Shown piece after piece: positions 1 through 64,000 of a stretch of DNA of 64,000 bases. Every line of letters begins with the position of its first letter. Within the stretch, counting starts at the first letter, position 1. The notes beneath the pieces are model-generated. The model did not search any database, was not told the DNA's origin, and saw only the letters and a list, made by a program, of their open reading frames with translations. The DNA comes from a virus: IMG/VR virus record IMGVR_UViG_3300044837_000077, positions 3,314 through 67,313 of that record; one strand, given 5' to 3'. The translations under genes and the position numbers were made by a program.

Positions 1-1
1 T

Positions 2-151
2 GCCGGTATCGGAAAGTGGCGTGTTCAAATTGGGAGCAGCGGCCCGCAGCGCTATCTAGGCGATTTCGATAGTAAGGAAGCCGCGGTCAGAGTAGCAACG
101 CTTGCAAAAAGGGATCTTGGATTCCATCCGAATCACGGTGGCGACCGGTGA
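2..151 (+). CDS. 3' end of HNH-AP2 homing endonuclease (partial)
   Basis: My translation of frame 2: ...GKWRVQIG...YLGDFDSKEAAVRVATLAKRDLGFHPNHGGDR*; AP2-like tail with the same LGFHPNHG ending as 3927-4457. Confidence 0.75.
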   Translation, partial: AGIGKWRVQIGSSGPQRYLGDFDSKEAAVRVATLAKRDLGFHPNHGGDR

Positions 152-744
152 TCCTCGCTGCGTCCATCAACGGTTCTGCCCTCGCTGACGTCCTGAGCTT
201 AATCGGGCCGAGCGCGGTGCTTAAAATCCACGCTGGCCCCATTCCCACTGACTGTGAGACGGCGTCGGGCGCATTGCTCGCGCGGATCGCGCTGCCGAGC
301 GTTTGGCTGACCGCTGGTGGTTCGAAAGTGGGCGAGTGGCGCGAGGTCAACGCCGACGGGACGGGCATCGCCAGTTATTTCAGGATCTACACCGCCAACG
401 AGGCGACGTGCGGGCTTCAGGGCGTCATCGGCGCCGAGCTTCGGCTCGACGGGACGAGCTTCGTCGCGGGAGAGGACTTCACCGTCTCACGCTTCAGGCT
501 AACGGACCGTGGGGGCGGGATGATCACGTGTGAGGCGCACGGCCAGTCGCTGTTCCGTCGCCTGATCCGGGAGATGTGTCGCGAGTCGGGCGGCACCCAC
601 GGTCTCGTGCGGTACCGGACACTGCTGCGAGACCTGAAGACGGCCCAGTCGATCCCGGCGAGCCGCGCTGGCAGCCTGTTGCTCGAGCGGGGCGGCGTGC
701 TGACGACCGAGTCGGGCGTACCGTTTCAGCTGGAGGGCGCGTGA
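148..744 (+). CDS. Putative virion structural protein
   Basis: GTG overlaps upstream TGA; beta-rich N-terminal part (GTGIASYFRI); sits in late operon. Confidence 0.55.
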   Translation: MILAASINGSALADVLSLIGPSAVLKIHAGPIPTDCETASGALLARIALPSVWLTAGGSKVGEWREVNADGTGIASYFRIYTANEATCGLQGVIGAELRLDGTSFVAGEDFTVSRFRLTDRGGGMITCEAHGQSLFRRLIREMCRESGGTHGLVRYRTLLRDLKTAQSIPASRAGSLLLERGGVLTTESGVPFQLEGA

Positions 745-1088
745 GCGACGACTCCACCATCACAGGCCTCCAGAGCCGCCCGTCGATCGCCGGGAACGAG
801 AAGATCCCCTGCGCCTACGGCGACGACAACTGGGCGCTGACGCCCAACCAATTGCGGTCGTTCATCGGTACCGGTGGCGTCGGCAGCGGCTCGGACGTCG
901 CCTTCGTCTTCGATCAAATGTCGGCGAGCGCGACGTGGTTGATCGCACATGGTCTGGGCAAGTACCCGTCGGTAACGATTGTCGACAGTTCGGGCGCCAC
1001 GGTCGAGGGCGCCGTCGATTACGTGGACGCCAATTCGCTCACCGTCTCCTTCTCGGCCGCCTTCGCCGGTACGGCGTACCTCAACTAA
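741..1088 (+). CDS. Small virion fibre-associated protein
   Basis: GTGA coupling; W.I.HGLGKYPSVTIVDSSG..VEG.V.Y.D.NSLTVSFS.AF.G.AYLN, a module common beside phage fibres. Confidence 0.65.
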   Translation: MSDDSTITGLQSRPSIAGNEKIPCAYGDDNWALTPNQLRSFIGTGGVGSGSDVAFVFDQMSASATWLIAHGLGKYPSVTIVDSSGATVEGAVDYVDANSLTVSFSAAFAGTAYLN

Positions 1089-1103
1089 CCGACAGGACTC
1101 ACC

Positions 1104-2261
1104 ATGGCAGCACGCAAAATCCTGGTTCCCCTGGACCTGACGAAGAACGAGATCCAGAACGCGGTCATCCAGAATCTCGCGTCGGCGCCGAGTAGCCCGA
1201 GTGAGGGCCAGGTGTACTGGGACACGGTCGGCCATCGACAGTACTTTTGGAACGCGAACGCCTCCGCGTGGCAGAACAAGGGGACGGACTCTGACCTGTT
1301 GCAAGGGCAGAACAGCGCCTATCACCTGAATCGAGCGAATCACACCGGGACGCAGACGGCGTCGACGGTTTCTGACCTCGCGACGGTCGTGAAAGCCTAC
1401 ACGCTGGACGCGTTCGCCGCCCCTGCGGGCGACGTCACTCTCAACGGGCACAAGCTGACGAATGGGGCCACGCCCACCGCGGCGACCGACTTCGTCATCA
1501 AGTCGTACGTCGACGCACTGGCACAGGGCCTGACGCCCAAGCCCACTGCGCAGGTCGCGACCGCCGCGGCGCTGCCGTCGAACGTCTACGCTAACGGTAC
1601 CGCCGGCGTGGGCGCCACGCTCACCGCGTCGGCCAACGGCGTGCTCACCGTCGATAGTTACGTGGTCTTGCTCAATGACCTGGTGCTCGTCAGGAACGAG
1701 GTCGCACAGGCGAACAACGGCCTATACCAGGTAACAACGCTGGGGACCGGTTCTGTCAAGTACGTGCTGACGCGCCATCCGGACATGGACTCTGCCGCCG
1801 AGTTCAACGGCTCGTTCGTGCCGGTCGAGAGCAACGGTACGGCGACAGCGAACTCTCTATGGCTATGTAACAGCATAGTCGCGACGGTAGGTACGACAGC
1901 AGTCGCGTTCACGCAGCTCAACTCGCCGACGAGTCTCACGCAGGGTAACGGCATATCGATATCGGCGAACGTCGTCTCCGTTGTCGCCGATACCGGCATT
2001 ACGGTATCAGGTTCCGGTGTCAAGCTCGATACCACGATCGCGGTGCGCAAGTACGCGGTGGATGTGGGCGATGCGTCGAGCACGTCGATCGTCATCACGC
2101 ACAATCTAGGAACGCTCGATGTGACGGCGGCTCTCTACAACAAGAGCACCCCATTCTCGGAAGCCGACTGCGACGTGCAGCACACCAGCACCAATACGAT
2201 CACGCTGGTGTTCGCGGTTGCGCCCACGGCCGCTCAGTACCGCGTCGTGGTGCATGGATGA
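1104..2261 (+). CDS. Fibre/decoration-like structural protein
   Basis: AGGA RBS; Thr/Ala/Ser-rich; RANHTGTQ motif, GVGATLT...LVRNE...NGLY..LTR fibre module, C-terminal THNLG module resembling 741-1088. Confidence 0.7.
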   Translation: MAARKILVPLDLTKNEIQNAVIQNLASAPSSPSEGQVYWDTVGHRQYFWNANASAWQNKGTDSDLLQGQNSAYHLNRANHTGTQTASTVSDLATVVKAYTLDAFAAPAGDVTLNGHKLTNGATPTAATDFVIKSYVDALAQGLTPKPTAQVATAAALPSNVYANGTAGVGATLTASANGVLTVDSYVVLLNDLVLVRNEVAQANNGLYQVTTLGTGSVKYVLTRHPDMDSAAEFNGSFVPVESNGTATANSLWLCNSIVATVGTTAVAFTQLNSPTSLTQGNGISISANVVSVVADTGITVSGSGVKLDTTIAVRKYAVDVGDASSTSIVITHNLGTLDVTAALYNKSTPFSEADCDVQHTSTNTITLVFAVAPTAAQYRVVVHG

Positions 2262-2902
2262 CCCGCTTAGCTCTCGACGGATTGGGATTCCCGGTAGTGA
2301 CCACACTGCCGGCCGCCGCGTCGAACAGCGGTGTGATCCTGCAAGGTCCCAATGGCATCTTGTTTTTCAGCAACGGCACGACATGGATACCGCTCAATCA
2401 GCAGTTTCCCTCATCCGCGATCAGTGCGTCCTCGGGATCGATTGTGTCCTCGGAAACCTATGTCTCCGCAGCGTTTCAGATTCCGGCCAACTCGCTCGCC
2501 GTCAAGATGGTGTTTCGGATCAAGGCCTATGGGGTCGCTACCTCGTCCTCGGCTAAGTCGGCAACGTTCAATGTTCGCATGGGCACGGCAGGGACGACCT
2601 CCGACACACTCGTGCTGGCGCTCGCGGCCACGTCGGCCACGTCGGGAACCTCCATCCCGTTCGAGTTCGAGGCGCTGGTCACGGTCCAGGCGCTGACCTC
2701 GAGCGGCAAGGCGGTGGCTGCAGCAAGGCTCATCAACAATGGCATCACGGGAATCAGCTCGGTTGCGACCGTGGTGGCGGGTGCCGGCGTGCAGGCGACC
2801 ATCAATACGACCGTCGCACTCTTTTTAGGGCTCTCCTATACCTCGGCGGCGTCCGGGGCGAGCGTGATCTTCAACCAGGTCACGGTGGAGCAGGTCGAAT
2901 GA
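2258..2902 (+). CDS. Ser/Ala/Thr-rich putative structural protein
   Basis: ATGA coupling; beta-strand-rich composition; context. Confidence 0.6.
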   Translation: MTRLALDGLGFPVVTTLPAAASNSGVILQGPNGILFFSNGTTWIPLNQQFPSSAISASSGSIVSSETYVSAAFQIPANSLAVKMVFRIKAYGVATSSSAKSATFNVRMGTAGTTSDTLVLALAATSATSGTSIPFEFEALVTVQALTSSGKAVAAARLINNGITGISSVATVVAGAGVQATINTTVALFLGLSYTSAASGASVIFNQVTVEQVE

Positions 2903-3930
2903 CGAACCTATCCGGTAAGGAGTGTGATCAGATGCTTATTCTCAAGACGGTAGTGAGCGCCAAAGGCGAGGCTTTCGCCATGGACCAGATAGCGGCCGGC
3001 AAGGTCAACAAGTCGAGCGACTGGTCTTTCACAGACGACGACAGCGATGCCCTGCTGGGCGATGACGCGGACTGGTCAAGTTACTCGAACTGGTTCTTGG
3101 GCTCAGAACCCGGCGCCGATCCCGAGACAAAGGCCTATCACACGTACCCGACTGGCAAGGACGGCGTCGTACACCGGTCGGCTCTCGTCGAAGCCCGATC
3201 GCAGGCCGCGCAAAATGACGACGGCGCAATCTTCGGTGCTGCGGGTCGGTTGATGGACGCGATCGACGGAGGCAAGAGCTACAGCGGTGCGAAGGCATTG
3301 CCGATGAGGCAGCAGGCATGGTCAAAGTTCGATCTTAAGGCCATGACGGAGACCGACACGCACTACGAACTCTCAGGCATCGCGACTACGCCGACGCCAG
3401 ATCGCATGCAGGACATCGTCGAGCCTATGGGGTGCGATTACGAGGTGCCGATCCCACTGCTGTGGCAGCACGACTCCGACCAGCCTGTCGGCGAGGTGTT
3501 CGACGCGAAGCCAGGACCCAAGGGCATCCCCGTGCAGTTTCGCATCCCGAAGTTCTCGATTCCCGGCCTGTTGAAGGACCGGCTCGACCTAGCGATCCAG
3601 AGCATCACGCTCAAACTCGTGCGCGGCCTGTCGATCGGCTTCGCGCCCGTCGAGTACTCGTACATGGAAGAGACCGGCGGCTACCGGTTTATCAAGTGGC
3701 TGTGGCTCGAGCTGTCGTGCGTGACCATTCCGGCGAATGCCGAGGCGACGATCGACGTCATCAAGAGCATGGACATCCGCAAGGCGACGCCCGTCGTACG
3801 GCTGAGCCGCAAGTCGCTGATGGTGACGACATCTGCGCCCGAGGCGCGCCGCAAACACCAGGACTGGTGCGATACGTCCTCAGAATCGGTCGACGAGATC
3901 CTTGCAGAGCGCGAGCGGATGCTGCGATGA
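2899..3930 (+). CDS. HK97-family prohead protease with N-terminal extension (start may be 2932)
   Basis: GIATTPTPDR..D, LLWQHD, GLSIGF, ELSCVTIPAN motifs. Confidence 0.9.
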   Translation: MTNLSGKECDQMLILKTVVSAKGEAFAMDQIAAGKVNKSSDWSFTDDDSDALLGDDADWSSYSNWFLGSEPGADPETKAYHTYPTGKDGVVHRSALVEARSQAAQNDDGAIFGAAGRLMDAIDGGKSYSGAKALPMRQQAWSKFDLKAMTETDTHYELSGIATTPTPDRMQDIVEPMGCDYEVPIPLLWQHDSDQPVGEVFDAKPGPKGIPVQFRIPKFSIPGLLKDRLDLAIQSITLKLVRGLSIGFAPVEYSYMEETGGYRFIKWLWLELSCVTIPANAEATIDVIKSMDIRKATPVVRLSRKSLMVTTSAPEARRKHQDWCDTSSESVDEILAERERMLR

Positions 3931-4457
3931 CCGAGCGCGCTGGAATGACCTACGAGAAAGCAAGGGAGTTGTTTCGGTACGATCCAATATCGGGGAAGCT
4001 CTACTGGAAAGTTAGATCGGCGCACTGCGTGAAGATAGGGGACGAAGTCGGGGCTGTTGTTCGATACGGCGCGCGCCGGTATAGGCAATGCAACGTCGGA
4101 AATAGGCGTCTTCTTGTGCATCGGATCATTTGGTTATTGATATATGGAAGATGGCCAGAGAACGATATCGACCACGAAGACCATGATGGGTTGAATAATC
4201 GCCGCGTCAATTTAAGGGATGTTGAGCGTCCGATTGGCAACAGAAATCTATCTTTACGTAGCGATAATACTAGTGGTTATCCAGGTGTTCATTGGTGTAA
4301 TACCAAGAGCCGATGGACGGCTCGCGCGAAGATCGGCGGAAAGATTACCCATTTGGGTCTGTTTGTAAAGAAGAAGGCCGCTATTGAAGCATCGAAGCTC
4401 TCCCATGAGCAGTTGGGATTTCATCCTAACCACGGTAAGCAGAGAAAGTTGGCTTAG
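3927..4457 (+). CDS. HNH-AP2 homing endonuclease
   Basis: LFRYDP.SG.LYW, HRIIW, IDHEDHDGLNNRRVNLR, NTSGYPGV, AP2 tail; lower GC than neighbours. Confidence 0.9.
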   Translation: MTERAGMTYEKARELFRYDPISGKLYWKVRSAHCVKIGDEVGAVVRYGARRYRQCNVGNRRLLVHRIIWLLIYGRWPENDIDHEDHDGLNNRRVNLRDVERPIGNRNLSLRSDNTSGYPGVHWCNTKSRWTARAKIGGKITHLGLFVKKKAAIEASKLSHEQLGFHPNHGKQRKLA

Positions 4458-4459
4458 CC

Positions 4460-4843
4460 ATGGAGCGTTACGCAGTTACGGACTCAAGAATTTTTCTTGA
4501 GCTAGACGACAAGGACCCGGAGGCAAGGTCCGACTACGAGATTGACTTCGCGGCCCTCATTGACGCCGGCTACGAGCTGACGGGCACGCCCATGGTCGAG
4601 ATCGAGTCTGCCGGAAACGGCGAAAGCCCTGTCGAACTATCGTCAGCGGACGAGACGCTTTCAGCTCCTAGCGGCTCGCAAGGTTCGCCACCGCTCGCAA
4701 CGGCGGTGTCGTTCTGGCTTGAGGGCGGGACGAGCGGAGTCAGGTATCAGGGAAAGATCAAGTGTGAGACGACCGGATCCGGTTCGCCAGCGCCAGTAAA
4801 GACGCTGGTGAAACGGTTCTACATCGTAGCGAGATTGACGTGA
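4460..4843 (+). CDS. Phage fibre-adaptor-like protein (KDP..DY..D / WL.GG family)
   Basis: KDPEARSDYEIDF and FWLEGGTSGVRY motifs. Confidence 0.6.
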   Translation: MERYAVTDSRIFLELDDKDPEARSDYEIDFAALIDAGYELTGTPMVEIESAGNGESPVELSSADETLSAPSGSQGSPPLATAVSFWLEGGTSGVRYQGKIKCETTGSGSPAPVKTLVKRFYIVARLT

Positions 4844-4942
4844 TGGACGGATGGCGAGTTTGCCTCGTTGGGCAACCAGGACTCGGATTACGTCGTGGCA
4901 TTTCCCAGTCGGGATCAATGTTCGACACCAACAGAGGCAGAC

Positions 4943-6427
4943 ATGAAACTTTCAGAGCGTATCAAGCAATTTATCGCGGAGCGGGCGGCGAAAGTCTCCG
5001 CGCTCGAGGGCGTCCAGGAGAAGGCGCTCAAGGACGGGCGCAGCAAGGACAAGCAGGAACAGGAGCAGTTCGACGAGCTGATGGGCGAGATCGAGGCGAT
5101 CGACAAGGAATTGTCCGACCTGCGCCGCATGGAGAAACTGCAGGTCGCCCAGGCGACCACGGTCGATCCGGGCAACGAGGATGATGAGGAGGAGATCGAG
5201 GCCGGCGAGCAGCGTACCCCGAGGGTTAAGACGGTCGACGGCGGCAGCGCGGTCGAAGGACGAGGACGGGTGAGCGTCGCGGTGGGCAAGAAACTCGCGA
5301 AGGGCATCCTGTTCGCTCGCTACGTGAAGTGCCTGGGCGCCGCTCGCGGCGACTTGGCGAATGCGTTCACGCTCGCTAAGCTGCACTACAGCGACACGCC
5401 GCAGATCGCCATGGTGCTCAAGGCCGGGCTATCGGGTGGCCTGCTGGGCGACATCATGCACAAGACAGCAGTCGCTGGCGGGACCACGACCGATGCAACG
5501 TGGGCACTTCCACTGGTGCAGTACAACCAGTTCGCGGGTGACTTCATTGAGTACCTGCGCCCCAAGACCATCCTGGGCCAGTTTGGTGTAGGCAACATCC
5601 CGGGGCTTCGCATGGTGCCGTTCAACATCCACATCCGTGGACAGACGAGCGGCGGCGCGGGTTATTGGGTCGGTCAGGGTAAGGCCAAGCCGTTGACCAA
5701 GGTCGATTTCAACGACACCTACCTCGGGTGGTCGAAGGCCGCGGCGATCGCGGTGCTATCGGAAGACCTGCTACGGTTCAGCAACCCATCGGCCGAGACG
5801 CTCGTCCGCGATGCTCTAGGCGAGGCGATCATCGCGCGGCTCGACACGGATTTCGTCGATCCGACGAAGATTGCGGTGGCGAACGTGTCACCGGCGTCGA
5901 TCACTCAAGGGTCGACGACCCATCACTCAGCTGGTGCGACCGCGGCGGACTGCCGCGCGGATATCGCAACGCTGATGGGTGGTTTCATCTCGGCCAACAT
6001 CTCGCCGACGACGGCGGTTTGGATCATGCAGGCGACGACTGCCCTGCAGTTGTCGCTGTTGCGTAATGCCTTCGGGCAGCGGGAGTTCCCAGACATCACG
6101 ATGAACGGCGGCATGCTGGAAGGCGTACCGGTCATCACGTCGCAGTACGTCCCGAACGAGTCGGGCGGCGCGATGATGATCCTCGTCAACGCGTCAGACA
6201 TCTGGCTCGCAGATGACGGCGCCGTGACGATCGATGCGAGCCGCGAGGCTTCGCTCGAGATGAGCGACGCTCCTGCCAATGATGCCGGCGCGCCGACCGC
6301 GGCGCAGATGGTGTCGATGTTCCAAACGAACTCGGTGGCCTTACGCGCCGAGCGGTTCATCAACTGGCAGAAGCGCCGGGCCGCCGCGGTGCAGATCATC
6401 GACGACGTCAGTTATACGGGAGGTTGA
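4943..6427 (+). CDS. Major capsid protein, HK97 fold, with N-terminal coiled-coil delta domain
   Basis: GAGG RBS before ATG 4943; FIEYLRPKTI, WVGQGKAKP, SMFQTNSVALRAERFINW motifs. Confidence 0.93.
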   Translation: MKLSERIKQFIAERAAKVSALEGVQEKALKDGRSKDKQEQEQFDELMGEIEAIDKELSDLRRMEKLQVAQATTVDPGNEDDEEEIEAGEQRTPRVKTVDGGSAVEGRGRVSVAVGKKLAKGILFARYVKCLGAARGDLANAFTLAKLHYSDTPQIAMVLKAGLSGGLLGDIMHKTAVAGGTTTDATWALPLVQYNQFAGDFIEYLRPKTILGQFGVGNIPGLRMVPFNIHIRGQTSGGAGYWVGQGKAKPLTKVDFNDTYLGWSKAAAIAVLSEDLLRFSNPSAETLVRDALGEAIIARLDTDFVDPTKIAVANVSPASITQGSTTHHSAGATAADCRADIATLMGGFISANISPTTAVWIMQATTALQLSLLRNAFGQREFPDITMNGGMLEGVPVITSQYVPNESGGAMMILVNASDIWLADDGAVTIDASREASLEMSDAPANDAGAPTAAQMVSMFQTNSVALRAERFINWQKRRAAAVQIIDDVSYTGG

Positions 6428-6447
6428 TCGATCGCTATTGAACGGAT

Positions 6448-6481
6448 AGGGGCGGGTCGCGAAAACCGGCTCGCCCTTTTT
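6448..6481 (+). terminator. Rho-independent terminator after capsid gene
   Basis: Stem GGGCGGGTCG / CGGCTCGCCC followed by TTTTT. Confidence 0.8.
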
Positions 6482-6510
6482 AAAAATTCTTTGTGAGAAG
6501 GAAATCGCGC

Positions 6511-6900
6511 ATGCTGATCACAGTTAGACAAACAAAGCTCGTGCTGGGTCGCACTGTCTATCATCGCGGCGACGTGTTCGAATGTCGCGACGCGGAGGCA
6601 AAGTTACTCATCGCCGGTAAAATGGTGACGAAGTCTGCGGAGGACGCAAAGGCGACCAAGGGCGCGCCGACCGCGCCGACGACAGGCATGTCGAGCAAGC
6701 CAGGAACGCTCAAGGGTTCACGTGAGACTCCCGCACCGAGCGTGGGTCGCGCTAAGCGCATCCCGACGCTGACGTCGTCGGTAGCTCCGGCCCCACTGTC
6801 AACCGCACCGGAAGCCAAGCCAGTCGGCGCGATGACGACGACTGACGAGCCTGCGCTTATGCGTGTGACGACTTCGCCTGCGATCACGCCCAAGGCTTAA
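6511..6900 (+). CDS. Hypothetical head-associated protein with Pro/Thr/Ala-rich tail
   Basis: RGDVFE...AKLLI.G N-terminal module typical of post-capsid genes; low-complexity C-terminus. Confidence 0.6.
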   Translation: MLITVRQTKLVLGRTVYHRGDVFECRDAEAKLLIAGKMVTKSAEDAKATKGAPTAPTTGMSSKPGTLKGSRETPAPSVGRAKRIPTLTSSVAPAPLSTAPEAKPVGAMTTTDEPALMRVTTSPAITPKA

Positions 6901-6905
6901 GACCC

Positions 6906-8327
6906 GTGCGCCTATTTGGCCTAGACATCAGCGTTCGTAAGTCAGCGGACGATGTCGCGCACTGGACGGAGGAGTCCGGCGGATGGTGGCCGATCATTCG
7001 CGAGGGCTACGCTGGCGCGTGGCAGCAGAACATCACGATTCGCCGCGAGACGCTGCTTGCGTTCACGCCCGTCTATGCCTGCATGATTCGCATCTCGACC
7101 GACACTGGCAAGATGCCGATGCAGCTGGTCGAGCAGACCGACGACGATATCTGGGTCAAGGTCAGGCGGTATTCCCCCTTGGGTGCGGTCATCCGCAAAC
7201 CCAACGACTATCAGACGCAGAGCCAGTTCCTGCAGCAGTGGATGATATCGAAGCTCCTGGCTGGTAACGCGTACATCTTGAAGCAGCGGGACAACCGCGG
7301 CGTCGTCGTGAAACTCTTCCCCTTAGACCCGACGCGCGTGCGCCCATTGATCACACCCGACGGCAGCATCTACTACAACCTCGGCATGGATCCGCTCTCG
7401 GAGCTCACCGACGGGGTAACCACAGCACCCTCGAGCGAGATCATCCACGATCGCATGCCCGGCCTGTTCCACCCGCTGATCGGCACGTCGCCGATCTTCG
7501 CGTGCTCTCTGCCCGCCGCTCAAGGTCACGCGATGCAGCGGGCGTCTGCCGCATTCTTCAAGAACATGGCGCAACCGTCGGGCGTGCTGACCGCGCCCGG
7601 CGCGATCTCCAACGACACGGCGGACCGGCTCAAGAAAGAGTGGGCTGAAAAGTTCACGGGAAAAAACGTCGGGCGCGTGGCTATCTTAGGCGACGGCTTG
7701 AAGTTCGATCCCATCACAATTACGGCTCAGGCCGCGCAGGCGACCGAGCAACTGCGACTCACGGGCGAGCAGGTCTGCACGGCGTTCGGCGTTCCCGCGT
7801 TTATGGTCGGCGTCGCGCCCGCCCCCGCGATCCCGGGCATCGAGGCGCTCACCCAACTGTATTGGAGCCAGTGCCTGCAGACGCATATGGAGGGCATTGA
7901 ATGCGCAATGACCGAGGGCCTGGAACTCTACGACGCGACCACGCACCTCGATGTCGCGGTCAAGCTCGACCTGTCGGTCCTCCTGCGGATGGACACCTCG
8001 ACGCGCTACGCGGCTTGGAAGGCGGCCATCAGCGGCGGATGGCTCGCGCCCAACGAGGCGAGAAAACGCGAGAACCTGAAACCCGTCAAGGGCGGTGAGA
8101 CGCCGTATCTGCAGGTCCAGAACTACTCGCTGGCTGCGCTGGCTGCGCGCGACGCCGCGGGACCTCCCACATCGGTCCCCACGCCGCCTTCGTTACCAGC
8201 GCCGGCAGATAACTCCAATCCAGACGATGGCGACGGCAACGATCTCGAGGACGCGCAAGACGCCGAGCTCGATTTTGCGAAGGGCGTCGAGTCACTGCGG
8301 CAACGCTTACTACTGGAAACCGCCTAA
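6906..8327 (+). CDS. Portal protein, HK97 family
   Basis: VYACMIRI, PNDYQT, GNAYI, LDPTRV, EIIHDR, G.SP, PNEARKRENL.PV.GG motifs. Confidence 0.95.
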   Translation: MRLFGLDISVRKSADDVAHWTEESGGWWPIIREGYAGAWQQNITIRRETLLAFTPVYACMIRISTDTGKMPMQLVEQTDDDIWVKVRRYSPLGAVIRKPNDYQTQSQFLQQWMISKLLAGNAYILKQRDNRGVVVKLFPLDPTRVRPLITPDGSIYYNLGMDPLSELTDGVTTAPSSEIIHDRMPGLFHPLIGTSPIFACSLPAAQGHAMQRASAAFFKNMAQPSGVLTAPGAISNDTADRLKKEWAEKFTGKNVGRVAILGDGLKFDPITITAQAAQATEQLRLTGEQVCTAFGVPAFMVGVAPAPAIPGIEALTQLYWSQCLQTHMEGIECAMTEGLELYDATTHLDVAVKLDLSVLLRMDTSTRYAAWKAAISGGWLAPNEARKRENLKPVKGGETPYLQVQNYSLAALAARDAAGPPTSVPTPPSLPAPADNSNPDDGDGNDLEDAQDAELDFAKGVESLRQRLLLETA

Positions 8328-9296
8328 ATGAAAACCGACTTCCAGCGACTGTTCAAGGCGATTGGCGATGTGATGCTCGAGGCCTTGAGGCCGATCACGG
8401 CGAAGCTCGCCGAGCTCGAGGCTCTAAAGCCTGAGAAAGGAGAGAGGGGCGAGCCGGGTGTCAAGGGCGAGCCTGGCGGACCTGGGTTGCGTGGCCAACA
8501 CGGTGAACCCGGCGTCAAGGGCGATACGGGCGAGCGGGGCGAGAAGGGCATTGTAGGCGAACGCGGTGAGCCTGGAGCCAAGGGCGATGTTGGCATGCGC
8601 GGAGAACTTGGCGAGCGTGGACTGAAAGGCGATCCAGGCGAGCGGGGCGAGAAGGGCGTCAAGGGTGACGTCGGCGAGCGGGGCGAGCTGGGCGCGAAAG
8701 GTGAACCCGGCGGACTCGGCGAACGAGGCGCGCACGGTGAGAAAGGGATAGCGGGCGAGCGGGGCGAGAAGGGCGTCAAGGGTGACGTCGGCGAGCGGGG
8801 ATCTCAAGGCGATCCCGGCGTGAAGGGCGACCTCGGCGTCGACGGTAAAAACGGGAATGACGGGATCGACGGCAAGGACGGCAAGTCAGTAACGATCGAC
8901 GACGTTTTGCCTGCGTTGGATGGCGCTGTCGCGAAATGGATGCTCGAGGTCGAGCGACGCATCATGGACATGGCGCAGCGCGCGATCGAGGCGATGCCGA
9001 GACCCTGCGACGGCAAGGACGGAGTCGATGGGCTCAATGCCGACGAGTTCCACTTCAGCTTCGATCAGGAGTCGCGTCGGTTTACGGTAACGCATAAGGA
9101 TCGCGTCGTGATATCGCAGCGCATACCGTATCCGAAGTATATCGACGTCTGGACGGAGAATTTCGGCCAGTACGAGGAAGGCTTTGTCGTTACGTTCGGC
9201 GGTCACGGTTGGATCGCGAAGCGCGACACGGCGTCGAAGCCCGGCACGGACGACTCATGGCAACTGTTCGTCAAGAAGGGGAGGGACGGCAAATGA
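8328..9296 (+). CDS. Collagen-like triple-helix protein (head/neck fibre candidate)
   Basis: About 50 uninterrupted Gly-X-Y triplets; C-terminal VTFGG..W.A...KPG...WQL.VKKGRDGK domain. Confidence 0.85.
   Translation: MKTDFQRLFKAIGDVMLEALRPITAKLAELEALKPEKGERGEPGVKGEPGGPGLRGQHGEPGVKGDTGERGEKGIVGERGEPGAKGDVGMRGELGERGLKGDPGERGEKGVKGDVGERGELGAKGEPGGLGERGAHGEKGIAGERGEKGVKGDVGERGSQGDPGVKGDLGVDGKNGNDGIDGKDGKSVTIDDVLPALDGAVAKWMLEVERRIMDMAQRAIEAMPRPCDGKDGVDGLNADEFHFSFDQESRRFTVTHKDRVVISQRIPYPKYIDVWTENFGQYEEGFVVTFGGHGWIAKRDTASKPGTDDSWQLFVKKGRDGK
8439..8888 (+). repeat. Gly-X-Y collagen repeat tract
   Basis: Repeated GGCGAGCGGGGCGAGAAGGGC units encoding GER-GEK-GVK. Confidence 0.9.
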
Positions 9297-9688
9297 GTCG
9301 GTGGGACGACGATGACACGCGGGCACAACCAGTCACGCCTATCGTCCGGGCTGTCCCGCTGAACCTGGTCACTTTTACTGCCGCCAAAGCGCAGCTCAAC
9401 GTCGACCACGATCTCGATGACGATATAATCAACGGAATGCGCACGCGCGCGTCAGGTTCCGTCATCAACTACTGTAAGATCGATGTCGGCGAGTCAGCGT
9501 TCAACTGGGTCGACCTGTTCGGTGAGCCGATCTCAGATAACGTCCCGCCGGAGGTCGCCGCGGCCGTGCTGCTCATGATCGGCGCCATGTACGAGAACCG
9601 TGACGGCGACGTATTCCGCTCACCCCAGCCTCTCTCGCAACCCGTGATGGACCTACTATGGCGCCACCGCGATCCGGCCATGGCGTGA
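9293..9688 (+). CDS. Head-tail connector (HK97 gp6-like)
   Basis: AKAQLNVDHD.DD..I, AAVLLMIG.MYENR, LL..HR. Confidence 0.9.
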   Translation: MSRWDDDDTRAQPVTPIVRAVPLNLVTFTAAKAQLNVDHDLDDDIINGMRTRASGSVINYCKIDVGESAFNWVDLFGEPISDNVPPEVAAAVLLMIGAMYENRDGDVFRSPQPLSQPVMDLLWRHRDPAMA

Positions 9689-10422
9689 TGGACTGGACTT
9701 CAAGAAAGCTCTGGGCTGGACAGACCTGCGCGGTGCTGGCGAGCGGGCCCAGCATGGCGCGCGAGATAGCTCAGGCCGTGCGCGAGAGCGGGTGCCGCGT
9801 CATCGCCGTCAACGACCAGGGAATCGACAAGAACGGCAAGCCCGCGATGGCGCCCTGGGCCGACATTCTGTATGCGTCTGACGCGACCTGGTGGCTCAAC
9901 AGTAAGCGCGATGCGCTCAAGTTCGCCGGACGCAAGGTGACCATCGCGCAGCAGAGCAACGTGAAACCCAACGTGATATCGGACGACGTCCACGTCATGG
10001 GCCATGGCGGAGTGGCCGGGTTCGACGATCGACTGACGCACCTGCGCACGGGCAGCAATTCCGGCTACGCGGCGACACACCTCGCGATACACCTCGGCGC
10101 GACGCGGATCGTTCTGTGCGGCTTTGACATGAGAGTCGTCGGCGACAAGGCGCATTGGTTTGGCGATCACCACTGGCGCGGTCCGCATCGCACCGATTAC
10201 TCGATATTCCTCTACCACTTTCGGAACGCCGCGCAGGAGTTCCTGAAACGGGCGCAAGTCATCAACGCGACGCCTGGCTCGGCGCTCAAGTGTTTCCCAT
10301 CGATGGATCTGAAGGAGGCTCTGCATGGCGTGCAAGACGTGCGCGAAAGTGAGGCGTGTGTTGCCGCCCCTGTTGAGGCGGCCGTTCGAGAGGCTGGAGC
10401 AGCGCAGGAAGCAGGACGGTGA
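9688..10422 (+). CDS. Glycosyltransferase-like Rossmann protein (GT29-like / DUF115-MptE-like)
   Basis: VLASGPS, VIAVND, NSGYAA..LA..LGA.RI.L.GFD, HWF, VINATP motifs; TGATG coupling. Confidence 0.7.
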   Translation: MDWTSRKLWAGQTCAVLASGPSMAREIAQAVRESGCRVIAVNDQGIDKNGKPAMAPWADILYASDATWWLNSKRDALKFAGRKVTIAQQSNVKPNVISDDVHVMGHGGVAGFDDRLTHLRTGSNSGYAATHLAIHLGATRIVLCGFDMRVVGDKAHWFGDHHWRGPHRTDYSIFLYHFRNAAQEFLKRAQVINATPGSALKCFPSMDLKEALHGVQDVRESEACVAAPVEAAVREAGAAQEAGR

Positions 10423-10799
10423 GCGTAATACTAGGACCCAAGGGAACTTACTCGGTCCAGGCGGGCCGGTTTCGTCATCGGGTGACGATCCAGCGAAAGA
10501 CGGTGGGCCGCGATAGCGCCGGCGGCGTGACGGAGAGTTGGACAGACTTTGCCAAGAACGTGAACGCCGCCATTGACACGGTGACGGGAAGCGAATCGAC
10601 GAGCGCGCAGCAGATTACATCGAGCGTTACCACGGAGATATCGATCCGCTGGCGACCGGGAATCACCGAGACGATGCGCGTGCTTCACGGTAGCGATACC
10701 TACAATATTGTGGGCGTGATCGCCGACAGCGAATCGGGTCGCAAGATCATCACGCTGATGTGCGTGCAAAGAAACGCGGATGGGTTCCGAGATGGCTAA
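10419..10799 (+). CDS. Head closure protein (SPP1 gp16-like)
   Basis: AGRFRHRVTIQ, D..GG..E.W, IRWRPGI...MRV, YNI. Confidence 0.9.
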   Translation: MSVILGPKGTYSVQAGRFRHRVTIQRKTVGRDSAGGVTESWTDFAKNVNAAIDTVTGSESTSAQQITSSVTTEISIRWRPGITETMRVLHGSDTYNIVGVIADSESGRKIITLMCVQRNADGFRDG

Positions 10800-11265
10800 C
10801 GACCAGGCACTCCAGGGCGTCGCTCAATTGATCGCTAAGTTACGCGATATCAAATCGCTCGACGATGGCAAAGCGCTGCGCGCCGGTGTGCGTGCCGGTA
10901 TGCGACCGGCGTTGCTCGCCGCAAGGTCCAAGATCCCTATAGCCAAGAAGCAGTACAAATTGGCCAAAACGTACGGCGGGGGTGTAGTGCAGCCGGGATA
11001 CGCGCAGAAGGCGATACGCGTCATCACGACGGTGAGCCCGGATAAGCAGCAGGCGTCCGCGTTGATGAGCGTACGTAAGGCGGCGTTCTACGCGGTTAAC
11101 TTCGTCGAGATCGGCACCAGCAAGATGGCCGCACAGCCGTGGCTTCGTCCCGCGTTCTACTCGACGCAGGATGCGCAGAAGCAGGCGCTCGCCGACAAGC
11201 TCAAAGCGTACCTCGAGAAGGTGTCGGCTAGCAGTGGCGCCGGAAATGTGAGCTCAGATCCATGA
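10792..11265 (+). CDS. HK97 gp10-family tail component
   Basis: FYAVNFVEIGTSKMAAQPWLRPA motif. Confidence 0.9.
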   Translation: MANDQALQGVAQLIAKLRDIKSLDDGKALRAGVRAGMRPALLAARSKIPIAKKQYKLAKTYGGGVVQPGYAQKAIRVITTVSPDKQQASALMSVRKAAFYAVNFVEIGTSKMAAQPWLRPAFYSTQDAQKQALADKLKAYLEKVSASSGAGNVSSDP

Positions 11266-11648
11266 TTGAGGACGCGCTCTATGGCCGGCTATCGCAGGAT
11301 GCGACCCTGACCGGGCTCATCGCTGGCCGCGTCTATCCCGTGATGGCGCCGCAGGGTGTCGCCGCGCCGTACCTCGTTTTCTTAAAAGTCGTCGAGATGG
11401 CGAGCGGGACACTGTGCGCGCAGGACCCGATGGTCCGCGACCTGTTCCAGTTCGACAGTTACGCGAAGACCTTTAGTCAGGCGCTCACCGTCGCTAAGGC
11501 GATGCGCGATTCATTGATTGATTTTCGAGGGGCGATGGACGGCATTCACGTCGCCTCGATCCGGCTGGACACGGAGATGCACGTTCTCGAGCCAGAACCG
11601 GGGCTTTTTCGAGTGTCAACGTCACTATTCATATGGCATGGAGATTAA
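11262..11648 (+). CDS. Tail terminator (DUF3168-like)
   Basis: L...IAGRVYP..APQ...PYLVF, FQFD.YA. Confidence 0.85.
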   Translation: MIEDALYGRLSQDATLTGLIAGRVYPVMAPQGVAAPYLVFLKVVEMASGTLCAQDPMVRDLFQFDSYAKTFSQALTVAKAMRDSLIDFRGAMDGIHVASIRLDTEMHVLEPEPGLFRVSTSLFIWHGD

Positions 11649-11652
11649 ATAA

Positions 11653-12090
11653 ATGAGCGAACCTGCATCGAGTTTTACCCGTATCGGCAACGAGTTCACG
11701 TTCCAAATAGGATCGGGTTCGCCGCCGTCGTTCTCTAACTTCTGCGCCGTGGTCGACACCGGATCGATCGGCGAGAGCAAGCCGCAGATTGATGTCACCT
11801 CGCTGTGCGATGACGCCCGCGTCTATCGCGCCGGCCTTGCTGACGGCGCGCAGATCACCCTGAAGTGCAACTACCTGTCAGGCGACTCTGTGATCCTATC
11901 GCTGTATCAGGCATTCAAGAATCACACCGTCGAGGTGTTTCGTCTATTGGCAGATGATACGTCGCCGCCGGAAGCGTTCGAGTTTCACGCGACGCTTCTT
12001 GGTTGGAATGTGACGACGCCGGTGGGCGCCAAGGCGGAAGTGGCCTTCGTACTGAAGATCACGGGCGATGTCACTGTACCGACGGTGTAA
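11653..12090 (+). CDS. Tail tube protein
   Basis: IDVTSL.D...Y.AGLADG, LKITG motifs; position. Confidence 0.85.
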   Translation: MSEPASSFTRIGNEFTFQIGSGSPPSFSNFCAVVDTGSIGESKPQIDVTSLCDDARVYRAGLADGAQITLKCNYLSGDSVILSLYQAFKNHTVEVFRLLADDTSPPEAFEFHATLLGWNVTTPVGAKAEVAFVLKITGDVTVPTV

Positions 12091-12120
12091 CGCTAATCAC
12101 ACTTGCGAGAGAGCACAACA

Positions 12121-12402
12121 ATGAAATTCAAACTAAAAGAAGACGTAGTGACGGTTCGTGACGAGACGATTCACATTCGTGAACTGACTCACGCCGAGCG
12201 ACTTCAGTGGGTGAAACACGCGACCGAAGATCGGTTTCGCGGTCCTGCACTGCTGATATCGCTCGGCGTCACCGATCCCGCGGTTACGGAGGACGACGCG
12301 GGAACATGGCCGGCGGACGTTGTGACGACGGTGTCGGACGCCATCATGAAAATATCCAACATGAACGCGAAGAAGGAGAACCCCGCCGAAAAACAACCCT
12401 GA
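12121..12402 (+). CDS. Tail assembly chaperone (gpG-like)
   Basis: Between tube and tape measure genes; IHIRELT..ER; ends at an A-run. Confidence 0.75.
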   Translation: MKFKLKEDVVTVRDETIHIRELTHAERLQWVKHATEDRFRGPALLISLGVTDPAVTEDDAGTWPADVVTTVSDAIMKISNMNAKKENPAEKQP

Positions 12403-12710
12403 CGCCGGCTGAACTTTTTGCGTGTCGTGTCGGACTGGCGTATGGAATTGCACCTTCGGAGGTTGCCGAGATGGGCTGTGCCGACTACGACCTGTTGCTG
12501 CGCTACTGGGCAGAGGAGCCGTGGGGTTCGTACCGTGACAACGTGCATGCCGCGATCATCGCCCGCGAGGTTCGGCGAGGGACGATCAAGGGCGCGCACG
12601 CCATCAAGGACTTCTTGTTGCAGACCGCCGAGAGAAAGGCGCAGGAGGACCGCGGCGGCTTCTTCGGGGCATTTAGGGCGATGGTAACGGGGAAGCGCAA
12701 AGATGGCTGA
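12390..12710 (+). CDS. Tail assembly chaperone frameshift extension (gpGT-like)
   Basis: Open -1 frame after GAAAAAC encoding ..LAYG..P.E..EM...EPWG..RD...AAIIA; no own RBS evident. Confidence 0.65.
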   Translation, partial: KTTLTPAELFACRVGLAYGIAPSEVAEMGCADYDLLLRYWAEEPWGSYRDNVHAAIIAREVRRGTIKGAHAIKDFLLQTAERKAQEDRGGFFGAFRAMVTGKRKDG

Positions 12711-15700
12711 TTTAAGTTCGCTTATTGTTCGGCTTGAGGCGGAAACGAGCCAGTATAACGCCGCGATTACGAAAGCCACCGAGCAGATCAGTAGTTTCTC
12801 AGACACCGTCGGCTCGTCGATTCGAGACGTCGCGAAGGATCTACTCAGCCTCGAGGCGCTCAAGCAGGTCTTCGACTTCACCGATAACATCGTCAAGTCG
12901 ATGGCGAGCTTCGAGAACCTGTCGCATGCCGTGGGCGTGACGACCGAGTCGCTGTCGCAGTTGAGTTTTGCCGCGAAACTCTCAGGCGTCGATGACATCA
13001 GCAGCGCCCTGGAGAAAATGGCGCGCTCCGCAGGCTTGGCGGAGACGGGTAATGCCAAGCTACAGGGCACGTTCGCTGCGCTGGGCGTGAGCCTCACCGA
13101 TTCGAGCGGCAAGGTAAAGTCCAGCGACCAACTGTTCCTCGATATCGCGGATGCGGTATCGAAATACAACGACGGCCTCGCGAAGACCTCCGCCGTGCAA
13201 GCGATCTTCGGCCGCAGTGGCGCGGAGTACATCGCGTTCCTCGATCAAGGCGCAGCGGCGATCAACGCAGCCAAGCTGGAGGCGATCGCCCTCGGGGTGG
13301 ATGTGTCGAGCTCGGCGGCGAAGGCGGCGGACGAGTTCGAGAAGGACATGGTGCGCATCGGCGCGGCCGGCAAGGGCGTCTTCAATAAGGCGCTGGAGGA
13401 CGTGCTGCCGCAATTCGATGCGCTCACTAAGCAGATCATCGCGTTCGCGGAAGAGACAGGCAACACGGATCTCTACGTCGAGCAGCTCGCGGCCGGCTTC
13501 AAGGTCATTGGTACCGTGTTGGTCTTCGTCGGTACGGTATTCGAGGCTGTCGGTCAGACGATCGCCTCGGTTCTATTTAGTGTCGTCAGAGAGACCACAG
13601 CTGTTGCTGATTTCCTGACGACCGTGTGGACTGATCCGATCGGCGCGATTAAGAACTATGTCGGTGCGCAGGGGGAGATTCTTAGCACCTACGCCGACGT
13701 GTTCAAAACGATCGATGCGGGTGGCAAAGCGATCGAGGCTATCTGGGACACGAAGTCGATCAACGCATGGGGAATCGCGCTCGACGGTGCGTGGGACGAC
13801 ATAAAGAAAAAGCCGGATCTCGATCTCATCGACCAGACTCAGATCAAGGCGATGGAGGCCGCGATCGACGCTCTCGCCAAGCTCGACGACACGCTCAAAC
13901 AGCAGGTCGCGACATATGGCTTAAGTGGCGCAGCGGCGACGGTCTATGACGTGACGCTCGGCAAACTGAGCGCGAGCGTCGCCGAAGTAGACAAGATGAA
14001 TCCAGTCCAGGCGCAGCAGGCGCTGGCGGCGCTTGAGAAACAGGGCAAGTTATCGGCCGCTTCGATCGACGAGATCAACGCGGCCGTCGCGGCCGGCGTG
14101 CCGATCGGCGATGCGTTCAAGAAGTCAATCATCGATGAAGCGACCGCGCTCGATCAGCTCAAGGCCGTCGACCTTTTGTCGAAGCTAGACTCCCAGCTGC
14201 TGACGATGACTGGGCACCTCGAGGAAGCAAGTAAAGCCGCGTTCGACCTCGCCAACCGTCCGCTGCAGGTCAACATCCAGACGCAGCAGGATAAAACGAC
14301 GTTCTCCGGGCTGGACAACTCGCAGGCCGCTGCCCTCGCGGTGTCGCAGCTCAACGACCTGAACGCCCAAGCGATCACGATCGAGGACGCACTGGGTAAG
14401 AAGATCGCCGACGTCGACGCGGCTGGCGCCGCAGCGGGCGAGAGCAACCTGCAAATAGCAGGTGAGGAGGCCGTCGCGCGTCAAGGCGCGATATCGCAGC
14501 TCGAGGCCCTGTACGTCAAGGCGCAGGCGCTCGCGGAGGCGACGGGTTTTGCGTCGGCGACCGAAGAAGCGAAGATGCTGCAGGGCGCGATCGGTGCGAT
14601 CCAGTTCAATCCGAAGATCGTTGATGACGTCAACGCGTTGACCGAGGCGCAGAAGAAGCTCCTCGATGTGACCGCCAAAGAGAAGGTTGCGAACGACGAT
14701 TTGGCGCAGACGATGGCCGACCTCGCCAAGCAGAACTCTCAAGGCGCGCTCACCGATCTTGACTACATGGCGAAGCAGGACGATGCGCGCCAGAAGGCGA
14801 TCGATCAGCTAACGGAACTCGAGAAAGCGGCGAAGGCCGTCAGCGACGCTAATCCTAACAACGCTGAGGATCTCGACAAATGGAAGAAACTCGGCGTTGA
14901 GATCACTAACCTACAGACGCAGATGGGTCAGCTCGCGAAGACGGTCCGCACTGACCTCACTGACGACCTGACAAGCGCCTTTGTGGACTTCGCTGATGGG
15001 ACTAAGTCAGCAAAATCGGCGCTCCAGTCTTTTGCCGCCGATTTCGAAAAACAGATGCTCACGCTCGCTGCGAAGGATCTGTTCCAGAAGCTGTTCGAGT
15101 CGACGGGTATCTCGGCCGGTATCGACTCGCTGTTTGGCGGCGCGACAAAGGCGGCGAGCGGACTAGCGGGTTCGACTGCCGCAGCGACGACGATATCGAC
15201 CGCAATGACGACGGCTGCGACGGCGGGTGCCACTGCGCTGGGTACGGGCATCACAACCGGTACGACGGCCGGCGCCACTGAGTTGGGCGCAGGCATCACG
15301 ACTGCTGCTACGGCGGCTGCAGCAGAGATGGGGACCGCAATCACGACTGCGGGTACCGCGGCTGCGGCTGAGATGGCCGCAGCAATCGCCGGTGGCTCGG
15401 CGGCTGGTTCAGGCGTCTCTGCTGGTACAGCGCTCGCGGCCTCAGCCGCAGCCGGCGGCGGCCCGATCCCGGCGAATCAGTTGACCCTAGTCGGCGAGAA
15501 GGGGCCCGAGCTCTACGTCAGCGACTTAGGCGCTCAGACGGCCGCAGCGGCGACGAAGGCCGGCACGGCCATCCCTGAGGACCTGACGCACGCGCACGTC
15601 ATCGGCGCGGACGGGCCGGAGTACATCAGGCCCAACGCCAGCGGGTTCGTCGTCCCGAGCGATGTGTTTCTGTCCGCGCTCGCCGAGCGTACGGCGCCCC

Positions 15701-17898
15701 AGGCGCCCGCGCCGCTCGCCGCGGGACCGGACGTCAGGGCAGATGTCGCTTCGCCTCAGGGAGAACGCCAAAGCGCTCCAGACGGCGGCTTTCCGACGAT
15801 ATCCGAGGTTCAGGCAACGGCGCCGGCCATCGCGCAGCCGTCTGCCGCTGCTAACCGTCCAGAATCGGCGGCGTTCCCGCCGCCCGACGCCGAGGCGGCA
15901 GCGCCGACGTCTGCGACCATCGGCCAGATTGTGCCACCGGTGCCACGATCTGACGTTGGGGCCGCGCCGACCGCCACTGACATTGAGCGTCAAGGCGCTA
16001 CTGGAGGCGTTGTCGGACCCCTGGACCAGCCGCTACGGATCGGTGAGGCAACGTCGTCGTTTCCGGATATACGCGCGCTCGCACCGGTCATCGACCTCTC
16101 GTCGCTGATCGCCGCGCGTCTGCCTGCCCAGCAGACCCGTCTGTTCTCCCCGCCGGAGACGACGGCTGCGGAGCGCTATCCGGCATCGAACGTGATCGCC
16201 TTTCCGGCGGCGGCGCAAGGCGGTCCTGTTTACGGAGGACAGACGGTCTACGTCGGTGAGCAGGGTCCAGAACTTCTGGTCAGCGACTCGGGTGGCCAGC
16301 GGGCGTCGTCGGCGACGAGCAACGGGACGCAGGTCCCGCGAGACTTTGCCAGTTCACAGCTCATTGGCGTCAACGGTCCCGCGTACCTCACGCCGGCGAC
16401 GGACGGATTCATCCTACCGACCGACGTGTTCGCGTCGCAGATACCGGCACAGCAGCAGATCGGGGGCGCATCAGCCTTTCCGAATGCCGCCAGCTATACG
16501 ATGAACATCAACGGTATCGATACGCCGATCGGGCTCACCGAAACCTTTACGACCGATGCACAGGGTGTTACGTCCATCGGCGAGAACGTGAACGCCTATG
16601 TCGGGATGATATTGCCAGCAGGCACAGTGACCGCATCTGGCGGTACGACCATCACGGCGAGCGACATCACTTACCCTCCGGGAAACCTGTCGCCAGATGA
16701 GTTTCTCGGTATCTACCAAGCCGGATCCGCTGCAGCACAACAGCAGCAGATGGGCGTTACGTTAGCGAGCTACGCCGCGGAGTTTAGCAATCCCCCTGAA
16801 AACAGCACACCGGGATCAGCAGCGGGATATTCACAGACCGGCGGTGGCAGTGTCGATAGCGGAGGATTAGCGGCGCCCGAGTCTCCGCTAGCGAGTACCG
16901 CGCAGTTCATCGGCCAACTGGAGAAGCGCGCAACTGGCGGCCCTGTCAGCGCCGGCAAGCCTTACTTGGTCGGCGAGACGGGACCCGAGTTCATTGTTCC
17001 GGCGACATCAGGGACAGTCCTTCCGGCTACGACCACGGCGGCTGCGCTTACCGCTGCAACTGCGGCGACAGTGGCAGCGACCGCTAAGGCGACCACAGAA
17101 CTTTCCAGTCCAGCGACAAAAACCGACGTGGAAAAAGCTGCGTCCGATATCAAATCGCACATGGACAAAGAGTTCAAAGCCGAAATGATCGGCTCAATTA
17201 TCGGGGCGCTCGCGCCAATGATCATAGGAGCCGTCGCGGGCAGTAGTGGCTCCAGTATCGCTTCGCTCGCGGCGGTTGCGGCGTTTGCTGATGGCGGCCC
17301 CTTTACAGGCGGAGCGCCGATCCTGGTTGGCGAGAACGGCCCTGAGCTCATCGTTCCCGATGCATCAGGTACCGTCATTCCGAACCACGCGATCTCGCAA
17401 GACTATATCCGCCAGCTATCGAACGCCACGGCGCCATCACCGCAATCAGTGACCGGGCAATCGGCCGCAGAGCGATCAAACGTGATCGCGTTCCCATCGC
17501 CCGCCACCTCCACTGCGTCGCAGCTCGACCAACCGACGTCAGCAATGATCGTCAAGATCGAGAACGTCATCAAGCAAGAGCAGCCGATGCTGAGCGCACA
17601 CGAATACGACGCGCTTCTCACCGACCGGTACTTGCAGAAGCGCGCGAGCGGCGGCCCGGTCAGCGCCGGTAAGCCTTACTTGGTCGGCGAGAACGGGCCT
17701 GAGCTGATGGTTCCAGACTCTGCCGGCACGGTGATGAACTCATGGGACGATTCGCAGAGCAACCGGTCGACGGTCGTTCATCAGTACCTGAACTTCACGG
17801 TCAACACCCCGACGGGCAAGGTGGATCGCGCCTCGCAGGGTCAGATCGCGGCCAGGACATTGATGGCGGCCCAGATGGCGGGCGGAAGAAATAACTGA
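12703..17898 (+). CDS. Tape measure protein with greatly extended C-terminus
   Basis: L.VRL.A start, Ala-rich helical body, GGPV..G..YLVGE.GPEL motif repeated five times. Confidence 0.92.
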   Translation: MADLSSLIVRLEAETSQYNAAITKATEQISSFSDTVGSSIRDVAKDLLSLEALKQVFDFTDNIVKSMASFENLSHAVGVTTESLSQLSFAAKLSGVDDISSALEKMARSAGLAETGNAKLQGTFAALGVSLTDSSGKVKSSDQLFLDIADAVSKYNDGLAKTSAVQAIFGRSGAEYIAFLDQGAAAINAAKLEAIALGVDVSSSAAKAADEFEKDMVRIGAAGKGVFNKALEDVLPQFDALTKQIIAFAEETGNTDLYVEQLAAGFKVIGTVLVFVGTVFEAVGQTIASVLFSVVRETTAVADFLTTVWTDPIGAIKNYVGAQGEILSTYADVFKTIDAGGKAIEAIWDTKSINAWGIALDGAWDDIKKKPDLDLIDQTQIKAMEAAIDALAKLDDTLKQQVATYGLSGAAATVYDVTLGKLSASVAEVDKMNPVQAQQALAALEKQGKLSAASIDEINAAVAAGVPIGDAFKKSIIDEATALDQLKAVDLLSKLDSQLLTMTGHLEEASKAAFDLANRPLQVNIQTQQDKTTFSGLDNSQAAALAVSQLNDLNAQAITIEDALGKKIADVDAAGAAAGESNLQIAGEEAVARQGAISQLEALYVKAQALAEATGFASATEEAKMLQGAIGAIQFNPKIVDDVNALTEAQKKLLDVTAKEKVANDDLAQTMADLAKQNSQGALTDLDYMAKQDDARQKAIDQLTELEKAAKAVSDANPNNAEDLDKWKKLGVEITNLQTQMGQLAKTVRTDLTDDLTSAFVDFADGTKSAKSALQSFAADFEKQMLTLAAKDLFQKLFESTGISAGIDSLFGGATKAASGLAGSTAAATTISTAMTTAATAGATALGTGITTGTTAGATELGAGITTAATAAAAEMGTAITTAGTAAAAEMAAAIAGGSAAGSGVSAGTALAASAAAGGGPIPANQLTLVGEKGPELYVSDLGAQTAAAATKAGTAIPEDLTHAHVIGADGPEYIRPNASGFVVPSDVFLSALAERTAPQAPAPLAAGPDVRADVASPQGERQSAPDGGFPTISEVQATAPAIAQPSAAANRPESAAFPPPDAEAAAPTSATIGQIVPPVPRSDVGAAPTATDIERQGATGGVVGPLDQPLRIGEATSSFPDIRALAPVIDLSSLIAARLPAQQTRLFSPPETTAAERYPASNVIAFPAAAQGGPVYGGQTVYVGEQGPELLVSDSGGQRASSATSNGTQVPRDFASSQLIGVNGPAYLTPATDGFILPTDVFASQIPAQQQIGGASAFPNAASYTMNINGIDTPIGLTETFTTDAQGVTSIGENVNAYVGMILPAGTVTASGGTTITASDITYPPGNLSPDEFLGIYQAGSAAAQQQQMGVTLASYAAEFSNPPENSTPGSAAGYSQTGGGSVDSGGLAAPESPLASTAQFIGQLEKRATGGPVSAGKPYLVGETGPEFIVPATSGTVLPATTTAAALTAATAATVAATAKATTELSSPATKTDVEKAASDIKSHMDKEFKAEMIGSIIGALAPMIIGAVAGSSGSSIASLAAVAAFADGGPFTGGAPILVGENGPELIVPDASGTVIPNHAISQDYIRQLSNATAPSPQSVTGQSAAERSNVIAFPSPATSTASQLDQPTSAMIVKIENVIKQEQPMLSAHEYDALLTDRYLQKRASGGPVSAGKPYLVGENGPELMVPDSAGTVMNSWDDSQSNRSTVVHQYLNFTVNTPTGKVDRASQGQIAARTLMAAQMAGGRNN

Positions 17899-18533
17899 TG
17901 CCGACGATCACCGCTGATACCGAGTACGCGACGTTCCCTGAGTGCCCGGGATTCGGTTTCACGGTTGAGCCCCGGTATATGACCAAGGCGATCGATGGGG
18001 AAGGGGGTCAGGAACGGATCGATCGACGGTGGGACAAGCCGCTCTCATTTTTCACGGCCGTTCCAACGGGAAATCGCGACGCCGATGTGGTTCAGAACCT
18101 ACTCAACTTCTGGCATGCCGTGGGAGGGACGAGCAATCGTTTCCGGTTCAAGGATTGGACTGATTACAAGAGTTGCAAGACCAATCAGACGCCTACGGCG
18201 ATAGATCAGCCATTCGAGGTGGTCGTCGGTAGTGGGTACCAGATGATTAAACAGTACGTCGCGGGACTGAGGACGCAGAATCGTGAGATCTATCGTCCCG
18301 TCGGTTCCACTATCGTTGTGGCGAATACGCTTGGCGCGACGCAGACAGACTGGATACTCGACGAATCGACAGGGATTCTGACGCCAGGTGTCGGGTTTGT
18401 CGGCACCCCTGGGTCATGGGGTGGTGAGTTCGACCTTCCCTGCAGGTTTCTCACGGACTATTCGCTCACTGTCGAGGACGGCGTCGATATTCAGAGCGGA
18501 TCGTTCACCTTGCGTGAATGTAGGCCGAATTAA
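17898..18533 (+). CDS. Distal tail protein, DUF2460-like (Dit copy 1)
   Basis: FP, G.E.R...W, FRFKDWTDY, QMIKQY, REI.RPV, GGEFDLPCRF; follows tape measure gene as in GTA-like tails. Confidence 0.88.
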   Translation: MPTITADTEYATFPECPGFGFTVEPRYMTKAIDGEGGQERIDRRWDKPLSFFTAVPTGNRDADVVQNLLNFWHAVGGTSNRFRFKDWTDYKSCKTNQTPTAIDQPFEVVVGSGYQMIKQYVAGLRTQNREIYRPVGSTIVVANTLGATQTDWILDESTGILTPGVGFVGTPGSWGGEFDLPCRFLTDYSLTVEDGVDIQSGSFTLRECRPN

Positions 18534-18535
18534 AA

Positions 18536-21500
18536 ATGATCATACTTGCCGATACGACGTATGAGAAGTTTCCCGAGTGTCCCGGGTTTGGCTTCACGGT
18601 CGAACCCAGGTACCTGACGAAGGCCATCGAGCGCGAGGGCGGCCAGGAGCGCGTCGATCGACGATGGGATCGACCGTTGGCGTTCTTTACTGCCGTGCCG
18701 ACGAGCAACCGCGACGCTGACGTCATCCAGAATTTGCTCATCTTCTGGCACGCCGTCGGCGGGACTGCCGGGCACTTTAGGTTCACGGACTGGACCGACT
18801 ACAAGAGCTGTAAGACGAACGAGACGCCCACCGCATTGGATCAGCCTTTTGAGGTTGTCGGCGGCGCGTACCAGATGATCAAACGGTATACAGCCGGCCC
18901 GATGTCGCAGGATCGCGAGATTTATTGCCCTGTTGGCTCGACGATCGTCGTGGCTAATACTCTGGGCGCAGTGCAGACGGACTGGACGCTCGACGAGGCG
19001 ACGGGCCTGTTGACGCCGGGCGGCGGATTCGTCGGCACGCCAGGCTCGTGGGGTGGGGAATTCGACTTGCCTTGTAGGTTTCTGACGGACTACACGGTCA
19101 CCGTCGTTGACGGCAAGGACATTCAGAGCGGTTCGTTTACTTTGCGCGAGCGACGGCCGAATGAAGGCGGAAGCAGCGGCGGTGGTGGCGGTGGCGGTGG
19201 TGGCGGTGGTGGTGGTGGTGACGGTGGCGGTGGCGGTGGCGGTGGCGGTGGCGGTGGTAGCCCGAGTCTGCCGTTCACGATGCCCGATCTGGCGACATTG
19301 TTTGCATCGCCGAAAGTGGTGTTCGCGCACTACTTCTACACGTTCCCGCTATCTATCGACAACCGAGCGTCGGCGGTCGATTACTACAACGTCCAGTTAC
19401 TCACGATCGGTGGCGAGAGCGGCAGTCATGCGCTCTATGGTGGATACCTGCGACAACGACCACTGCCCGTGCCCATCGGTAGTCCTACGACGTTCAAACA
19501 GGACAACATGCAGACCGAGGTCGCGACGGCGATGGCGCGTGGCATCACGGCGTTCGCCATCGATATCCTGAACCTCGCCGATGCGCTAGACGCGAATGGC
19601 CACTTGCAACAACTGTTGTTAGCGGCGGCGGCCGTCGATAGCAGATTTAAGGTCATGGTCATGCTGGATATGTCCAATGGAAACTTGAGCAGCTTTGCTG
19701 ACGCGGCTTCTGTCATCCAGGCTGTTGCGACCTCGCCGGCGATATTTACATTGCCGACTGGCGAGATTCTGTTTTCCGCGTACCAAGCCGATGCGCAAAG
19801 CGTGTCGTGGTGGACGTCGATGATAGGGGTTTTGACGACCGCAGGTATCGCCACGAAGTTCATGCCGGTCTTGCTCGGTGGCGCGTCGGACGCCGGCTCG
19901 CTTGACCCTGTCAGCTACGCTGTCGGCGCCTGGGGCACGGCGATTGTGTCCGCAGCCACGAGTCTCGTCACAGCGCCGGCGACCGCGCACGGTAACGGTC
20001 TCAAATACATGCTGCCCATCCTGCCGCAGCAGTTCCGGCCGAAGGATCAGAAATACTGGGAAGCCGGCAACAGTCAGACGTTCCGCGCATCATGGAAGTC
20101 GGCGATCGATGGTGACTCGGATTATGTACAGGTTGTGACGTGGAGTGATTTCTCCGAGTCTGGGCAGGTCGAGCCGTGCACGGATGCGACGCTCAACCTC
20201 AACATCGGTACCGGGTTCTACGATCTCAACGCGTATTTTGCCGCGTGGTATCTGACAGGCACAGCGCCGACCATTACTGAGGATCGGTTGTACTGGTTCC
20301 ATCGCCGCATGCCGCTCAATGCAGCTCATCCTGATCAGGTTGACAACTTCACCTGTGAAGGCGGTACGCCGTCCGATCTCATCGAGGTGGTGGCGTTCCT
20401 GACCGCACCAGGAACGGTGACGATCAGCGTGGGCACGACATCGGCGTCGTTCGCCGCGTTAGCCGGAGTGAGCTCGCACACGCTGCCGCTCGCGGCCGGC
20501 ATACCGGTATTCAGTCTTACCCGCAGTGGGACGACGGTGATCTCACAGTCGGGACCGATGCAGATTTACGGCTCGGGTGGTGATCCTACGGGAACGCTCG
20601 ACTTCACCTACTGGAGCGGGAGCGTATCGGGCGTTGCAGGCGGTGGGATTGGTGGGGGTGGAGGCGGCGGAGGCGTCGCAACGCCGGTGTTCAACTTCGC
20701 GAACTTCTCTGGTGCTCCCAGCACGATCGCGCTTTCTGGCAATGCTATTTTTAGCGGCGCTGACATTAGGCTGCTCAACGTTTCTCAGCACGATTCGTGC
20801 AGTGCGTGGTACACGACAAAGCAAGCGCCAGCCGCATTCACGACGCAATTTACGTTTACACCCACCGGGATCACCAACACCCCGGCACAAGCAGGCATCA
20901 CGTTCTGCATCCAGAACACTACGTTTCCACCAGGAGCATCGGGTGCTGTAGGGCTCACTTATCGCGGCGATGCGAACATGTGCGGATATGGGGGAGCGAA
21001 CAACCAAAACCCGCCAGTCGATGCGATTGCCATCAAATTCGACGCGAGCAGCATCAGCAATCAGGGCTATCCGGCCGGTGGAGTCCCTGCCTCAACGGGC
21101 CTGTATTTAAACGGCGGCCCCAACATTATTCCGGGCGGCAATCTCGGATTGGTGCCGTACAACGATTTAAGCCACACCGGGATTAACTTCTATAGTGGCC
21201 ATACCTTTGCGGTCACTATCGTCTATGACGGTAGTTTGATCACGATGGTGATTCGGGACACCACGACGGGCGCTCAGGCGCGCAACGTGTGGCCGCTGAA
21301 TCTCGCCAACACCACGAACCCTTCAGGAAACTTTGTAGGCTTCACCTGTGGAACGGCTACGACCGGTGACGGGACATGGGTACTGGATAGTTGGGCCTAT
21401 TGGACGGGCTTCAACACGCGCCTCGCGACGCCCGCGCTGAGCCCAGTGCCTGGATCATATTCAGGCACGCAAGGCGTCTCGATCAGCGGCCCTTCCGGCG

Positions 21501-22339
21501 CATCGCTGTATTACACGACGGATGGAACGCTGCCGACCAGTTCATCGACTCAGTACACTGGAACGCCGATCTCTATAGCGGCAAACCAAGTCATCCAGGT
21601 TGTCGCGATCGAATCGGGCTTCACGGATAGCTTAGTCGGGGGCGGCAACTACCAGATCAGCACGTCGAACCGGATCAATTTCCCGAGCGGATTCTCTGCG
21701 GGTAACTTAATCACGGGCGGCTTCGCCTACCTGAGTGGGTCTGCCTATCGCGTTAGCGATACCACCACCAACACCGTCGGCGCTGTTTGGTTTCCTGCGC
21801 CGGTTCCGGTTTCGTCTTTCTCAACGGCCTTCACGCTGCAATGGGGATCGTCGGGGCAAGGCATGGGATTTGTCCTTCAGAACAGTCCTCAAGCCTATGC
21901 CAGCTTGAGCAACGCAATGAATGTGCCGGGTGGACCGACAGTGGTTGGCCAAAGTGGCGGCTCTGCGGGTTACGGGGGAGTGAACAATTCTGCCGGCATG
22001 CTCAATAGCATCGCGCTATTTTTCAATCAATGGGCGGGTGGTTCTGATCCTGGTAACAGCGTCGGCCTTTATACCGCTGGCGCTTTCCCGACCGGGAATC
22101 AAATTGCTACCGCACTCACTTTCAGCAGCGGTCACGCCTTCAATTGCGTGCTGACTTACAGCGGGACGACGCTCACGCTGTCCATGACGGACGCCACGAC
22201 CAGCGCTAACTTCACGCATAGCTGGACGGTGAACATTCCGTCCGCTGTCGGTGCAAGCACTGCCTATGCGGGTTTCGTGGGCGGCACCGGTGGCGCAGCT
22301 TCGATTGCGTCACTCATCAAGTGGACATATGCAGCTTAA
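18536..22339 (+). CDS. Dit copy 2 fused to GH71-like glycoside hydrolase, L-type lectin, Fn3-associated domain and second L-type lectin
   Basis: First ~210 aa nearly match Dit copy 1; poly-Gly linker; KVVFAHYF, GITAFAID, VQVVTWSDFSES (GH71-like); lectin motifs FTTQFTF..GITF.IQN..AIKFD..VGFT.GT; YYTTDGTLPT. Confidence 0.82.
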   Translation: MIILADTTYEKFPECPGFGFTVEPRYLTKAIEREGGQERVDRRWDRPLAFFTAVPTSNRDADVIQNLLIFWHAVGGTAGHFRFTDWTDYKSCKTNETPTALDQPFEVVGGAYQMIKRYTAGPMSQDREIYCPVGSTIVVANTLGAVQTDWTLDEATGLLTPGGGFVGTPGSWGGEFDLPCRFLTDYTVTVVDGKDIQSGSFTLRERRPNEGGSSGGGGGGGGGGGGGGDGGGGGGGGGGGGSPSLPFTMPDLATLFASPKVVFAHYFYTFPLSIDNRASAVDYYNVQLLTIGGESGSHALYGGYLRQRPLPVPIGSPTTFKQDNMQTEVATAMARGITAFAIDILNLADALDANGHLQQLLLAAAAVDSRFKVMVMLDMSNGNLSSFADAASVIQAVATSPAIFTLPTGEILFSAYQADAQSVSWWTSMIGVLTTAGIATKFMPVLLGGASDAGSLDPVSYAVGAWGTAIVSAATSLVTAPATAHGNGLKYMLPILPQQFRPKDQKYWEAGNSQTFRASWKSAIDGDSDYVQVVTWSDFSESGQVEPCTDATLNLNIGTGFYDLNAYFAAWYLTGTAPTITEDRLYWFHRRMPLNAAHPDQVDNFTCEGGTPSDLIEVVAFLTAPGTVTISVGTTSASFAALAGVSSHTLPLAAGIPVFSLTRSGTTVISQSGPMQIYGSGGDPTGTLDFTYWSGSVSGVAGGGIGGGGGGGGVATPVFNFANFSGAPSTIALSGNAIFSGADIRLLNVSQHDSCSAWYTTKQAPAAFTTQFTFTPTGITNTPAQAGITFCIQNTTFPPGASGAVGLTYRGDANMCGYGGANNQNPPVDAIAIKFDASSISNQGYPAGGVPASTGLYLNGGPNIIPGGNLGLVPYNDLSHTGINFYSGHTFAVTIVYDGSLITMVIRDTTTGAQARNVWPLNLANTTNPSGNFVGFTCGTATTGDGTWVLDSWAYWTGFNTRLATPALSPVPGSYSGTQGVSISGPSGASLYYTTDGTLPTSSSTQYTGTPISIAANQVIQVVAIESGFTDSLVGGGNYQISTSNRINFPSGFSAGNLITGGFAYLSGSAYRVSDTTTNTVGAVWFPAPVPVSSFSTAFTLQWGSSGQGMGFVLQNSPQAYASLSNAMNVPGGPTVVGQSGGSAGYGGVNNSAGMLNSIALFFNQWAGGSDPGNSVGLYTAGAFPTGNQIATALTFSSGHAFNCVLTYSGTTLTLSMTDATTSANFTHSWTVNIPSAVGASTAYAGFVGGTGGAASIASLIKWTYAA
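19178..19260 (+). repeat. GGY microsatellite encoding poly-Gly linker
   Basis: Run of GGT/GGC codons. Confidence 0.9.
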
Positions 22340-22351
22340 ACGAGCGCAGAC

Positions 22352-23257
22352 ATGAAGACTATTCCAGGTCCGCTGCAGGCTCACCTTAACGGCGATACGA
22401 CGACGCTCGCGCTGTGCTGGGCGATCCTGAAACGTAACGGCGATTATATCCGTGGTACGACGCACGATCGCGACGTTCCGGTTGCCTCGGGTATTTACGC
22501 TGGAATATACGAGGCAAGCTCCAACATCACGCCGTCTAACGTCAAAAGCAATAGCGACCTGGCGGTCGATAATCTCGACATAGCCGGCGCGTGGGCTGAT
22601 AACACGATACGTGTCGACATCACGCGCGCCGACATCGAGGCGCGGAACCTCGACTTTGCTTCCGTTCGGACGTTCTTCGTGAACTGGGCTGCGCCTGACG
22701 ATGGACAGGTTCCGATGCGGAGCGGGTTTTTAGGTCCGATCACCTACGATTCGAACGGCGGTTATAGCACCCAGGTTCGTGGGCTTGCGCAATTGCTCCA
22801 GCAAAACATTGTGCAGACGTACTCTGACCGATGCATAGTGAAACGCTTAGGCGATGCGCGCTGCGGGGTCGACGTGGCGTCGCTGTCGATCGCGGCGACG
22901 GTGATGACGGTCGTCTCGCGGCGGGAGTTCATCGTCAGTGGGATCGGCGCGCAACCCGCCGGGTACTTCTCGCTCGGCAACCTGACCGGTCTGACGGGTG
23001 ACAACATCGGGTTCCTGCGTCAGATTCGACTTGACGACGTCTCGTCGGAGACGGGGCACCTGAGTCTGTTCGAGCCTTTCCCGGAGGATATTCTTGTCGG
23101 TGACACGTTCACGATGTCTCCGGGCTGCGATCGCCTTTTGCAGACGTGCATCACGAAATTCGACAACCTGCGCAACAACCGCGCCTATGGCGTCCTGATC
23201 CCGGGCATCGACCTGTTGCTCGCAGGTCCTGCCGGCCAGATGTCGACGCCGTCATGA
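22352..23257 (+). CDS. Baseplate hub protein (DUF2163/BR0599-like)
   Basis: CW.I.R..G...G.T.HDRD, C...LGDARCGVD, PGCDR...C..KF.N..N. Confidence 0.9.
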   Translation: MKTIPGPLQAHLNGDTTTLALCWAILKRNGDYIRGTTHDRDVPVASGIYAGIYEASSNITPSNVKSNSDLAVDNLDIAGAWADNTIRVDITRADIEARNLDFASVRTFFVNWAAPDDGQVPMRSGFLGPITYDSNGGYSTQVRGLAQLLQQNIVQTYSDRCIVKRLGDARCGVDVASLSIAATVMTVVSRREFIVSGIGAQPAGYFSLGNLTGLTGDNIGFLRQIRLDDVSSETGHLSLFEPFPEDILVGDTFTMSPGCDRLLQTCITKFDNLRNNRAYGVLIPGIDLLLAGPAGQMSTPS

Positions 23258-23700
23258 CGCCCGTGTCCAAGGAATCACTCATCGCGGAGGCGCAGCGCCT
23301 GGTCGGCGTCCCGTTCGTTCACCAGGGGCGCAGCGTTCATGGGGTGGATTGCATCGGGGCGATCGCGCTCGCAGCGATCAACGCGGGGCTCGACCCCGAG
23401 CAGGCGACGGGCCTGAAGGACACGCGAGATTACGAACGTACGACGACGTCTGAGATGCTAGACAAGATGAGTCGCGTGTGCATCCGCGTACGACAGGCCG
23501 AGCCTGGACTTCTCGTGTTGTTCAGGTTCCCAGAAGAGAAGCACCCGCAGCACTTCGCCATACTGACGGACAGGCGCACGATCGTCCACGCCGATCAGAA
23601 GCAGGGACGCGTCGTCGAGCACGGGTACCGGGGACAGTGGCTGCGCTGGACGCATAGCCTGTGGCGCATACCCGGGGTGACGTATGACGCCGCACCGTAA
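23254..23700 (+). CDS. NlpC/P60 tail-associated peptidase
   Basis: GVPFVHQGR...GVDCIG, HFAI, IVHA. Confidence 0.9.
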   Translation: MTPVSKESLIAEAQRLVGVPFVHQGRSVHGVDCIGAIALAAINAGLDPEQATGLKDTRDYERTTTSEMLDKMSRVCIRVRQAEPGLLVLFRFPEEKHPQHFAILTDRRTIVHADQKQGRVVEHGYRGQWLRWTHSLWRIPGVTYDAAP

Positions 23701-24172
23701 CCTCGCCGCGTTCGTGCGGTGGTTCTGCGAGATGCCGCTTGTGCGGCTGATGCCGCCCGACGCGGTCATCGCTCGTTTCACGGGACAATCGATCGCGCCT
23801 GCCGAGTCGCCCGCGAACGTCATCGGCACAATCCTTCACCGCGATGGCGCGTACCAGGCCGAGATGTTCAGTTTCGCGGCGACGCAGCGCGGAGGGTCAT
23901 TCGCCGAGCACCGGCACCCAGACGTCGATAGCGTAGAGCTTTACTTAAGCGGCGACATTGAGTTCAACGTCCTCAGGCGCGGACGCAACGAAACCTACCG
24001 TGGACGCCGCAACTCTCCCCTCTGGATCGCTGCCGAGGATTTCCACGGCGGGAAGATTGGTCCGGCCGGCGCCGCGTTCGTCTCACTGCAGCGCTGGCGA
24101 ACCGGAACGGCGACGTCGAGTATCGGGCACAACTGGATCGGCGATCCACACGAGACGGCGACGAAACCATGA
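23684..24172 (+). CDS. Cupin-like protein within the tail module
   Basis: HRHPDVDSVE...SG and a downstream FHGG; overlaps both neighbours. Confidence 0.6.
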   Translation: MTPHRNLAAFVRWFCEMPLVRLMPPDAVIARFTGQSIAPAESPANVIGTILHRDGAYQAEMFSFAATQRGGSFAEHRHPDVDSVELYLSGDIEFNVLRRGRNETYRGRRNSPLWIAAEDFHGGKIGPAGAAFVSLQRWRTGTATSSIGHNWIGDPHETATKP

Positions 24173-27100
24173 GCAACGCCGGTCAAGCTGCGCTAATTAT
24201 CATCGGCGCCGTCGCCGGCTATTTTCTCGGTCCGGCCGGAAGTGGCGCGACGTACGCATTATTGGGTGCTGCTCTCGGCTCTGCGGCTGGTCAGGCTCTG
24301 TTTCCTACAGTGCTTCCGCCAACCACTGGACCGCACATCGGTGATAAACAGACGACGACGTCTGCGCTGGGCGACCCCGTCATCATCGGTTACGGAACGT
24401 TCATGTCATCGGGGACCGTGAATTTCCTGGGCGAGTTGATCGAGACGCCTACGACGACGACGCAGGGCGGATCGGGCGGACCGGTCCAGACATCGACGAC
24501 GTTCAGTTACACGCAGTCGATCGGTATCGGCCTGTGCGAGACGACGAGCATGAACGGCGTCAACGTGCCCATCATAGGCATCCAGCGGGCGTGGGAGAAC
24601 GGCGAACTCGTCTACGATACTCGAGCGCAGCAACCGGGCGAGTCGGACGCTGACTATACGAAGCGCGTGGCGTATTCAGTGAAGTACGCCGGCACGTTCG
24701 TGCTCTACTTGGGAACGGAGGATCAGGAGCCTGATCCCACGATCGAGCTGCAGCAGGGCGCCAACGCGCCGTTCTTCAGGGGGATCGCCTACGTCGTGTA
24801 TCCCGACCGTGTGCTTCGCAGCGACCAGGGTATACGGCACCCGACGTTCAAGTTCGAGATACTCAAAGCTGCGACGTTTGCACCAGAGGTGATTTTTCCG
24901 ACGTTTCTGACTGGCGCCCATAACGCGAGCCTGCAGATCAATATGCTGGCTTCCGACCTAACGAATGGCCGCTACTACGTGTTCGACGGGTCCGGCGCAA
25001 TCCTCGGGTTTAACATGCTCAATAACACTCAGTTCGCTGAGAACGACGCGCTTCCCGAATATGCTTCACTGGGTGGCGTCAGTCTCGCCGTCGCACCCGA
25101 CGGATTCTTGTTAGCTACGTGGTTTAACAGCGGGTCGACTGCCGTGATCGTCAGGCTCGATCCACTGACGCTCGCTCTTGCGGGTGGACCCGCAAGTTAC
25201 GATCCCTATGGCGTCGATTGGCAGAGCTATGCGACGGCTACGGTTAACTTCGGGATGGGCCCGACGTATATCTTAGCGGCGGTCGGTCTACTCAAACATA
25301 TCAACCTGACGGACTGCGTGTCGCTTACTAATATCGCGACTTACGCGTTTACGAATTCTCCGAGCATCGCGGCGGCCCCTAACGAGTCGGGTAGCGCCGT
25401 GTTCTGGGTCATCTCGAACACCCCCTCGTCGGGACCGACGGGTGGCAACGTCGCGGTCAACAAGCTCACCGTCGGTACCGGTAGCGTCGCAGTGAACGTG
25501 GTGACGCACACCTTCGCCCCCGCGGAGTTCGACCCTCTCTGGACCTGGGTTGGCGGCATCGGCGATATGCTCGTCGATCCCAGCGACGGGCACGTCATGT
25601 TTCGTGTGACCGGCAACGGATCGGGTGCGACGAACACGGCTTACATCTTGAAGTTCAACGGCAACACCGGCGTGATCGACTGGACCACTCCCGTTTCTAC
25701 GGGTCCAAACTACAACTACGCGACGAGTCAGAATCAGATCGCGAATAATACCTGGTGGCTGGCCGATAACCCACCGGGTCTTTCTGGCTACTACCGCATC
25801 AACGTCGTGACTGGTGACATCACGGTCGTGAGCCTGTCATCGATGGGTGCAGGCTCGCAGGTCGGCGCCACTGTGACCGCCTCGTGCCTGAGCGGCGGGG
25901 CCATCCTGGCGCCTCTCACGGGCGGCCCGCCGGGTAGCTCGCCGGGCTGGACGCTGCTCTTGCCTGAGGCGGCAACGCCGGGCAAAGTTCTTATTTCCGA
26001 CATCGTCGCCGACCTGTGCGCGCGGTCAAACGCGCCCCACGACACATCGGCGATGGGAACGGAGACGGTCGACGGCTATATGATTGCGAGTACGCCGATG
26101 ACGGGTCGCGACGCGATGGTGCCCCTGCGCTCGGTGGGCTTCTTCGATTCGTGCGAGACGGGTGACACGATACGGTTCGTCAGGCGCGGCGGTGCGCCGG
26201 CGCTCACCCTCGTTACCACGGACCTGGGCGCATACGAGACGGGCACGTCCACCGATCCTGCCCCGGCTAACGCGGTCGCCACGCAGATGGAATCGGATCT
26301 TCCCTTCCAGCTTCGCCTCTCATATACGTCGCCCTCGCGAGATTACCAGCCCGGGCAGCAGCTCTCCCTCCCGCGTTTCGACACGATGTCGGACCAGCTG
26401 ACGGACGTTCAGCTCGGCGGCGTGTGCCTCGACGACGACCAGGCGATCCAGGTTGCCGAGATCCTATGGAACGACGCGTGGGCATCCGATCACACCTACA
26501 CATTCGCGGTCGATCAAAGCAAGGCGGCGCTCGAGCCGACCGACGTTGTGCTCGTCCCGATGGTTGATACACTCATGCGCGTGCGCATCGTCTCGATAGA
26601 CGACGCGTCCCAGATCCTGCGCTCGCTGACGGCGGTGAGCGACGACGACGGTAACTACGTCTCATCAGCGATAGCCGCTCCTGTCCCCTACAAGGTGACG
26701 ATGCGCTTCTACGCCGGAAGCGCCCTGATACTGATTGACGCTCCCTTGCTCTTAGACTCGAACGACACGGGCCGAACGAGCGCGCCGCTCTATTCGGTCG
26801 TCTATCCGACCAACACGGATACGTGGACGGGCGCGGCGGTCCTGGAGTCCAACGATTCAGGTGCGACGTTCACGAACGTGGCGACGGCGACCGGGGCACC
26901 GGCGACCGGGCAGGCGACGACGGCCCTGGGCGATGTGGCTAATCCGTTCCTGACCGATGTCACGAACAGCGTGACGGTCAAGATGCAGCCCGGGTCGACG
27001 CTGCCGGCGTCTGTGACGACGGCGCAGCTCCTGAACGGGGCCAACGGAGCCGCCCTCATCAACGCGGACGGAAGCGTCGAGATATTCCAATTCCGTGACG

Positions 27101-27690
27101 TGGCCGTCGTCAGCTCTGACACGGTGACGCTCTCCTATCTGCTGCGCGGTCGGCGCGGCAGCGATGAGATGACCGGCGGGCACTCGATCGGCAATCGTTT
27201 CGTCATGCTCAATGTGCCGGGTACGGTGCAGAAGACGAACATCGCCATCACCGATCTGAATTCGTCGCTGCTGTGGAAGGCGGTCGGCTCTCGCGACACG
27301 ATAGCGAGCGTCCCCACCGTCCCTTTTACGACCATCGGCCGTTCGTTGATGCCGCGCGCCCCGTGGAACACGCGCACCAGCCTGTCGGGGTCCGACATCC
27401 TGATCGACGCCGACCGGCGATCGCGCATCGAGAACGACACGTCGATCAGCTTCGCGAGTCCGACACTCGCGCTCAACGAGGACAGCGAGGCGTACCAGGT
27501 CGATGTCTATTCCGGCAGCAGCCTCGTCAGGACGCTTAGCGGGACCGCGCTTCCAATCACCTATCCGGCCGCCGCAGTCACCGCCGACTTTGGCAGCACG
27601 CCAGCTACGCTGAAACTCGCGGTCTATCAAATGTCGGGCGAAGTTGGCAGGGGCTTCACCCATCTAGTTACAGTAGGAGTGCCGACGTAA
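24169..27690 (+). CDS. Tail tip / host-specificity protein (GTA megatron-like) with central beta-propeller-like insert
   Basis: G.P....YG, YLG.EDQ.PDP, PFFRGIAYVV, GANGAA, EIFQF, LSYLLRGRRG, VYQ.S..VGRG. Confidence 0.88.
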   Translation: MSNAGQAALIIIGAVAGYFLGPAGSGATYALLGAALGSAAGQALFPTVLPPTTGPHIGDKQTTTSALGDPVIIGYGTFMSSGTVNFLGELIETPTTTTQGGSGGPVQTSTTFSYTQSIGIGLCETTSMNGVNVPIIGIQRAWENGELVYDTRAQQPGESDADYTKRVAYSVKYAGTFVLYLGTEDQEPDPTIELQQGANAPFFRGIAYVVYPDRVLRSDQGIRHPTFKFEILKAATFAPEVIFPTFLTGAHNASLQINMLASDLTNGRYYVFDGSGAILGFNMLNNTQFAENDALPEYASLGGVSLAVAPDGFLLATWFNSGSTAVIVRLDPLTLALAGGPASYDPYGVDWQSYATATVNFGMGPTYILAAVGLLKHINLTDCVSLTNIATYAFTNSPSIAAAPNESGSAVFWVISNTPSSGPTGGNVAVNKLTVGTGSVAVNVVTHTFAPAEFDPLWTWVGGIGDMLVDPSDGHVMFRVTGNGSGATNTAYILKFNGNTGVIDWTTPVSTGPNYNYATSQNQIANNTWWLADNPPGLSGYYRINVVTGDITVVSLSSMGAGSQVGATVTASCLSGGAILAPLTGGPPGSSPGWTLLLPEAATPGKVLISDIVADLCARSNAPHDTSAMGTETVDGYMIASTPMTGRDAMVPLRSVGFFDSCETGDTIRFVRRGGAPALTLVTTDLGAYETGTSTDPAPANAVATQMESDLPFQLRLSYTSPSRDYQPGQQLSLPRFDTMSDQLTDVQLGGVCLDDDQAIQVAEILWNDAWASDHTYTFAVDQSKAALEPTDVVLVPMVDTLMRVRIVSIDDASQILRSLTAVSDDDGNYVSSAIAAPVPYKVTMRFYAGSALILIDAPLLLDSNDTGRTSAPLYSVVYPTNTDTWTGAAVLESNDSGATFTNVATATGAPATGQATTALGDVANPFLTDVTNSVTVKMQPGSTLPASVTTAQLLNGANGAALINADGSVEIFQFRDVAVVSSDTVTLSYLLRGRRGSDEMTGGHSIGNRFVMLNVPGTVQKTNIAITDLNSSLLWKAVGSRDTIASVPTVPFTTIGRSLMPRAPWNTRTSLSGSDILIDADRRSRIENDTSISFASPTLALNEDSEAYQVDVYSGSSLVRTLSGTALPITYPAAAVTADFGSTPATLKLAVYQMSGEVGRGFTHLVTVGVPT

Positions 27691-29711
27691 TGGGCAACAA
27701 GAGTCTCCCGACAATCGCATCGGGACAGCTTCAACCGTATCAGACGTCTAACGACGCGGACGACGCGCTCGATCTAGCGTTTTCCGACCTGCTAACGGTC
27801 GATATGTCGAGTGGCGACCACGCGCTCACCAGTGCCGAATTTACGCGAGCGGTCTGTTTTGCGACTACGGGTAACTCCGTGTTGCGTACGCTGACTATTC
27901 CCGCGACGAAGAGTCTGTTCATCGTTAATAACGGCGGTAGCCATGCACTCAACGTGACTCGTGGTTCTACGACGGTATCGCTGATTGCTGGCGACGTCGG
28001 CCTTTTCTACACAGACGGCACGACCAACGGGCTGTTATCGCTTGGCGTCAGCGGCGGCGGTGGTGGCGCGGCAGGCGGCGACCTTGCCGGGACGTATCCC
28101 AACCCGACGATCAAGACTTCCGTAGCGCTCGGCGGTTCTCCGACTACCACGACGCAGTCGCCTAGCGATAACTCGACCAAGATTTCGACCACGGCTTTCG
28201 TGACGGCGGCGATAGCCGCCATCGTGGGAGGAGTGGTTTATAAGGGAACATGGAACGCCACCACGAATAGCCCAGCGATCACCTCGGGTTCCGGCACCCT
28301 AGGATGGTTCTACAAGGTGGCCACGGCAGGCACCACGACCGTTGATGGCAATTCGTCCTGGATAGTCGGAGACATCCTTCTATTTGACGGCACCGCCTGG
28401 GATAAGCTCGACGGTAACCCGGGCGAAGTGATCAGCGTCGCGGGCCGCACTGGAGCGGTCACCCTGGCAGTAGGCGACGTATCGGGCGCCGCGCCGCTAG
28501 CTAACCCGACGTTTACTGGCGATCCGCAGGCGCCCACTCCTTCACCCGGCGATAACGATACCTCGATCGCCACGACTGCTTTCGTCACTGCAGCTATCGG
28601 CAGCGGGGCGCCTCCCTCAGGCTCTGCCGGCGGCGATCTGTCGGGCACGTTCCCGAATCCCACGGTGGCAAAAGTGAACGGCGCCATCGTGCCCACGAGC
28701 GCAGTCGCTGTGGCGAGTAACGGAAGCGCGCAGTTGATCGCCGCGACTACGACTGGATCTGGTAGCACGGTGGTTCTCGCGACCGGACCGACGCTCACTA
28801 ACCCTATCGTTGGCACGCAGTCGCCTGGCGATAACTCCACCAAAGCGGCGAGCACCGCTTATGCCGATGCGGCAGTCGCGGCAGTAGTTGGTGGAATGGT
28901 GTTCAAGGGAACATGGAACGCCACGACGAACTCGCCGACTATCACCTCTGGTTCGGGCACGCTCGGCTGGTTTTACAAGGTCGCGACCGCGGGAACGACG
29001 ACCGTAGACGGTAACTCGTCTTGGATCATTGGCGACCTGTTGCTCTACGACGGGTCAGCGTGGCTCAAGATCGACGGGAACACGACCGAGGTCACGAGCG
29101 TCTTCGGTCGGGTAGGCGCCGTGGTGCTGGCACTGACTGATATTCCGGCGCAGGCCGACGGGACGATCCTAGCAAACATCTCTGGCGGTTCGTCGACCCC
29201 GCTGGCCGACACGCTAACCGCGATCCTCGACCACGTCATGGGATCGACGCGCGGCATGATCTTGTACCGCGGCGCGTCGGCCTGGGCAGCGCTGGCGGCG
29301 GGTACGGCGGGACAGTTCTTGCAGACGCAAGGGACCAGCGGAGATCTGTTGTGGGTGAGCGAGCCGTATGTTGTCAGCGGCTACTTTTCGGGCATGCCTA
29401 CGGCTTCCGCGAGCAAGGTGCTCCTATCTGTCCCCATCACGCAGGCGGTCACGTTCGCGGCGAACTTCGCGGGCTGCTACATGAAGCTGCGCGGTACGAC
29501 AGCGACCGCATCGACAGCTGTTGATATCCAAAAGAATGGCTCCAGCATCGGCACTGCAACGTTCGCTATCAGCGGCAGTTCGGCCACGTTCACATCAACC
29601 GGTGGGTTAGCGCAGTCGTTCGCGGCAGGTGATCTGTTTGCGCTGGTCTTACCGGCTACGCCGGATGCGACTGCCGATAATATGGGCTGGGCCTTCACGA
29701 GCACACGCTGA
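27690..29711 (+). CDS. Tail fibre with internal repeats
   Basis: Two copies of KGTWNATTNSP.ITSGSGTLGWFYKVATAGTT..., three DN.T..ATTA(F/Y) motifs, SV.GR.GAV.L. Confidence 0.85.
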   Translation: MGNKSLPTIASGQLQPYQTSNDADDALDLAFSDLLTVDMSSGDHALTSAEFTRAVCFATTGNSVLRTLTIPATKSLFIVNNGGSHALNVTRGSTTVSLIAGDVGLFYTDGTTNGLLSLGVSGGGGGAAGGDLAGTYPNPTIKTSVALGGSPTTTTQSPSDNSTKISTTAFVTAAIAAIVGGVVYKGTWNATTNSPAITSGSGTLGWFYKVATAGTTTVDGNSSWIVGDILLFDGTAWDKLDGNPGEVISVAGRTGAVTLAVGDVSGAAPLANPTFTGDPQAPTPSPGDNDTSIATTAFVTAAIGSGAPPSGSAGGDLSGTFPNPTVAKVNGAIVPTSAVAVASNGSAQLIAATTTGSGSTVVLATGPTLTNPIVGTQSPGDNSTKAASTAYADAAVAAVVGGMVFKGTWNATTNSPTITSGSGTLGWFYKVATAGTTTVDGNSSWIIGDLLLYDGSAWLKIDGNTTEVTSVFGRVGAVVLALTDIPAQADGTILANISGGSSTPLADTLTAILDHVMGSTRGMILYRGASAWAALAAGTAGQFLQTQGTSGDLLWVSEPYVVSGYFSGMPTASASKVLLSVPITQAVTFAANFAGCYMKLRGTTATASTAVDIQKNGSSIGTATFAISGSSATFTSTGGLAQSFAAGDLFALVLPATPDATADNMGWAFTSTR

Positions 29712-30712
29712 TGACAGACTTCGCCCCGCACACACTGACTAACAACTATTCGACGTCTCCGTACCTTGCGCATGCGTCGGATTCTGATATCAATTTCCAC
29801 GCTTTCCACGCTTTTGATGGAAACCTAAGCGTTCCATGGGCGGGGGATACCGCTGGCGTCGGATGGCTCGGGATCGATTTAGGATTGGGACTTGCCCCTT
29901 TTGCGCCGCGTAACATGTCGAGCAATACGGCGCCCAGTCCCTATGTGGCGTCTGCGTCAAGCGTATACGACGCCACCAATACTGCTGCTTGGCACGCGTT
30001 CGACGGGATCACTACTGGCTTCGGTACTTATTGGTTAGGGACAGGCGCTGGCGTCGATTGGTTGGAACTCGATTTGGGTTCAGGTACCACGAAAATCCTC
30101 GGGGTGTACGACGTACAGATTATGACGCTAGCATTTCCCGGTGAAGCGCCGAAAAACTGGACGATGCAGGGATCGAACAATGGCAGCACCTGGACCACGG
30201 TCGACACGCGAACTAACGAAACGTCATGGGGGCCTGGCGAGATCCGCTCATACACGGCCGCGACACAGACGACGGCCTATCGTTATTTCCGCTTGAACAT
30301 CACCGCCAACAACGGAGATCCGTACACAAATGTTGATGAGCTATGGCTCTATGAAGCCGGAACGAGTCCCGGTGTAGGCGCTTACTCGCAACAACTCGGC
30401 AGTTACGCGATTAAATTCGATACATCGGGTACCACTAACGTCAATTCGGCGCCCAAAAGCTGGACCGTAGATGGCTCCAATGACGGCAAGACCTGGACCA
30501 CGGTCGATACTCGCACCAGTGAAACGTCTTGGACGAGCGGGCAACTGCGCACCTACACCTGCGGCAGCCCGAGTGGCACCGCGTTTCGATTTTGGCGGAT
30601 CAATATCACCGCGAACAACGGCAATTCGACGAACACCACGATTGGCGAGTTATATCTATACACGCCGGTTTCGGTGGCCGCTACGCAGCCCGTTATTTTC
30701 ACGGCAACCTAG
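29711..30712 (+). CDS. Discoidin/F5-8-like (CBM32-type) carbohydrate-binding virion protein
   Basis: AFDG, WL..DLG, PK.W...GSN.G.TWT.VD, (Y/F)R(Y/F).R.NIT motifs, each present twice. Confidence 0.8.
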   Translation: MTDFAPHTLTNNYSTSPYLAHASDSDINFHAFHAFDGNLSVPWAGDTAGVGWLGIDLGLGLAPFAPRNMSSNTAPSPYVASASSVYDATNTAAWHAFDGITTGFGTYWLGTGAGVDWLELDLGSGTTKILGVYDVQIMTLAFPGEAPKNWTMQGSNNGSTWTTVDTRTNETSWGPGEIRSYTAATQTTAYRYFRLNITANNGDPYTNVDELWLYEAGTSPGVGAYSQQLGSYAIKFDTSGTTNVNSAPKSWTVDGSNDGKTWTTVDTRTSETSWTSGQLRTYTCGSPSGTAFRFWRINITANNGNSTNTTIGELYLYTPVSVAATQPVIFTAT

Positions 30713-30722
30713 GGAGAAGCGT

Positions 30723-30896
30723 GTGACTGATTTCGAAAAGCAGGCCGAGGCAGCGCTGGCCAAGGAAACGCTGAAGGCAAAGAGTTGGTGGGCGACGAAC
30801 CGCGAGGAAGCGATCGCGCTTATCTGTATAGCGCTCGCAGTAGGACTCTTGCTGGGGACGCTGGTCGGCTACCTACTGCGCGGGCCGCACGCGTGA
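30723..30896 (+). CDS. Small single-TM protein (holin/antiholin candidate)
   Basis: GGAG RBS; hydrophobic stretch IALICIALAVGLLLGTLVGYLL; coupled to endolysin. Confidence 0.6.
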   Translation: MTDFEKQAEAALAKETLKAKSWWATNREEAIALICIALAVGLLLGTLVGYLLRGPHA

Positions 30897-31444
30897 TCCT
30901 GGCCAGCGACATCATCGACGGCATCCTGGCGCGCGAGGGACTCAAGTTCACCGACCGGCCCGACGATAAGGGCGGTCCCACCTTTTGCGGGATCACACTG
31001 GCCACGCTGCGCGCTTGGAGGGCGCCAGCCGCGACTTCGGTTGATGACCTTAAATCGCTGGACCCGCAGACGGTGCGCTCCATCTACCAGCACATGTATG
31101 TGACTGCGCCCGGATTCGGCCAGATCGCCGACCAGGCGCTGCAAGCGCTCGTCGTCGACGCAGGCGTACAGCACAGTCAGGAGGAGGCCGCCAAGATGGT
31201 CCAGCGGGCCGTCGGGGTCATCGTCGACGGGCATTTGGGCGCGGTGTCACTCTCCGCGATCAATTCTCACGAGGCGACGTCGCTGCGGATGCTGGTGTGT
31301 GGCGCCCGAATCCGTCTTTACGGCGCGTTGGTCGCGCACGATCCAAAGCTCACCCTGGCGCGTGCCGCCGGGTACGAGCTCCAAGCCGACAACGCCTTAG
31401 GCTGGGCCAACAGAATCGCGCAATTTGTTGAGATAATTACGTGA
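30893..31444 (+). CDS. Endolysin, glycoside hydrolase family 108
   Basis: REG....DDKGGPT..GIT, D.GV, Q.AVGV.VDG..G, GWANR. Confidence 0.88.
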   Translation: MILASDIIDGILAREGLKFTDRPDDKGGPTFCGITLATLRAWRAPAATSVDDLKSLDPQTVRSIYQHMYVTAPGFGQIADQALQALVVDAGVQHSQEEAAKMVQRAVGVIVDGHLGAVSLSAINSHEATSLRMLVCGARIRLYGALVAHDPKLTLARAAGYELQADNALGWANRIAQFVEIIT

Positions 31445-31510
31445 ACCACGGCAAAGCCGGCCTGCGAAAAAGACGCTATAAAGCAGCGTCTATTTTACAG
31501 ACGGTGCCGC

Positions 31511-31750
31511 ATGAAAATAGTCTATCGCTACCTCGTCGACCATCTCACCAAAGCGCTCGGCGCGCTCGGCACGGCCATTATGGGACTCGCCTTGCTCGAT
31601 CCGGCCACGGTTCACCAAGCGGCGGTGACGTATCTGGGCGACAAATCGTTGCCGAAGATCGGCATAGCTCTATTTGTTATGGTCATCTTTCGGGGCTGGT
31701 ATACGGGGAACAAGGCCAAGCAGTCTCAGGCTGCCCCGCCAACAGCGTAG
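31511..31750 (+). CDS. Holin-like two-TM protein
   Basis: Two hydrophobic segments; follows endolysin. Confidence 0.65.
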   Translation: MKIVYRYLVDHLTKALGALGTAIMGLALLDPATVHQAAVTYLGDKSLPKIGIALFVMVIFRGWYTGNKAKQSQAAPPTA

Positions 31751-31774
31751 CGACGAAGGCGTGGGTAGTAGCCC

Positions 31775-32158
31775 GTGGATGAAAGCGAGGACTTCGGTTC
31801 CACCACGTCAGTTCTCATCGAGCGCGCTCCGGGACTTGCCTGGTTGCCGCGAGCATTCAGGCAGCGCCTCACCCCTGCCGCGCTCGCGAGCGCTATCACC
31901 GCGTTATGCATAGCCATCGCGTATGTCATCAACGCGCAGCACGACATACACAACGCGCAGAATGACGTTCACCGGCTCCAGGAGTCCGTTGCAAGTCTTG
32001 AGCAGGATCGAGAGGTTCTGCACAAAATCGACACGCAGCTAGCGGTCATGAACGGTAAAGTAGACACCATTGCGGACGAAGTGGATAGGCAAAGGCAGTG
32101 GCGTGAGCATGTTGAAACGGTGGCCGAAACGCCTTCATATGCGAGGAGACGACGTTGA
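31775..32158 (+). CDS. Membrane-anchored coiled-coil protein
   Basis: One TM followed by heptad-like region; lysis region. Confidence 0.6.
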   Translation: MDESEDFGSTTSVLIERAPGLAWLPRAFRQRLTPAALASAITALCIAIAYVINAQHDIHNAQNDVHRLQESVASLEQDREVLHKIDTQLAVMNGKVDTIADEVDRQRQWREHVETVAETPSYARRRR

Positions 32159-32436
32159 CAGACCCCACCAAGGACGACGGGAATGAGGATTTGAACACCG
32201 CGCGTCATCGGGAAATCCTGGACCGCTTGCAGAACAATCGCGAGAAAAGCGCGCAGGAACACGGCGCCATCGTCACCGTCGTAAATGAGCAGAACCGCGA
32301 GACGAGGGCGCATATCGCGAGCGAGGTCGGGGCGGTCTCTAAGGAAATGCGTTTTTTCAAGAACTTCCAGGAGCGGATGCTCAAAGCGATGAAGCGATTC
32401 TTAAACCGCCACGGCATCGGGAGTGATGACATATGA
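32155..32436 (+). CDS. Hypothetical protein
   Basis: Coupled ORF with AGGAG RBS. Confidence 0.55.
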   Translation: MTDPTKDDGNEDLNTARHREILDRLQNNREKSAQEHGAIVTVVNEQNRETRAHIASEVGAVSKEMRFFKNFQERMLKAMKRFLNRHGIGSDDI

Positions 32437-32912
32437 CGCCTCTGCTGTACGCCAAGATTGGGGGCGTCATGATGCTGATCGCGCTGCTATTCGGCGCCGG
32501 CTATCACCTCGGCGGACTCTCGGCGGACGACAAGCTGAATGCGTATAAAACCGCCGTGGAAGCGCAACACGCGGCGCAGTTGCAGGCCGTCGTCACGACT
32601 ATGGATGAACACGATCACCAGGCAGCGCTTGAGCGTATGGCGAACCAGAAGGTAATTGACACCTATGACCTACAAAAGAACCTGCCTCCTATTACTGCTG
32701 GCCTCGTTGAGCGCATGCGCCTCGTTGAAGCCGCCGCCGCCTGCGCCGATGATAGTGGACTGCCAAAAACCGGAGCCGTGGCCGGCGGAGCTCAAGCAGC
32801 CAGCGGAATTCCCCGCAGCGATCCAGAAGCTGAACGACTACTACAAGCTGCGCTCGACGCAGCCGATAGGGATTCCGGGCGGCTCAACGCCGCCGTGAAG
32901 CTCGCGCCGTGA
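32433..32912 (+). CDS. Rz: i-spanin (Rz-like)
   Basis: N-terminal TM plus coiled coil; contains a nested lipoprotein gene. Confidence 0.8.
   Translation: MTPLLYAKIGGVMMLIALLFGAGYHLGGLSADDKLNAYKTAVEAQHAAQLQAVVTTMDEHDHQAALERMANQKVIDTYDLQKNLPPITAGLVERMRLVEAAAACADDSGLPKTGAVAGGAQAASGIPRSDPEAERLLQAALDAADRDSGRLNAAVKLAP
32665..32898 (+). CDS. Rz1: o-spanin lipoprotein nested in Rz
   Basis: MTYKRTCLLLLLASLSAC lipobox, Pro-rich mature part, +1 frame inside Rz. Confidence 0.82.
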   Translation: MTYKRTCLLLLLASLSACASLKPPPPAPMIVDCQKPEPWPAELKQPAEFPAAIQKLNDYYKLRSTQPIGIPGGSTPP

Positions 32913-33091
32913 AAGAAACGCGCGCCAGATCGCTCCATTACGGCAATATGTATTACCTGGGTACGGTCGAGGTCGAACGCTGGCACGCCGCGATCGCCAC
33001 CATCTGCGCTGCGCGCCTCGTGGCCGAGCGGCGACGCATCTATGTCCGCTTGCCAGAGCCACGTCCCACGGCAATGCAATTGGCGGTGTAG
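32909..33091 (+). CDS. Hypothetical protein
   Basis: GTGA-coupled ORF only. Confidence 0.4.
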   Translation: MKETRARSLHYGNMYYLGTVEVERWHAAIATICAARLVAERRRIYVRLPEPRPTAMQLAV

Positions 33092-33094
33092 CCC

Positions 33095-33373
33095 GTGCTC
33101 GTGCATTTGGATCGCGATCTTGAATTGGATTTTATTCGCGAGTTTGCGGTATGCGGCGAGATGTTCGGCGGCCTGAGCGCCGATGACCGGCGCGAACGGA
33201 TCCGAGTCGCGATCTTCACCCACAAACTCGCGCACGCGCCGTTCAGGGATACCGGCATGAACTACGCCTCGGCGTACCAAAAATGCTACGGGCGCCCGAT
33301 TGAAATGCGTCGCACGCCGCGCAGTGCGCCGCAGCATGTCGCCGTGCCGTCGGAGGAAGACGACAATGAGTAG
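33095..33373 (+). CDS. Hypothetical protein, paralog of 61588-61857
   Basis: DDRRERIR.AI...NYA.A....YG.P shared. Confidence 0.7.
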   Translation: MLVHLDRDLELDFIREFAVCGEMFGGLSADDRRERIRVAIFTHKLAHAPFRDTGMNYASAYQKCYGRPIEMRRTPRSAPQHVAVPSEEDDNE

Positions 33374-33514
33374 CGCGGCATGCCCGATAGACGGAATAAC
33401 GGAGGCGGATGCAGAGTCTGCTGTCGATGCAGCCGTCATTTCAACAGGTCGATCATTACACGCTGCTCGCATACGCCAGAGCGGAACTCAAGCTCCTGCG
33501 CGCCGAGACTCGCG

Positions 33515-33700
33515 ATGAGCGATTGGTTCGACTACCAAGCCAAGAAGACCGCGCCAAAGCCATCCCGCAAGCGCAAGCCTCCGGCTAAGCCCACGCAAGA
33601 ATACACACCGAAGGATAACGAGTCGGGGATGAAGGTCGAGGAAGCGGACAGCAGTCCGTCGATGATCCAGCGCATTTTCGGTAAGAGGCAGGACTGGTAA
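33515..33700 (+). CDS. Hypothetical basic protein
   Basis: ATG ORF with phage-like codon use; last gene of late strand. Confidence 0.5.
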   Translation: MSDWFDYQAKKTAPKPSRKRKPPAKPTQEYTPKDNESGMKVEEADSSPSMIQRIFGKRQDW

Positions 33701-33807
33701 AGGCCCAATCTCGATGCGCGGTTTCTTCGTCTTCTTTTACCGCGTGTCGGGCCCTTCGGCCCCGCGGTCCTCAACTGGAGGCGGGGCTGCTTTTTGCGTC
33801 TCCCCGA

Positions 33808-34524
33808 CTAGCGATAATGTTCGCGTATCCATGCATGCTTAATTTTCACTGCGTCCGACCAAGGATCCGAATGGCCGTGCATGATTACGATCTTCGCTCT
33901 AGAGGGAAGTATCCCGCTTGGCATGATCTCGTTTCGGTACGAGTAGACGCCCTCGAGCATCGTGAACCTGGCCTCATCAGGTCCCAGGCACGCACCGATC
34001 CAGGCCTGATCCGATCCGATGTAGCGTAGCTTTCTCGCCATCGCGGGCGATGTCTTAGGGTCGAACTTCTCCCAAAGCTGCGTCCGCGTACCGGCACGGT
34101 GATAGATCAGCGAGCCGTTGTACGGCGTGCCGCGCGCGGTGTCCCCATAGATCTTGAAGTCCAGGTCGGTCTCGAAGAGATCGGTAATCTCCCGGCATAT
34201 GACGACGTCTAGGTCGATCGAACAGATGCGAGGTCCGAACTGTGCAGCCGCCTCGCGGGAGAACATCTTCAGGCGCCGGTAACAGGATGGATATGCCTGA
34301 CCGTGCGGCGAGAGTACGTTGGCGTGGTCGCTCCACAACTCGATCGTACGCACGGCGGGAACTATGCCTCGCGGATCGTCCGTGACGCAGACGAGTTCGA
34401 AAGGTTTCAGGTAGTGTCGCGTCAGCATAGAGTGCAGCACGTTCACTGTGGCTGCGTCGAATTTCGAGCGGTAGCCGGAAGGCGGTTTCCATTTGAAGCA
34501 CACGAAGACCAGATGCTGGCTCAC
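33808..34524 (-). CDS. Glycosyltransferase, GT-A fold
   Basis: VCFKW, VCVTDD, IDLDVVI (DxD), YNGS, SDQAWI, HG..DPW. Confidence 0.8.
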   Translation of the reverse strand: MSQHLVFVCFKWKPPSGYRSKFDAATVNVLHSMLTRHYLKPFELVCVTDDPRGIVPAVRTIELWSDHANVLSPHGQAYPSCYRRLKMFSREAAAQFGPRICSIDLDVVICREITDLFETDLDFKIYGDTARGTPYNGSLIYHRAGTRTQLWEKFDPKTSPAMARKLRYIGSDQAWIGACLGPDEARFTMLEGVYSYRNEIMPSGILPSRAKIVIMHGHSDPWSDAVKIKHAWIREHYR

Positions 34525-35252
34525 GGGTAGATCCTGCGATACGGGAACGACAGGGCGAGCGGTTTCCAGTTCTTGACGCCCGCACGCTCGGCCTTGACGC
34601 GTCGGATGCCGACCTTGTCCTCCGGCTGCTTTCGCAGATAGTGGGTCGTGGATGCATCGGCTTGAGTCTCGCGCGGCACGCGAACGAGGTGCTCTGGAAG
34701 CGTGATGAAGTCTGTGCAGACGTCGCGCAGACGGTCTCGAAAGTCGGCATCGGTCCCATAGAAGCCGGCGAAGCGCTCGTCGTAACCGCCGGTGCGCCAG
34801 TACATCTGCTTGGTCACGCCCCACGAGTTCGGGTGGGGTTTATAGGGCGTCGTCTCGATCAGTCCGTCCTGCGTGCGCTCGAGGGTGGTGCGCGCAAACC
34901 GATAGACGTAGTCCTTTCGAAGTTTGTGCATGACCAGGCGCGCGACGGTGTCCTGCGGGATCAGATGATCGATGTCGGTCAGCAGCAGCCAGGGCGTCTC
35001 AGCGTGATGTGCCGCGATGTTGCGGGCGGCGTCCTGGTTCCAGCGCACATCGACACCGATCTTGAAGATGGCCAGCGGGCAGCCGATGTCCCACCCCTTG
35101 GCATCGCCGTCCGGCGAGCCGTCGTCCACCACAATCACGGCTATTCTGGACAGCACATCATGGCTCATTGATCTGATACGCTCGAACTGCAGTTCGAGTT
35201 GGCCGGCGTTGCGATAATAAGGCAGACAGATCGTCAGGGTTCGCTTTGCCAT
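34521..35252 (-). CDS. Glycosyltransferase, GT2/GT7-like
   Basis: PYY, VVDDGS, WNQDAARN, LTDID, GGYDERFAG.YG.D. Confidence 0.85.
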   Translation of the reverse strand: MAKRTLTICLPYYRNAGQLELQFERIRSMSHDVLSRIAVIVVDDGSPDGDAKGWDIGCPLAIFKIGVDVRWNQDAARNIAAHHAETPWLLLTDIDHLIPQDTVARLVMHKLRKDYVYRFARTTLERTQDGLIETTPYKPHPNSWGVTKQMYWRTGGYDERFAGFYGTDADFRDRLRDVCTDFITLPEHLVRVPRETQADASTTHYLRKQPEDKVGIRRVKAERAGVKNWKPLALSFPYRRIYP

Positions 35253-35854
35253 GCTGTCTTCAGGCCTTCTCGGTCGATCTTGTTGAAACACCGGACGCTC
35301 GACGCGCCGTACATCCACACCTCGATGCCGGCGCTGCGCAGCTGCGTCGCGGCGGTATCGTACTGCTTCGACCACTCGGCGATCTTGGCGGGCTTCGAGC
35401 CGCCGCCGTTCTTCCAGGCGTAGTCTGGGAACCAATGTCGTTCGCCTTTAGGGCCCGGCCGGGAGTCCAGGCCGACGAGGTAGAGACGGCGCGGGCGCAG
35501 CAGGTAGGCTAAATTTAGGGCGCAGAAGCCGGAGTGGGTGCCGTTGAGCGTGTCCGGCGTGACTGATAGCGTCGTCGAGGTGTGATCGCAGTCGAACGCG
35601 GTCACGCGAGGCACGTCCTGCCATCTGACGATATTGCGCAGCGTCGAGCGCCGTAGCCATAGCGACTTGCCAAACTTCACGACCCGCGCGAAACGAGCCT
35701 CGACCCACATCCGGTCCATGCTGACGACGAAGTCAACGCGAGGTGCGTAGATTGCCGCGTCGTTCACCGCGATGACCTTACCCGGCAGCCAGTGCAGGTC
35801 AACGCCCGACGCCGACCAGCCGCCCGCCAGGAGCGTGATCGCGCTCGCGCTCAC
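35234..35854 (-). CDS. GT29/MptE-like Rossmann protein, paralog of 9688-10422
   Basis: LAGGWS, VIAVND, HSGFCALNLAYL, LYLVGLD, HWF. Confidence 0.72.
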   Translation of the reverse strand: MSASAITLLAGGWSASGVDLHWLPGKVIAVNDAAIYAPRVDFVVSMDRMWVEARFARVVKFGKSLWLRRSTLRNIVRWQDVPRVTAFDCDHTSTTLSVTPDTLNGTHSGFCALNLAYLLRPRRLYLVGLDSRPGPKGERHWFPDYAWKNGGGSKPAKIAEWSKQYDTAATQLRSAGIEVWMYGASSVRCFNKIDREGLKTAWQSEP

Positions 35855-36474
35855 GCGCGAAACCAGAAGGTGCTGAACTTCGGACCGTGGTAAATCACGC
35901 GCGCCTGGGCGAACGTGCGCTCGAGTAAATGCGCCCACTCTGGACGATCGCGTCGCACATCGACGATCAATTGCGTCTGTCCGCGGATGACACAGCCGAT
36001 AACTAAGTCGAGATAGGTTTCGGGCGGGTAGTGAAAGCACCAGCTCTTGAGGGAGATCACCAGATCGAAAAAGCTCGGCGCTGTCGGGTGCACATGCCCG
36101 GCGTCGATCGAGCGCACGTCGCGCACGCCATTGAGGTGTAGAAAATCGCGCGCGACGTCGAAATTCGAGAATGTTTGCGAGTGCCGCACCATCCGAGGCT
36201 CGTCGTGCGTCCCGTCGAGCAGCGTGACCGAGCAATCGCCACCATAATGATGATTGAGCAGCACATTGATACCACCCATTCCGCCGCCGATGTCCAAGAT
36301 GGCGTCGCACTGCTCAGGCAGATACGGCTCGAAGCACGCAAATTCGCTTGCCAGCATGTCGGCGTAACGTCCGCACCAGATCGCGGGATCATCCTTCATG
36401 TCATCGATCGCGCCTCGCTGGGCCACCAGATATGGGTACACGGTCTCGGATATCACGAGCGATGGCGGGCTCAT
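35851..36474 (-). CDS. Class I SAM-dependent methyltransferase
   Basis: ILDIGGGMGG motif I; FDLVIS..SWCFHYP. Confidence 0.85.
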   Translation of the reverse strand: MSPPSLVISETVYPYLVAQRGAIDDMKDDPAIWCGRYADMLASEFACFEPYLPEQCDAILDIGGGMGGINVLLNHHYGGDCSVTLLDGTHDEPRMVRHSQTFSNFDVARDFLHLNGVRDVRSIDAGHVHPTAPSFFDLVISLKSWCFHYPPETYLDLVIGCVIRGQTQLIVDVRRDRPEWAHLLERTFAQARVIYHGPKFSTFWFRA

Positions 36475-37655
36475 TTCACCGCCCAGATATTCACGTTCTT
36501 CTTGACTTCGCTACGCGCGATCGTCCAGCCGACGTTTTTCAGCTTTTCAATCCATTGATCGGGACTTAAAAGGCAAATATGCGCATTGCGCCCGTCGGGG
36601 AGTACGGCGCGAGCGGGCTTAACGCTGATCGAGAAGTACGCCCCCTTGCCGGTCAGCCGCCAGATGTGGTCGAGCACGGCGTCGAGCTTCTCCGGTTCAA
36701 CGTGTTCGAGGACGTCTGAGCAGACCAAGAGATCGCACGGCTTGGGCATCCCGGCCCGGTCGGGGATGCCGGGATCGTAGCCCGAGACGCGGCGCGGCGG
36801 ACTGCGCTTCGCCATCGCGTCGCTGAGCGTGTTTCTGCCGCAGCCGTAATCGAGGATAGTCTTCGCATCGAGCTCGGCCGAGTACGCATCCACGGCTTCG
36901 ACGTGCGTCGCGCCATCTGTGCCCCATCGCGTGCTGGCGTGCAGCGTGGTGATCTGCGCCCTATAATCGGTGCTCGTCAGGTCGTCGAGCGAATACCGGT
37001 ACGCCCCAGCGTGGCGCATGAACATGCCAATGTGCCCGAGATCGAGCGCGTGGATGCCCTTCTTCGACAGCCGCCAGGCGAGCACCGTTGCGGCGGCGCC
37101 CAGGCATAGCAGGACACGCGCGCTCGTCTTGCCGATCTCTTCCTCGATGCGGTCGATCTCGGCGTAAGCGTGCTGACGCGGGCCGGTCACCTCTCGCACC
37201 GACTTCGCTTGATCGCCGATCATCTCCGTCGTGATCGATTTCTTGTCGCCAACGACAAGGACGACGTCCTGATCTCGCCACAGCGCCCAGACGCCCTCCC
37301 AGTAGGCCGGCGTATCGATCCACGGCGCATTGTCCGGCCGCGTGATGAAGCTAGACCAGTAGGCACGCTTGTCCTGCGCAAGCAGCGACGCGAACTTGGG
37401 CTCCGTGTACTTGATCCAACTCTCGCGCCGGGGCGCGTCCGGGTGAAACGGGTTCGGTATGCCGACCATGCACCCGTCGTCTTCGGCCTGGAGGACCGTC
37501 TGCAGCTCGCGTGCGAGTTTCGGATCCGGCCGCTGGCTGGTGCAGCCGCCGCCCACGGCGCAGCGCCACTCGCCGTCGCCAAATCTGGCGATCGACTTGA
37601 CCGAGCAGTTGGCGAGCGTCGCCTCTTCGCTCATGATCTGTGGATATCGCTTCAT
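36471..37655 (-). CDS. GT-D-fold (DUF1792) glycosyltransferase fused to SAM methyltransferase
   Basis: SIARFGDGE and LG.AATVLA..L...G..ALDLGH (GT-D); ILDYGCG, YDP, CSDVLEHV (methyltransferase). Confidence 0.85.
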   Translation of the reverse strand: MKRYPQIMSEEATLANCSVKSIARFGDGEWRCAVGGGCTSQRPDPKLARELQTVLQAEDDGCMVGIPNPFHPDAPRRESWIKYTEPKFASLLAQDKRAYWSSFITRPDNAPWIDTPAYWEGVWALWRDQDVVLVVGDKKSITTEMIGDQAKSVREVTGPRQHAYAEIDRIEEEIGKTSARVLLCLGAAATVLAWRLSKKGIHALDLGHIGMFMRHAGAYRYSLDDLTSTDYRAQITTLHASTRWGTDGATHVEAVDAYSAELDAKTILDYGCGRNTLSDAMAKRSPPRRVSGYDPGIPDRAGMPKPCDLLVCSDVLEHVEPEKLDAVLDHIWRLTGKGAYFSISVKPARAVLPDGRNAHICLLSPDQWIEKLKNVGWTIARSEVKKNVNIWAVK

Positions 37656-37852
37656 CAGGTTGTGTCCGTCAGGATGACAAGCAGGGCGAGATGGCAGAAG
37701 CGTCGTACCTCATCCTCGTCAGGCGGCGGTTTGAGCGTTCCCTTCTTCCACGCCACGTAGCGTTCGATGTCCTGGCGCCCGAAACCCCAGGCGTCGAGCT
37801 CGTCGACGTGGCACGTCAGGGCGTAGTCGATCGGCGGTCTGGGGAGCGTCAC
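37655..37852 (-). CDS. Hypothetical protein
   Basis: Coupled to neighbours on both sides. Confidence 0.55.
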   Translation of the reverse strand: MTLPRPPIDYALTCHVDELDAWGFGRQDIERYVAWKKGTLKPPPDEDEVRRFCHLALLVILTDTT

Positions 37853-38004
37853 GATCGTTTGACGACCCGCCGGGACAACGGATCGCGCACTGTCACCGGC
37901 ATCTGCTTGCCCGGAGTCAGCCTATTCGAAAGGGCGGCTCGCTTGTGTTTCGGTTTTGATTTCTGTTTCGCGGCCATCGTGTGTCCTCGTGGGGTGAGAT
38001 TCAT
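37849..38004 (-). CDS. Small basic hypothetical protein
   Basis: ATGA/GTGA coupling. Confidence 0.45.
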   Translation of the reverse strand: MNLTPRGHTMAAKQKSKPKHKRAALSNRLTPGKQMPVTVRDPLSRRVVKRS

Positions 38005-38402
38005 AGCGACTTCTTCAGCAATCCATCGATGTCCGGCGGTGCCGGCGGCGGCATGTAGGCATGCGCCGCCAGGAACCGGGCAGCGTCGTCCCACAACGCG
38101 TCATGAGCCGCGTCGTCGGACTGGATCGTGACAGCCTGGTAGCGGACCAACAGGTTGATCGCCTCGGTCAGTCTCTGCAGCGTAGGATTAGCCTGGTCGG
38201 TCGGTTGACTGGTCGTCTCTCCCGTGAATGCCGCCGCCTCGTCGACCTCGGCCTGCGAGCAGTGCAGGATCTGCGCGGCCGCGGCTAGGAAGTCGCCCTC
38301 GCGCTCTTGGCTGTCGCCGTAGATCGTGATCTCGGTCAGGCCGGCGACGGTGAACAGCGGGTTGTCCTGCCGGAGTTTCACCATCCTCTCTTTGAGCGTC
38401 AC
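38001..38402 (-). CDS. Hypothetical protein, probable first gene of the GT operon
   Basis: GGAG RBS upstream; high GC3. Confidence 0.65.
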   Translation of the reverse strand: MTLKERMVKLRQDNPLFTVAGLTEITIYGDSQEREGDFLAAAAQILHCSQAEVDEAAAFTGETTSQPTDQANPTLQRLTEAINLLVRYQAVTIQSDDAAHDALWDDAARFLAAHAYMPPPAPPDIDGLLKKSL

Positions 38403-38496
38403 GTCGTCTTCTCCCGTGCACCATCGCTGTGTCCGGTTAGTGCTATGGAATAGCAGAAAGTGACCGTGAGTTTAGTAGCTAACGCAGCCGCTAGAT

Positions 38497-38682
38497 TTAC
38501 AGAAGAGTTAGCCCTAACCAGGCGAGAACGCCGAGCGCAATGGCGACGAGCCACAGGTCCCAACGGAATATGAGACGTCGCGACACTTTCGCGTCGCTGG
38601 TGCATTGAGGGCATGCCGTCGCTTCGGCGCTGAGGTCGCCGCCGCATTCCTTGCATTTGAGCACCGCGACTCTCCCTGTCAT
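38497..38682 (-). CDS. Zn-ribbon membrane protein
   Basis: CKECG..LS.EA.ACPQC plus C-terminal TM. Confidence 0.65.
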   Translation of the reverse strand: MTGRVAVLKCKECGGDLSAEATACPQCTSDAKVSRRLIFRWDLWLVAIALGVLAWLGLTLL

Positions 38683-38753
38683 TGCGATGCGGCACTGTAG
38701 TCGAGACGCGAGTCAGGGTGTCCATGCTTTGACTTAAGGGTGGGCTAAAAAGC

Positions 38754-38972
38754 TTTGGAATATTACGAACATAGTTCCATGTGGAACAACGGCTTACCTG
38801 ATCGCCAGCTCCAAAAATATTCCAAACCGCGACACCATCATTCGTCAGCCAATTCAGCAGCTTACGCGCGAGAGAACGCCTCCCTACGAACCAGGAGGCC
38901 GGGAGTTCGAATCTCTCCGGGCGCACCATATTTCGCTCACCCGTTTGGAATATTTTCATATCTTTGGAATAT
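38754..38972. repeat. Four TTTGGAATAT arm-type repeats around attP
   Basis: Copies at 38754(+), 38817-38826(-), 38944(+), 38963(+). Confidence 0.8.
38884..38928 (+). other. attP: attP core = 3' half of tRNA-Arg(ACG)
   Basis: CTACGAA anticodon loop, GTTCGAATC T-loop, acceptor 3' strand and CCA; no matching 5' half; about 240 bp from integrase stop. Confidence 0.88.
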
Positions 38973-39171
38973 CCGAACCTAGTTCCCGCTCGATGTCCTC
39001 GATGATTGTCGGGTCACTCAGAGCGCCGTTCCGTTCATCGGAGGCCGCCTCCGCCCAGCGCAAATCTGGAAGCGCCCGTCGCAATAGCTCCCGCAACCGC
39101 GTGTAAGCTTCCGCCTCGACGTAGTCCCAGAACGGCTCAGTATCTTTGCCTTTGACAAATGGATCTTCCAT
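38956..39171 (-). CDS. Hypothetical protein downstream of int
   Basis: TAATG coupling to integrase. Confidence 0.5.
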   Translation of the reverse strand: MEDPFVKGKDTEPFWDYVEAEAYTRLRELLRRALPDLRWAEAASDERNGALSDPTIIEDIERELGSDIPKI

Positions 39172-40157
39172 TAGGACCTCGGCTTCGCCTTCGTAACCCC
39201 TCTCCGATAGAACCGCCGCGTGGTCGCGACGTCCCTATGCCCCAGCCGATCGCGCGCCTCCTCGTCCGTTTCCGCTCCGTCCGCCGACACGCTACGCAGG
39301 TCGTGGAACGTGAACCACACGCCACCGGCCTTCATGTGCTTGATCATGACGCGCCGCCAGATCTGATAGAACCCCGATGAGCTGTACGGCTTGCCTTTGC
39401 GCGTGCGTATCAAGTAGTCGCCCGGGATCTGCGGCGCCATCGCCTTCAGCTCCGCGACGACCGCCTCGAGGTCCGGGCTCCATTCGATCAGCACCCGCGC
39501 GCCGCCTTTCCCCTGCTGGATATAGATCCCCTCGGCCGTCAGATGTTCACGCCTGACTTTCAGCAGATCCCCTTTGCGCTGGCCGATTGCCACCGCGAGA
39601 TCGATCGCAGCCCGCATGCGCCCATTCGCCAGCTTCTTGACCGCCGCGACCTGCTCCATCGTGACCTGCGCGCGTTTCGGGCTGCGCGGCCCCAGGTCAA
39701 GGCCTAGCGCCGGATTCCTCGACGCCTTGCCCCAGCGGTTTGCCTTAGCGAACAAGTGCCGCAGGAGTTCAACTTCGTGTCGTGCGGCGACCGGGACTAG
39801 CTCGCCATCCTCCGAGCGCCTACCGTCCTGATAGGCGTAGCACATCTGCGCCGTGATGTTGTCGGGCAGCATGGCCCCGAAGGCGACTTTCAGCCGGTCG
39901 AGCTGCTTACCCTGGTCGCGGCGGGTGGACTTGGAGCGTTTGAGTGGCAGCACCTCAGTCCGATACCGGTCTATCACATCGCCCAAGGTGTTGCCGGTCC
40001 AGGTATTGCCAATGAGGCCGGCGTATTGGGACAGAGCGGCGGCAAGATCGTGGCCGAGATTGACCGGTTTGCCGATCTTCGGCCGAAAGTAATAGGAGCC
40101 GTGAACCAGGTAGACGCGCCGCGGGAGATGATTATCCTGCTTTCTTTTTCGTCCCAT
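39171..40157 (-). CDS. int: Tyrosine integrase
   Basis: GQRKGDL (R), Q.K, FHDLR, LGH, FY catalytic residues; adjacent to attP. Confidence 0.93.
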   Translation of the reverse strand: MGRKRKQDNHLPRRVYLVHGSYYFRPKIGKPVNLGHDLAAALSQYAGLIGNTWTGNTLGDVIDRYRTEVLPLKRSKSTRRDQGKQLDRLKVAFGAMLPDNITAQMCYAYQDGRRSEDGELVPVAARHEVELLRHLFAKANRWGKASRNPALGLDLGPRSPKRAQVTMEQVAAVKKLANGRMRAAIDLAVAIGQRKGDLLKVRREHLTAEGIYIQQGKGGARVLIEWSPDLEAVVAELKAMAPQIPGDYLIRTRKGKPYSSSGFYQIWRRVMIKHMKAGGVWFTFHDLRSVSADGAETDEEARDRLGHRDVATTRRFYRRGVTKAKPRS

Positions 40158-40362
40158 TGATCGCATCCCAGTCGAAATTGGGTTCTTGGATGCCTGCGGC
40201 CTTCCCGCCCACCATGTGCCGATTGAACTCATCTAGGGCGACGATCGGCTCTCCGAGGGCGTTCACGGTAAACCGCCAGCCGTGCCGACGCAACCAGCGC
40301 GCCTGGGCGGAGGCTCGGACGTAGCCGGTCAGAGCCTTGACGTCGGAGCGGGGCATGATCAC
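40132..40362 (-). CDS. DUF4224-like excisionase/RDF candidate
   Basis: LTGY.R.SAQ.RWL...GW.F..N..G.P.V, EPNFD; directly upstream of int. Confidence 0.8.
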   Translation of the reverse strand: MIMPRSDVKALTGYVRASAQARWLRRHGWRFTVNALGEPIVALDEFNRHMVGGKAAGIQEPNFDWDAINGTKKKAG

Positions 40363-40514
40363 TTCCCCGTCTCCTTCGCTACCCGCTTCTCCTCCTCCAT
40401 CTCCCCGCCACACGCGCATCGCTGATTATTGCGTAACGCACGAGTGAGGCCGGAGATCTTGCGGCGGCATTTGACGCAGACCAGGATGACGCTCGCGGCT
40501 TTGTTGTCAGCCAT
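40359..40514 (-). CDS. Small Zn-finger protein
   Basis: CVKC...CACGG. Confidence 0.5.
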   Translation of the reverse strand: MADNKAASVILVCVKCRRKISGLTRALRNNQRCACGGEMEEEKRVAKETGK

Positions 40515-40725
40515 GGTCGGCGCCGGCATCATCGAGTTCAGTGGCAACTAAGGGAACGTCGCGCCATTCGGCTTCGCGCGGAACATCTCTCAAGTAAAGT
40601 TGTTGCAATATCTTGTGCCCGTTCTCCTCAATGAATCGTAGCGGTGCCGCGGCATACCATTCCTGTCCCCACGCGCCGCCGTCTAAACTGATGCGTCGCT
40701 TGCCCTTGCGGGTTCGAGCGCTCAT
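40507..40725 (-). CDS. Hypothetical protein
   Basis: LRF...KILQQ...EWRDVP, a common small phage ORF motif; GGAG RBS. Confidence 0.65.
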   Translation of the reverse strand: MSARTRKGKRRISLDGGAWGQEWYAAAPLRFIEENGHKILQQLYLRDVPREAEWRDVPLVATELDDAGADHG

Positions 40726-40753
40726 TTAGGCTCCGCGGGCGGAATAATGGGGC

Positions 40754-40930
40754 ATGGCCAAGAAGGTCGACCTCATCGAGCGCTTCCGTCGACACGTCGA
40801 GTACAGCCAGAAGCGCGATACGTACGCCCGCCGCGCGATCGAGCTGCTCGACCAGGGCGAAGACAAAGCCGGGATGCGGGCCGCAGCGAAGGCGGAACTT
40901 TGGGACCTCAAGGCGAAGTCCCTGGAGTGA
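40754..40930 (+). CDS. 58-aa counter-oriented helical protein (not in ORF track)
   Basis: My translation MAKKVDLIERFRRHVEYSQKRDTYARRAIELLDQGEDKAGMRAAAKAELWDLKAKSLE*; strong GC3; fills the gap between minus-strand genes. Confidence 0.65.
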   Translation: MAKKVDLIERFRRHVEYSQKRDTYARRAIELLDQGEDKAGMRAAAKAELWDLKAKSLE

Positions 40931-41162
40931 CCGCTGCGGCCTTGGGAGTAGCCCAATAGCGATTTTCTTCTTGGGTCGGTGCATCGACCGGCCTTTCCTC
41001 CGTGTCGTAACACACTTCGCCGTGGTCGCCAGTTCCGACCCGTCCGTCTCGCGTGAGCCACACATGCTCTATGCCGGTTCGTAGGTGGCCGTCCCATAAA
41101 TGGAGCACTTCGGCGTCCGCCGGCATATTCTGCAAACGTTCGATTAGTTCGGATACCTTCAT
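40908..41162 (-). CDS. Hypothetical protein
   Basis: MKV.ELIE.L..MP.DAEV start typical of small phage ORFs. Confidence 0.65.
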   Translation of the reverse strand: MKVSELIERLQNMPADAEVLHLWDGHLRTGIEHVWLTRDGRVGTGDHGEVCYDTEERPVDAPTQEENRYWATPKAAAVTPGTSP

Positions 41163-41344
41163 TGCTTTTCTCCGGTATCACTAGCGAAGCGTTCCGGCTT
41201 GCACACCTTAACGGCCTCACAGAGATCCAAAAATTCAAATCCAGAAGCCTTCCCGGATTCGCGGGACAATACATACGCCACGGCTGTCTCTACGACCCGT
41301 TCGCGCTTCGCCAGGGTACGCATGAGAGTTCGGCCGCGACTCAT
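41159..41344 (-). CDS. Hypothetical protein
   Basis: Coupled ORF. Confidence 0.5.
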   Translation of the reverse strand: MSRGRTLMRTLAKRERVVETAVAYVLSRESGKASGFEFLDLCEAVKVCKPERFASDTGEKQ

Positions 41345-41607
41345 TCCGCGCCTCCCCTATCATTCGTAGAGCGCTTAAGGGGTATAGGGCGGTCGGTCCT
41401 TGTGCCGTCCTTGCTGACTTCCGCTATGCGCAGTTCGCCACCGCACCGATCACAGCCCATCTCAGCCGCCAAGCCGCTCACCGCGCACACGGGCGCCATG
41501 AAGCCGCAGCGGTCTATGGGGCGACCGTAGGTACGCGGGCACCAAACCTGAAATTCGCCAGGCTGCAACCAATGCGCGGGCGATCCGCTAGGCAAGTCCT
41601 CGTTCAT
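41341..41607 (-). CDS. Cys-rich hypothetical protein
   Basis: Coupled ORF; CDRCGG. Confidence 0.5.
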   Translation of the reverse strand: MNEDLPSGSPAHWLQPGEFQVWCPRTYGRPIDRCGFMAPVCAVSGLAAEMGCDRCGGELRIAEVSKDGTRTDRPIPLKRSTNDRGGAE

Positions 41608-42512
41608 TTGGCTGTTCCCCTATCAGACTGTGAGGTGACGCGGTAATCCTTGGCGACAATGCCGTTGACCATCGTCCCGACCGAGTGCATACGAACCCAA
41701 CAATTCTTGCCAGTCGGTAGCCGTCTGATATGTCCACGGCGGAAATGAAATCGAGGGCTCGCATGCGTTCCCACTGCAACGTCCTCGCCGCTGGCAGTCT
41801 TGTTCGGTAGGTCTAGAATCTTGTACACCAGGAACCGGCCGCGATGCTTGCGGGCATCCTGTTCACGTTTAAATCGCGATATCGGGGCGTCCCGCACGTC
41901 AACATTCGAACAAGACAGGAGACATAAAAAGTCAGCGGCAATGCGTGTGAAGAACGCCCAGCATGGCCGGAATTTTGGATCTTCATCAGTTATACCGAGC
42001 GGCGCGCGTTGGACCGGACCGGAAAACGTGCATTCATCAAAGCCGGTAACCTGAAGATCGAGGCCTTTTGGCACTCTAAGAATCTCGTCGCACCATCCCC
42101 ACGTACCTGTCAATTCGAGCCAGCAAGCCGCCATCGAGATGCAAAAATCGTTATCGTTATCCCAATCATCCATCAAGAATATTGTCGCCGCTGAAAAGTT
42201 TTTCGCCTTGGCAAATTCGTTAGTGAACTTGAATTCAAGCGCGGTTACCGGATATGGCGGTCGCAGCTCGCCCATCATGATCGACCGCTTCCCTTCAAGA
42301 CCAAGATCCCCGTTGTGAGGCATTAGGAATGGCTGGGCTTCCGCACAGAGTGCTCGATAGAACGTCGCTTCCTTTGCTAACAGGCGATCCTGTTCTTGAG
42401 TGTTTGTGCTCGAAAACTTGCCTCGCTCGGCGTTGCGAAACATGCGGGCCATATCGTTCAGCAGTAGCCGCCCCGGCAGTTCGGTAGCCTCACCCATGCT
42501 TTGCTCCTCCAT
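41604..42512 (-). CDS. Hypothetical phage protein (SPR.H.RRGH.R family)
   Basis: HASPRFHFRRGHIR...WV...VG...G...KDY C-terminal motif. Confidence 0.7.
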   Translation of the reverse strand: MEEQSMGEATELPGRLLLNDMARMFRNAERGKFSSTNTQEQDRLLAKEATFYRALCAEAQPFLMPHNGDLGLEGKRSIMMGELRPPYPVTALEFKFTNEFAKAKNFSAATIFLMDDWDNDNDFCISMAACWLELTGTWGWCDEILRVPKGLDLQVTGFDECTFSGPVQRAPLGITDEDPKFRPCWAFFTRIAADFLCLLSCSNVDVRDAPISRFKREQDARKHRGRFLVYKILDLPNKTASGEDVAVGTHASPRFHFRRGHIRRLPTGKNCWVRMHSVGTMVNGIVAKDYRVTSQSDRGTAK

Positions 42513-42523
42513 CGATACCGTAG

Positions 42524-43000
42524 CTAGTGAAACTCAAGGGGTTCTCCCGCGGCTGCGGCAGCCCGCAGCCCGTCAATGAACTGCTTGGTCTTGTCCTTCC
42601 AATTGCCGATATGTCCGAGCCCGTCGGTGTCCGGTAGCAGCGGCATGAGCTTTTCCAGTTCGTCGGCGATCGGCCCGCAGCTGTCTGCCGGTATCTCTCC
42701 GTCGCAGTCCGAGTGATATAGCAGCTCGTGGAGCGGCGACGGCTTGAGGCATTCCCATTTGATGGGAAGCGACTCTTCGAACCGCTTGATGCAATTGCGC
42801 GTCATCTCGTCGGTGTGCGGTCCAAGGTATATCGTCGGGATCTGGCCGTTCCAACTCGATTCTGAGACCCGGAGGGGCGTGTAGAATCCCTCCATGAATT
42901 GCAGCGGCGGTAGTCCGGCCACCTGGGCGATCTTCTCGCGCCAGCGCATGAACGACGAGTAGCCGCCATGCCAAGCGTCGTGAGACGTATCAAGTCCCAT
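42524..43000 (-). CDS. Hypothetical phage protein (HSDCDG family)
   Basis: MGLD...W.G.YS.F..WR, LL.HSDCDGEI; AGGAG RBS. Confidence 0.75.
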   Translation of the reverse strand: MGLDTSHDAWHGGYSSFMRWREKIAQVAGLPPLQFMEGFYTPLRVSESSWNGQIPTIYLGPHTDEMTRNCIKRFEESLPIKWECLKPSPLHELLYHSDCDGEIPADSCGPIADELEKLMPLLPDTDGLGHIGNWKDKTKQFIDGLRAAAAAGEPLEFH

Positions 43001-43295
43001 GCTTCTCTCCTGTGTCGGCAGTAAGGGCGGTTCGCAAATCAGCGCAGTCCGGGCACGACACAACGTTCGAACTGAAACAGTCCGGTCCAGCGACGGTCGT
43101 CAACCCAGTGCCCACACACGAGCAGCAAAGAGCGGCTCGCTCGCGGATCGCCGCCTCCAGATGTTGGATGTGCTTTTGCAGCCCGGCAATGTGGACACCT
43201 ACCGCCCTGGCGTTCGCCCTGGCGATCTCGTTTGTATTGGTCTTCGGGTTGACCCACGAATCCAGCCAGAACAGCGCCTGCTCATTCAGCTTCAC
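42990..43295 (-). CDS. Hypothetical protein with DnaJ-type CxxCxGxG motif
   Basis: CSCVGTG...CPDC. Confidence 0.55.
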   Translation of the reverse strand: MKLNEQALFWLDSWVNPKTNTNEIARANARAVGVHIAGLQKHIQHLEAAIRERAALCCSCVGTGLTTVAGPDCFSSNVVSCPDCADLRTALTADTGEKHGT

Positions 43296-43507
43296 GTCGA
43301 CTTTCCTTCTGTTTCAGCCTGAAAGTCTGTGATCAGACCAAACCGCTTAGCAATCTCCTGGTAGCAATCCTCGCAGACGCACGCCGTATCTTCTGGCGGC
43401 AGATCCGCGAAACCATTGGCTGCCTGCTCGGCGCGAGCCTGCTCTTCAGTCCATCCGCGCTCGAACACGCCGCCACATTCGGCACACTGATATTCGTTAT
43501 CTTTCAC
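43292..43507 (-). CDS. Small Zn-binding protein
   Basis: CAECG...VCEDC; AAAGG upstream of GTG. Confidence 0.6.
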   Translation of the reverse strand: MKDNEYQCAECGGVFERGWTEEQARAEQAANGFADLPPEDTACVCEDCYQEIAKRFGLITDFQAETEGKST

Positions 43508-43532
43508 TCGACACCTTTGGATGTATGCGATG

Positions 43533-43973
43533 TCATTTCCGAAACTCCACGACCTTCGGACTCGTATCCGGTGGCGGTAGCAGGCCCGCGGCGTTTGCTG
43601 CATCGATGACACGCCGGCCATCGGCCAAGACCATGTGCGGCAGGAACGCCGTGTCGAAGCTTAAGACCCCGCACTCTATGGCGGTCGTCTGCCCCTTGAC
43701 CCAATCCCGCAGGATCGAATAGACCGCCCGCCTGGCGTGCTCTAATGCGTCCTCACGCTTCCAACCGCTTTTGGTTATGAGCGCCTGGGCGTATCCCGAC
43801 CAACTCGCCTCGAGTTGCACCTGTCGATCGCGCCACTTGAATACGACGATTGCGACTTGGCGGTCGTTGTCGGTCATTGTCCCGAAGGACTGGCAACCGA
43901 AGGCCGCGAGAGTCTTGGTGATCTCTCGCATAGCGTCGGTTTTCAGCTTCACGTGCTCATAGGGAATCGGCAT
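43533..43973 (-). CDS. Hypothetical phage protein
   Basis: SILRDWVKGQ...AFLPH; good codon bias. Confidence 0.7.
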   Translation of the reverse strand: MPIPYEHVKLKTDAMREITKTLAAFGCQSFGTMTDNDRQVAIVVFKWRDRQVQLEASWSGYAQALITKSGWKREDALEHARRAVYSILRDWVKGQTTAIECGVLSFDTAFLPHMVLADGRRVIDAANAAGLLPPPDTSPKVVEFRK

Positions 43974-44163
43974 GCGGCACTCCGGAAGTATTTTCTGTCA
44001 GAACGCCGTCCACACTGACCTTGAACGGCGCGATCTCAATTCGAGTCGTGGCCCGGTAAAGCAGGTCGGCGTAATGGGCCTTGTGAACCATGATGTAATC
44101 GGCAGGGTCGTAGTAGCCCTTCGGGATGACCGGTTTCGGTGCGGTTCGCGTCTTTCGCTTCAT
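43957..44163 (-). CDS. Hypothetical protein
   Basis: AGGGG RBS; ORF only. Confidence 0.5.
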   Translation of the reverse strand: MKRKTRTAPKPVIPKGYYDPADYIMVHKAHYADLLYRATTRIEIAPFKVSVDGVLTENTSGVPHADSL

Positions 44164-44188
44164 TTGTCAGCCCCTGAAGTAGATTGTG

Positions 44189-44947
44189 TCACGCGAAGCA
44201 CCCGCAACCGCCGATGTCGAACATGTCGACTTGTTCGCCGGCCTCGATGCGCAATCGCAATGTCCGCATGGTTAGCGGCTTCTTTTTGCCATCGCCTGTG
44301 CGGTCGGTCATCATCGATACGTCTTTGCCTAGATAGGCGCGTAGCGATTGTTCTTCGGCTTCGTGCTCGGCGTAAAGCGTCGGCTTCGTCCGAAGCAGGT
44401 TAGCGAATTGCCCCTGCCCAGCTTTGCAGCAAAAACCGCCGCAATTGTTGTGCGAGAATCCTTCCGCATATAACCGTGGCGGCGCGATCCCTTCGGCCTT
44501 GAGTTCTCGCAGCATGTCGGTTTTCAGGATGAACGGCGCCTCACAGAGCGGCGCCTTGTACGTCCATCCGTCTTTCGCTCGAAGGTCACGCAGCCGTTTG
44601 AACCGATGTTCCTCGGTCCAGTCGATTCCAACGTAGATCGTCGTATCGGCCGGGTCACAGTTGGTTGAAAACCAACTGTCAGCTGGCTTGCGCTTGAGGA
44701 TCGCCGAGCAGGGGTCGCGGCGGGAGTTACCCAGGAACCGACGATCCCGGTACACCTGCCACGGCGTGCGCCCCTCAGCGATGCGCACCAGGTCGCCGCC
44801 GACGTTCGCAGCGGCTTCCTCAAGGAAGCGATATAGGTCGGCATCCTCAATCAAGGTATCGGTGAACAGCAGCGTTTTTGGGTTGGGCACGCGCCGTGCC
44901 GCAGCCCATGAGCCAATACCACCGCTGAACATGACGACGTGTTTCAT
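44189..44947 (-). CDS. PAPS-reductase-like / PP-loop protein with Cys cluster
   Basis: FSGGIGSW PP-loop, DT..ED.DLYRF, CS..LK, HNNCGGFC, GGCGCF. Confidence 0.8.
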   Translation of the reverse strand: MKHVVMFSGGIGSWAAARRVPNPKTLLFTDTLIEDADLYRFLEEAAANVGGDLVRIAEGRTPWQVYRDRRFLGNSRRDPCSAILKRKPADSWFSTNCDPADTTIYVGIDWTEEHRFKRLRDLRAKDGWTYKAPLCEAPFILKTDMLRELKAEGIAPPRLYAEGFSHNNCGGFCCKAGQGQFANLLRTKPTLYAEHEAEEQSLRAYLGKDVSMMTDRTGDGKKKPLTMRTLRLRIEAGEQVDMFDIGGCGCFA

Positions 44948-45162
44948 CTGAGCGGTTCGACTTTCCGCCGCGCTCTGTCGTATACGCGCCGCGTCATCTT
45001 GATATCGATATGCCCCGCAAGCAGGTAGGCCGAATCCAGGCTCAGGTTGTCGGAGATCGACTTCGCCCTGAGATCATGGAAATGGAAGCGCGCGTTCCCG
45101 GCCTTCTCCCATGTCCTGCAATAGCGCTGCCACATAGCCCGGAAGCCGTCAGGGCTACTCAT
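44944..45162 (-). pseudogene. C-terminal fragment of a second tyrosine integrase
   Basis: GF..MWQR, FHFHDLRAK, AGH.D..MTRRVY; aligns by eye with the end of int. Confidence 0.75.
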
Positions 45163-45640
45163 CTGGGTGTCTCCTATCCCGATAGTCGCGTCCATACTTT
45201 ATGCTCCGCGCACGTCGTTCTTCCTTTTTAGCCTCGCTGCGTCTCGGCATTGGTACCCCGAAATGGAGATGCAGCAACGTGGCGCTGGAGACCTTGAGGC
45301 GCTCCATCCAGACCTTCATCGGCGCAGTCTCGCCGTCGATGGTTATAAGTCGTGTCCGTCGCGTGTTGCACGCCTGTTCTTGCTTCGTGGCCCAGCGGCA
45401 ATTGGACGGCTCATAATTGCCGTTGTTATTGATCCTCTCAAGTGTATGCGCTGGCGTAGGCTTCGGCCCCATATCAGCCACGAAGGTGGCAAAGCTCGCC
45501 CAGCGTTCGCACACCTTGATACCTCTGGCACCATACCGAAAATAGCTTTCATCTCTAGGATTGTTGCAGCGATCTCGCATGCTGCACCATGTGGAGTAAA
45601 GAGGCTTGCCGCGGTTCTTGTTCGGGTAAGAGCGCTTCAT
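45155..45640 (-). CDS. HNH-type endonuclease
   Basis: W.SM..RC.NP, YGARGIKVCERW, LERINNNGNYEPSNCRWAT. Confidence 0.85.
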   Translation of the reverse strand: MKRSYPNKNRGKPLYSTWCSMRDRCNNPRDESYFRYGARGIKVCERWASFATFVADMGPKPTPAHTLERINNNGNYEPSNCRWATKQEQACNTRRTRLITIDGETAPMKVWMERLKVSSATLLHLHFGVPMPRRSEAKKEERRARSIKYGRDYRDRRHPDE

Positions 45641-45795
45641 TTGCGCGTCTCTCGCCATGCCGCTAGATCGTCCACCGGCGCCCACAGATGGCCATTCGGC
45701 GAATAGCAGATCGGCGTCGAAAGCTCCCCCTGAGTTTCCTTCAATTCGTCGGCTTCCGCCTCGTCCGTAACCTCCGTCCATTTTTCCTTGACCAT
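45637..45795 (-). CDS. 52-aa acidic protein (not in ORF track)
   Basis: MVKEKWTEVTDEAEADELKETQGELSTPICYSPNGHLWAPVDDLAAWRETRK*; AAGGGG RBS; ATGA-coupled to HNH. Confidence 0.55.
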   Translation of the reverse strand: MVKEKWTEVTDEAEADELKETQGELSTPICYSPNGHLWAPVDDLAAWRETRK

Positions 45796-45929
45796 TGAAA
45801 TCCCCTTGTTTCAAAGAGGATTCCAATATTAATGACGAATCAGCTCCGAAAATTCCAGAGGTGAAGCATGGCGCAAATTGCGCCGATTTATCAAAGACTT
45901 GCGAGGCAACTATTTGCATTTTTTCTGCA

Positions 45930-46337
45930 TCACTTGAAAAACGAAGCATGGAATTCACTAGACTTTCCTCCCTCACTCGGTTCTGTCACGCCGACGCAAG
46001 CTAGAACGCGACGGTATTTCTCTGGCGTGTCGTGGCCGTCCCACGTCCCTTCGTATGCCGGTAACTTGCTGAACAGCCATGCTTGCGAATCATGGTAATG
46101 CCAAGACACCTGGCCTGTTGGCAGGTCGATGTACACGCACCCGTGCCAATCTGTCGACCAGCCTTCAATGGCCGTCCTAGCGGTTCCTGTGCGGTATCCC
46201 AACTCCAAAGCCGTGCGCGCCATGAACGCAACGCACTTATTGCGCTCAAGATATGCGCCGTCCTTTTCCTTTTTCATCACCAGCCACGCATCTAGCGCGA
46301 TGCCGGCGGCCGGATTGATTTCCCTGATATCGCTCAC
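45930..46337 (-). CDS. WDGH-motif phage protein
   Basis: YLERN, IDLPTGQVSWHY, WDGH. Confidence 0.75.
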   Translation of the reverse strand: MSDIREINPAAGIALDAWLVMKKEKDGAYLERNKCVAFMARTALELGYRTGTARTAIEGWSTDWHGCVYIDLPTGQVSWHYHDSQAWLFSKLPAYEGTWDGHDTPEKYRRVLACVGVTEPSEGGKSSEFHASFFK

Positions 46338-46353
46338 TTGGCTGCTCCCCCGG

Positions 46354-46521
46354 TCAACGATGGACGCATGTGGCATATGCCTTCGCCATTTGGTTATTGG
46401 ACACGCTTTGTTGCCAGAGCAGTGCGGCCTTTACGCAATCGTCTTGGCTGGCGAACCCGTCGATATGTTCGAGCCGCGCTGATTCGCCGGCATAGAGCAA
46501 GGTCAAAAGTAGAATCCACAT
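46354..46521 (-). CDS. 55-aa signal-peptide-like protein (not in ORF track)
   Basis: MWILLLTLLYAG...F.SQDDC..A...ATC; TAATG coupling. Confidence 0.55.
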   Translation of the reverse strand: MWILLLTLLYAGESARLEHIDGFASQDDCVKAALLWQQSVSNNQMAKAYATCVHR

Positions 46522-46907
46522 TACTTCTCTCCCCGGTCAGACTGAAACGTATCGGCCAGACGTTGGGCCTCGGCATCCGAAGCCTCGGCGTAATGCTCAT
46601 GACCGAGTACTTGTTCGCCATCGGACGGATTCACCATGTCATAGGTCGCGAGAAAGATAGTTCGCTTGCACGGGTACAATTCGCCCTTCACCCCGCAGAT
46701 TACCCAGTCATCTTGGGTCGCGTACATGGTGCCTTCCATCGTTCTGATGGCGATGCTCTCGGCGTTGAAGACCACGCCACCGGCATCGTAAGCGTCCTTG
46801 ACCTGGTCCGGCAGACTGCTCCAGACGGTCTTGGCGTATTGCAGGAGCCGTTTCATCGGCCAAGCGTCAATCACTACCGGCTTCTTGCGGAATTTAGCCA
46901 CCTTCAT
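46521..46907 (-). CDS. PGDYG-like phage protein
   Basis: FRKKPVVIDA, I.TMEG.M.A..DDW.I.GVKGE.YPCK..IF..TY. Confidence 0.85.
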   Translation of the reverse strand: MKVAKFRKKPVVIDAWPMKRLLQYAKTVWSSLPDQVKDAYDAGGVVFNAESIAIRTMEGTMYATQDDWVICGVKGELYPCKRTIFLATYDMVNPSDGEQVLGHEHYAEASDAEAQRLADTFQSDRGEK

Positions 46908-47469
46908 CTCCCGTGAAGTCTGGTCGCTGGCCGACCTTCTGCGCTGGAATCCAGAGCAAGTGCTCAGGCCATCCCGCGCGACGCCGAAGGCTCGCACGTT
47001 GGCATGCCTTACAGGCTCGCCATGTTCCAGACAGACCTTTGAAGTTGCGCCCATGCTCGGCGTAGGGATGCCCACGCTTGCAATGCGTATGATGGCTCGG
47101 ATGGAACTGCTGCTTGCCGCGGGCTATGCAATCGGCAATGTTCTCTTTCTGTGTGCCGCTCAGTAGATGGTCGGGATTGCAGCAGCACTGGTTATCGCAC
47201 GTGTGCCGAATCACGTGACCTTCCGGGATCGGCCCTTTGGCCAAATGGAAGGCGAGCCGGTTGGTCCGCCAGTTTTTGCACCGATAGCTCATGGTGCCGT
47301 AGCCACTGCCACCCTTCCACGCGCGGGACTGATGGCGGAACCCTCGGAACTCCCAGCAGCCAGCCTCGGTGATGTTGCACCGGAACTTGAGCTTTGCCAG
47401 GTAGTCGGCATCGGTCCACAGGGAGTTATGCCGCGGGCGCAAGATCGGCTCTTTCGGTGGCTGCCTCAT
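46894..47469 (-). CDS. HNH endonuclease with C-terminal Zn module
   Basis: GCW, GYG, RHTCDN..CCNPDHL..GTQKEN, THCKRGH, C..C. Confidence 0.88.
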   Translation of the reverse strand: MRQPPKEPILRPRHNSLWTDADYLAKLKFRCNITEAGCWEFRGFRHQSRAWKGGSGYGTMSYRCKNWRTNRLAFHLAKGPIPEGHVIRHTCDNQCCCNPDHLLSGTQKENIADCIARGKQQFHPSHHTHCKRGHPYAEHGRNFKGLSGTWRACKACQRASLRRRAGWPEHLLWIPAQKVGQRPDFTGDEGG

Positions 47470-47678
47470 TTACCATGCTCCGAAAACGTTTCCGATTGAG
47501 ATGCGAGAGCTAATTCCGCCTCGCGCATAACTTTAGGCCACGCGTAATCCTTGGCCGTCCCAAAGCCTGCTTGGAGGCACTCGTGATGCAAGCCCCGCAG
47601 CGCCGCCTCCAACGCCTCGATGCGGGCTTCGAGTTCTGCCACTCTGCCAATGGCGTAATCCAGTTGAGCCTTGTTCAC
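47466..47678 (-). CDS. Hypothetical coiled-coil protein
   Basis: GAGG RBS; ELEARIEALEAALR. Confidence 0.55.
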   Translation of the reverse strand: MNKAQLDYAIGRVAELEARIEALEAALRGLHHECLQAGFGTAKDYAWPKVMREAELALASQSETFSEHGK

Positions 47679-47709
47679 TTGCCAACCTCTCTTTGCAAAG
47701 AAGAGCACA

Positions 47710-48807
47710 TCACGCCGCCGCCTCGTTTTCTTCGGGCGGCTCAAGCGTCGTCTCGAAATCTTTGTCGGTCGGCAGCGCATCAAGCGGCCACGTATGGACG
47801 TGCTTAATGGGGTAGTACTTCGTGTCGATACCCTTGTACTCGCGCTGCGGCAGGTCAGAGAAGCGCTCACCGGGCGGCACGGGATCATGGTTGAAGCCTC
47901 GATAGGCCTCGAATGTGTTCTTGTCTAAGTCGATCACGTAGGCCCATTCGCACGACAGAGAGTCGGCGGCAAAGTCCGAATGATCCATCAGATTGATAGG
48001 CCCCTCAGACTGCTGCACCAGATTGAGAATTTCCGCGCCGTGGTCCCGCGTGAGCAGCGGAAATGCCTCGCGGAACTTGTTGGCCACCACATCGCCCACC
48101 CAGTCTGACTTGCCGTCATGGCCGGCCGCTTTGTAGCCCGCTTCGATTTCCTCTCGCGTCAGCCAATGGACCGCGCGCAGGCGTTCGAGGAACACCGGCC
48201 GGTACATCTTGTCACGAGCGAACGTCAGCGCTGTGCGGCCCTGGCCGCTCGGATAACCGTCCCATTGACCGTATTGCGCAATGGCCGGTTTGCCGTCGAG
48301 AATCACCATCGTCAAATTCCGCGTTCCCATCGAAATCTCCTTGTTTTGTAGTGCTTTCAAGCCTTTGCAAGAGGTAGACGGTCCGATTAACTGCCGCGCA
48401 CGCTTGCGGATATCGCAATACGCGCGGGCAAGATCGGCGCGGCGATCGTAATCACTGATCTGATAGTCCATGAATTCCTGGAGCAGGGCGACGATGGCGC
48501 TATAGTCCTTCAGCCCGCGTGCATAGCCCTTTTCTTCCTCACGTCGCAGCGCTACGGCGTGCTCGGCTTCCAGTTTATGGAATTGGCGGTGCAGGTCGGT
48601 ATCTTCCTCGCGGTAGCGGCGCAATTGCCCTTCCATGTCCCGGAGGCGACGCGCGCTTATCTGACACTTGGGCTCGTCGTGAATGCTGGCGCCGAAGTGC
48701 CGCCGCGCGTCCTGGTGCCCAGCCATGGTGCCGGGGAACGTTTCGCCGCAATGAAAGCAGGTCCAGCCGTGTTCTGGCGTTGGATAGGTGTCGGGCTGTG
48801 CGCTCAT
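47710..48807 (-). CDS. In-frame pair: Zn-finger coiled-coil protein (48331-48807) plus conserved MGTR...YGQWDGYP protein (own start 48330)
   Basis: WTCFHCGE...H; internal AAGGAG RBS before MGTRNLT; WDGYP and EWAYVIDLD motifs. Confidence 0.7.
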   Translation of the reverse strand: MSAQPDTYPTPEHGWTCFHCGETFPGTMAGHQDARRHFGASIHDEPKCQISARRLRDMEGQLRRYREEDTDLHRQFHKLEAEHAVALRREEEKGYARGLKDYSAIVALLQEFMDYQISDYDRRADLARAYCDIRKRARQLIGPSTSCKGLKALQNKEISMGTRNLTMVILDGKPAIAQYGQWDGYPSGQGRTALTFARDKMYRPVFLERLRAVHWLTREEIEAGYKAAGHDGKSDWVGDVVANKFREAFPLLTRDHGAEILNLVQQSEGPINLMDHSDFAADSLSCEWAYVIDLDKNTFEAYRGFNHDPVPPGERFSDLPQREYKGIDTKYYPIKHVHTWPLDALPTDKDFETTLEPPEENEAAA

Positions 48808-48834
48808 TCGGCTATACCTCTTTTCCCGACTGCG

Positions 48835-49884
48835 TCACGACTCGAATACCGGCGCGTAATCTTGCGGTCGTTTGAACGCGAGCGCCCCATCGGGCATGCG
48901 CCAGGTGGAAGCGACGGCCGCCAAGCAATCGCGCGAAGCTGCGCCGCCGTAGGCGTTCGGGTCCACGCGCAGTTGATATCGTTTCGTAGACCCATCGGGT
49001 TCTGGTGTCGAATTCAGCAGATCGATGATGACGATGGCCTCATCGCCCAGGACCTCTTTGCGCAGCAAGCGCGCGGTGCGAAGTCCCACGATGTAATGAT
49101 TCTCGGGCAACTCCTGCACCACGGTGGCGCCAGAATCGCTCATATAGCGCTTCGGGCCGTACAGGTCGATCATCACGCGGCGGATTTCGGAATTCGATTC
49201 CGCTTCAATGCGCGCAACCGTGATCGAGGCGCGATCCTCAATGATGTCTGCGGGCACTTGCACGCCATGCACGGCGTGGATTGCCCAGCCATCACGATAC
49301 TTTAAAGCGGCTTCCGTAGTGCTGTGCAGCCGGCCTTGTTCGTCACGATGCATCGTCTCTGGGCGATCGGAGATCGCCGCTACCTCCGGCGCGTACCACA
49401 CCCAGGAAGCGGATTGGGCTGCTAATTCATCGTTCGCGTAAGGGGCGAGCGAATCATCTTCCCATCCGCAGACGTCACGAAAAAATGAGACATATGCGTA
49501 CCAGGAAGCCCAGAGATTGCCGCCGCGATAATCAGTCCAGCGCGACCCCACCTGCGACACCACCTGCGACCCCACCTGCGACCCCACCTGCGACCCCACC
49601 TGCGACTCCACCTGCGACCGCACCTGCGACCCCACCTGCGACAAAATTTCGCGAAGATAGGCTTCCGCGAGAAAGCCGCCCATCACGGCGCCGTAGGGCG
49701 ATGACATGTGGAGCACCACTTTCGGGGGTGCTAATTTCGTCACCGCATAGATATTGCGCACCGCCTGATCGGCGGTGTCGAAATCCGCAGGCTCAGTGGA
49801 TAGACCGATCCGAGTCCATTTCTCGACCCATTCGGGGATACGCGCGATTTGCGCCGGCGTGAGCGATGTGATCTTGGCGGCCAT
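48835..49884 (-). CDS. DUF6745-like protein with SQVx repeats
   Basis: SDRP...RD..GRLH, YRDGW...A.HGV.VP, E.N.E.RR.MI, NSTPEPDG. Confidence 0.75.
   Translation of the reverse strand: MAAKITSLTPAQIARIPEWVEKWTRIGLSTEPADFDTADQAVRNIYAVTKLAPPKVVLHMSSPYGAVMGGFLAEAYLREILSQVGSQVRSQVESQVGSQVGSQVGSQVVSQVGSRWTDYRGGNLWASWYAYVSFFRDVCGWEDDSLAPYANDELAAQSASWVWYAPEVAAISDRPETMHRDEQGRLHSTTEAALKYRDGWAIHAVHGVQVPADIIEDRASITVARIEAESNSEIRRVMIDLYGPKRYMSDSGATVVQELPENHYIVGLRTARLLRKEVLGDEAIVIIDLLNSTPEPDGSTKRYQLRVDPNAYGGAASRDCLAAVASTWRMPDGALAFKRPQDYAPVFES
49543..49642 (-). repeat. 12-bp tandem repeat, 8 copies (TCGCAGGTGNNG)
   Basis: Encodes SQVG SQVR SQVE SQVG SQVG SQVG SQVV SQVG. Confidence 0.9.
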
Positions 49885-49885
49885 T

Positions 49886-50212
49886 TCAGTCAGCCACGCG
49901 CACGAGTTCTTTCGGGGTGTACTCCACCTGCTGCGGGATGAGCCACTTCCCCGCCGGCACCCGCGCGGTGGAATGCTCTTCGTGCAAAAGGTCGGCCGGC
50001 ACCGAGACATCGAGATAGCGCGCTCCGCCGTGGGCCACGTAGAGCTTGATGCTCTGGGTTTGGTCTAAGAACTCGAAGCGGTGTTTGTGGCCGGTCACTT
50101 CCCCGTAAGCGAGAATGACTTCATTTTTAGACTCTTGTGCCACCGCATCACATGGAATCTTATCGATCGGAATCAGTAAAACATCGCCTTGCCGTATGGG
50201 AGATTTCTTCAT
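49886..50212 (-). CDS. RQGDV/HEEH protein (usual DUF6745 partner), in frame with upstream HNH
   Basis: RQGDVL, LAYGEVTGH.H, HEEH, Q.EY; own GAGG RBS. Confidence 0.75.
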   Translation of the reverse strand: MKKSPIRQGDVLLIPIDKIPCDAVAQESKNEVILAYGEVTGHKHRFEFLDQTQSIKLYVAHGGARYLDVSVPADLLHEEHSTARVPAGKWLIPQQVEYTPKELVRVAD

Positions 50213-50779
50213 GTCAATACCCTCAAAGCGCCATTGAAAACCGCCATGCCGTTTACGCTTCCCTAGGCAGCATGCGGATATATGTCGAAAACCGAGACCA
50301 GTGATTCTCGCGGCATCTGAGACGCCAGCAAAATACTTGCGGGTACCGTCGGAGGCTATTTGTACAACCGGCTTAGAATGCGGATTGTCAGCACCGAATT
50401 TTCCGAGCCATGGCTTAATGATCGCGTGCTTCACGCCGAGTACTCGGAATGCGTGTGTGACGTTCAGCGGGTCATTCGTCCATTCCAGATTCGCGGCTGT
50501 ATTATTGGCCTTAACACCGTCTTGGTGGTTTACGTCGGTTTTATCCTGGGGTGGCTCGCCATTGAACGCTCGACACACGAGCCGATGGAGTAACGCGTTA
50601 ACGTTCGTGCCGTCTCCGCGATACAAAACTACCGAAAAATAGCCGCCGGTATCTTCTCGCGCGGTGAGTATTCTCTCTCGATATACATAACGGCGCGGCA
50701 AACTCTTGACGCGTCCGAGATTGGATATTTCGTACATTCCTTCAAAACCAGGAATGGGTTTCCACCTCTCAATTCCCAT
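50213..50779 (-). CDS. NUMOD4-HNH-NUMOD1 homing endonuclease lacking its own stop codon
   Basis: WKPIPGFEG.YEISNLGRVKS, HRLV..AF, VNH.DG.K.NN...NLEW, SKPVVQ, ISACC.G...HGGF.W. Confidence 0.85.
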
Positions 50780-50812
50780 ATCGATATCTCCTGTTTGAAA
50801 TTCATTCATACG

Positions 50813-51010
50813 TCACAAACTTTTCCCTTCGGCGTCGCGCGGCTTGCGATGCCGGTCAGCGTTAGGACATGTCGCAAAATGCGAGATGTGCACGCCGGGC
50901 TTGAACACCTTATCGTCGGGCACGACGGTATCCGCATTCACCGGCATGAGGTGGCCGCGCTCCGTGCGCAGCCACACGATCTCGGCGTTGCAGCTGCTGC
51001 AAGTTGTCAC
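50813..51010 (-). CDS. Small Zn-binding protein
   Basis: C.SC.A.I.W..T..G..MPV, SHFATCP. Confidence 0.75.
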   Translation of the reverse strand: MTTCSSCNAEIVWLRTERGHLMPVNADTVVPDDKVFKPGVHISHFATCPNADRHRKPRDAEGKSL

Positions 51011-51216
51011 GCGAGAACCTCGCGCAGATCAGCGCATTCGGAACACGGCTCGACGCGCGCCGGCACGCTGTGGTCAGCATCGATCATCGTCACGCAACCG
51101 GCCCCGTCGCAGCCCAAGCATTCCTTGGCGATCGACAGCAGTTTGTCGCGGTAGCGCAGATTCGCGGCGACCAGAGACGCGTACTCGTCGGCGTCGACTT
51201 CTAGGCGGGCGGTCAC
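51007..51216 (-). CDS. Small CxxCxGxG protein
   Basis: CLGCDGAG...CSECADLR; resembles 42990-43295 C-terminus. Confidence 0.55.
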   Translation of the reverse strand: MTARLEVDADEYASLVAANLRYRDKLLSIAKECLGCDGAGCVTMIDADHSVPARVEPCSECADLREVLA

Positions 51217-52328
51217 GGCGTCGTTTGCTCGTCGATCCAGGTCTGAGCATCTGCATAAAGATTCGAGGGCAATTCCTCAATCCGGCCGATCTCATAATTG
51301 GCGAGGAACAGCGACGCGTCGACGCCTTCCTCGTTGAGTTTGTCGCGAAGTACCGTCGCCTGATCCATGCTCACCATGAGCGATGGCGCGAGGCGCTGCT
51401 GCGCGGCGTCTGATGCCTCTTTGAGCCGCTGCTTGTCAGCGCTGGGTAGCTTCTTCCATAGCGCGCCCCTGCGCTGCTCGAGCGCTGGCAGGTCATTCGA
51501 GCCACCGCATTTCGCATAGTCCGCGACAAGCGCATCGACATCCGGGTTACCCTTGACCCCGCCGGCCGCCCAAGTCGCAAGTTTCTCGCCGACCGCTTCG
51601 TCCAATTGCTGACCGCCTTGAGAATTGAACATCTCTCGAAACTGCGTGGGCAGCTTCATGACGGCGCGCTCGGATTCGAGGTCGGACTGCCACGTGGGAC
51701 GCCCTTCCGATCCGGGGAGCAAAAGCGCCTGCAGAACCATCTCGTACATAAACTCGTCCCCGCAAATCGGCTGCCAACCGAGCGGCTTGGGTTCCTTGCC
51801 CGCCACGATCTTGATTTTCTCCTTGGCTCGGAACGTCAGGATCAGGTTGACGTTGAGCTGCAACACCTCATTGATGAGCCGCCGGCGCGCCTGCTTAGGC
51901 GGATTCCACGCGGCCATCTGTGCCTTGTCCTTCGAACACTTCCACAGCGCGGCGAGCCGCTCGGTCTCGCGCTCGTGCCATTCGAGCACGCCGCCGGGGC
52001 CTTCGTGCTCGTGTGACATGGAATCGATGAGGATCGTTTTGGACCCGCGACGGGCGCAAAAGCGGATTGCTTCGAGATAATCATCCGGCGAGAATGGCGC
52101 GCCGAAGCGCATATGATTGAACTTGAACGTATCCGCGTAGTAGAGCGCCCTGCCGTTCTCCGTATCGATCACATCGATATTTCCGCCGACAACGCGCTGG
52201 ATGCCCGTCGCGATGCGCAGCGCCGAGAACGTCTTACCGCTGGATGATGGTCCGACCAGGCCGATCAATAGCCCGACGGTCTTGCGCACTGCCGGTGCGA
52301 TTTCAAATTGTCGTGGTTGCGCGCTCAT
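51213..52328 (-). CDS. AAA-family (Sak4-like) recombination ATPase
   Basis: Walker A GPSSSGKT, IDTE, IDSMSHE..G.GG; next to exonuclease. Confidence 0.82.
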   Translation of the reverse strand: MSAQPRQFEIAPAVRKTVGLLIGLVGPSSSGKTFSALRIATGIQRVVGGNIDVIDTENGRALYYADTFKFNHMRFGAPFSPDDYLEAIRFCARRGSKTILIDSMSHEHEGPGGVLEWHERETERLAALWKCSKDKAQMAAWNPPKQARRRLINEVLQLNVNLILTFRAKEKIKIVAGKEPKPLGWQPICGDEFMYEMVLQALLLPGSEGRPTWQSDLESERAVMKLPTQFREMFNSQGGQQLDEAVGEKLATWAAGGVKGNPDVDALVADYAKCGGSNDLPALEQRRGALWKKLPSADKQRLKEASDAAQQRLAPSLMVSMDQATVLRDKLNEEGVDASLFLANYEIGRIEELPSNLYADAQTWIDEQTTP

Positions 52329-53188
52329 GCTGCTTCGTCTCCTAGTTCTTGGTTGATCACGTATTGCGGCGGCATCAGTGTGATTGCGCCGTCGGCGTAT
52401 CCCGGCCACGGGAAACTACCTTCCGTTAAAAGCTTGTCCCAGAGCGCGAGCGCGCGATTCCAGCGACGCTGGCCGATCTCCTGGTGATACCCGTCGAGTC
52501 GGGCGGCGACGACTTCGTAGGGCGGCTCGGTCTCGCAAAAGAGAAAAACGAAATCGCTGCGACCCAACGATTCGGGCACGAGCTGCTCATAAGCGCGGGT
52601 GTAGGCTACTTTCTGGATGTCATACCCGTATTCGACGATGCAGCGGGCGATGTCTTTCGGATTCGCCGATCGAACCTTTTTGATGTCATAAATGACGTGA
52701 TCACTGCGGACCTGGTCCATGCGGCAGCGACAGAGAACCTCCCTGTCTCGCTTCCACTGATCGGCGTAGTCGACGAACTCAATCGCTAGTTCCGAACGGC
52801 CGCCGAACGGAAAGCCCTGATCAGCGGCGTTTTTGTAGATGCGCTCGGCGGCCTTTTTCAGTTTTTCGAAATTGTGCGCGAGGATCGGGATCTTGCCGCC
52901 AGCAACGATCACATCGCGCGATTCCTTTGCCGCCTTCGTGCGCCAGTCATCCGCGACGACCATCTCGAAGTCAGCGCCAGCACCGAGCAATAACTTATGC
53001 AGGATCGCGCCTTCATCCATGGCCCGCGTGCTGGCGCGCTGCTGGCCGCCCAAGCGCGGATGTTCGAGCCATGCGTGGCGCGGCGATTGGGTGATCAGTG
53101 TGTGAGCGATCGATTGTGAGAGCGAGGGCGTGACGCAGGGGTCTGCGTGGTACGCGGCCTCGGTGACTTCGAGAATTCTTGCGCCCAT
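52325..53188 (-). CDS. PD-(D/E)xK exonuclease (RecE/ExoVIII-like, DUF3799)
   Basis: YH.DP...SLS.S, G...H.LLL, RCRMD, DIK, Y.IQ..AY, F.F.F.E..PPY. Confidence 0.85.
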   Translation of the reverse strand: MGARILEVTEAAYHADPCVTPSLSQSIAHTLITQSPRHAWLEHPRLGGQQRASTRAMDEGAILHKLLLGAGADFEMVVADDWRTKAAKESRDVIVAGGKIPILAHNFEKLKKAAERIYKNAADQGFPFGGRSELAIEFVDYADQWKRDREVLCRCRMDQVRSDHVIYDIKKVRSANPKDIARCIVEYGYDIQKVAYTRAYEQLVPESLGRSDFVFLFCETEPPYEVVAARLDGYHQEIGQRRWNRALALWDKLLTEGSFPWPGYADGAITLMPPQYVINQELGDEAA

Positions 53189-53202
53189 CGGATTCCTTGG
53201 GG

Positions 53203-53394
53203 TTATTCGGCCTGCCGCCGATGAAAAGCAGAGAGTTCAAGCACGTTGTCCGGCAACCGCCGCTCCGCCGGCTTGATGACGAAGTGCCCCGGGATGATCG
53301 TGTTGCTCACGGCGAACCCGGTGTACTGCAGGGCGCGCGCGAGATCCTGAATGCTGACGGTATCGTCGAGAATTAGGGTGATGGGGATGCTCAT
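53203..53394 (-). CDS. Hypothetical protein
   Basis: ATGA-coupled ORF. Confidence 0.55.
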   Translation of the reverse strand: MSIPITLILDDTVSIQDLARALQYTGFAVSNTIIPGHFVIKPAERRLPDNVLELSAFHRRQAE

Positions 53395-53942
53395 GGCTTG
53401 GCGACCATCTCTTCGATAAAGAACGGCCCTCGAACACCAGCACTGAACGCTTCGGCGGTCGCCAGTGCCTCCGTTACTCTCGCTCGGGAATCGTTCCACT
53501 CGCGGGTTGATCGCAGCGAGCCGAGCGCTAACTGGTCGCCGCATCCGCAGGCATCAAACCCTTGCGTCGACTCGCCGACCTGGAAATCATCCTGGATATG
53601 GAATAACCGGCCTTTGTAGCCGACCAGGAATGTGCCGCCCTCTTCGACAGAATCCTTGGTGCGCGCGTAGCCTCCCGCTTTCATTCGACTTCTCACCGCA
53701 TCAATAAAGTCCGTCACCATGTACTCCATCACGTCGACGCCGCTGCGCGGGGCGGGCGGCGAAAATCCGAAGGCGAGCAATTGACCCATGCGGAATGACG
53801 ACGTAAAGCCCATCACGAAAGGATCGTTTCGGAATACTTTGCGATCAGCGCGCACCACGAGCGAGTACCGTCCATCTACTCCTGCGCTATCGCCGCCGAT
53901 GTAGACGTTCCCGTTCTTCACAATTCCGACGATGCAGGTCAT
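53391..53942 (-). CDS. Ntn-hydrolase, proteasome-beta/HslV-like
   Basis: Thr at position 2 (MTCIVG), GGDS, RKVF, GCG...ALGSL, V.GPF. Confidence 0.8.
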   Translation of the reverse strand: MTCIVGIVKNGNVYIGGDSAGVDGRYSLVVRADRKVFRNDPFVMGFTSSFRMGQLLAFGFSPPAPRSGVDVMEYMVTDFIDAVRSRMKAGGYARTKDSVEEGGTFLVGYKGRLFHIQDDFQVGESTQGFDACGCGDQLALGSLRSTREWNDSRARVTEALATAEAFSAGVRGPFFIEEMVAKP

Positions 53943-53952
53943 CGCAATATGC

Positions 53953-54282
53953 TCATGGCTGGCCCCGACGCACGTCCGGCAGCCGCAGCGGCCGGTGAAC
54001 GCCCTTCACGTCGCGCATCGTCTTCGGGATGCTGAACTGCCCGGTCCGTTGCGCCGGGTCCAACGCGCTTCGCTCGATGTATAGATCCTTCTTCGGGTAG
54101 AACGGGGCCATTCCCCGGTCCTCGTACTCGCGCTCGTTCTTGCGCCGTGTGCGTTGCTGCATCAGGTGATCGTAGATATCGAAGAATAGCGCCCACAGCA
54201 GCCAGCCGAGGAAGGCGGCGACGCTGATGCCGATGCAGCCGGCGAACCAGACAGCGAACACCAATTCCGTATGGGCGTTCAT
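53953..54282 (-). CDS. Membrane protein
   Basis: N-terminal TM. Confidence 0.55.
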   Translation of the reverse strand: MNAHTELVFAVWFAGCIGISVAAFLGWLLWALFFDIYDHLMQQRTRRKNEREYEDRGMAPFYPKKDLYIERSALDPAQRTGQFSIPKTMRDVKGVHRPLRLPDVRRGQP

Positions 54283-54578
54283 TCGAGCCTCGCTATCGCC
54301 GCGCGCAGAACCCTCAGCATCTCGACCGGCTGGACCTGATCGTCGGGCGCGTTGCTATAGGCCACGAGCCAGTGCTCGGCCTGCTTGCACGCTTCAGCCA
54401 GATCGGGCGCGGCAGCCAGGAGCGGTCCCCATGCCTCGGCGCCGATCGCCACGTAGGCGATAGTCCGTTGCCCGCCCATTGGATGGTCATCGGTGACAAT
54501 GGCGTCGCGGGTCTCGGTTTCTTCCACCCGCAATTTGCACTGGCCGGGTGCGGATTTGATGTTGGGCTTTGCGCTCAT
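54279..54578 (-). CDS. Hypothetical phage protein
   Basis: LLAAAPDL.EA motif. Confidence 0.65.
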   Translation of the reverse strand: MSAKPNIKSAPGQCKLRVEETETRDAIVTDDHPMGGQRTIAYVAIGAEAWGPLLAAAPDLAEACKQAEHWLVAYSNAPDDQVQPVEMLRVLRAAIARLE

Positions 54579-54787
54579 GCGCTCACCGGGTCGGTATGCG
54601 CCATGTGGTGCCGATGGCCGGTTTCCGTCTCGAAACACGTGGCGCAGCGGTAGCGAAAGATGCCCTGCACCTTGAACAGCAGCGCGTAATTCCATGTGCC
54701 GCTAGAATGCTGAGCGGCCTTGCAGGCATCGCCGCAGCAGATGCCGACGCGGGTCTCGGGCTCAGTGATTTGACGCCTGGCGCTCAT
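54575..54787 (-). CDS. Small Zn-binding protein
   Basis: CGDAC...YRCATC; coupled. Confidence 0.55.
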   Translation of the reverse strand: MSARRQITEPETRVGICCGDACKAAQHSSGTWNYALLFKVQGIFRYRCATCFETETGHRHHMAHTDPVSA

Positions 54788-55155
54788 ACGACACCGTGGT
54801 AGGCGATCAGCCCATCGCGCATCGCAATCGATGGCATGCCGTAGCCGCAATCCGAGTGCCGTTCGACCTTGCCGTGGTTGACGATCACCCACTCGTAGGC
54901 GCCGTTTTCGGGCTGCCCGACGACCAGTACTTCAGCGTACATATCGACGTCGACAGACATCAGGACCTTGGCGTCACCGGTGTATTTGAAGCCGACAAAC
55001 ATTATTTCGCCGCCGATCAAGCGGGATCTGATAGACGGCTTCCCCGCGAATGCGTCACCCGAGATTGCTGGCGCGAGGTAAGCATTCGCCGGGCAGTCGA
55101 TACCTTCTGCAGAGCGATCTAGAGAAGATCGTGCCGGCAATTTGCGGGGGCTCAT
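54784..55155 (-). CDS. Hypothetical protein (start may be 55002)
   Basis: GC3 bias in 3' part. Confidence 0.5.
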   Translation of the reverse strand: MSPRKLPARSSLDRSAEGIDCPANAYLAPAISGDAFAGKPSIRSRLIGGEIMFVGFKYTGDAKVLMSVDVDMYAEVLVVGQPENGAYEWVIVNHGKVERHSDCGYGMPSIAMRDGLIAYHGVV

Positions 55156-55282
55156 GACGCACCGCCAACGGCCCGCGCTAGCTGCGCCAGCAGGTGCACG
55201 AAGAAGGCGCCGACGGGCAGAAACTCCACAGCCCCCGCGGCACAGACGAGAAGGCAGCCCCAGAATTCCAGGCGCGGCAGGC

Positions 55283-55486
55283 TCATGGAGTCTCTCCTTG
55301 AAGTGCCGTGGCGACGACGTATTTGATGGCGGCCAAACTTTCGCCCGGGCGAGCGGGCAGGTCCGCGAGTTCCTCGATGCGCATGAGTGCTTTCGTGAGG
55401 CGCGCGTTCTCAGCCTGCGCGGCGCCGCGCTTCTGGCGCTGGCGGGGGTGGATGGCGGGGACCTCGATGTGAGGAATCTTGCTCAT
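55283..55486 (-). CDS. Hypothetical protein
   Basis: Coupled ORF. Confidence 0.5.
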   Translation of the reverse strand: MSKIPHIEVPAIHPRQRQKRGAAQAENARLTKALMRIEELADLPARPGESLAAIKYVVATALQGETP

Positions 55487-55764
55487 GCCGCGTCCACATC
55501 CGAAAAGCCGTTCGTGTTCGCCTCGAACCAATGAGGCGGTCGGTCGTGGCCGGGCAGATCGGTGGGATCAAAGCGGCCGTTGTAGCGCATCGTGCCGATC
55601 AGCCGATTGCCCTGCTTGACCGGCCAGCCGCTGCCGACCTGCGAGCAACCATAGAACTCGCCGCGCTTGTTGCCGCCGTGAACCGCAGTCCATGCGGCCT
55701 CGCCGAGTGCGGGGATCGTGTCGGCGGTAACGGTGCCGACCTTGGGGATTTTGACGGTGAACAT
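55483..55764 (-). CDS. First gene of the leftward early operon, hypothetical
   Basis: AAGGAGG RBS just downstream of the PL promoter. Confidence 0.7.
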   Translation of the reverse strand: MFTVKIPKVGTVTADTIPALGEAAWTAVHGGNKRGEFYGCSQVGSGWPVKQGNRLIGTMRYNGRFDPTDLPGHDRPPHWFEANTNGFSDVDAA

Positions 55765-55790
55765 AGCGCCTCCTTGAACCTGTGGAGGCG

Positions 55791-55832
55791 AGACTACACA
55801 ACTGGCGTTGTGCTGTCAACAACGGCGGTTGT
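55791..55832 (-). promoter_or_regulatory. PL promoter with two repressor operators
   Basis: TTGACA-17-TAGTCT on minus strand; operators ACAACTGGCGTTGT (55798) and ACAACGGCGGTTGT (55819). Confidence 0.88.
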
Positions 55833-55877
55833 GTTCTGCGGCGAGGCCCTATTTAATGGCCTAAAAACGCTGTTTAC

Positions 55878-56462
55878 TTAGAGAGATTTGCCTTGCTGCG
55901 GTTTCGCCTCGGCGTCGCGCATCTTGGCCGCTTCGGGCGAATCGATGGTCACCGATCCCTGGTTGAGCTGGGCGAGCGCCCCGTCAAAGAGCACGGTAAG
56001 ATTAGGAAGATTCCAGAGCGCGTGAATGACGTCGAAGCGCGCTCCGAAGCCGTTTTGCACCTGGACGGTTTTCCGTCTGGTGGGCTTTCCGTACTTTGCC
56101 GTGAGCTGATCGAGAATTCGTGTCTGATAAGAGATACCTGGCGTCAGAAACGACAATCCAATAAGTGCGCCGTTTTGATCTAGCATTAAATCCAGACCGA
56201 ATGACGCCGTAGCGTTGTCAGAGGTGCTGAACTGGTCGACTATTGACGGTGTATCGGCAGAGCTAAAATACACGTAGTGGTGTGTGTCGCCAGGAAACTT
56301 GCCCTCCTTGGTCACGCATGTTTTTTGAACAAAAGGACTCGTAGATTCGCATTCCGGTAGTTGAACCGGTTTGCCGAACTCCAATCCGAATACTGCGAGA
56401 TCTGCGCTTCGAGAGACATTGGCCAATAAGAAAAGCACTGCAATTAACGAGAGTTTATTCAT
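55878..56462 (-). CDS. Exported protein downstream of repressor (moron / exclusion candidate)
   Basis: Sec-type signal MNKLSLIAVLFLLANVSRSA; lower GC; LTAKYGKP. Confidence 0.7.
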   Translation of the reverse strand: MNKLSLIAVLFLLANVSRSADLAVFGLEFGKPVQLPECESTSPFVQKTCVTKEGKFPGDTHHYVYFSSADTPSIVDQFSTSDNATASFGLDLMLDQNGALIGLSFLTPGISYQTRILDQLTAKYGKPTRRKTVQVQNGFGARFDVIHALWNLPNLTVLFDGALAQLNQGSVTIDSPEAAKMRDAEAKPQQGKSL

Positions 56463-56483
56463 TTCGGACGTTTATCCCTGAAT

Positions 56484-56903
56484 TCATCGAGCGATACGAC
56501 GTTCCCCTGGTGGACGTTCCCCTGATGGCTTGCTTTTTTTTGCAGGTAGGCCCCCATTATCGGCCTCGAAATCTTCGATCATTCTCAATACAAGCCGCTC
56601 GATGCGCCTTCGTTCAATAGCGGAAACGTGAAGCCATCTGTCCTCGTCAAGAAATGGCCCCGATTTGTTCCCCGTCTTGTCTCCAATCTCCCTATCTAAC
56701 CATTCCGGGTTCACGCCGCACGCGATGGCAAACCACAAGGTGTATTCGCTTTTTCCACTTTTCAACGCCCTTGCGACAGTTTGTTGAGAAATAGAGGTTT
56801 TTACTCCATGCGCCGACAGCTTGTTTTTCACGCGCTCCGCAAGCTCACGCTGATTAATTTCGGCGTGGTCCATCGCCGCCTGGAGACGTTTACCGTAGGT
56901 CAT
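56484..56903 (-). CDS. cI: CI-like HTH repressor, short, no S24 peptidase domain
   Basis: RL..AM....NQRELA...ISQQTV...ACGVNPEWL; divergent from cro across three operators. Confidence 0.85.
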   Translation of the reverse strand: MTYGKRLQAAMDHAEINQRELAERVKNKLSAHGVKTSISQQTVARALKSGKSEYTLWFAIACGVNPEWLDREIGDKTGNKSGPFLDEDRWLHVSAIERRRIERLVLRMIEDFEADNGGLPAKKSKPSGERPPGERRIAR

Positions 56904-56909
56904 TCCCTT

Positions 56910-56980
56910 AATGTACAACCGTTGTTGTAGGGCGCCTAACAATGCGGGTTGTTGCAAAAACAACGGCGGTTGTGTACTCT
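56910..56980. promoter_or_regulatory. OR region: three ACAA-N6-TTGT operators with PR and PRM
   Basis: Operators at 56915, 56939, 56960; PR TTGCAA-17-TACTCT (+); PRM TAGGCG-17-TACATT (-). Confidence 0.88.
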
Positions 56981-56987
56981 CCGCTCC

Positions 56988-57224
56988 ATGGCAAAACTCA
57001 GGGCGATCGAACGGGCAGTACAGGCAGCGGGCGGACAGGCCGAGCTTGCGCGGCGTCTCACGATCATCATGTCCAAACCCGTCAAGCAACAGCACGTCTG
57101 GAACTGGCTCTACCGCGATTCCGAACTGCCCGCTGAGTACGTCATACCCATCGAGAAGGCCATCGAAAATGCCGTCACGCGGCATGAACTGCGGTCCGAT
57201 ATTTACCCCGTAGAAGCCGCTTAG
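56988..57224 (+). CDS. cro: Cro/YdaS-like regulator
   Basis: GGQAELAR, QQHVWNW, PAEY..PIE, VTRHELR.DIY. Confidence 0.88.
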   Translation: MAKLRAIERAVQAAGGQAELARRLTIIMSKPVKQQHVWNWLYRDSELPAEYVIPIEKAIENAVTRHELRSDIYPVEAA

Positions 57225-57299
57225 TCGCCGCGCCTCACCGATGGGACAGGGATCTCTCAAACCACACGACGCGACATATTCGCGCTGGCCTTTTCCATA

Positions 57300-57527
57300 A
57301 TGGCAGACGAACTGCGCGACCTGCGGGCCAAAATCAGCGTGCAAACGGACGCGGCCTTAGATGCGCACAGTCGTGTGACGGGGCAGGATCGATCGGAACT
57401 GGTGCGAGAAATTTTGCATAAGTGGTCACTCGAGCAAATAGCTATCTCCACTTTATTGCATGCTAGGTTGAGAGCCGAGGGAATGGCAGAGGATGGCGAG
57501 GGCGCGTCAGGGAGTGGGCGCCGATGA
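57300..57527 (+). CDS. Ribbon-helix-helix-like regulator at the cII position
   Basis: DLRAKIS...D..LD......DRSELVREIL..W. Confidence 0.7.
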   Translation: MADELRDLRAKISVQTDAALDAHSRVTGQDRSELVREILHKWSLEQIAISTLLHARLRAEGMAEDGEGASGSGRR

Positions 57528-57748
57528 TGCCTTGCGCCAACATCACCGTAGTCTGCCTATCGCCTGGGTGGTTCACCTGTCACCGCTGCGCCAATGAGTA
57601 CGGATACGACGGGCGCGGATTTGCATGGCCGTACTACGAAGATTTCATCATCGGTGACGGCGAGCCTTGGCAAGAGCGGGGCGGCTTCGTGTCTGTCTGC
57701 CGTTGCTGCTATCTGGAATTGCTGGCGGCAGAGGCGGTCGCCGCATGA
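57524..57748 (+). CDS. Small Zn-binding protein
   Basis: CHRC...VCRCC; coupled. Confidence 0.55.
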   Translation: MMPCANITVVCLSPGWFTCHRCANEYGYDGRGFAWPYYEDFIIGDGEPWQERGGFVSVCRCCYLELLAAEAVAA

Positions 57749-58226
57749 TTACGAATACACCTAGGGGCCTTTTGGATCTGCGCAGATCCTGGGAAAGTCG
57801 GTTGGAAAGCGGCTCGTCTGTCGCCGACGAGTGCAACGGTCCGGTGGCTTCGGCTACGAGGATGCGTTGGGTAAGGGCGCATCCAGTGCGCTCCGATCAG
57901 GACATTGATCGCCACCAGGGAATCTCCTTCATTCAATCAAGGAGAGGATGTCAATCACGCCGAAGCTGTCTGCACGGCGCCGCCAATCCCCTGTATACCG
58001 TCCAGCCGGGGGTGCGGCACTTATCCAAATACTACGAGCGGGGCAGTCAATCGCAGTTTGAGTATCGCCCAGCGGACCGGCGCAGGAGAAGGCTGACACG
58101 ACGGCGAATATGTGCCGCAATTCGTCAGAACCTGTGTCGTGGCGAAAGGGACTCTGCGATGCGATCCCCTTTAGCAAGTCGTCCCCGCTGCACGGTGCTC
58201 CGTCAGCGGGTGCGGCTGTGGCCGAT

Positions 58227-58367
58227 ATGACGCCGGCCGCGATCGAACGGATGATTGAACGCTGCGGCCGCCTCATGATCCTGGCTGACACCTACGACCG
58301 CCGATTGCACTGGTGGTATCGCGTGCAGCACTACGTCGGGCGCCGGCCGAAGGGAGCGCGACGATGA
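58227..58367 (+). CDS. Small hypothetical protein
   Basis: ATGA coupling to next gene. Confidence 0.45.
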   Translation: MTPAAIERMIERCGRLMILADTYDRRLHWWYRVQHYVGRRPKGARR

Positions 58368-58864
58368 GCGCTCGGCTTAGACCCATCGAAACGGTTTATG
58401 CGGGCGTCCGTTTTAGGTCGCGGCAGGAGGCGCGATGGGCCATTCTGTTTGACCGACTGGGACTCGAATGGCAGTACGAGGCCGAAGGCTACCAACTGCC
58501 GTCTCAGTGGTATTTGCCGGATTTCTGGCTTCCGGGCATTCAATGCTTCGCCGAAATCAATGGCATCACGGCGCAGTGGACCACGGAGGCTTTGCGCAAA
58601 GCGACCGAACTTGCCATCGCATCCGGGAAGGTCGTCATTCTCTGCGACGAAATGGACCCCGTGCTCCCGCTCATTCCCGCACTTTGGCCGCACGCCGGCG
58701 AGGCCGATCGATATTTCATTGATCTCCCGCGATCAAGGGTCTGCGGGCGTCCCTGGCATGAACCAGATCCGGATGACTGGGGCCTAGATACGGCCATGTT
58801 TTGCGCGCATTCGGATGAGTGGATTGCCGCTGTGGACGTCGCTCGTGCCGAGCAGTTCCGATGA
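58364..58864 (+). CDS. PD-(D/E)xK-like nuclease
   Basis: Y.G..FRSR.EARWA..FD.LG..W.YE.EG, YLPDFWLP, EING. Confidence 0.8.
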   Translation: MSARLRPIETVYAGVRFRSRQEARWAILFDRLGLEWQYEAEGYQLPSQWYLPDFWLPGIQCFAEINGITAQWTTEALRKATELAIASGKVVILCDEMDPVLPLIPALWPHAGEADRYFIDLPRSRVCGRPWHEPDPDDWGLDTAMFCAHSDEWIAAVDVARAEQFR

Positions 58865-59658
58865 ATTTCTTTAAGTACCACATCGGCGACTACGCCAAAA
58901 AAACATCGCATCTGACCTGGGACGAGGACATGGCCTATACCCGGCTGATGCGGGCCTATTACGCGACCGAGAAACCGCTCCCGGCCGATCTTGCAGCAGT
59001 GATCCGGTTGGCACGCGCCAGAACGAAGGCTCAGAAGACCGCCGTGGAGCAGGTGCTCAGAGAATTCTTCGAGCTGACGGACGCCGGCTGGAGCAATGGG
59101 CGCTGCGAGGAGGAGATAGAGGCGGCGAAAGAATCTTTCGATGAAACCGTGTCGCTCAAGAAAAACGAAAAGGAACGCCAACAGCGACATCGAAAAGAGA
59201 GAAAGGAATTATTTTCAAGGTTGCGCGCCGCAGGGGTCGTCATGCCGTTCGATACTAACACCGAAACTCTGCGTTTAAGGCTCCAATCTCTGAATGGTCA
59301 CGGTGATGTCACGGTTGACAAGTCACGCTCGTCACGCGTACGTCACGCGAGCTTGTCACACCATGTCACGCGTGACGCAACGGCTATCCAGACTCCAGAT
59401 ACCAGACTCCAGGAAGATTCCGAAAGAGAAACTCTTTCGGCTGCGGGGCAGCAGGGCGAGTCGGATCCTAGGAAGACGCTCTGGAGGTTGGCGGTCACCC
59501 TGCTTGGGGACGATTCACGGTCCGTTGTCGGCGCGGCCATCAAGAGGGTGGGTGAGTCCAAAGTCGGGGAAATACTCGGCTCAATGGCCGTCAAACCGCC
59601 AGCAGACCCGAAACCGTATTTCATCAAGGCGACCCAGGAGCGGGGCGTCGTCGTATGA
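58861..59658 (+). CDS. YdaU/DUF1376-like replication initiator
   Basis: MNFFK.HIGDY...T.HL...E..AY..L...YY.TE.PLP, VL.EFF, W.N.RC.EEI. Confidence 0.85.
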   Translation: MNFFKYHIGDYAKKTSHLTWDEDMAYTRLMRAYYATEKPLPADLAAVIRLARARTKAQKTAVEQVLREFFELTDAGWSNGRCEEEIEAAKESFDETVSLKKNEKERQQRHRKERKELFSRLRAAGVVMPFDTNTETLRLRLQSLNGHGDVTVDKSRSSRVRHASLSHHVTRDATAIQTPDTRLQEDSERETLSAAGQQGESDPRKTLWRLAVTLLGDDSRSVVGAAIKRVGESKVGEILGSMAVKPPADPKPYFIKATQERGVVV

Positions 59659-61406
59659 AAACCTTCGCGGATTTTCGGATCTCGGTACCGGCGGCCGCCA
59701 CGGCCGAATGCGACGTGGTCTGTCCTGAATGCTCACCTCAGCGCAAAAAGAAAAACGCCAAGTGCCTGTCGGTCAACGTCGCGAGCGGGACCTGGCACTG
59801 CCACCACTGCGGCTGGTCCGGCGGATTGCTTCAAGGCAGCCGCAACGACACTCCCGCATGGAATAAACCGACCTTTCGCAAGCCAGCGCCGATGGCGGAA
59901 AAGCGCGAGCCCACGCTGCTCGACTGGTTTGTCGGCCGCGGTATTCCGGCCACGGTGGTCGAGCGCAATCGCATCGGCTCGGTTCGTGTGTACATGCCGC
60001 AGGTCGAGGACCACGTGACTGCGGCCGCTTTCCCATACTTTCGCGGCGATGAATTGGTGAACGTTAAATACCGCGATCGTGACAAGAACTTCCGCATGGA
60101 AACCGGCGCCGAACGGGTGCTCTATGGTCTGAGCGACATCGAGCCAAAGCGCTGCGTCATCGTCGAAGGCGAGATGGATAAGCTTTCGGTCGAGACCGCC
60201 GGCATCACGAGCTGCGTGTCCGTACCCGACGGTGCGCCGTCCGAGAACACCAAAAACTACGCCAGCAAATTCACGTTTCTAGATGCTGATGCCGAAACAC
60301 TAGAAACCGTTGGCGAGTGGATTATCGCGGTCGATAACGACGCCCCCGGCAAGCGTCTCGCCGATGAACTCGCGCGGCGCTTAGGTCGCGAGAAATGCAA
60401 GATGGTCACATGGCCCGGTGACTGCAAGGATGCGAACGATGTGCTGCGTTCCTTCGGCGCAGAGACACTTCGCGAATGCATTGATCTCGCCACGCCGCTG
60501 CCCATCGAAGGTGTATTCAGCGTGCTCGATTTGTCCGAGAAAATTCAGCGTCTCTACGAACACGGCTGGGAAAAAGGCACGACGACGGGGTGGGGCGAGG
60601 TTGACCGGTTCTACACCGTACGACCTGGCGAATTCACCGTCATCACGGGCATGCCGAACTCTGGCAAATCCAACTGGCTCGATGCACTGCTCGTCAATCT
60701 TGCGAGCGAGCATGGATGGCAGTTCGCGTTGTTTTCCCCCGAGAATCAACCGCTCGAAGATCACATGGGGCGCATGATGGAAAAGTATGCGCGCCAGCCT
60801 TTCGCGCACGGTCCCAGGGACGCGCGGATGACGCCGCAGGTCAAGAATGGTGCTGAGCATTGGCTTGCCGATCACATGTACTGGATTCTGCCGGACGACG
60901 ATACCGACTGGAATATCGAGACGGTTCTAGATCGCGCTAAAGCGCTGGTGCTGCGCAAGGGAATCCGCGGCCTCGTCATTGATCCGTGGAACGAGCTTGA
61001 GCACCCATTGCAAGCGGGCACGTCGGAAACCGTTTACATCGGGCAGGTGCTAAAGCGTGTACGCCAGTTCGCGCGCCGGCATAGCGTGCATGTCTGGATC
61101 GTTGCGCATCCGCAGAAGATGTATCGCGAGGACGGCAAGTACCCCGTGCCGACGCTCTACGATATCAGCGGTTCGGCCAATTGGCGTAACAAGGCCGACA
61201 ACGGGATCGTCATATTCCGCGATTTCAAAAACGACAAAGAGCCCGTCGAGATCCACGTGCAGAAGGTTCGATTCCGGCAGATTGGCCGGATTGGTATGGC
61301 GAAGCTGGAATATTCATCGGCGACGCAAACTTATAGCGAATTGGGTTTTGAAGACCCGCGCAACGAGATGGGATCAGTGGCCAATCGCAAGCGGAAGGCA
61401 GAATGA
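59655..61406 (+). CDS. Primase-helicase (Zn finger, TOPRIM, SF4 helicase; T7 gp4/Twinkle-like)
   Basis: CPEC...CHHC, VEGEMD, SVPDGA, DND..G, KDAN, G.PNSGKS, IDPWN, VAHP, ISGS. Confidence 0.93.
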   Translation: MKTFADFRISVPAAATAECDVVCPECSPQRKKKNAKCLSVNVASGTWHCHHCGWSGGLLQGSRNDTPAWNKPTFRKPAPMAEKREPTLLDWFVGRGIPATVVERNRIGSVRVYMPQVEDHVTAAAFPYFRGDELVNVKYRDRDKNFRMETGAERVLYGLSDIEPKRCVIVEGEMDKLSVETAGITSCVSVPDGAPSENTKNYASKFTFLDADAETLETVGEWIIAVDNDAPGKRLADELARRLGREKCKMVTWPGDCKDANDVLRSFGAETLRECIDLATPLPIEGVFSVLDLSEKIQRLYEHGWEKGTTTGWGEVDRFYTVRPGEFTVITGMPNSGKSNWLDALLVNLASEHGWQFALFSPENQPLEDHMGRMMEKYARQPFAHGPRDARMTPQVKNGAEHWLADHMYWILPDDDTDWNIETVLDRAKALVLRKGIRGLVIDPWNELEHPLQAGTSETVYIGQVLKRVRQFARRHSVHVWIVAHPQKMYREDGKYPVPTLYDISGSANWRNKADNGIVIFRDFKNDKEPVEIHVQKVRFRQIGRIGMAKLEYSSATQTYSELGFEDPRNEMGSVANRKRKAE

Positions 61407-61591
61407 GCCCTAACGATTTGTGTGCTCGTGTGATTCGACTCTACGGACGCCGCTTGACCGATTGGCAGTTGCGCACGCCTTGGACCTACGTCGGATCGGA
61501 TACCAATGTCATTACGGGTGTCATCGTGCCGCCAGACGAAGATAAGCCGGGATTTCGTGTAATCGCGGCCGACATGGAGCGCGCGCCATGA
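61403..61591 (+). CDS. Hypothetical protein
   Basis: Coupled ORF. Confidence 0.5.
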   Translation: MSPNDLCARVIRLYGRRLTDWQLRTPWTYVGSDTNVITGVIVPPDEDKPGFRVIAADMERAP

Positions 61592-61857
61592 GCCAGCGCG
61601 CCCTCGAATTCAGGCACTTCGATGCGGAAAGCTACTTCGTCAAACGTTTGGGCGAGCACGGGCAGACCGTGTACCTCGTGCGCACGGACCCTGACGATCG
61701 CCGCGAGCGCATCCGCGCCGCGATTATGGTCGGCCATCTGGAGTGCACCATTCTCGGCCGACGATCGGACGGCAAACCGGAAAACTATGCAGACGCTTTC
61801 GAGCGGCTGTACGGCGAACCACTCACACCACGAAAACACAGGGGAAAACGCCCATGA
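61588..61857 (+). CDS. Hypothetical protein, paralog of 33095-33373
   Basis: DDRRERIRAAI...NYADAFERLYGEP. Confidence 0.7.
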   Translation: MSQRALEFRHFDAESYFVKRLGEHGQTVYLVRTDPDDRRERIRAAIMVGHLECTILGRRSDGKPENYADAFERLYGEPLTPRKHRGKRP

Positions 61858-62435
61858 AAATCTACAGCCAAGCACCCGATGTCACCGGCTGCATCGAGAA
61901 AATCCAGGCCGCTCACCACGACGGGCTCGAAGGCGTTACCGTCTCCGCGCTGTTCGTGTTCGACGACGAATCGGCGGTGTCGGTGTTGAAGCACCAGAGC
62001 TATCCCGCGGGCGCCGTCGTGCGCATCACACCGCTGAAGGATCGCGCACTCGGCATGGCGGACGCGACCATTGTCGTCGACCGCTGCGGCTGGCTTAGCC
62101 TCTCCGCCCGCCAGCGAGACGCCCTCATCGACCACGAGCTGACCCACCTCGAGGTCAAGACCGACGAGCCGGACGGGTCGGATGATCCTGTGCGTGTGTT
62201 CGATGGCCTCGGCCGCCCGAAGCTCCTCATGCGCCGTCACGACCACCAGTTCGGCTGGTTTGACGAAGTCGCGCAACGTCACGGCGAGGCGAGTGCCGAG
62301 GTGCGCCAGTCGCGGCGGCTCCTGGAATCCTCGGTAGGGCAACTGTACTTCGATTTCGAGCCGCGCGACGCGGTCCCGCCGAAACACAAGGGTCGCGTCT
62401 CCAAGCACGCGCCAGCCAGCGATGCGGTGAATTGA
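61854..62435 (+). CDS. Putative phage metallopeptidase
   Basis: ALIDHELTH (HExxH), HD......EV..RHG. Confidence 0.8.
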   Translation: MKIYSQAPDVTGCIEKIQAAHHDGLEGVTVSALFVFDDESAVSVLKHQSYPAGAVVRITPLKDRALGMADATIVVDRCGWLSLSARQRDALIDHELTHLEVKTDEPDGSDDPVRVFDGLGRPKLLMRRHDHQFGWFDEVAQRHGEASAEVRQSRRLLESSVGQLYFDFEPRDAVPPKHKGRVSKHAPASDAVN

Positions 62436-62436
62436 C

Positions 62437-62982
62437 GTGCTTATCGGACGCATGCGAAACGGCGTCATGGAGACGCGGGACCTCGCGGCGATGGAGGCCG
62501 CGCGAATTGCCACCGAAAAGCAGGTGAGGAGCGATCTCGCCGCGGCGGCTGAATGCATCCGCATCGTCGTCTACGGCTCACCAGCTCCTCAAGGCTCAAA
62601 GAAATTCGTCGGCATGGTGAACGGTCACGGCATGCTCGTCGAATCCTCGAAGAAGGTAAAACCTTGGCGACAGGACGTGGTCGCCGCTGCGATCGCAGTT
62701 CGTCAAGGTGCAGCGCCTTTGGATGGCGCGTTGAGTGTGCGCATGGTGTTCACGATGCCAAAACCCAAGAGCGCACCGAAGCGACGGCGCACTTGGCCGA
62801 ATCGCACGCCAGACGTATCGAAGCTCGCGCGCTCCACGGAAGATGCACTGACAACCGCTGGAATCTGGGCGGACGACGCGAGGGTTGTGGAGTACACGCG
62901 ACTGGCGAAAGTGTTTCCCGGCGAAGACCACGACGCGCTAGACAGCTGCGGCGCCGTGATTGAAATTCGGCTGATGGTGTGA
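62437..62982 (+). CDS. rusA: RusA-family Holliday junction resolvase
   Basis: PAPQGSK, KPWR, PDVSKL.RS..DAL...IW.DDARV. Confidence 0.88.
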   Translation: MLIGRMRNGVMETRDLAAMEAARIATEKQVRSDLAAAAECIRIVVYGSPAPQGSKKFVGMVNGHGMLVESSKKVKPWRQDVVAAAIAVRQGAAPLDGALSVRMVFTMPKPKSAPKRRRTWPNRTPDVSKLARSTEDALTTAGIWADDARVVEYTRLAKVFPGEDHDALDSCGAVIEIRLMV

Positions 62983-63009
62983 ACCGCAAAACATACAGGA
63001 GTTACCGAC

Positions 63010-63165
63010 ATGCTACGAATCCACGTTGAACCGCCGCGCCGCGCACCGCGCTTGCCGCGCGATCATTTCGCCGTGCGGCAGGAAATCTCCTTTGGTCAAC
63101 GCCTGATGCGCGCAATCACGGTGACCGCCGTGTTGCTCTATGCCTGCTGGTGGCTGATCCGATAG
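63010..63165 (+). CDS. 51-aa protein with C-terminal TM (not in ORF track)
   Basis: AGGAG RBS; ends AITVTAVLLYACWWLIR. Confidence 0.5.
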   Translation: MLRIHVEPPRRAPRLPRDHFAVRQEISFGQRLMRAITVTAVLLYACWWLIR

Positions 63166-63273
63166 ATGAGCGATGCATTCTGGTTTGGGTTCGAATTCAC
63201 CAGCGGTGCTTTGGTGGCAATAGGTGCGTCTGCTGCCGCAGTGCTGTGCGGACTCTGGTTGCTGCGGCGGTGA
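63166..63273 (+). CDS. 35-aa hydrophobic peptide (not in ORF track)
   Basis: Abuts previous stop; GTGA-coupled to next gene. Confidence 0.4.
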   Translation: MSDAFWFGFEFTSGALVAIGASAAAVLCGLWLLRR

Positions 63274-63449
63274 GGTCACACCGCGACAAGCGCGAACTCA
63301 CCGAACGCAACCAGCGCATGGTCTGCATGCGTCGCGATGGGATGAAGCTGCGTGAGATCGGTGCGGTGTTTGGAGTCAGCGAAGTGCGCGTGCATGAGAT
63401 CTGTCGCCGTGAGAAAGGTCGACAGCAAATGGAAATGGCGCGCGGTTGA
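63270..63449 (+). CDS. Small HTH protein (sigma region-4-like), late regulator candidate
   Basis: RN..M..MR..G.KL.EIG..FGVS..RV..I. Confidence 0.7.
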   Translation: MRSHRDKRELTERNQRMVCMRRDGMKLREIGAVFGVSEVRVHEICRREKGRQQMEMARG

Positions 63450-63545
63450 GTTGACCGCGTCACAGTTTTCGTTCGTAACCTATTGACACAAGTCACTTAA
63501 AAGCCTCAATGATGCGCGCACGCGAGAACAAGCGAGCATCGAACC

Positions 63546-63896
63546 ATGCAGGGAATACCTCTCAACAAGGCAAAGCCGGTGCGTTACAGCCATGTGCCGA
63601 GCTTGCGTCCCCGGTTGAGCGCGTCGCCATCGCTCGTGCCGGTGAGCGCTACGCCGCCGATGCAACGTATCACAGGTCGAGCGCTTCAAGGGATCAGGCG
63701 TCGGCACTTTGAGCAGAATCCGCTCTGTGTTCGCTGCCAGAAAAAAGGTCGAATCACAGCGGCGACCCAGATCGATCATGATCGCCCGCTCTGGGATGGC
63801 GGTGCCGACGATGCCAGTAATCGTCAGGGGCTGTGCGACGACTGCCACGCCGAGAAGACTGCGTCCGAGTCTGTGATGCGAGCACGGATGCGATGA
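63546..63896 (+). CDS. HNH endonuclease, HK97 gp74-like packaging cofactor
   Basis: PLCVRC, IDH..PL..GG.D...NRQGLC..CH..KT; at the start of the late region. Confidence 0.88.
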   Translation: MQGIPLNKAKPVRYSHVPSLRPRLSASPSLVPVSATPPMQRITGRALQGIRRRHFEQNPLCVRCQKKGRITAATQIDHDRPLWDGGADDASNRQGLCDDCHAEKTASESVMRARMR

Positions 63897-64000
63897 ACGC
63901 CACTGATCACCTCTACGGCGGTGGTATGGGTTGGCTAATCTGTACGGACGAGACCCATACGGGGGGGCATGGATCGGGTCCATATCGAATAAGCGGAAAT

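Follow-up and report, generated by a model that had tools for sequence, protein, structure and literature searches.

This locus raises the question of what a phage would glycosylate with a set of soluble sugar transferases and methyltransferases encoded beside its probable attachment site. The enzymes are encoded by a tightly coupled operon in a 64,000-nucleotide stretch of DNA from a temperate phage, the whole of which is here called the window, and the host is presumably a Gram-negative bacterium of the Proteobacteria. The reading that we somewhat favour is that the operon encodes a cytoplasmic glycosylation pathway for virion proteins, like that of the mycobacteriophages Corndog and Che8, built in this phage from unrelated enzymes. 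Freeman et al. 2023 are said to have described mycobacteriophage virion glycosylation (Corndog gp35-38, Che8 gp110 and Myrna).

Operon layout and enzyme assignments

The operon runs on the minus strand from 38402 to 33808 as a chain of eight ORFs, each of which overlaps the next start-to-stop. A previous sequence-only reading of this DNA had described five translationally coupled minus-strand genes; the coupling is as it stated, and the number of genes is eight, the five enzymes being the last five of the chain. The first three are u1 (38001..38402, 133 aa), the basic u2 (37849..38004, 51 aa), which has an ATGA overlap with u1 and a GTGA overlap with u3, and u3 (37655..37852, 65 aa), which is coupled to A by a 1-nt overlap with its start. 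None of the three matched a family in Pfam, PHROGs or NCBIfam, and no counterpart of u1 was found in the related loci described below. They are followed by A (36471..37655, 394 aa), B (35851..36474, 207 aa; ATGA overlap with A), C (35234..35854, 206 aa; GTGA overlap with B), D (34521..35252, 243 aa; 19-nt overlap with C) and E (33808..34524, 238 aa; GTGA overlap with D), all likewise on the minus strand. The A-E block is on the strand opposite to the late operon and lies between the lysis genes, with which it is convergent, and the attP core and integrase. The probable attP core, predicted from the sequence, is a tRNA-like 3′ fragment (38866..38928, plus strand) with an anticodon-loop-like CUACGAA, a T arm, the acceptor 3′ strand and CCA; it scores 14.4 bits against Rfam tRNA, under the threshold of 29, and ARAGORN found no complete tRNA in the window. 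The tyrosine integrase gene is at 39171..40232 on the minus strand (PF00589, 4.4e-11; phrog_1, 2.1e-37).

The five enzymes had been read as a GT-D(DUF1792)-methyltransferase fusion (A), a SAM methyltransferase (B), a GT29/MptE-like protein (C), a GT2/7-like enzyme (D) and a GT-A enzyme (E), and these assignments stand apart from the GT29 label. In A, residues 22-210 match Pfam GT-D PF08759 (2.1e-29, 103.4 bits against a cut-off of 27), and the C-terminal class I SAM methyltransferase domain matches Methyltransf_23 PF13489 (6.6e-10, 39.4 bits against a cut-off of 27). The protein also matches the DUF1792 chains 5v4a (3.5e-18) and 4pfx (6.3e-18) in the PDB with its RFGDGE stretch aligned, and D27-G28-E29, which aligns with the GDGE of 5v4a, is unchanged across 12 sequences. 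The DXE motif is reportedly metal-binding, according to the paper on the DUF1792 structure. There are 777 database relatives of A at E<=1e-10; all of the 120 relatives listed are GT-D-methyltransferase fusions except one that has GT-D only (P0086), and the contigs that carry the top relatives mostly measure no more than 43 kb, a phage-like size. B is a divergent class I SAM methyltransferase, for which the sole Pfam match is a sub-threshold one to Methyltransf_25 (0.018) and PDB profile searches gave weak motif-I matches (E>=0.097). Its assignment comes from motif I, in which L60, D61, G63, G65 and G68 are unchanged in 13 sequences, and from an ESM Atlas model that matches class I methyltransferases with TM 0.66-0.86; hhalign of B with the methyltransferase domain of A gave P=0.0034.

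D belongs to the GT2 family, matching PF00535 (3e-8, 34.2 bits against a cut-off of 23.3) and PF10111 (4.8e-10, 39.8 bits against a cut-off of 27.3), and its translation contains DDGS and DID motifs. E had no family match in Pfam or NCBIfam, Glyco_transf_8 included; it matches phrog_1962 (9.8e-12), and its best hit in a PDB profile search was only E=0.69. The structural searches that had been proposed as a check of these ORFs did return a GT fold for the model of E (pLDDT 88): the top PDB folds in Foldseek were glycogenin, LgtC, other GT8 enzymes, GlyE (5gvv) and Skp1 alpha-GalT (E ~1e-8, TM 0.57-0.62), and the matches also include WbbM. A DLD motif (D104-L105-D106) is unchanged in 14 sequences. 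As modelled, E is a GT-A glycosyltransferase with a DXD motif that is GT8-like by structure, not by sequence family.

C had no Pfam match, PF01973 included, and matches phrog_4603 (1e-17). The best PDB matches of its model (pLDDT 93) by TM-score and probability were MptE HPPK 8sd5 (TM 0.49, probability 1.0) and CstII 1ro7 (TM 0.53, probability 0.98), both with weak E-values of 3e-3 to 1e-2; the GT29 label as such finds no support. BFVD gave 23 matches at E<=0.001; several of these carry the names MptE-like or DUF115, and the MptE-like ones have TM 0.6-0.79. A second MptE-like gene, C2 (9658..10422, plus strand; 254 aa), was absent from the earlier finding and lies inside the head-tail module of the window, between the adaptor Ad1 (9209-9688) and a head-closure-like ORF (10419-10799). 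Its product matches phrog_4603 (2.7e-37) and, over the C-terminal 35 residues only, the Pfam MptE-like family PF01973 (1e-5, 25.8 bits, under the cut-off of 34.6). It is 32% identical by tblastn to C2 of the related contig L003, and its clade also holds D3 orf7, PAJU2 ORF010 and CcrColossus gp126, while C nests in the clade of cassette C proteins with support 99/99. Judging from the models, C and C2 probably fall structurally in the MptE/CstII/DUF115 group and could be transferases or kinases; their putative glycosyltransferase role, with C as a candidate nucleotide-sugar transferase, is based on the modest fold similarity and the sub-threshold Pfam match, and MptE itself is a kinase.

Cassette position in related phages

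A survey of whether homologs sit inside the head-tail modules of other phages had been suggested as a check, and they do so in 18 related contigs outside the window (L002-L019) and in the isolate record Tetraselmis viridis virus S20 (TvV-S20), which favours virion glycosylation. The order MCP-(small ORF)-C2-A is found on one strand in all 18 loci. The cassette is complete (A-B-C-D-E) in 12 of them and consists of A-C-D-E in three, and in the other three the contig ends inside it. Fifteen of the loci continue beyond E; in 14 of these, L003-type adaptor, head-closure, tail-completion or tail-tube genes come next without a change of strand, and E abuts or overlaps Ad1 in all five loci in which Ad1 was detected. 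TvV-S20 has the same layout, with the cassette between the major capsid gene and the adaptor/neck genes. Glycosyltransferase and methyltransferase genes are embedded in the structural operon in the related loci, in TvV-S20 and, in the case of C2, in the window, but not in the case of the window's A-E block. All 18 loci come from a single phage lineage (TerL and MCP 40-74% identical; L005, L007 and L017 near-duplicates), so the conserved position is largely inherited and does not represent 18 independent events.

C2-type genes have matches in 69 phage records. In the Pseudomonas phages D3 and PAJU2 the gene is in the head-tail connector region, in D3 near the Methyltransf_23 gene orf13; the PAJU2 record labels its homologue "structural protein". 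The Caulobacter phage CcrColossus, which we take to be lytic, carries genes for a C2-like protein, an NDP-sugar transferase, a methyltransferase and a GT9 enzyme after its tail genes on the same strand, and EBPR siphovirus 3 has an E homologue immediately upstream of its portal gene. The phiCbK genomics paper makes no mention of such genes. The position of the cassette beside the capsid gene in the relatives, where it is always preceded by C2, and the C2-type genes of D3, PAJU2 and CcrColossus are new here.

Possible acceptors: virion proteins and alternatives

From these genes we infer a glycan, its presence on the virion, its donors, its acceptor and the order of steps along the following lines. 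The soluble glycosyltransferases (GT-D, GT2 and GT8-like), the MptE/CstII-like C of the operon and C2 of the head-tail module, and the two SAM methyltransferase domains would use host nucleotide sugars and SAM to build a short O-methylated oligosaccharide stepwise on at least one structural protein, before the particle is assembled or while it is being assembled. The A-E block of this phage would have moved beside attP, the C2 gene having stayed in the head-tail module. The first candidate acceptor would be the major capsid protein (4868..6427, plus strand; phrog_617, 1.5e-104), the capsid part of a protease-capsid fusion family, which is 47% identical to the PAJU2 capsid. The acceptor "Ser/Thr-rich virion proteins" of the sequence-only reading is a guess, for which the capsid C-terminus and a small post-capsid protein (6511..6900, plus strand) are weak leads. 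The latter has a Ser/Thr/Pro-rich tail (S+T 0.26 across the last 87 residues), which, like the S/T motif at the capsid C-terminus, was judged against only four or five controls. In position and architecture it is like the "sm112" family of the relatives, with an hhalign P of only 0.022, and members of that family are also found in phages without GT genes.

The operon had been said to encode no TM segment and to have no flippase or GtrA/B/C-type membrane genes in its company. Both statements agree with a Kyte-Doolittle scan, in which all eight operon proteins were without a membrane segment (highest 19-residue mean <=1.43), and with the finding that no ORF of at least 80 aa in the 64-kb window has four or more hydrophobic segments, by a crude hydropathy scan and not a trained predictor. 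This soluble character counts for virion glycosylation, as do the cassette position in the 18 related loci and TvV-S20, the window's own C2 between Ad1 and the head-closure-like ORF, and the other lineages (D3, PAJU2, CcrColossus and EBPR siphovirus 3) with such genes beside structural genes. Further support comes from the cytoplasmic protein-glycan enzymes among the neighbours of E (glycogenin, GlyE and Skp1 GalT), from the match of A to the DUF1792 enzyme of streptococcal serine-rich protein glycosylation, from the mostly phage-sized contigs of the top A relatives, and from the precedent of Corndog and the mycobacteriophage glycans described below. On the opposite side stand the common lineage of the 18 loci, the modest fold similarity behind the putative glycosyltransferase role of C and C2, the weakness of the leads to an acceptor, the location of the window's A-E block outside the late operon and beside attP and the integrase, which is the classical place of lysogenic-conversion genes, the resemblance of E to the TM-less LOS enzyme LgtC, and the label given to the C2 homologue in the PAJU2 record.

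The main rival explanation, which we consider unlikely, is that the enzymes convert a host surface glycan, working from the cytoplasmic side on lipid-linked intermediates of LPS/LOS, O-antigen or exopolysaccharide. Either the lysogen would have a changed surface, with superinfection exclusion or a serotype change, or the infected cell would, sparing progeny from loss on debris. The operon adjoins the attP core across from the integrase, which is also where gtr and other conversion loci are found; its G+C of ~0.62, the same as that of the phage DNA around it, holds nothing against long residence. The matches of E to LgtC and WbbM, which are LOS/O-antigen enzymes without membrane segments, and the weak NCBIfam matches of D to the polysaccharide enzymes EpsD and TuaG, far under the cut-offs, point the same way, and because of LgtC the lack of membrane segments is compatible with LPS/LOS work. 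However, in every related contig the cassette is packed into the head-tail operon on the same strand, C2 remains in the structural module of the window, and a similar set of genes is in the late region of CcrColossus, presumably a lytic phage, where lysogenic conversion would be senseless. The gtrABC serotype-conversion loci share the position directly beside attP and opposite the integrase; in contrast to them, the window encodes five soluble enzymes and, by the hydropathy scan of ORFs of at least 80 aa, no membrane ORF resembling the GtrA flippase, the GtrB bactoprenol glucosyltransferase, the polytopic GtrC transferase or a polymerase, and its relatives carry the cassette inside a structural operon.

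It is improbable that the acceptor is instead a host flagellin or pilin, a non-virion phage protein or a small molecule. The MptE/DUF115 proteins, with which C and C2 probably group structurally, include flagellin glycosyltransferases (Maf), and relatives of the tail module have Caulobacter and Brevundimonas as hosts, genera in which flagella and pili are frequently exploited by phages, yet placement in a late operon by the capsid gene would be unexpected for the modification of host appendages. Glycosylation and methylation of phage DNA bases as an evasion of host restriction is very improbable, for although methyltransferase domains are present and phages are known to carry GTs for glycan hypermodification of DNA (Pyle et al. 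2024, as cited in PMC12619734), the methyltransferases are of small-molecule/protein type (Methyltransf_23/25) and not of DNA methylase families, the enzymes nearest in structure to A and E take proteins or glycans as substrates, the cassette lies between capsid and adaptor genes in the relatives, and a scan of 10 early-region ORFs gave HNH endonucleases, exonuclease VIII, a PAPS-reductase-like protein and unknowns but no base-hydroxymethylating or other hypermodification enzyme.

Known systems and implications

Glycosylation of virion proteins, the reading that we prefer, can be compared with two established protein-glycosylation systems. As described in PMC4351075, the portal and protease genes of Corndog flank three GT genes and one for an O-methyltransferase, whose products are not virion components; citing papers report mycobacteriophage glycans on capsid and tail-tube subunits. 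Several soluble GT genes and an O-methyltransferase in a head module make for the same placement logic as in the window's relatives. The present system differs in its enzymes (a GT-D-methyltransferase fusion, two MptE-like proteins, a GT2 and a GT8-like enzyme), in its presumed proteobacterial hosts, and in the position of the window's main block beside attP. No sequence relationship to the Che8 or Corndog enzymes was detected: when 50,697 phage records were searched by tblastn, Mycobacterium phages were absent from the matches of E and D and from the matches listed for A and C2.

The streptococcal O-glycosylation of serine-rich repeat adhesins (Fap1 dGT1/DUF1792; PsrP GlyE) has enzymes resembling A, in its DUF1792 domain with the DGE motif, and E, which is similar to GlyE; its enzymes are also soluble, and stepwise action is proposed for both systems. 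The operon matches NCBIfam glyco_access_1 at 1.4e-25 with 90 bits, far under the cut-off of 291. In contrast to the streptococcal pathway, the operon lacks accessory Sec genes and an initiating enzyme of the GtfA/GtfB type, and the methyltransferase fusion and MptE-like genes are not part of that pathway. With the MptE-like/DUF115/CstII (GT42) superfamily, C and C2 have in common a modest similarity to the folds of MptE HPPK and CstII, together with a match to the PF01973 motif at the C-terminus, but they fall under the Pfam cut-off, with TM only 0.49-0.53 to solved structures, and Maf proteins are much longer. The sequence-only reading is partly supported: its enzyme assignments other than GT29 and the soluble character hold, and the survey of neighbourhoods favours virion proteins.

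In the sources consulted, glycans on phage particles are demonstrated only for actinobacteriophages, where citing papers say that they shield virions from antibodies, and we found no report of virion glycans in phages of Gram-negative hosts in the literature searched. A broader and tentative possibility is that virion glycosylation is widespread and overlooked in the latter. A core MptE/CstII-like enzyme in the head-tail module of many proteobacterial siphoviruses (D3, PAJU2 and phiCbK-like Caulobacter phages) might initiate or cap the glycan, perhaps by adding an ulosonic or nonulosonic acid taken from a CMP-sugar, and add-on cassettes such as A-E might extend and O-methylate it on a short Ser/Thr C-terminal tail of the HK97-fold capsid protein, the extension block working in this phage from its distant site beside attP. 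Because cultured phages carry reduced or full versions of the system (D3, PAJU2, CcrColossus; TvV-S20), the question is directly testable. If virion proteins are indeed the acceptors, new soluble glyco-enzymes, including a family of GT-D-methyltransferase fusions with at least 777 members, would become available for protein glyco-engineering, and a surface property widely shared by environmental phages and by those of Pseudomonas and Caulobacter would come to light, with a bearing on phage-therapy immunogenicity, particle stability and adsorption.

Enzymes of the operon

The minus-strand operon at 38402-33808 is made up of eight ORFs joined by start-to-stop overlaps (ATGA or GTGA, with one overlap of 1 nt and one of 19 nt). 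The sequence-only reading had described five translationally coupled genes; the overlaps uphold the coupling, but not the number. The three small ORFs upstream of gene A had no family matches. Protein A (394 aa) is, as had been proposed, a fusion of a GT-D (DUF1792) domain and a methyltransferase, with matches to PF08759 (2.1e-29) and Methyltransf_23 (6.6e-10). Its alignment with the crystal structures of DUF1792 (5v4a and 4pfx; 1e-18) includes the RFGDGE stretch, and D27-G28-E29 is invariant in 12 homologues. The GT-D and methyltransferase relatives of A in the database number 777, and the closest, P0005 and P0006, share 83% and 79% identity with it. Protein B (207 aa), a divergent class I methyltransferase, has a weak Pfam match (0.018), and its assignment as a SAM methyltransferase is supported by structure rather than by sequence, the Atlas structure aligning with class I methyltransferases at TM 0.66-0.86. 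Motif I of B is invariant among its homologues, and hhalign of B against the methyltransferase domain of A gave P=0.0034.

Protein C (206 aa) falls in phrog_4603 (1e-17) and in no Pfam family. Its AlphaFold model (pLDDT 93) resembles MptE HPPK 8sd5 (TM 0.49) and the sialyltransferase CstII 1ro7 (TM 0.53), both with weak E-values, as well as many viral MptE-like or DUF115 models. The earlier label of GT29/MptE-like therefore keeps its second half and loses its first, and C is better termed MptE/CstII-like on structural rather than sequence grounds. The Pfam assignment of D (243 aa) to GT2 holds. Protein E (238 aa) falls in no Pfam family; its model (pLDDT 88) matches glycogenin, LgtC, other GT8 enzymes, GlyE and the Skp1 alpha-galactosyltransferase at E-values of about 1e-8, and its DLD motif does not vary among 14 homologues, in agreement with its reading as a GT-A enzyme. 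Searches of PDB sequence profiles with C, E and B returned nothing significant, so fold searches were required. The top hydrophobic 19-mer does not exceed 1.43 in any of the eight operon proteins and no window ORF of at least 80 aa has four or more hydrophobic segments, as expected from the earlier statements that the operon proteins lack a TM segment and that flippase or GtrA/B/C-type membrane genes are absent. The operon is a real feature, and its enzymology is largely confirmed.

Position of the cassette in related phages

With protein A as query, searches found 17 viral contigs (47-67% identity), one MAG contig and 17 metagenome contigs, the last mostly short or duplicates of IMG/VR loci. 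The loci were compared by tblastn, with the window proteins and the PHROG-annotated structural proteins of one reference locus (L003) as queries. The sequence-only reading had raised the question of whether homologous genes lie inside head-tail modules, and they do so in 18/18 related loci (L002-L019). In all of them the genes lie on a single strand and in the same order: TerL, portal, protease, major capsid protein, usually a small ORF, the second MptE-like gene C2, then A, B, C, D and E, with the same strand continuing past E into the head-tail adaptor Ad1, head closure, tail completion, tail tube, chaperones and tape measure. The A-B-C-D-E set is complete in 12 loci; B is undetectable in L005, L007 and L017, which are near-identical to one another, and the contigs of L011, L018 and L019 end within the cassette. 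Neck or tail genes of the L003 type lie 3' of E in all but one (L012) of the 15 loci that extend past E, and E abuts or overlaps Ad1 in each of the five loci in which Ad1 was detected. The GT-D and methyltransferase parts of A lie apart in two loci, L015 (8775-11579), where about 1.2 kb separates the A match from B, and L016 (10001-11607), with two separate A matches, so the fusion is not universal. Since these loci belong to one phage lineage the position of the cassette is inherited; its conservation shows long-term maintenance within the late operon through divergence down to about 45% identity.

Other arrangements were found outside this set. The 2.3 kb upstream of an A homologue (44% identity) in the metagenome contig L036 (1-2282) contains no match to C2, capsid or the small ORFs of the window, and may be a third genomic context. 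In the records of Tetraselmis viridis virus (TvV) S20 and SI1, filed by NCBI under Caudoviricetes, the capsid and head-closure genes flank a variant cassette that encodes GT-D, MptE-like, Methyltransf_23 and GT2 proteins, an FkbM methyltransferase, a protein of unknown type and a homologue of E. In TvV-S20 the GT-D and methyltransferase domains are separate genes with the MptE-like gene between them. The host of these viruses (NC_020840.1; HQ632857, HQ632858) is entered as a green alga. Their genomes are those of tailed phages, with TerS, TerL, portal, HK97-type capsid, tape measure and the cassette, and their actual host is probably a bacterium that was present in the culture of the alga.

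Genome layout, C2 and other lineages

The IMG/VR record has 67,313 bases, of which the window covers 3314-67313, and is classed as linear with an estimated completeness of 76%. Head, neck, tail and lysis genes lie on the plus strand between about 1100 and 33700. They encode a head decoration-like protein, a capsid protein of the protease-capsid fusion family (4868-6427, +), portal, collagen-like fibre, Ad1, a tail completion protein, a tape measure of 1731 aa, a DUF2460-GH71-lectin tail protein, a phiJL001-gp84-like hub and a GH108 endolysin. Upstream of the operon lies a tRNA-like 3' fragment (38866-38928, +) that scored 14.4 bits with the Rfam tRNA model, below threshold, and ARAGORN found no complete tRNA in the window; a tyrosine integrase is encoded at 40232-39171 (-). 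If the fragment is read as the probable attP core, the order becomes lysis genes, convergent operon, attP, int. A promoter and terminator scan of 33000-41000 gave fewer sites than in shuffles and none at either operon end, and the hairpin 3' of E folded no better than shuffles (z = -1.44).

The protease-capsid fusion is a single ORF (ORF003) in Pseudomonas phage PAJU2 and is divided in the window (2899-6427, +). Between its protease-like part (2899-3930, +) and its capsid part are an HNH endonuclease ORF (3432-4457, +; phrog_99, 1.1e-54) and a Gp77-like ORF of 127 aa (4460-4843, +), which may reflect a homing-endonuclease or intron-type insertion into the capsid gene. Two further HNH endonuclease ORFs in the early region (45155-45976 and 49886-50809, both -) bring the genome total to three, and the early genes also include one for a PAPS-reductase-like protein (44189-44947, -; phrog_424, 2.2e-50). 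The collagen-like fibre gene, with its G-x-y repeat, lies between portal and head-tail adaptor (8328-9296, +); the C-terminal domain of its product is common to PAJU2 ORF007 and EBPR siphovirus 3.

A sixth gene, the window C2 (9658-10422, +; phrog_4603, 2.7e-37; Pfam MptE-like at 1e-5, below cut-off), has Ad1 on one side and a head-closure-like ORF on the other. In a maximum-likelihood tree the C and C2 types split with 100/100 support, and the window C fell within the cassette C clade (99/99). The window C2 grouped with the C2 type on a long branch, alongside D3 orf7, PAJU2 ORF010 and CcrColossus gp126. The window head module is PAJU2-like, its capsid, portal, fibre and adaptor being 37-47% identical. 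Such a module would have had its own C2, and the A-E block, from the other lineage, would have been acquired, or moved to the attP side, without C2.

Genes of the C2 type had matches in 69 of 50,697 phage records. Pseudomonas phage D3 has the order capsid, orf6.5, orf7 (C2), Ad1, head closure, with orf12 (no family) and orf13 (Methyltransf_23, 6.6e-9) farther along, and PAJU2 is arranged similarly; Pfam gave no support for D3 orf12 as a GT9-like enzyme. PAJU2 ORF010 (AP009624.1, 7780-8349) is labelled "structural protein" in its record; if that label rests on virion proteomics, the C2-type protein may travel with the particle. Caulobacter phage CcrColossus, which we take to be lytic, encodes on one strand, after the tail and before the lysis genes, a C2-like protein, two unknowns, an NDP-sugar transferase, a methyltransferase that shares 36% identity with the corresponding domain of A, and a GT9. 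EBPR siphovirus 3 has a gene homologous to E (38%) immediately upstream of its portal gene, which shares 43% identity with the window portal gene.

The recurrence of such genes in the late or structural regions of unrelated phages fits modification of the virion. The serious alternative is that the operon alters the surface glycans of the host, as its place next to attP in the window and the resemblance of E to LgtC would allow; recurrence among late genes fits such lysogenic conversion poorly, and we regard it as unlikely. Other acceptors seem improbable. Glycosylation of DNA is the least probable, since no base-modifying enzyme was found among ten early ORFs scanned and the methyltransferases are not of the DNA type.

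Candidate acceptors, inferred host and known systems

The sequence-only reading had proposed virion glycosylation, and we predict it with somewhat more confidence than doubt; gene context in the phage's relatives and in other lineages supports the proposal, and the glycan itself is a prediction. A suggestive lead to the acceptor, from five controls and one lineage, is the capsid C-terminus. Capsids of 18/18 cassette loci end in a short tail, for example GAFPAGSTT, GSFPSGSST or GSFPAGSSDTA, whereas family members from phages that lack the cassette have other endings: TAPSAGGGA (mEp235), VAPPEAP (Rivra), SDNITSATAA (vB_MseS-P1), TPPAP (TC7) and LTAS (D3). The small post-capsid protein (6511-6900), with a tail S+T of 0.26, was rejected as a cassette-specific acceptor because its family also follows the capsid gene in the GT-less phages mEp235, TC7, Rivra and vB_MseS-P1. 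One GT-less record names it FI-like, and between cassette and GT-less phages these proteins differ in tail length and composition alone, and weakly.

The tail module of the window is similar to the tail modules found in phages of alphaproteobacteria and in gene transfer agents (PhiJL001, Caulobacter, Rhodobacter, Brevundimonas), its capsid resembles those of Proteobacteria phages, and its endolysin combines GH108 with a PG_binding_3 domain. From these relatives we infer a Gram-negative host, perhaps an alphaproteobacterium. One database relative of A is labelled Steroidobacteraceae, and a scan of genome contigs gave a single MAG contig labelled Polyangiaceae (L019), which at 3.4 kb is too short for its binning to be trusted. 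The tail protein at 18536-22339 (+; 1267 aa) has DUF2460 (GTA-type distal tail), GH71 alpha-1,3-glucanase, chitobiase C-terminal and legume-lectin domains, a combination suggestive of a host receptor or capsule that contains glucan.

The nearest counterparts of the window's enzyme types are DUF1792 and GlyE, a GT8 enzyme, which act in elongation during the glycosylation of streptococcal serine-rich-repeat proteins; the initiating enzymes of that pathway are presumably lacking here. Virion glycosylation in mycobacteriophages is the other comparison. The Corndog study (PMC4351075) places the GT and methyltransferase gene products in infected cells, absent from virions, and proposes modification of the capsid. 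Later papers citing Freeman et al. 2023 (PMC12619734, PMC10877033, PMC12363180, PMC12691614) describe C-terminal glycans on capsid and tail-tube subunits, which impair recognition by antibodies. The window system is alike in position and composition but does not belong there by homology: tblastn with E or D matched no Mycobacterium phage, and none is among the matches listed for A or C2. The wider implication of virion glycosylation would be glycosylated particles in many phages of Gram-negative bacteria, which could be tested with cultured phages.
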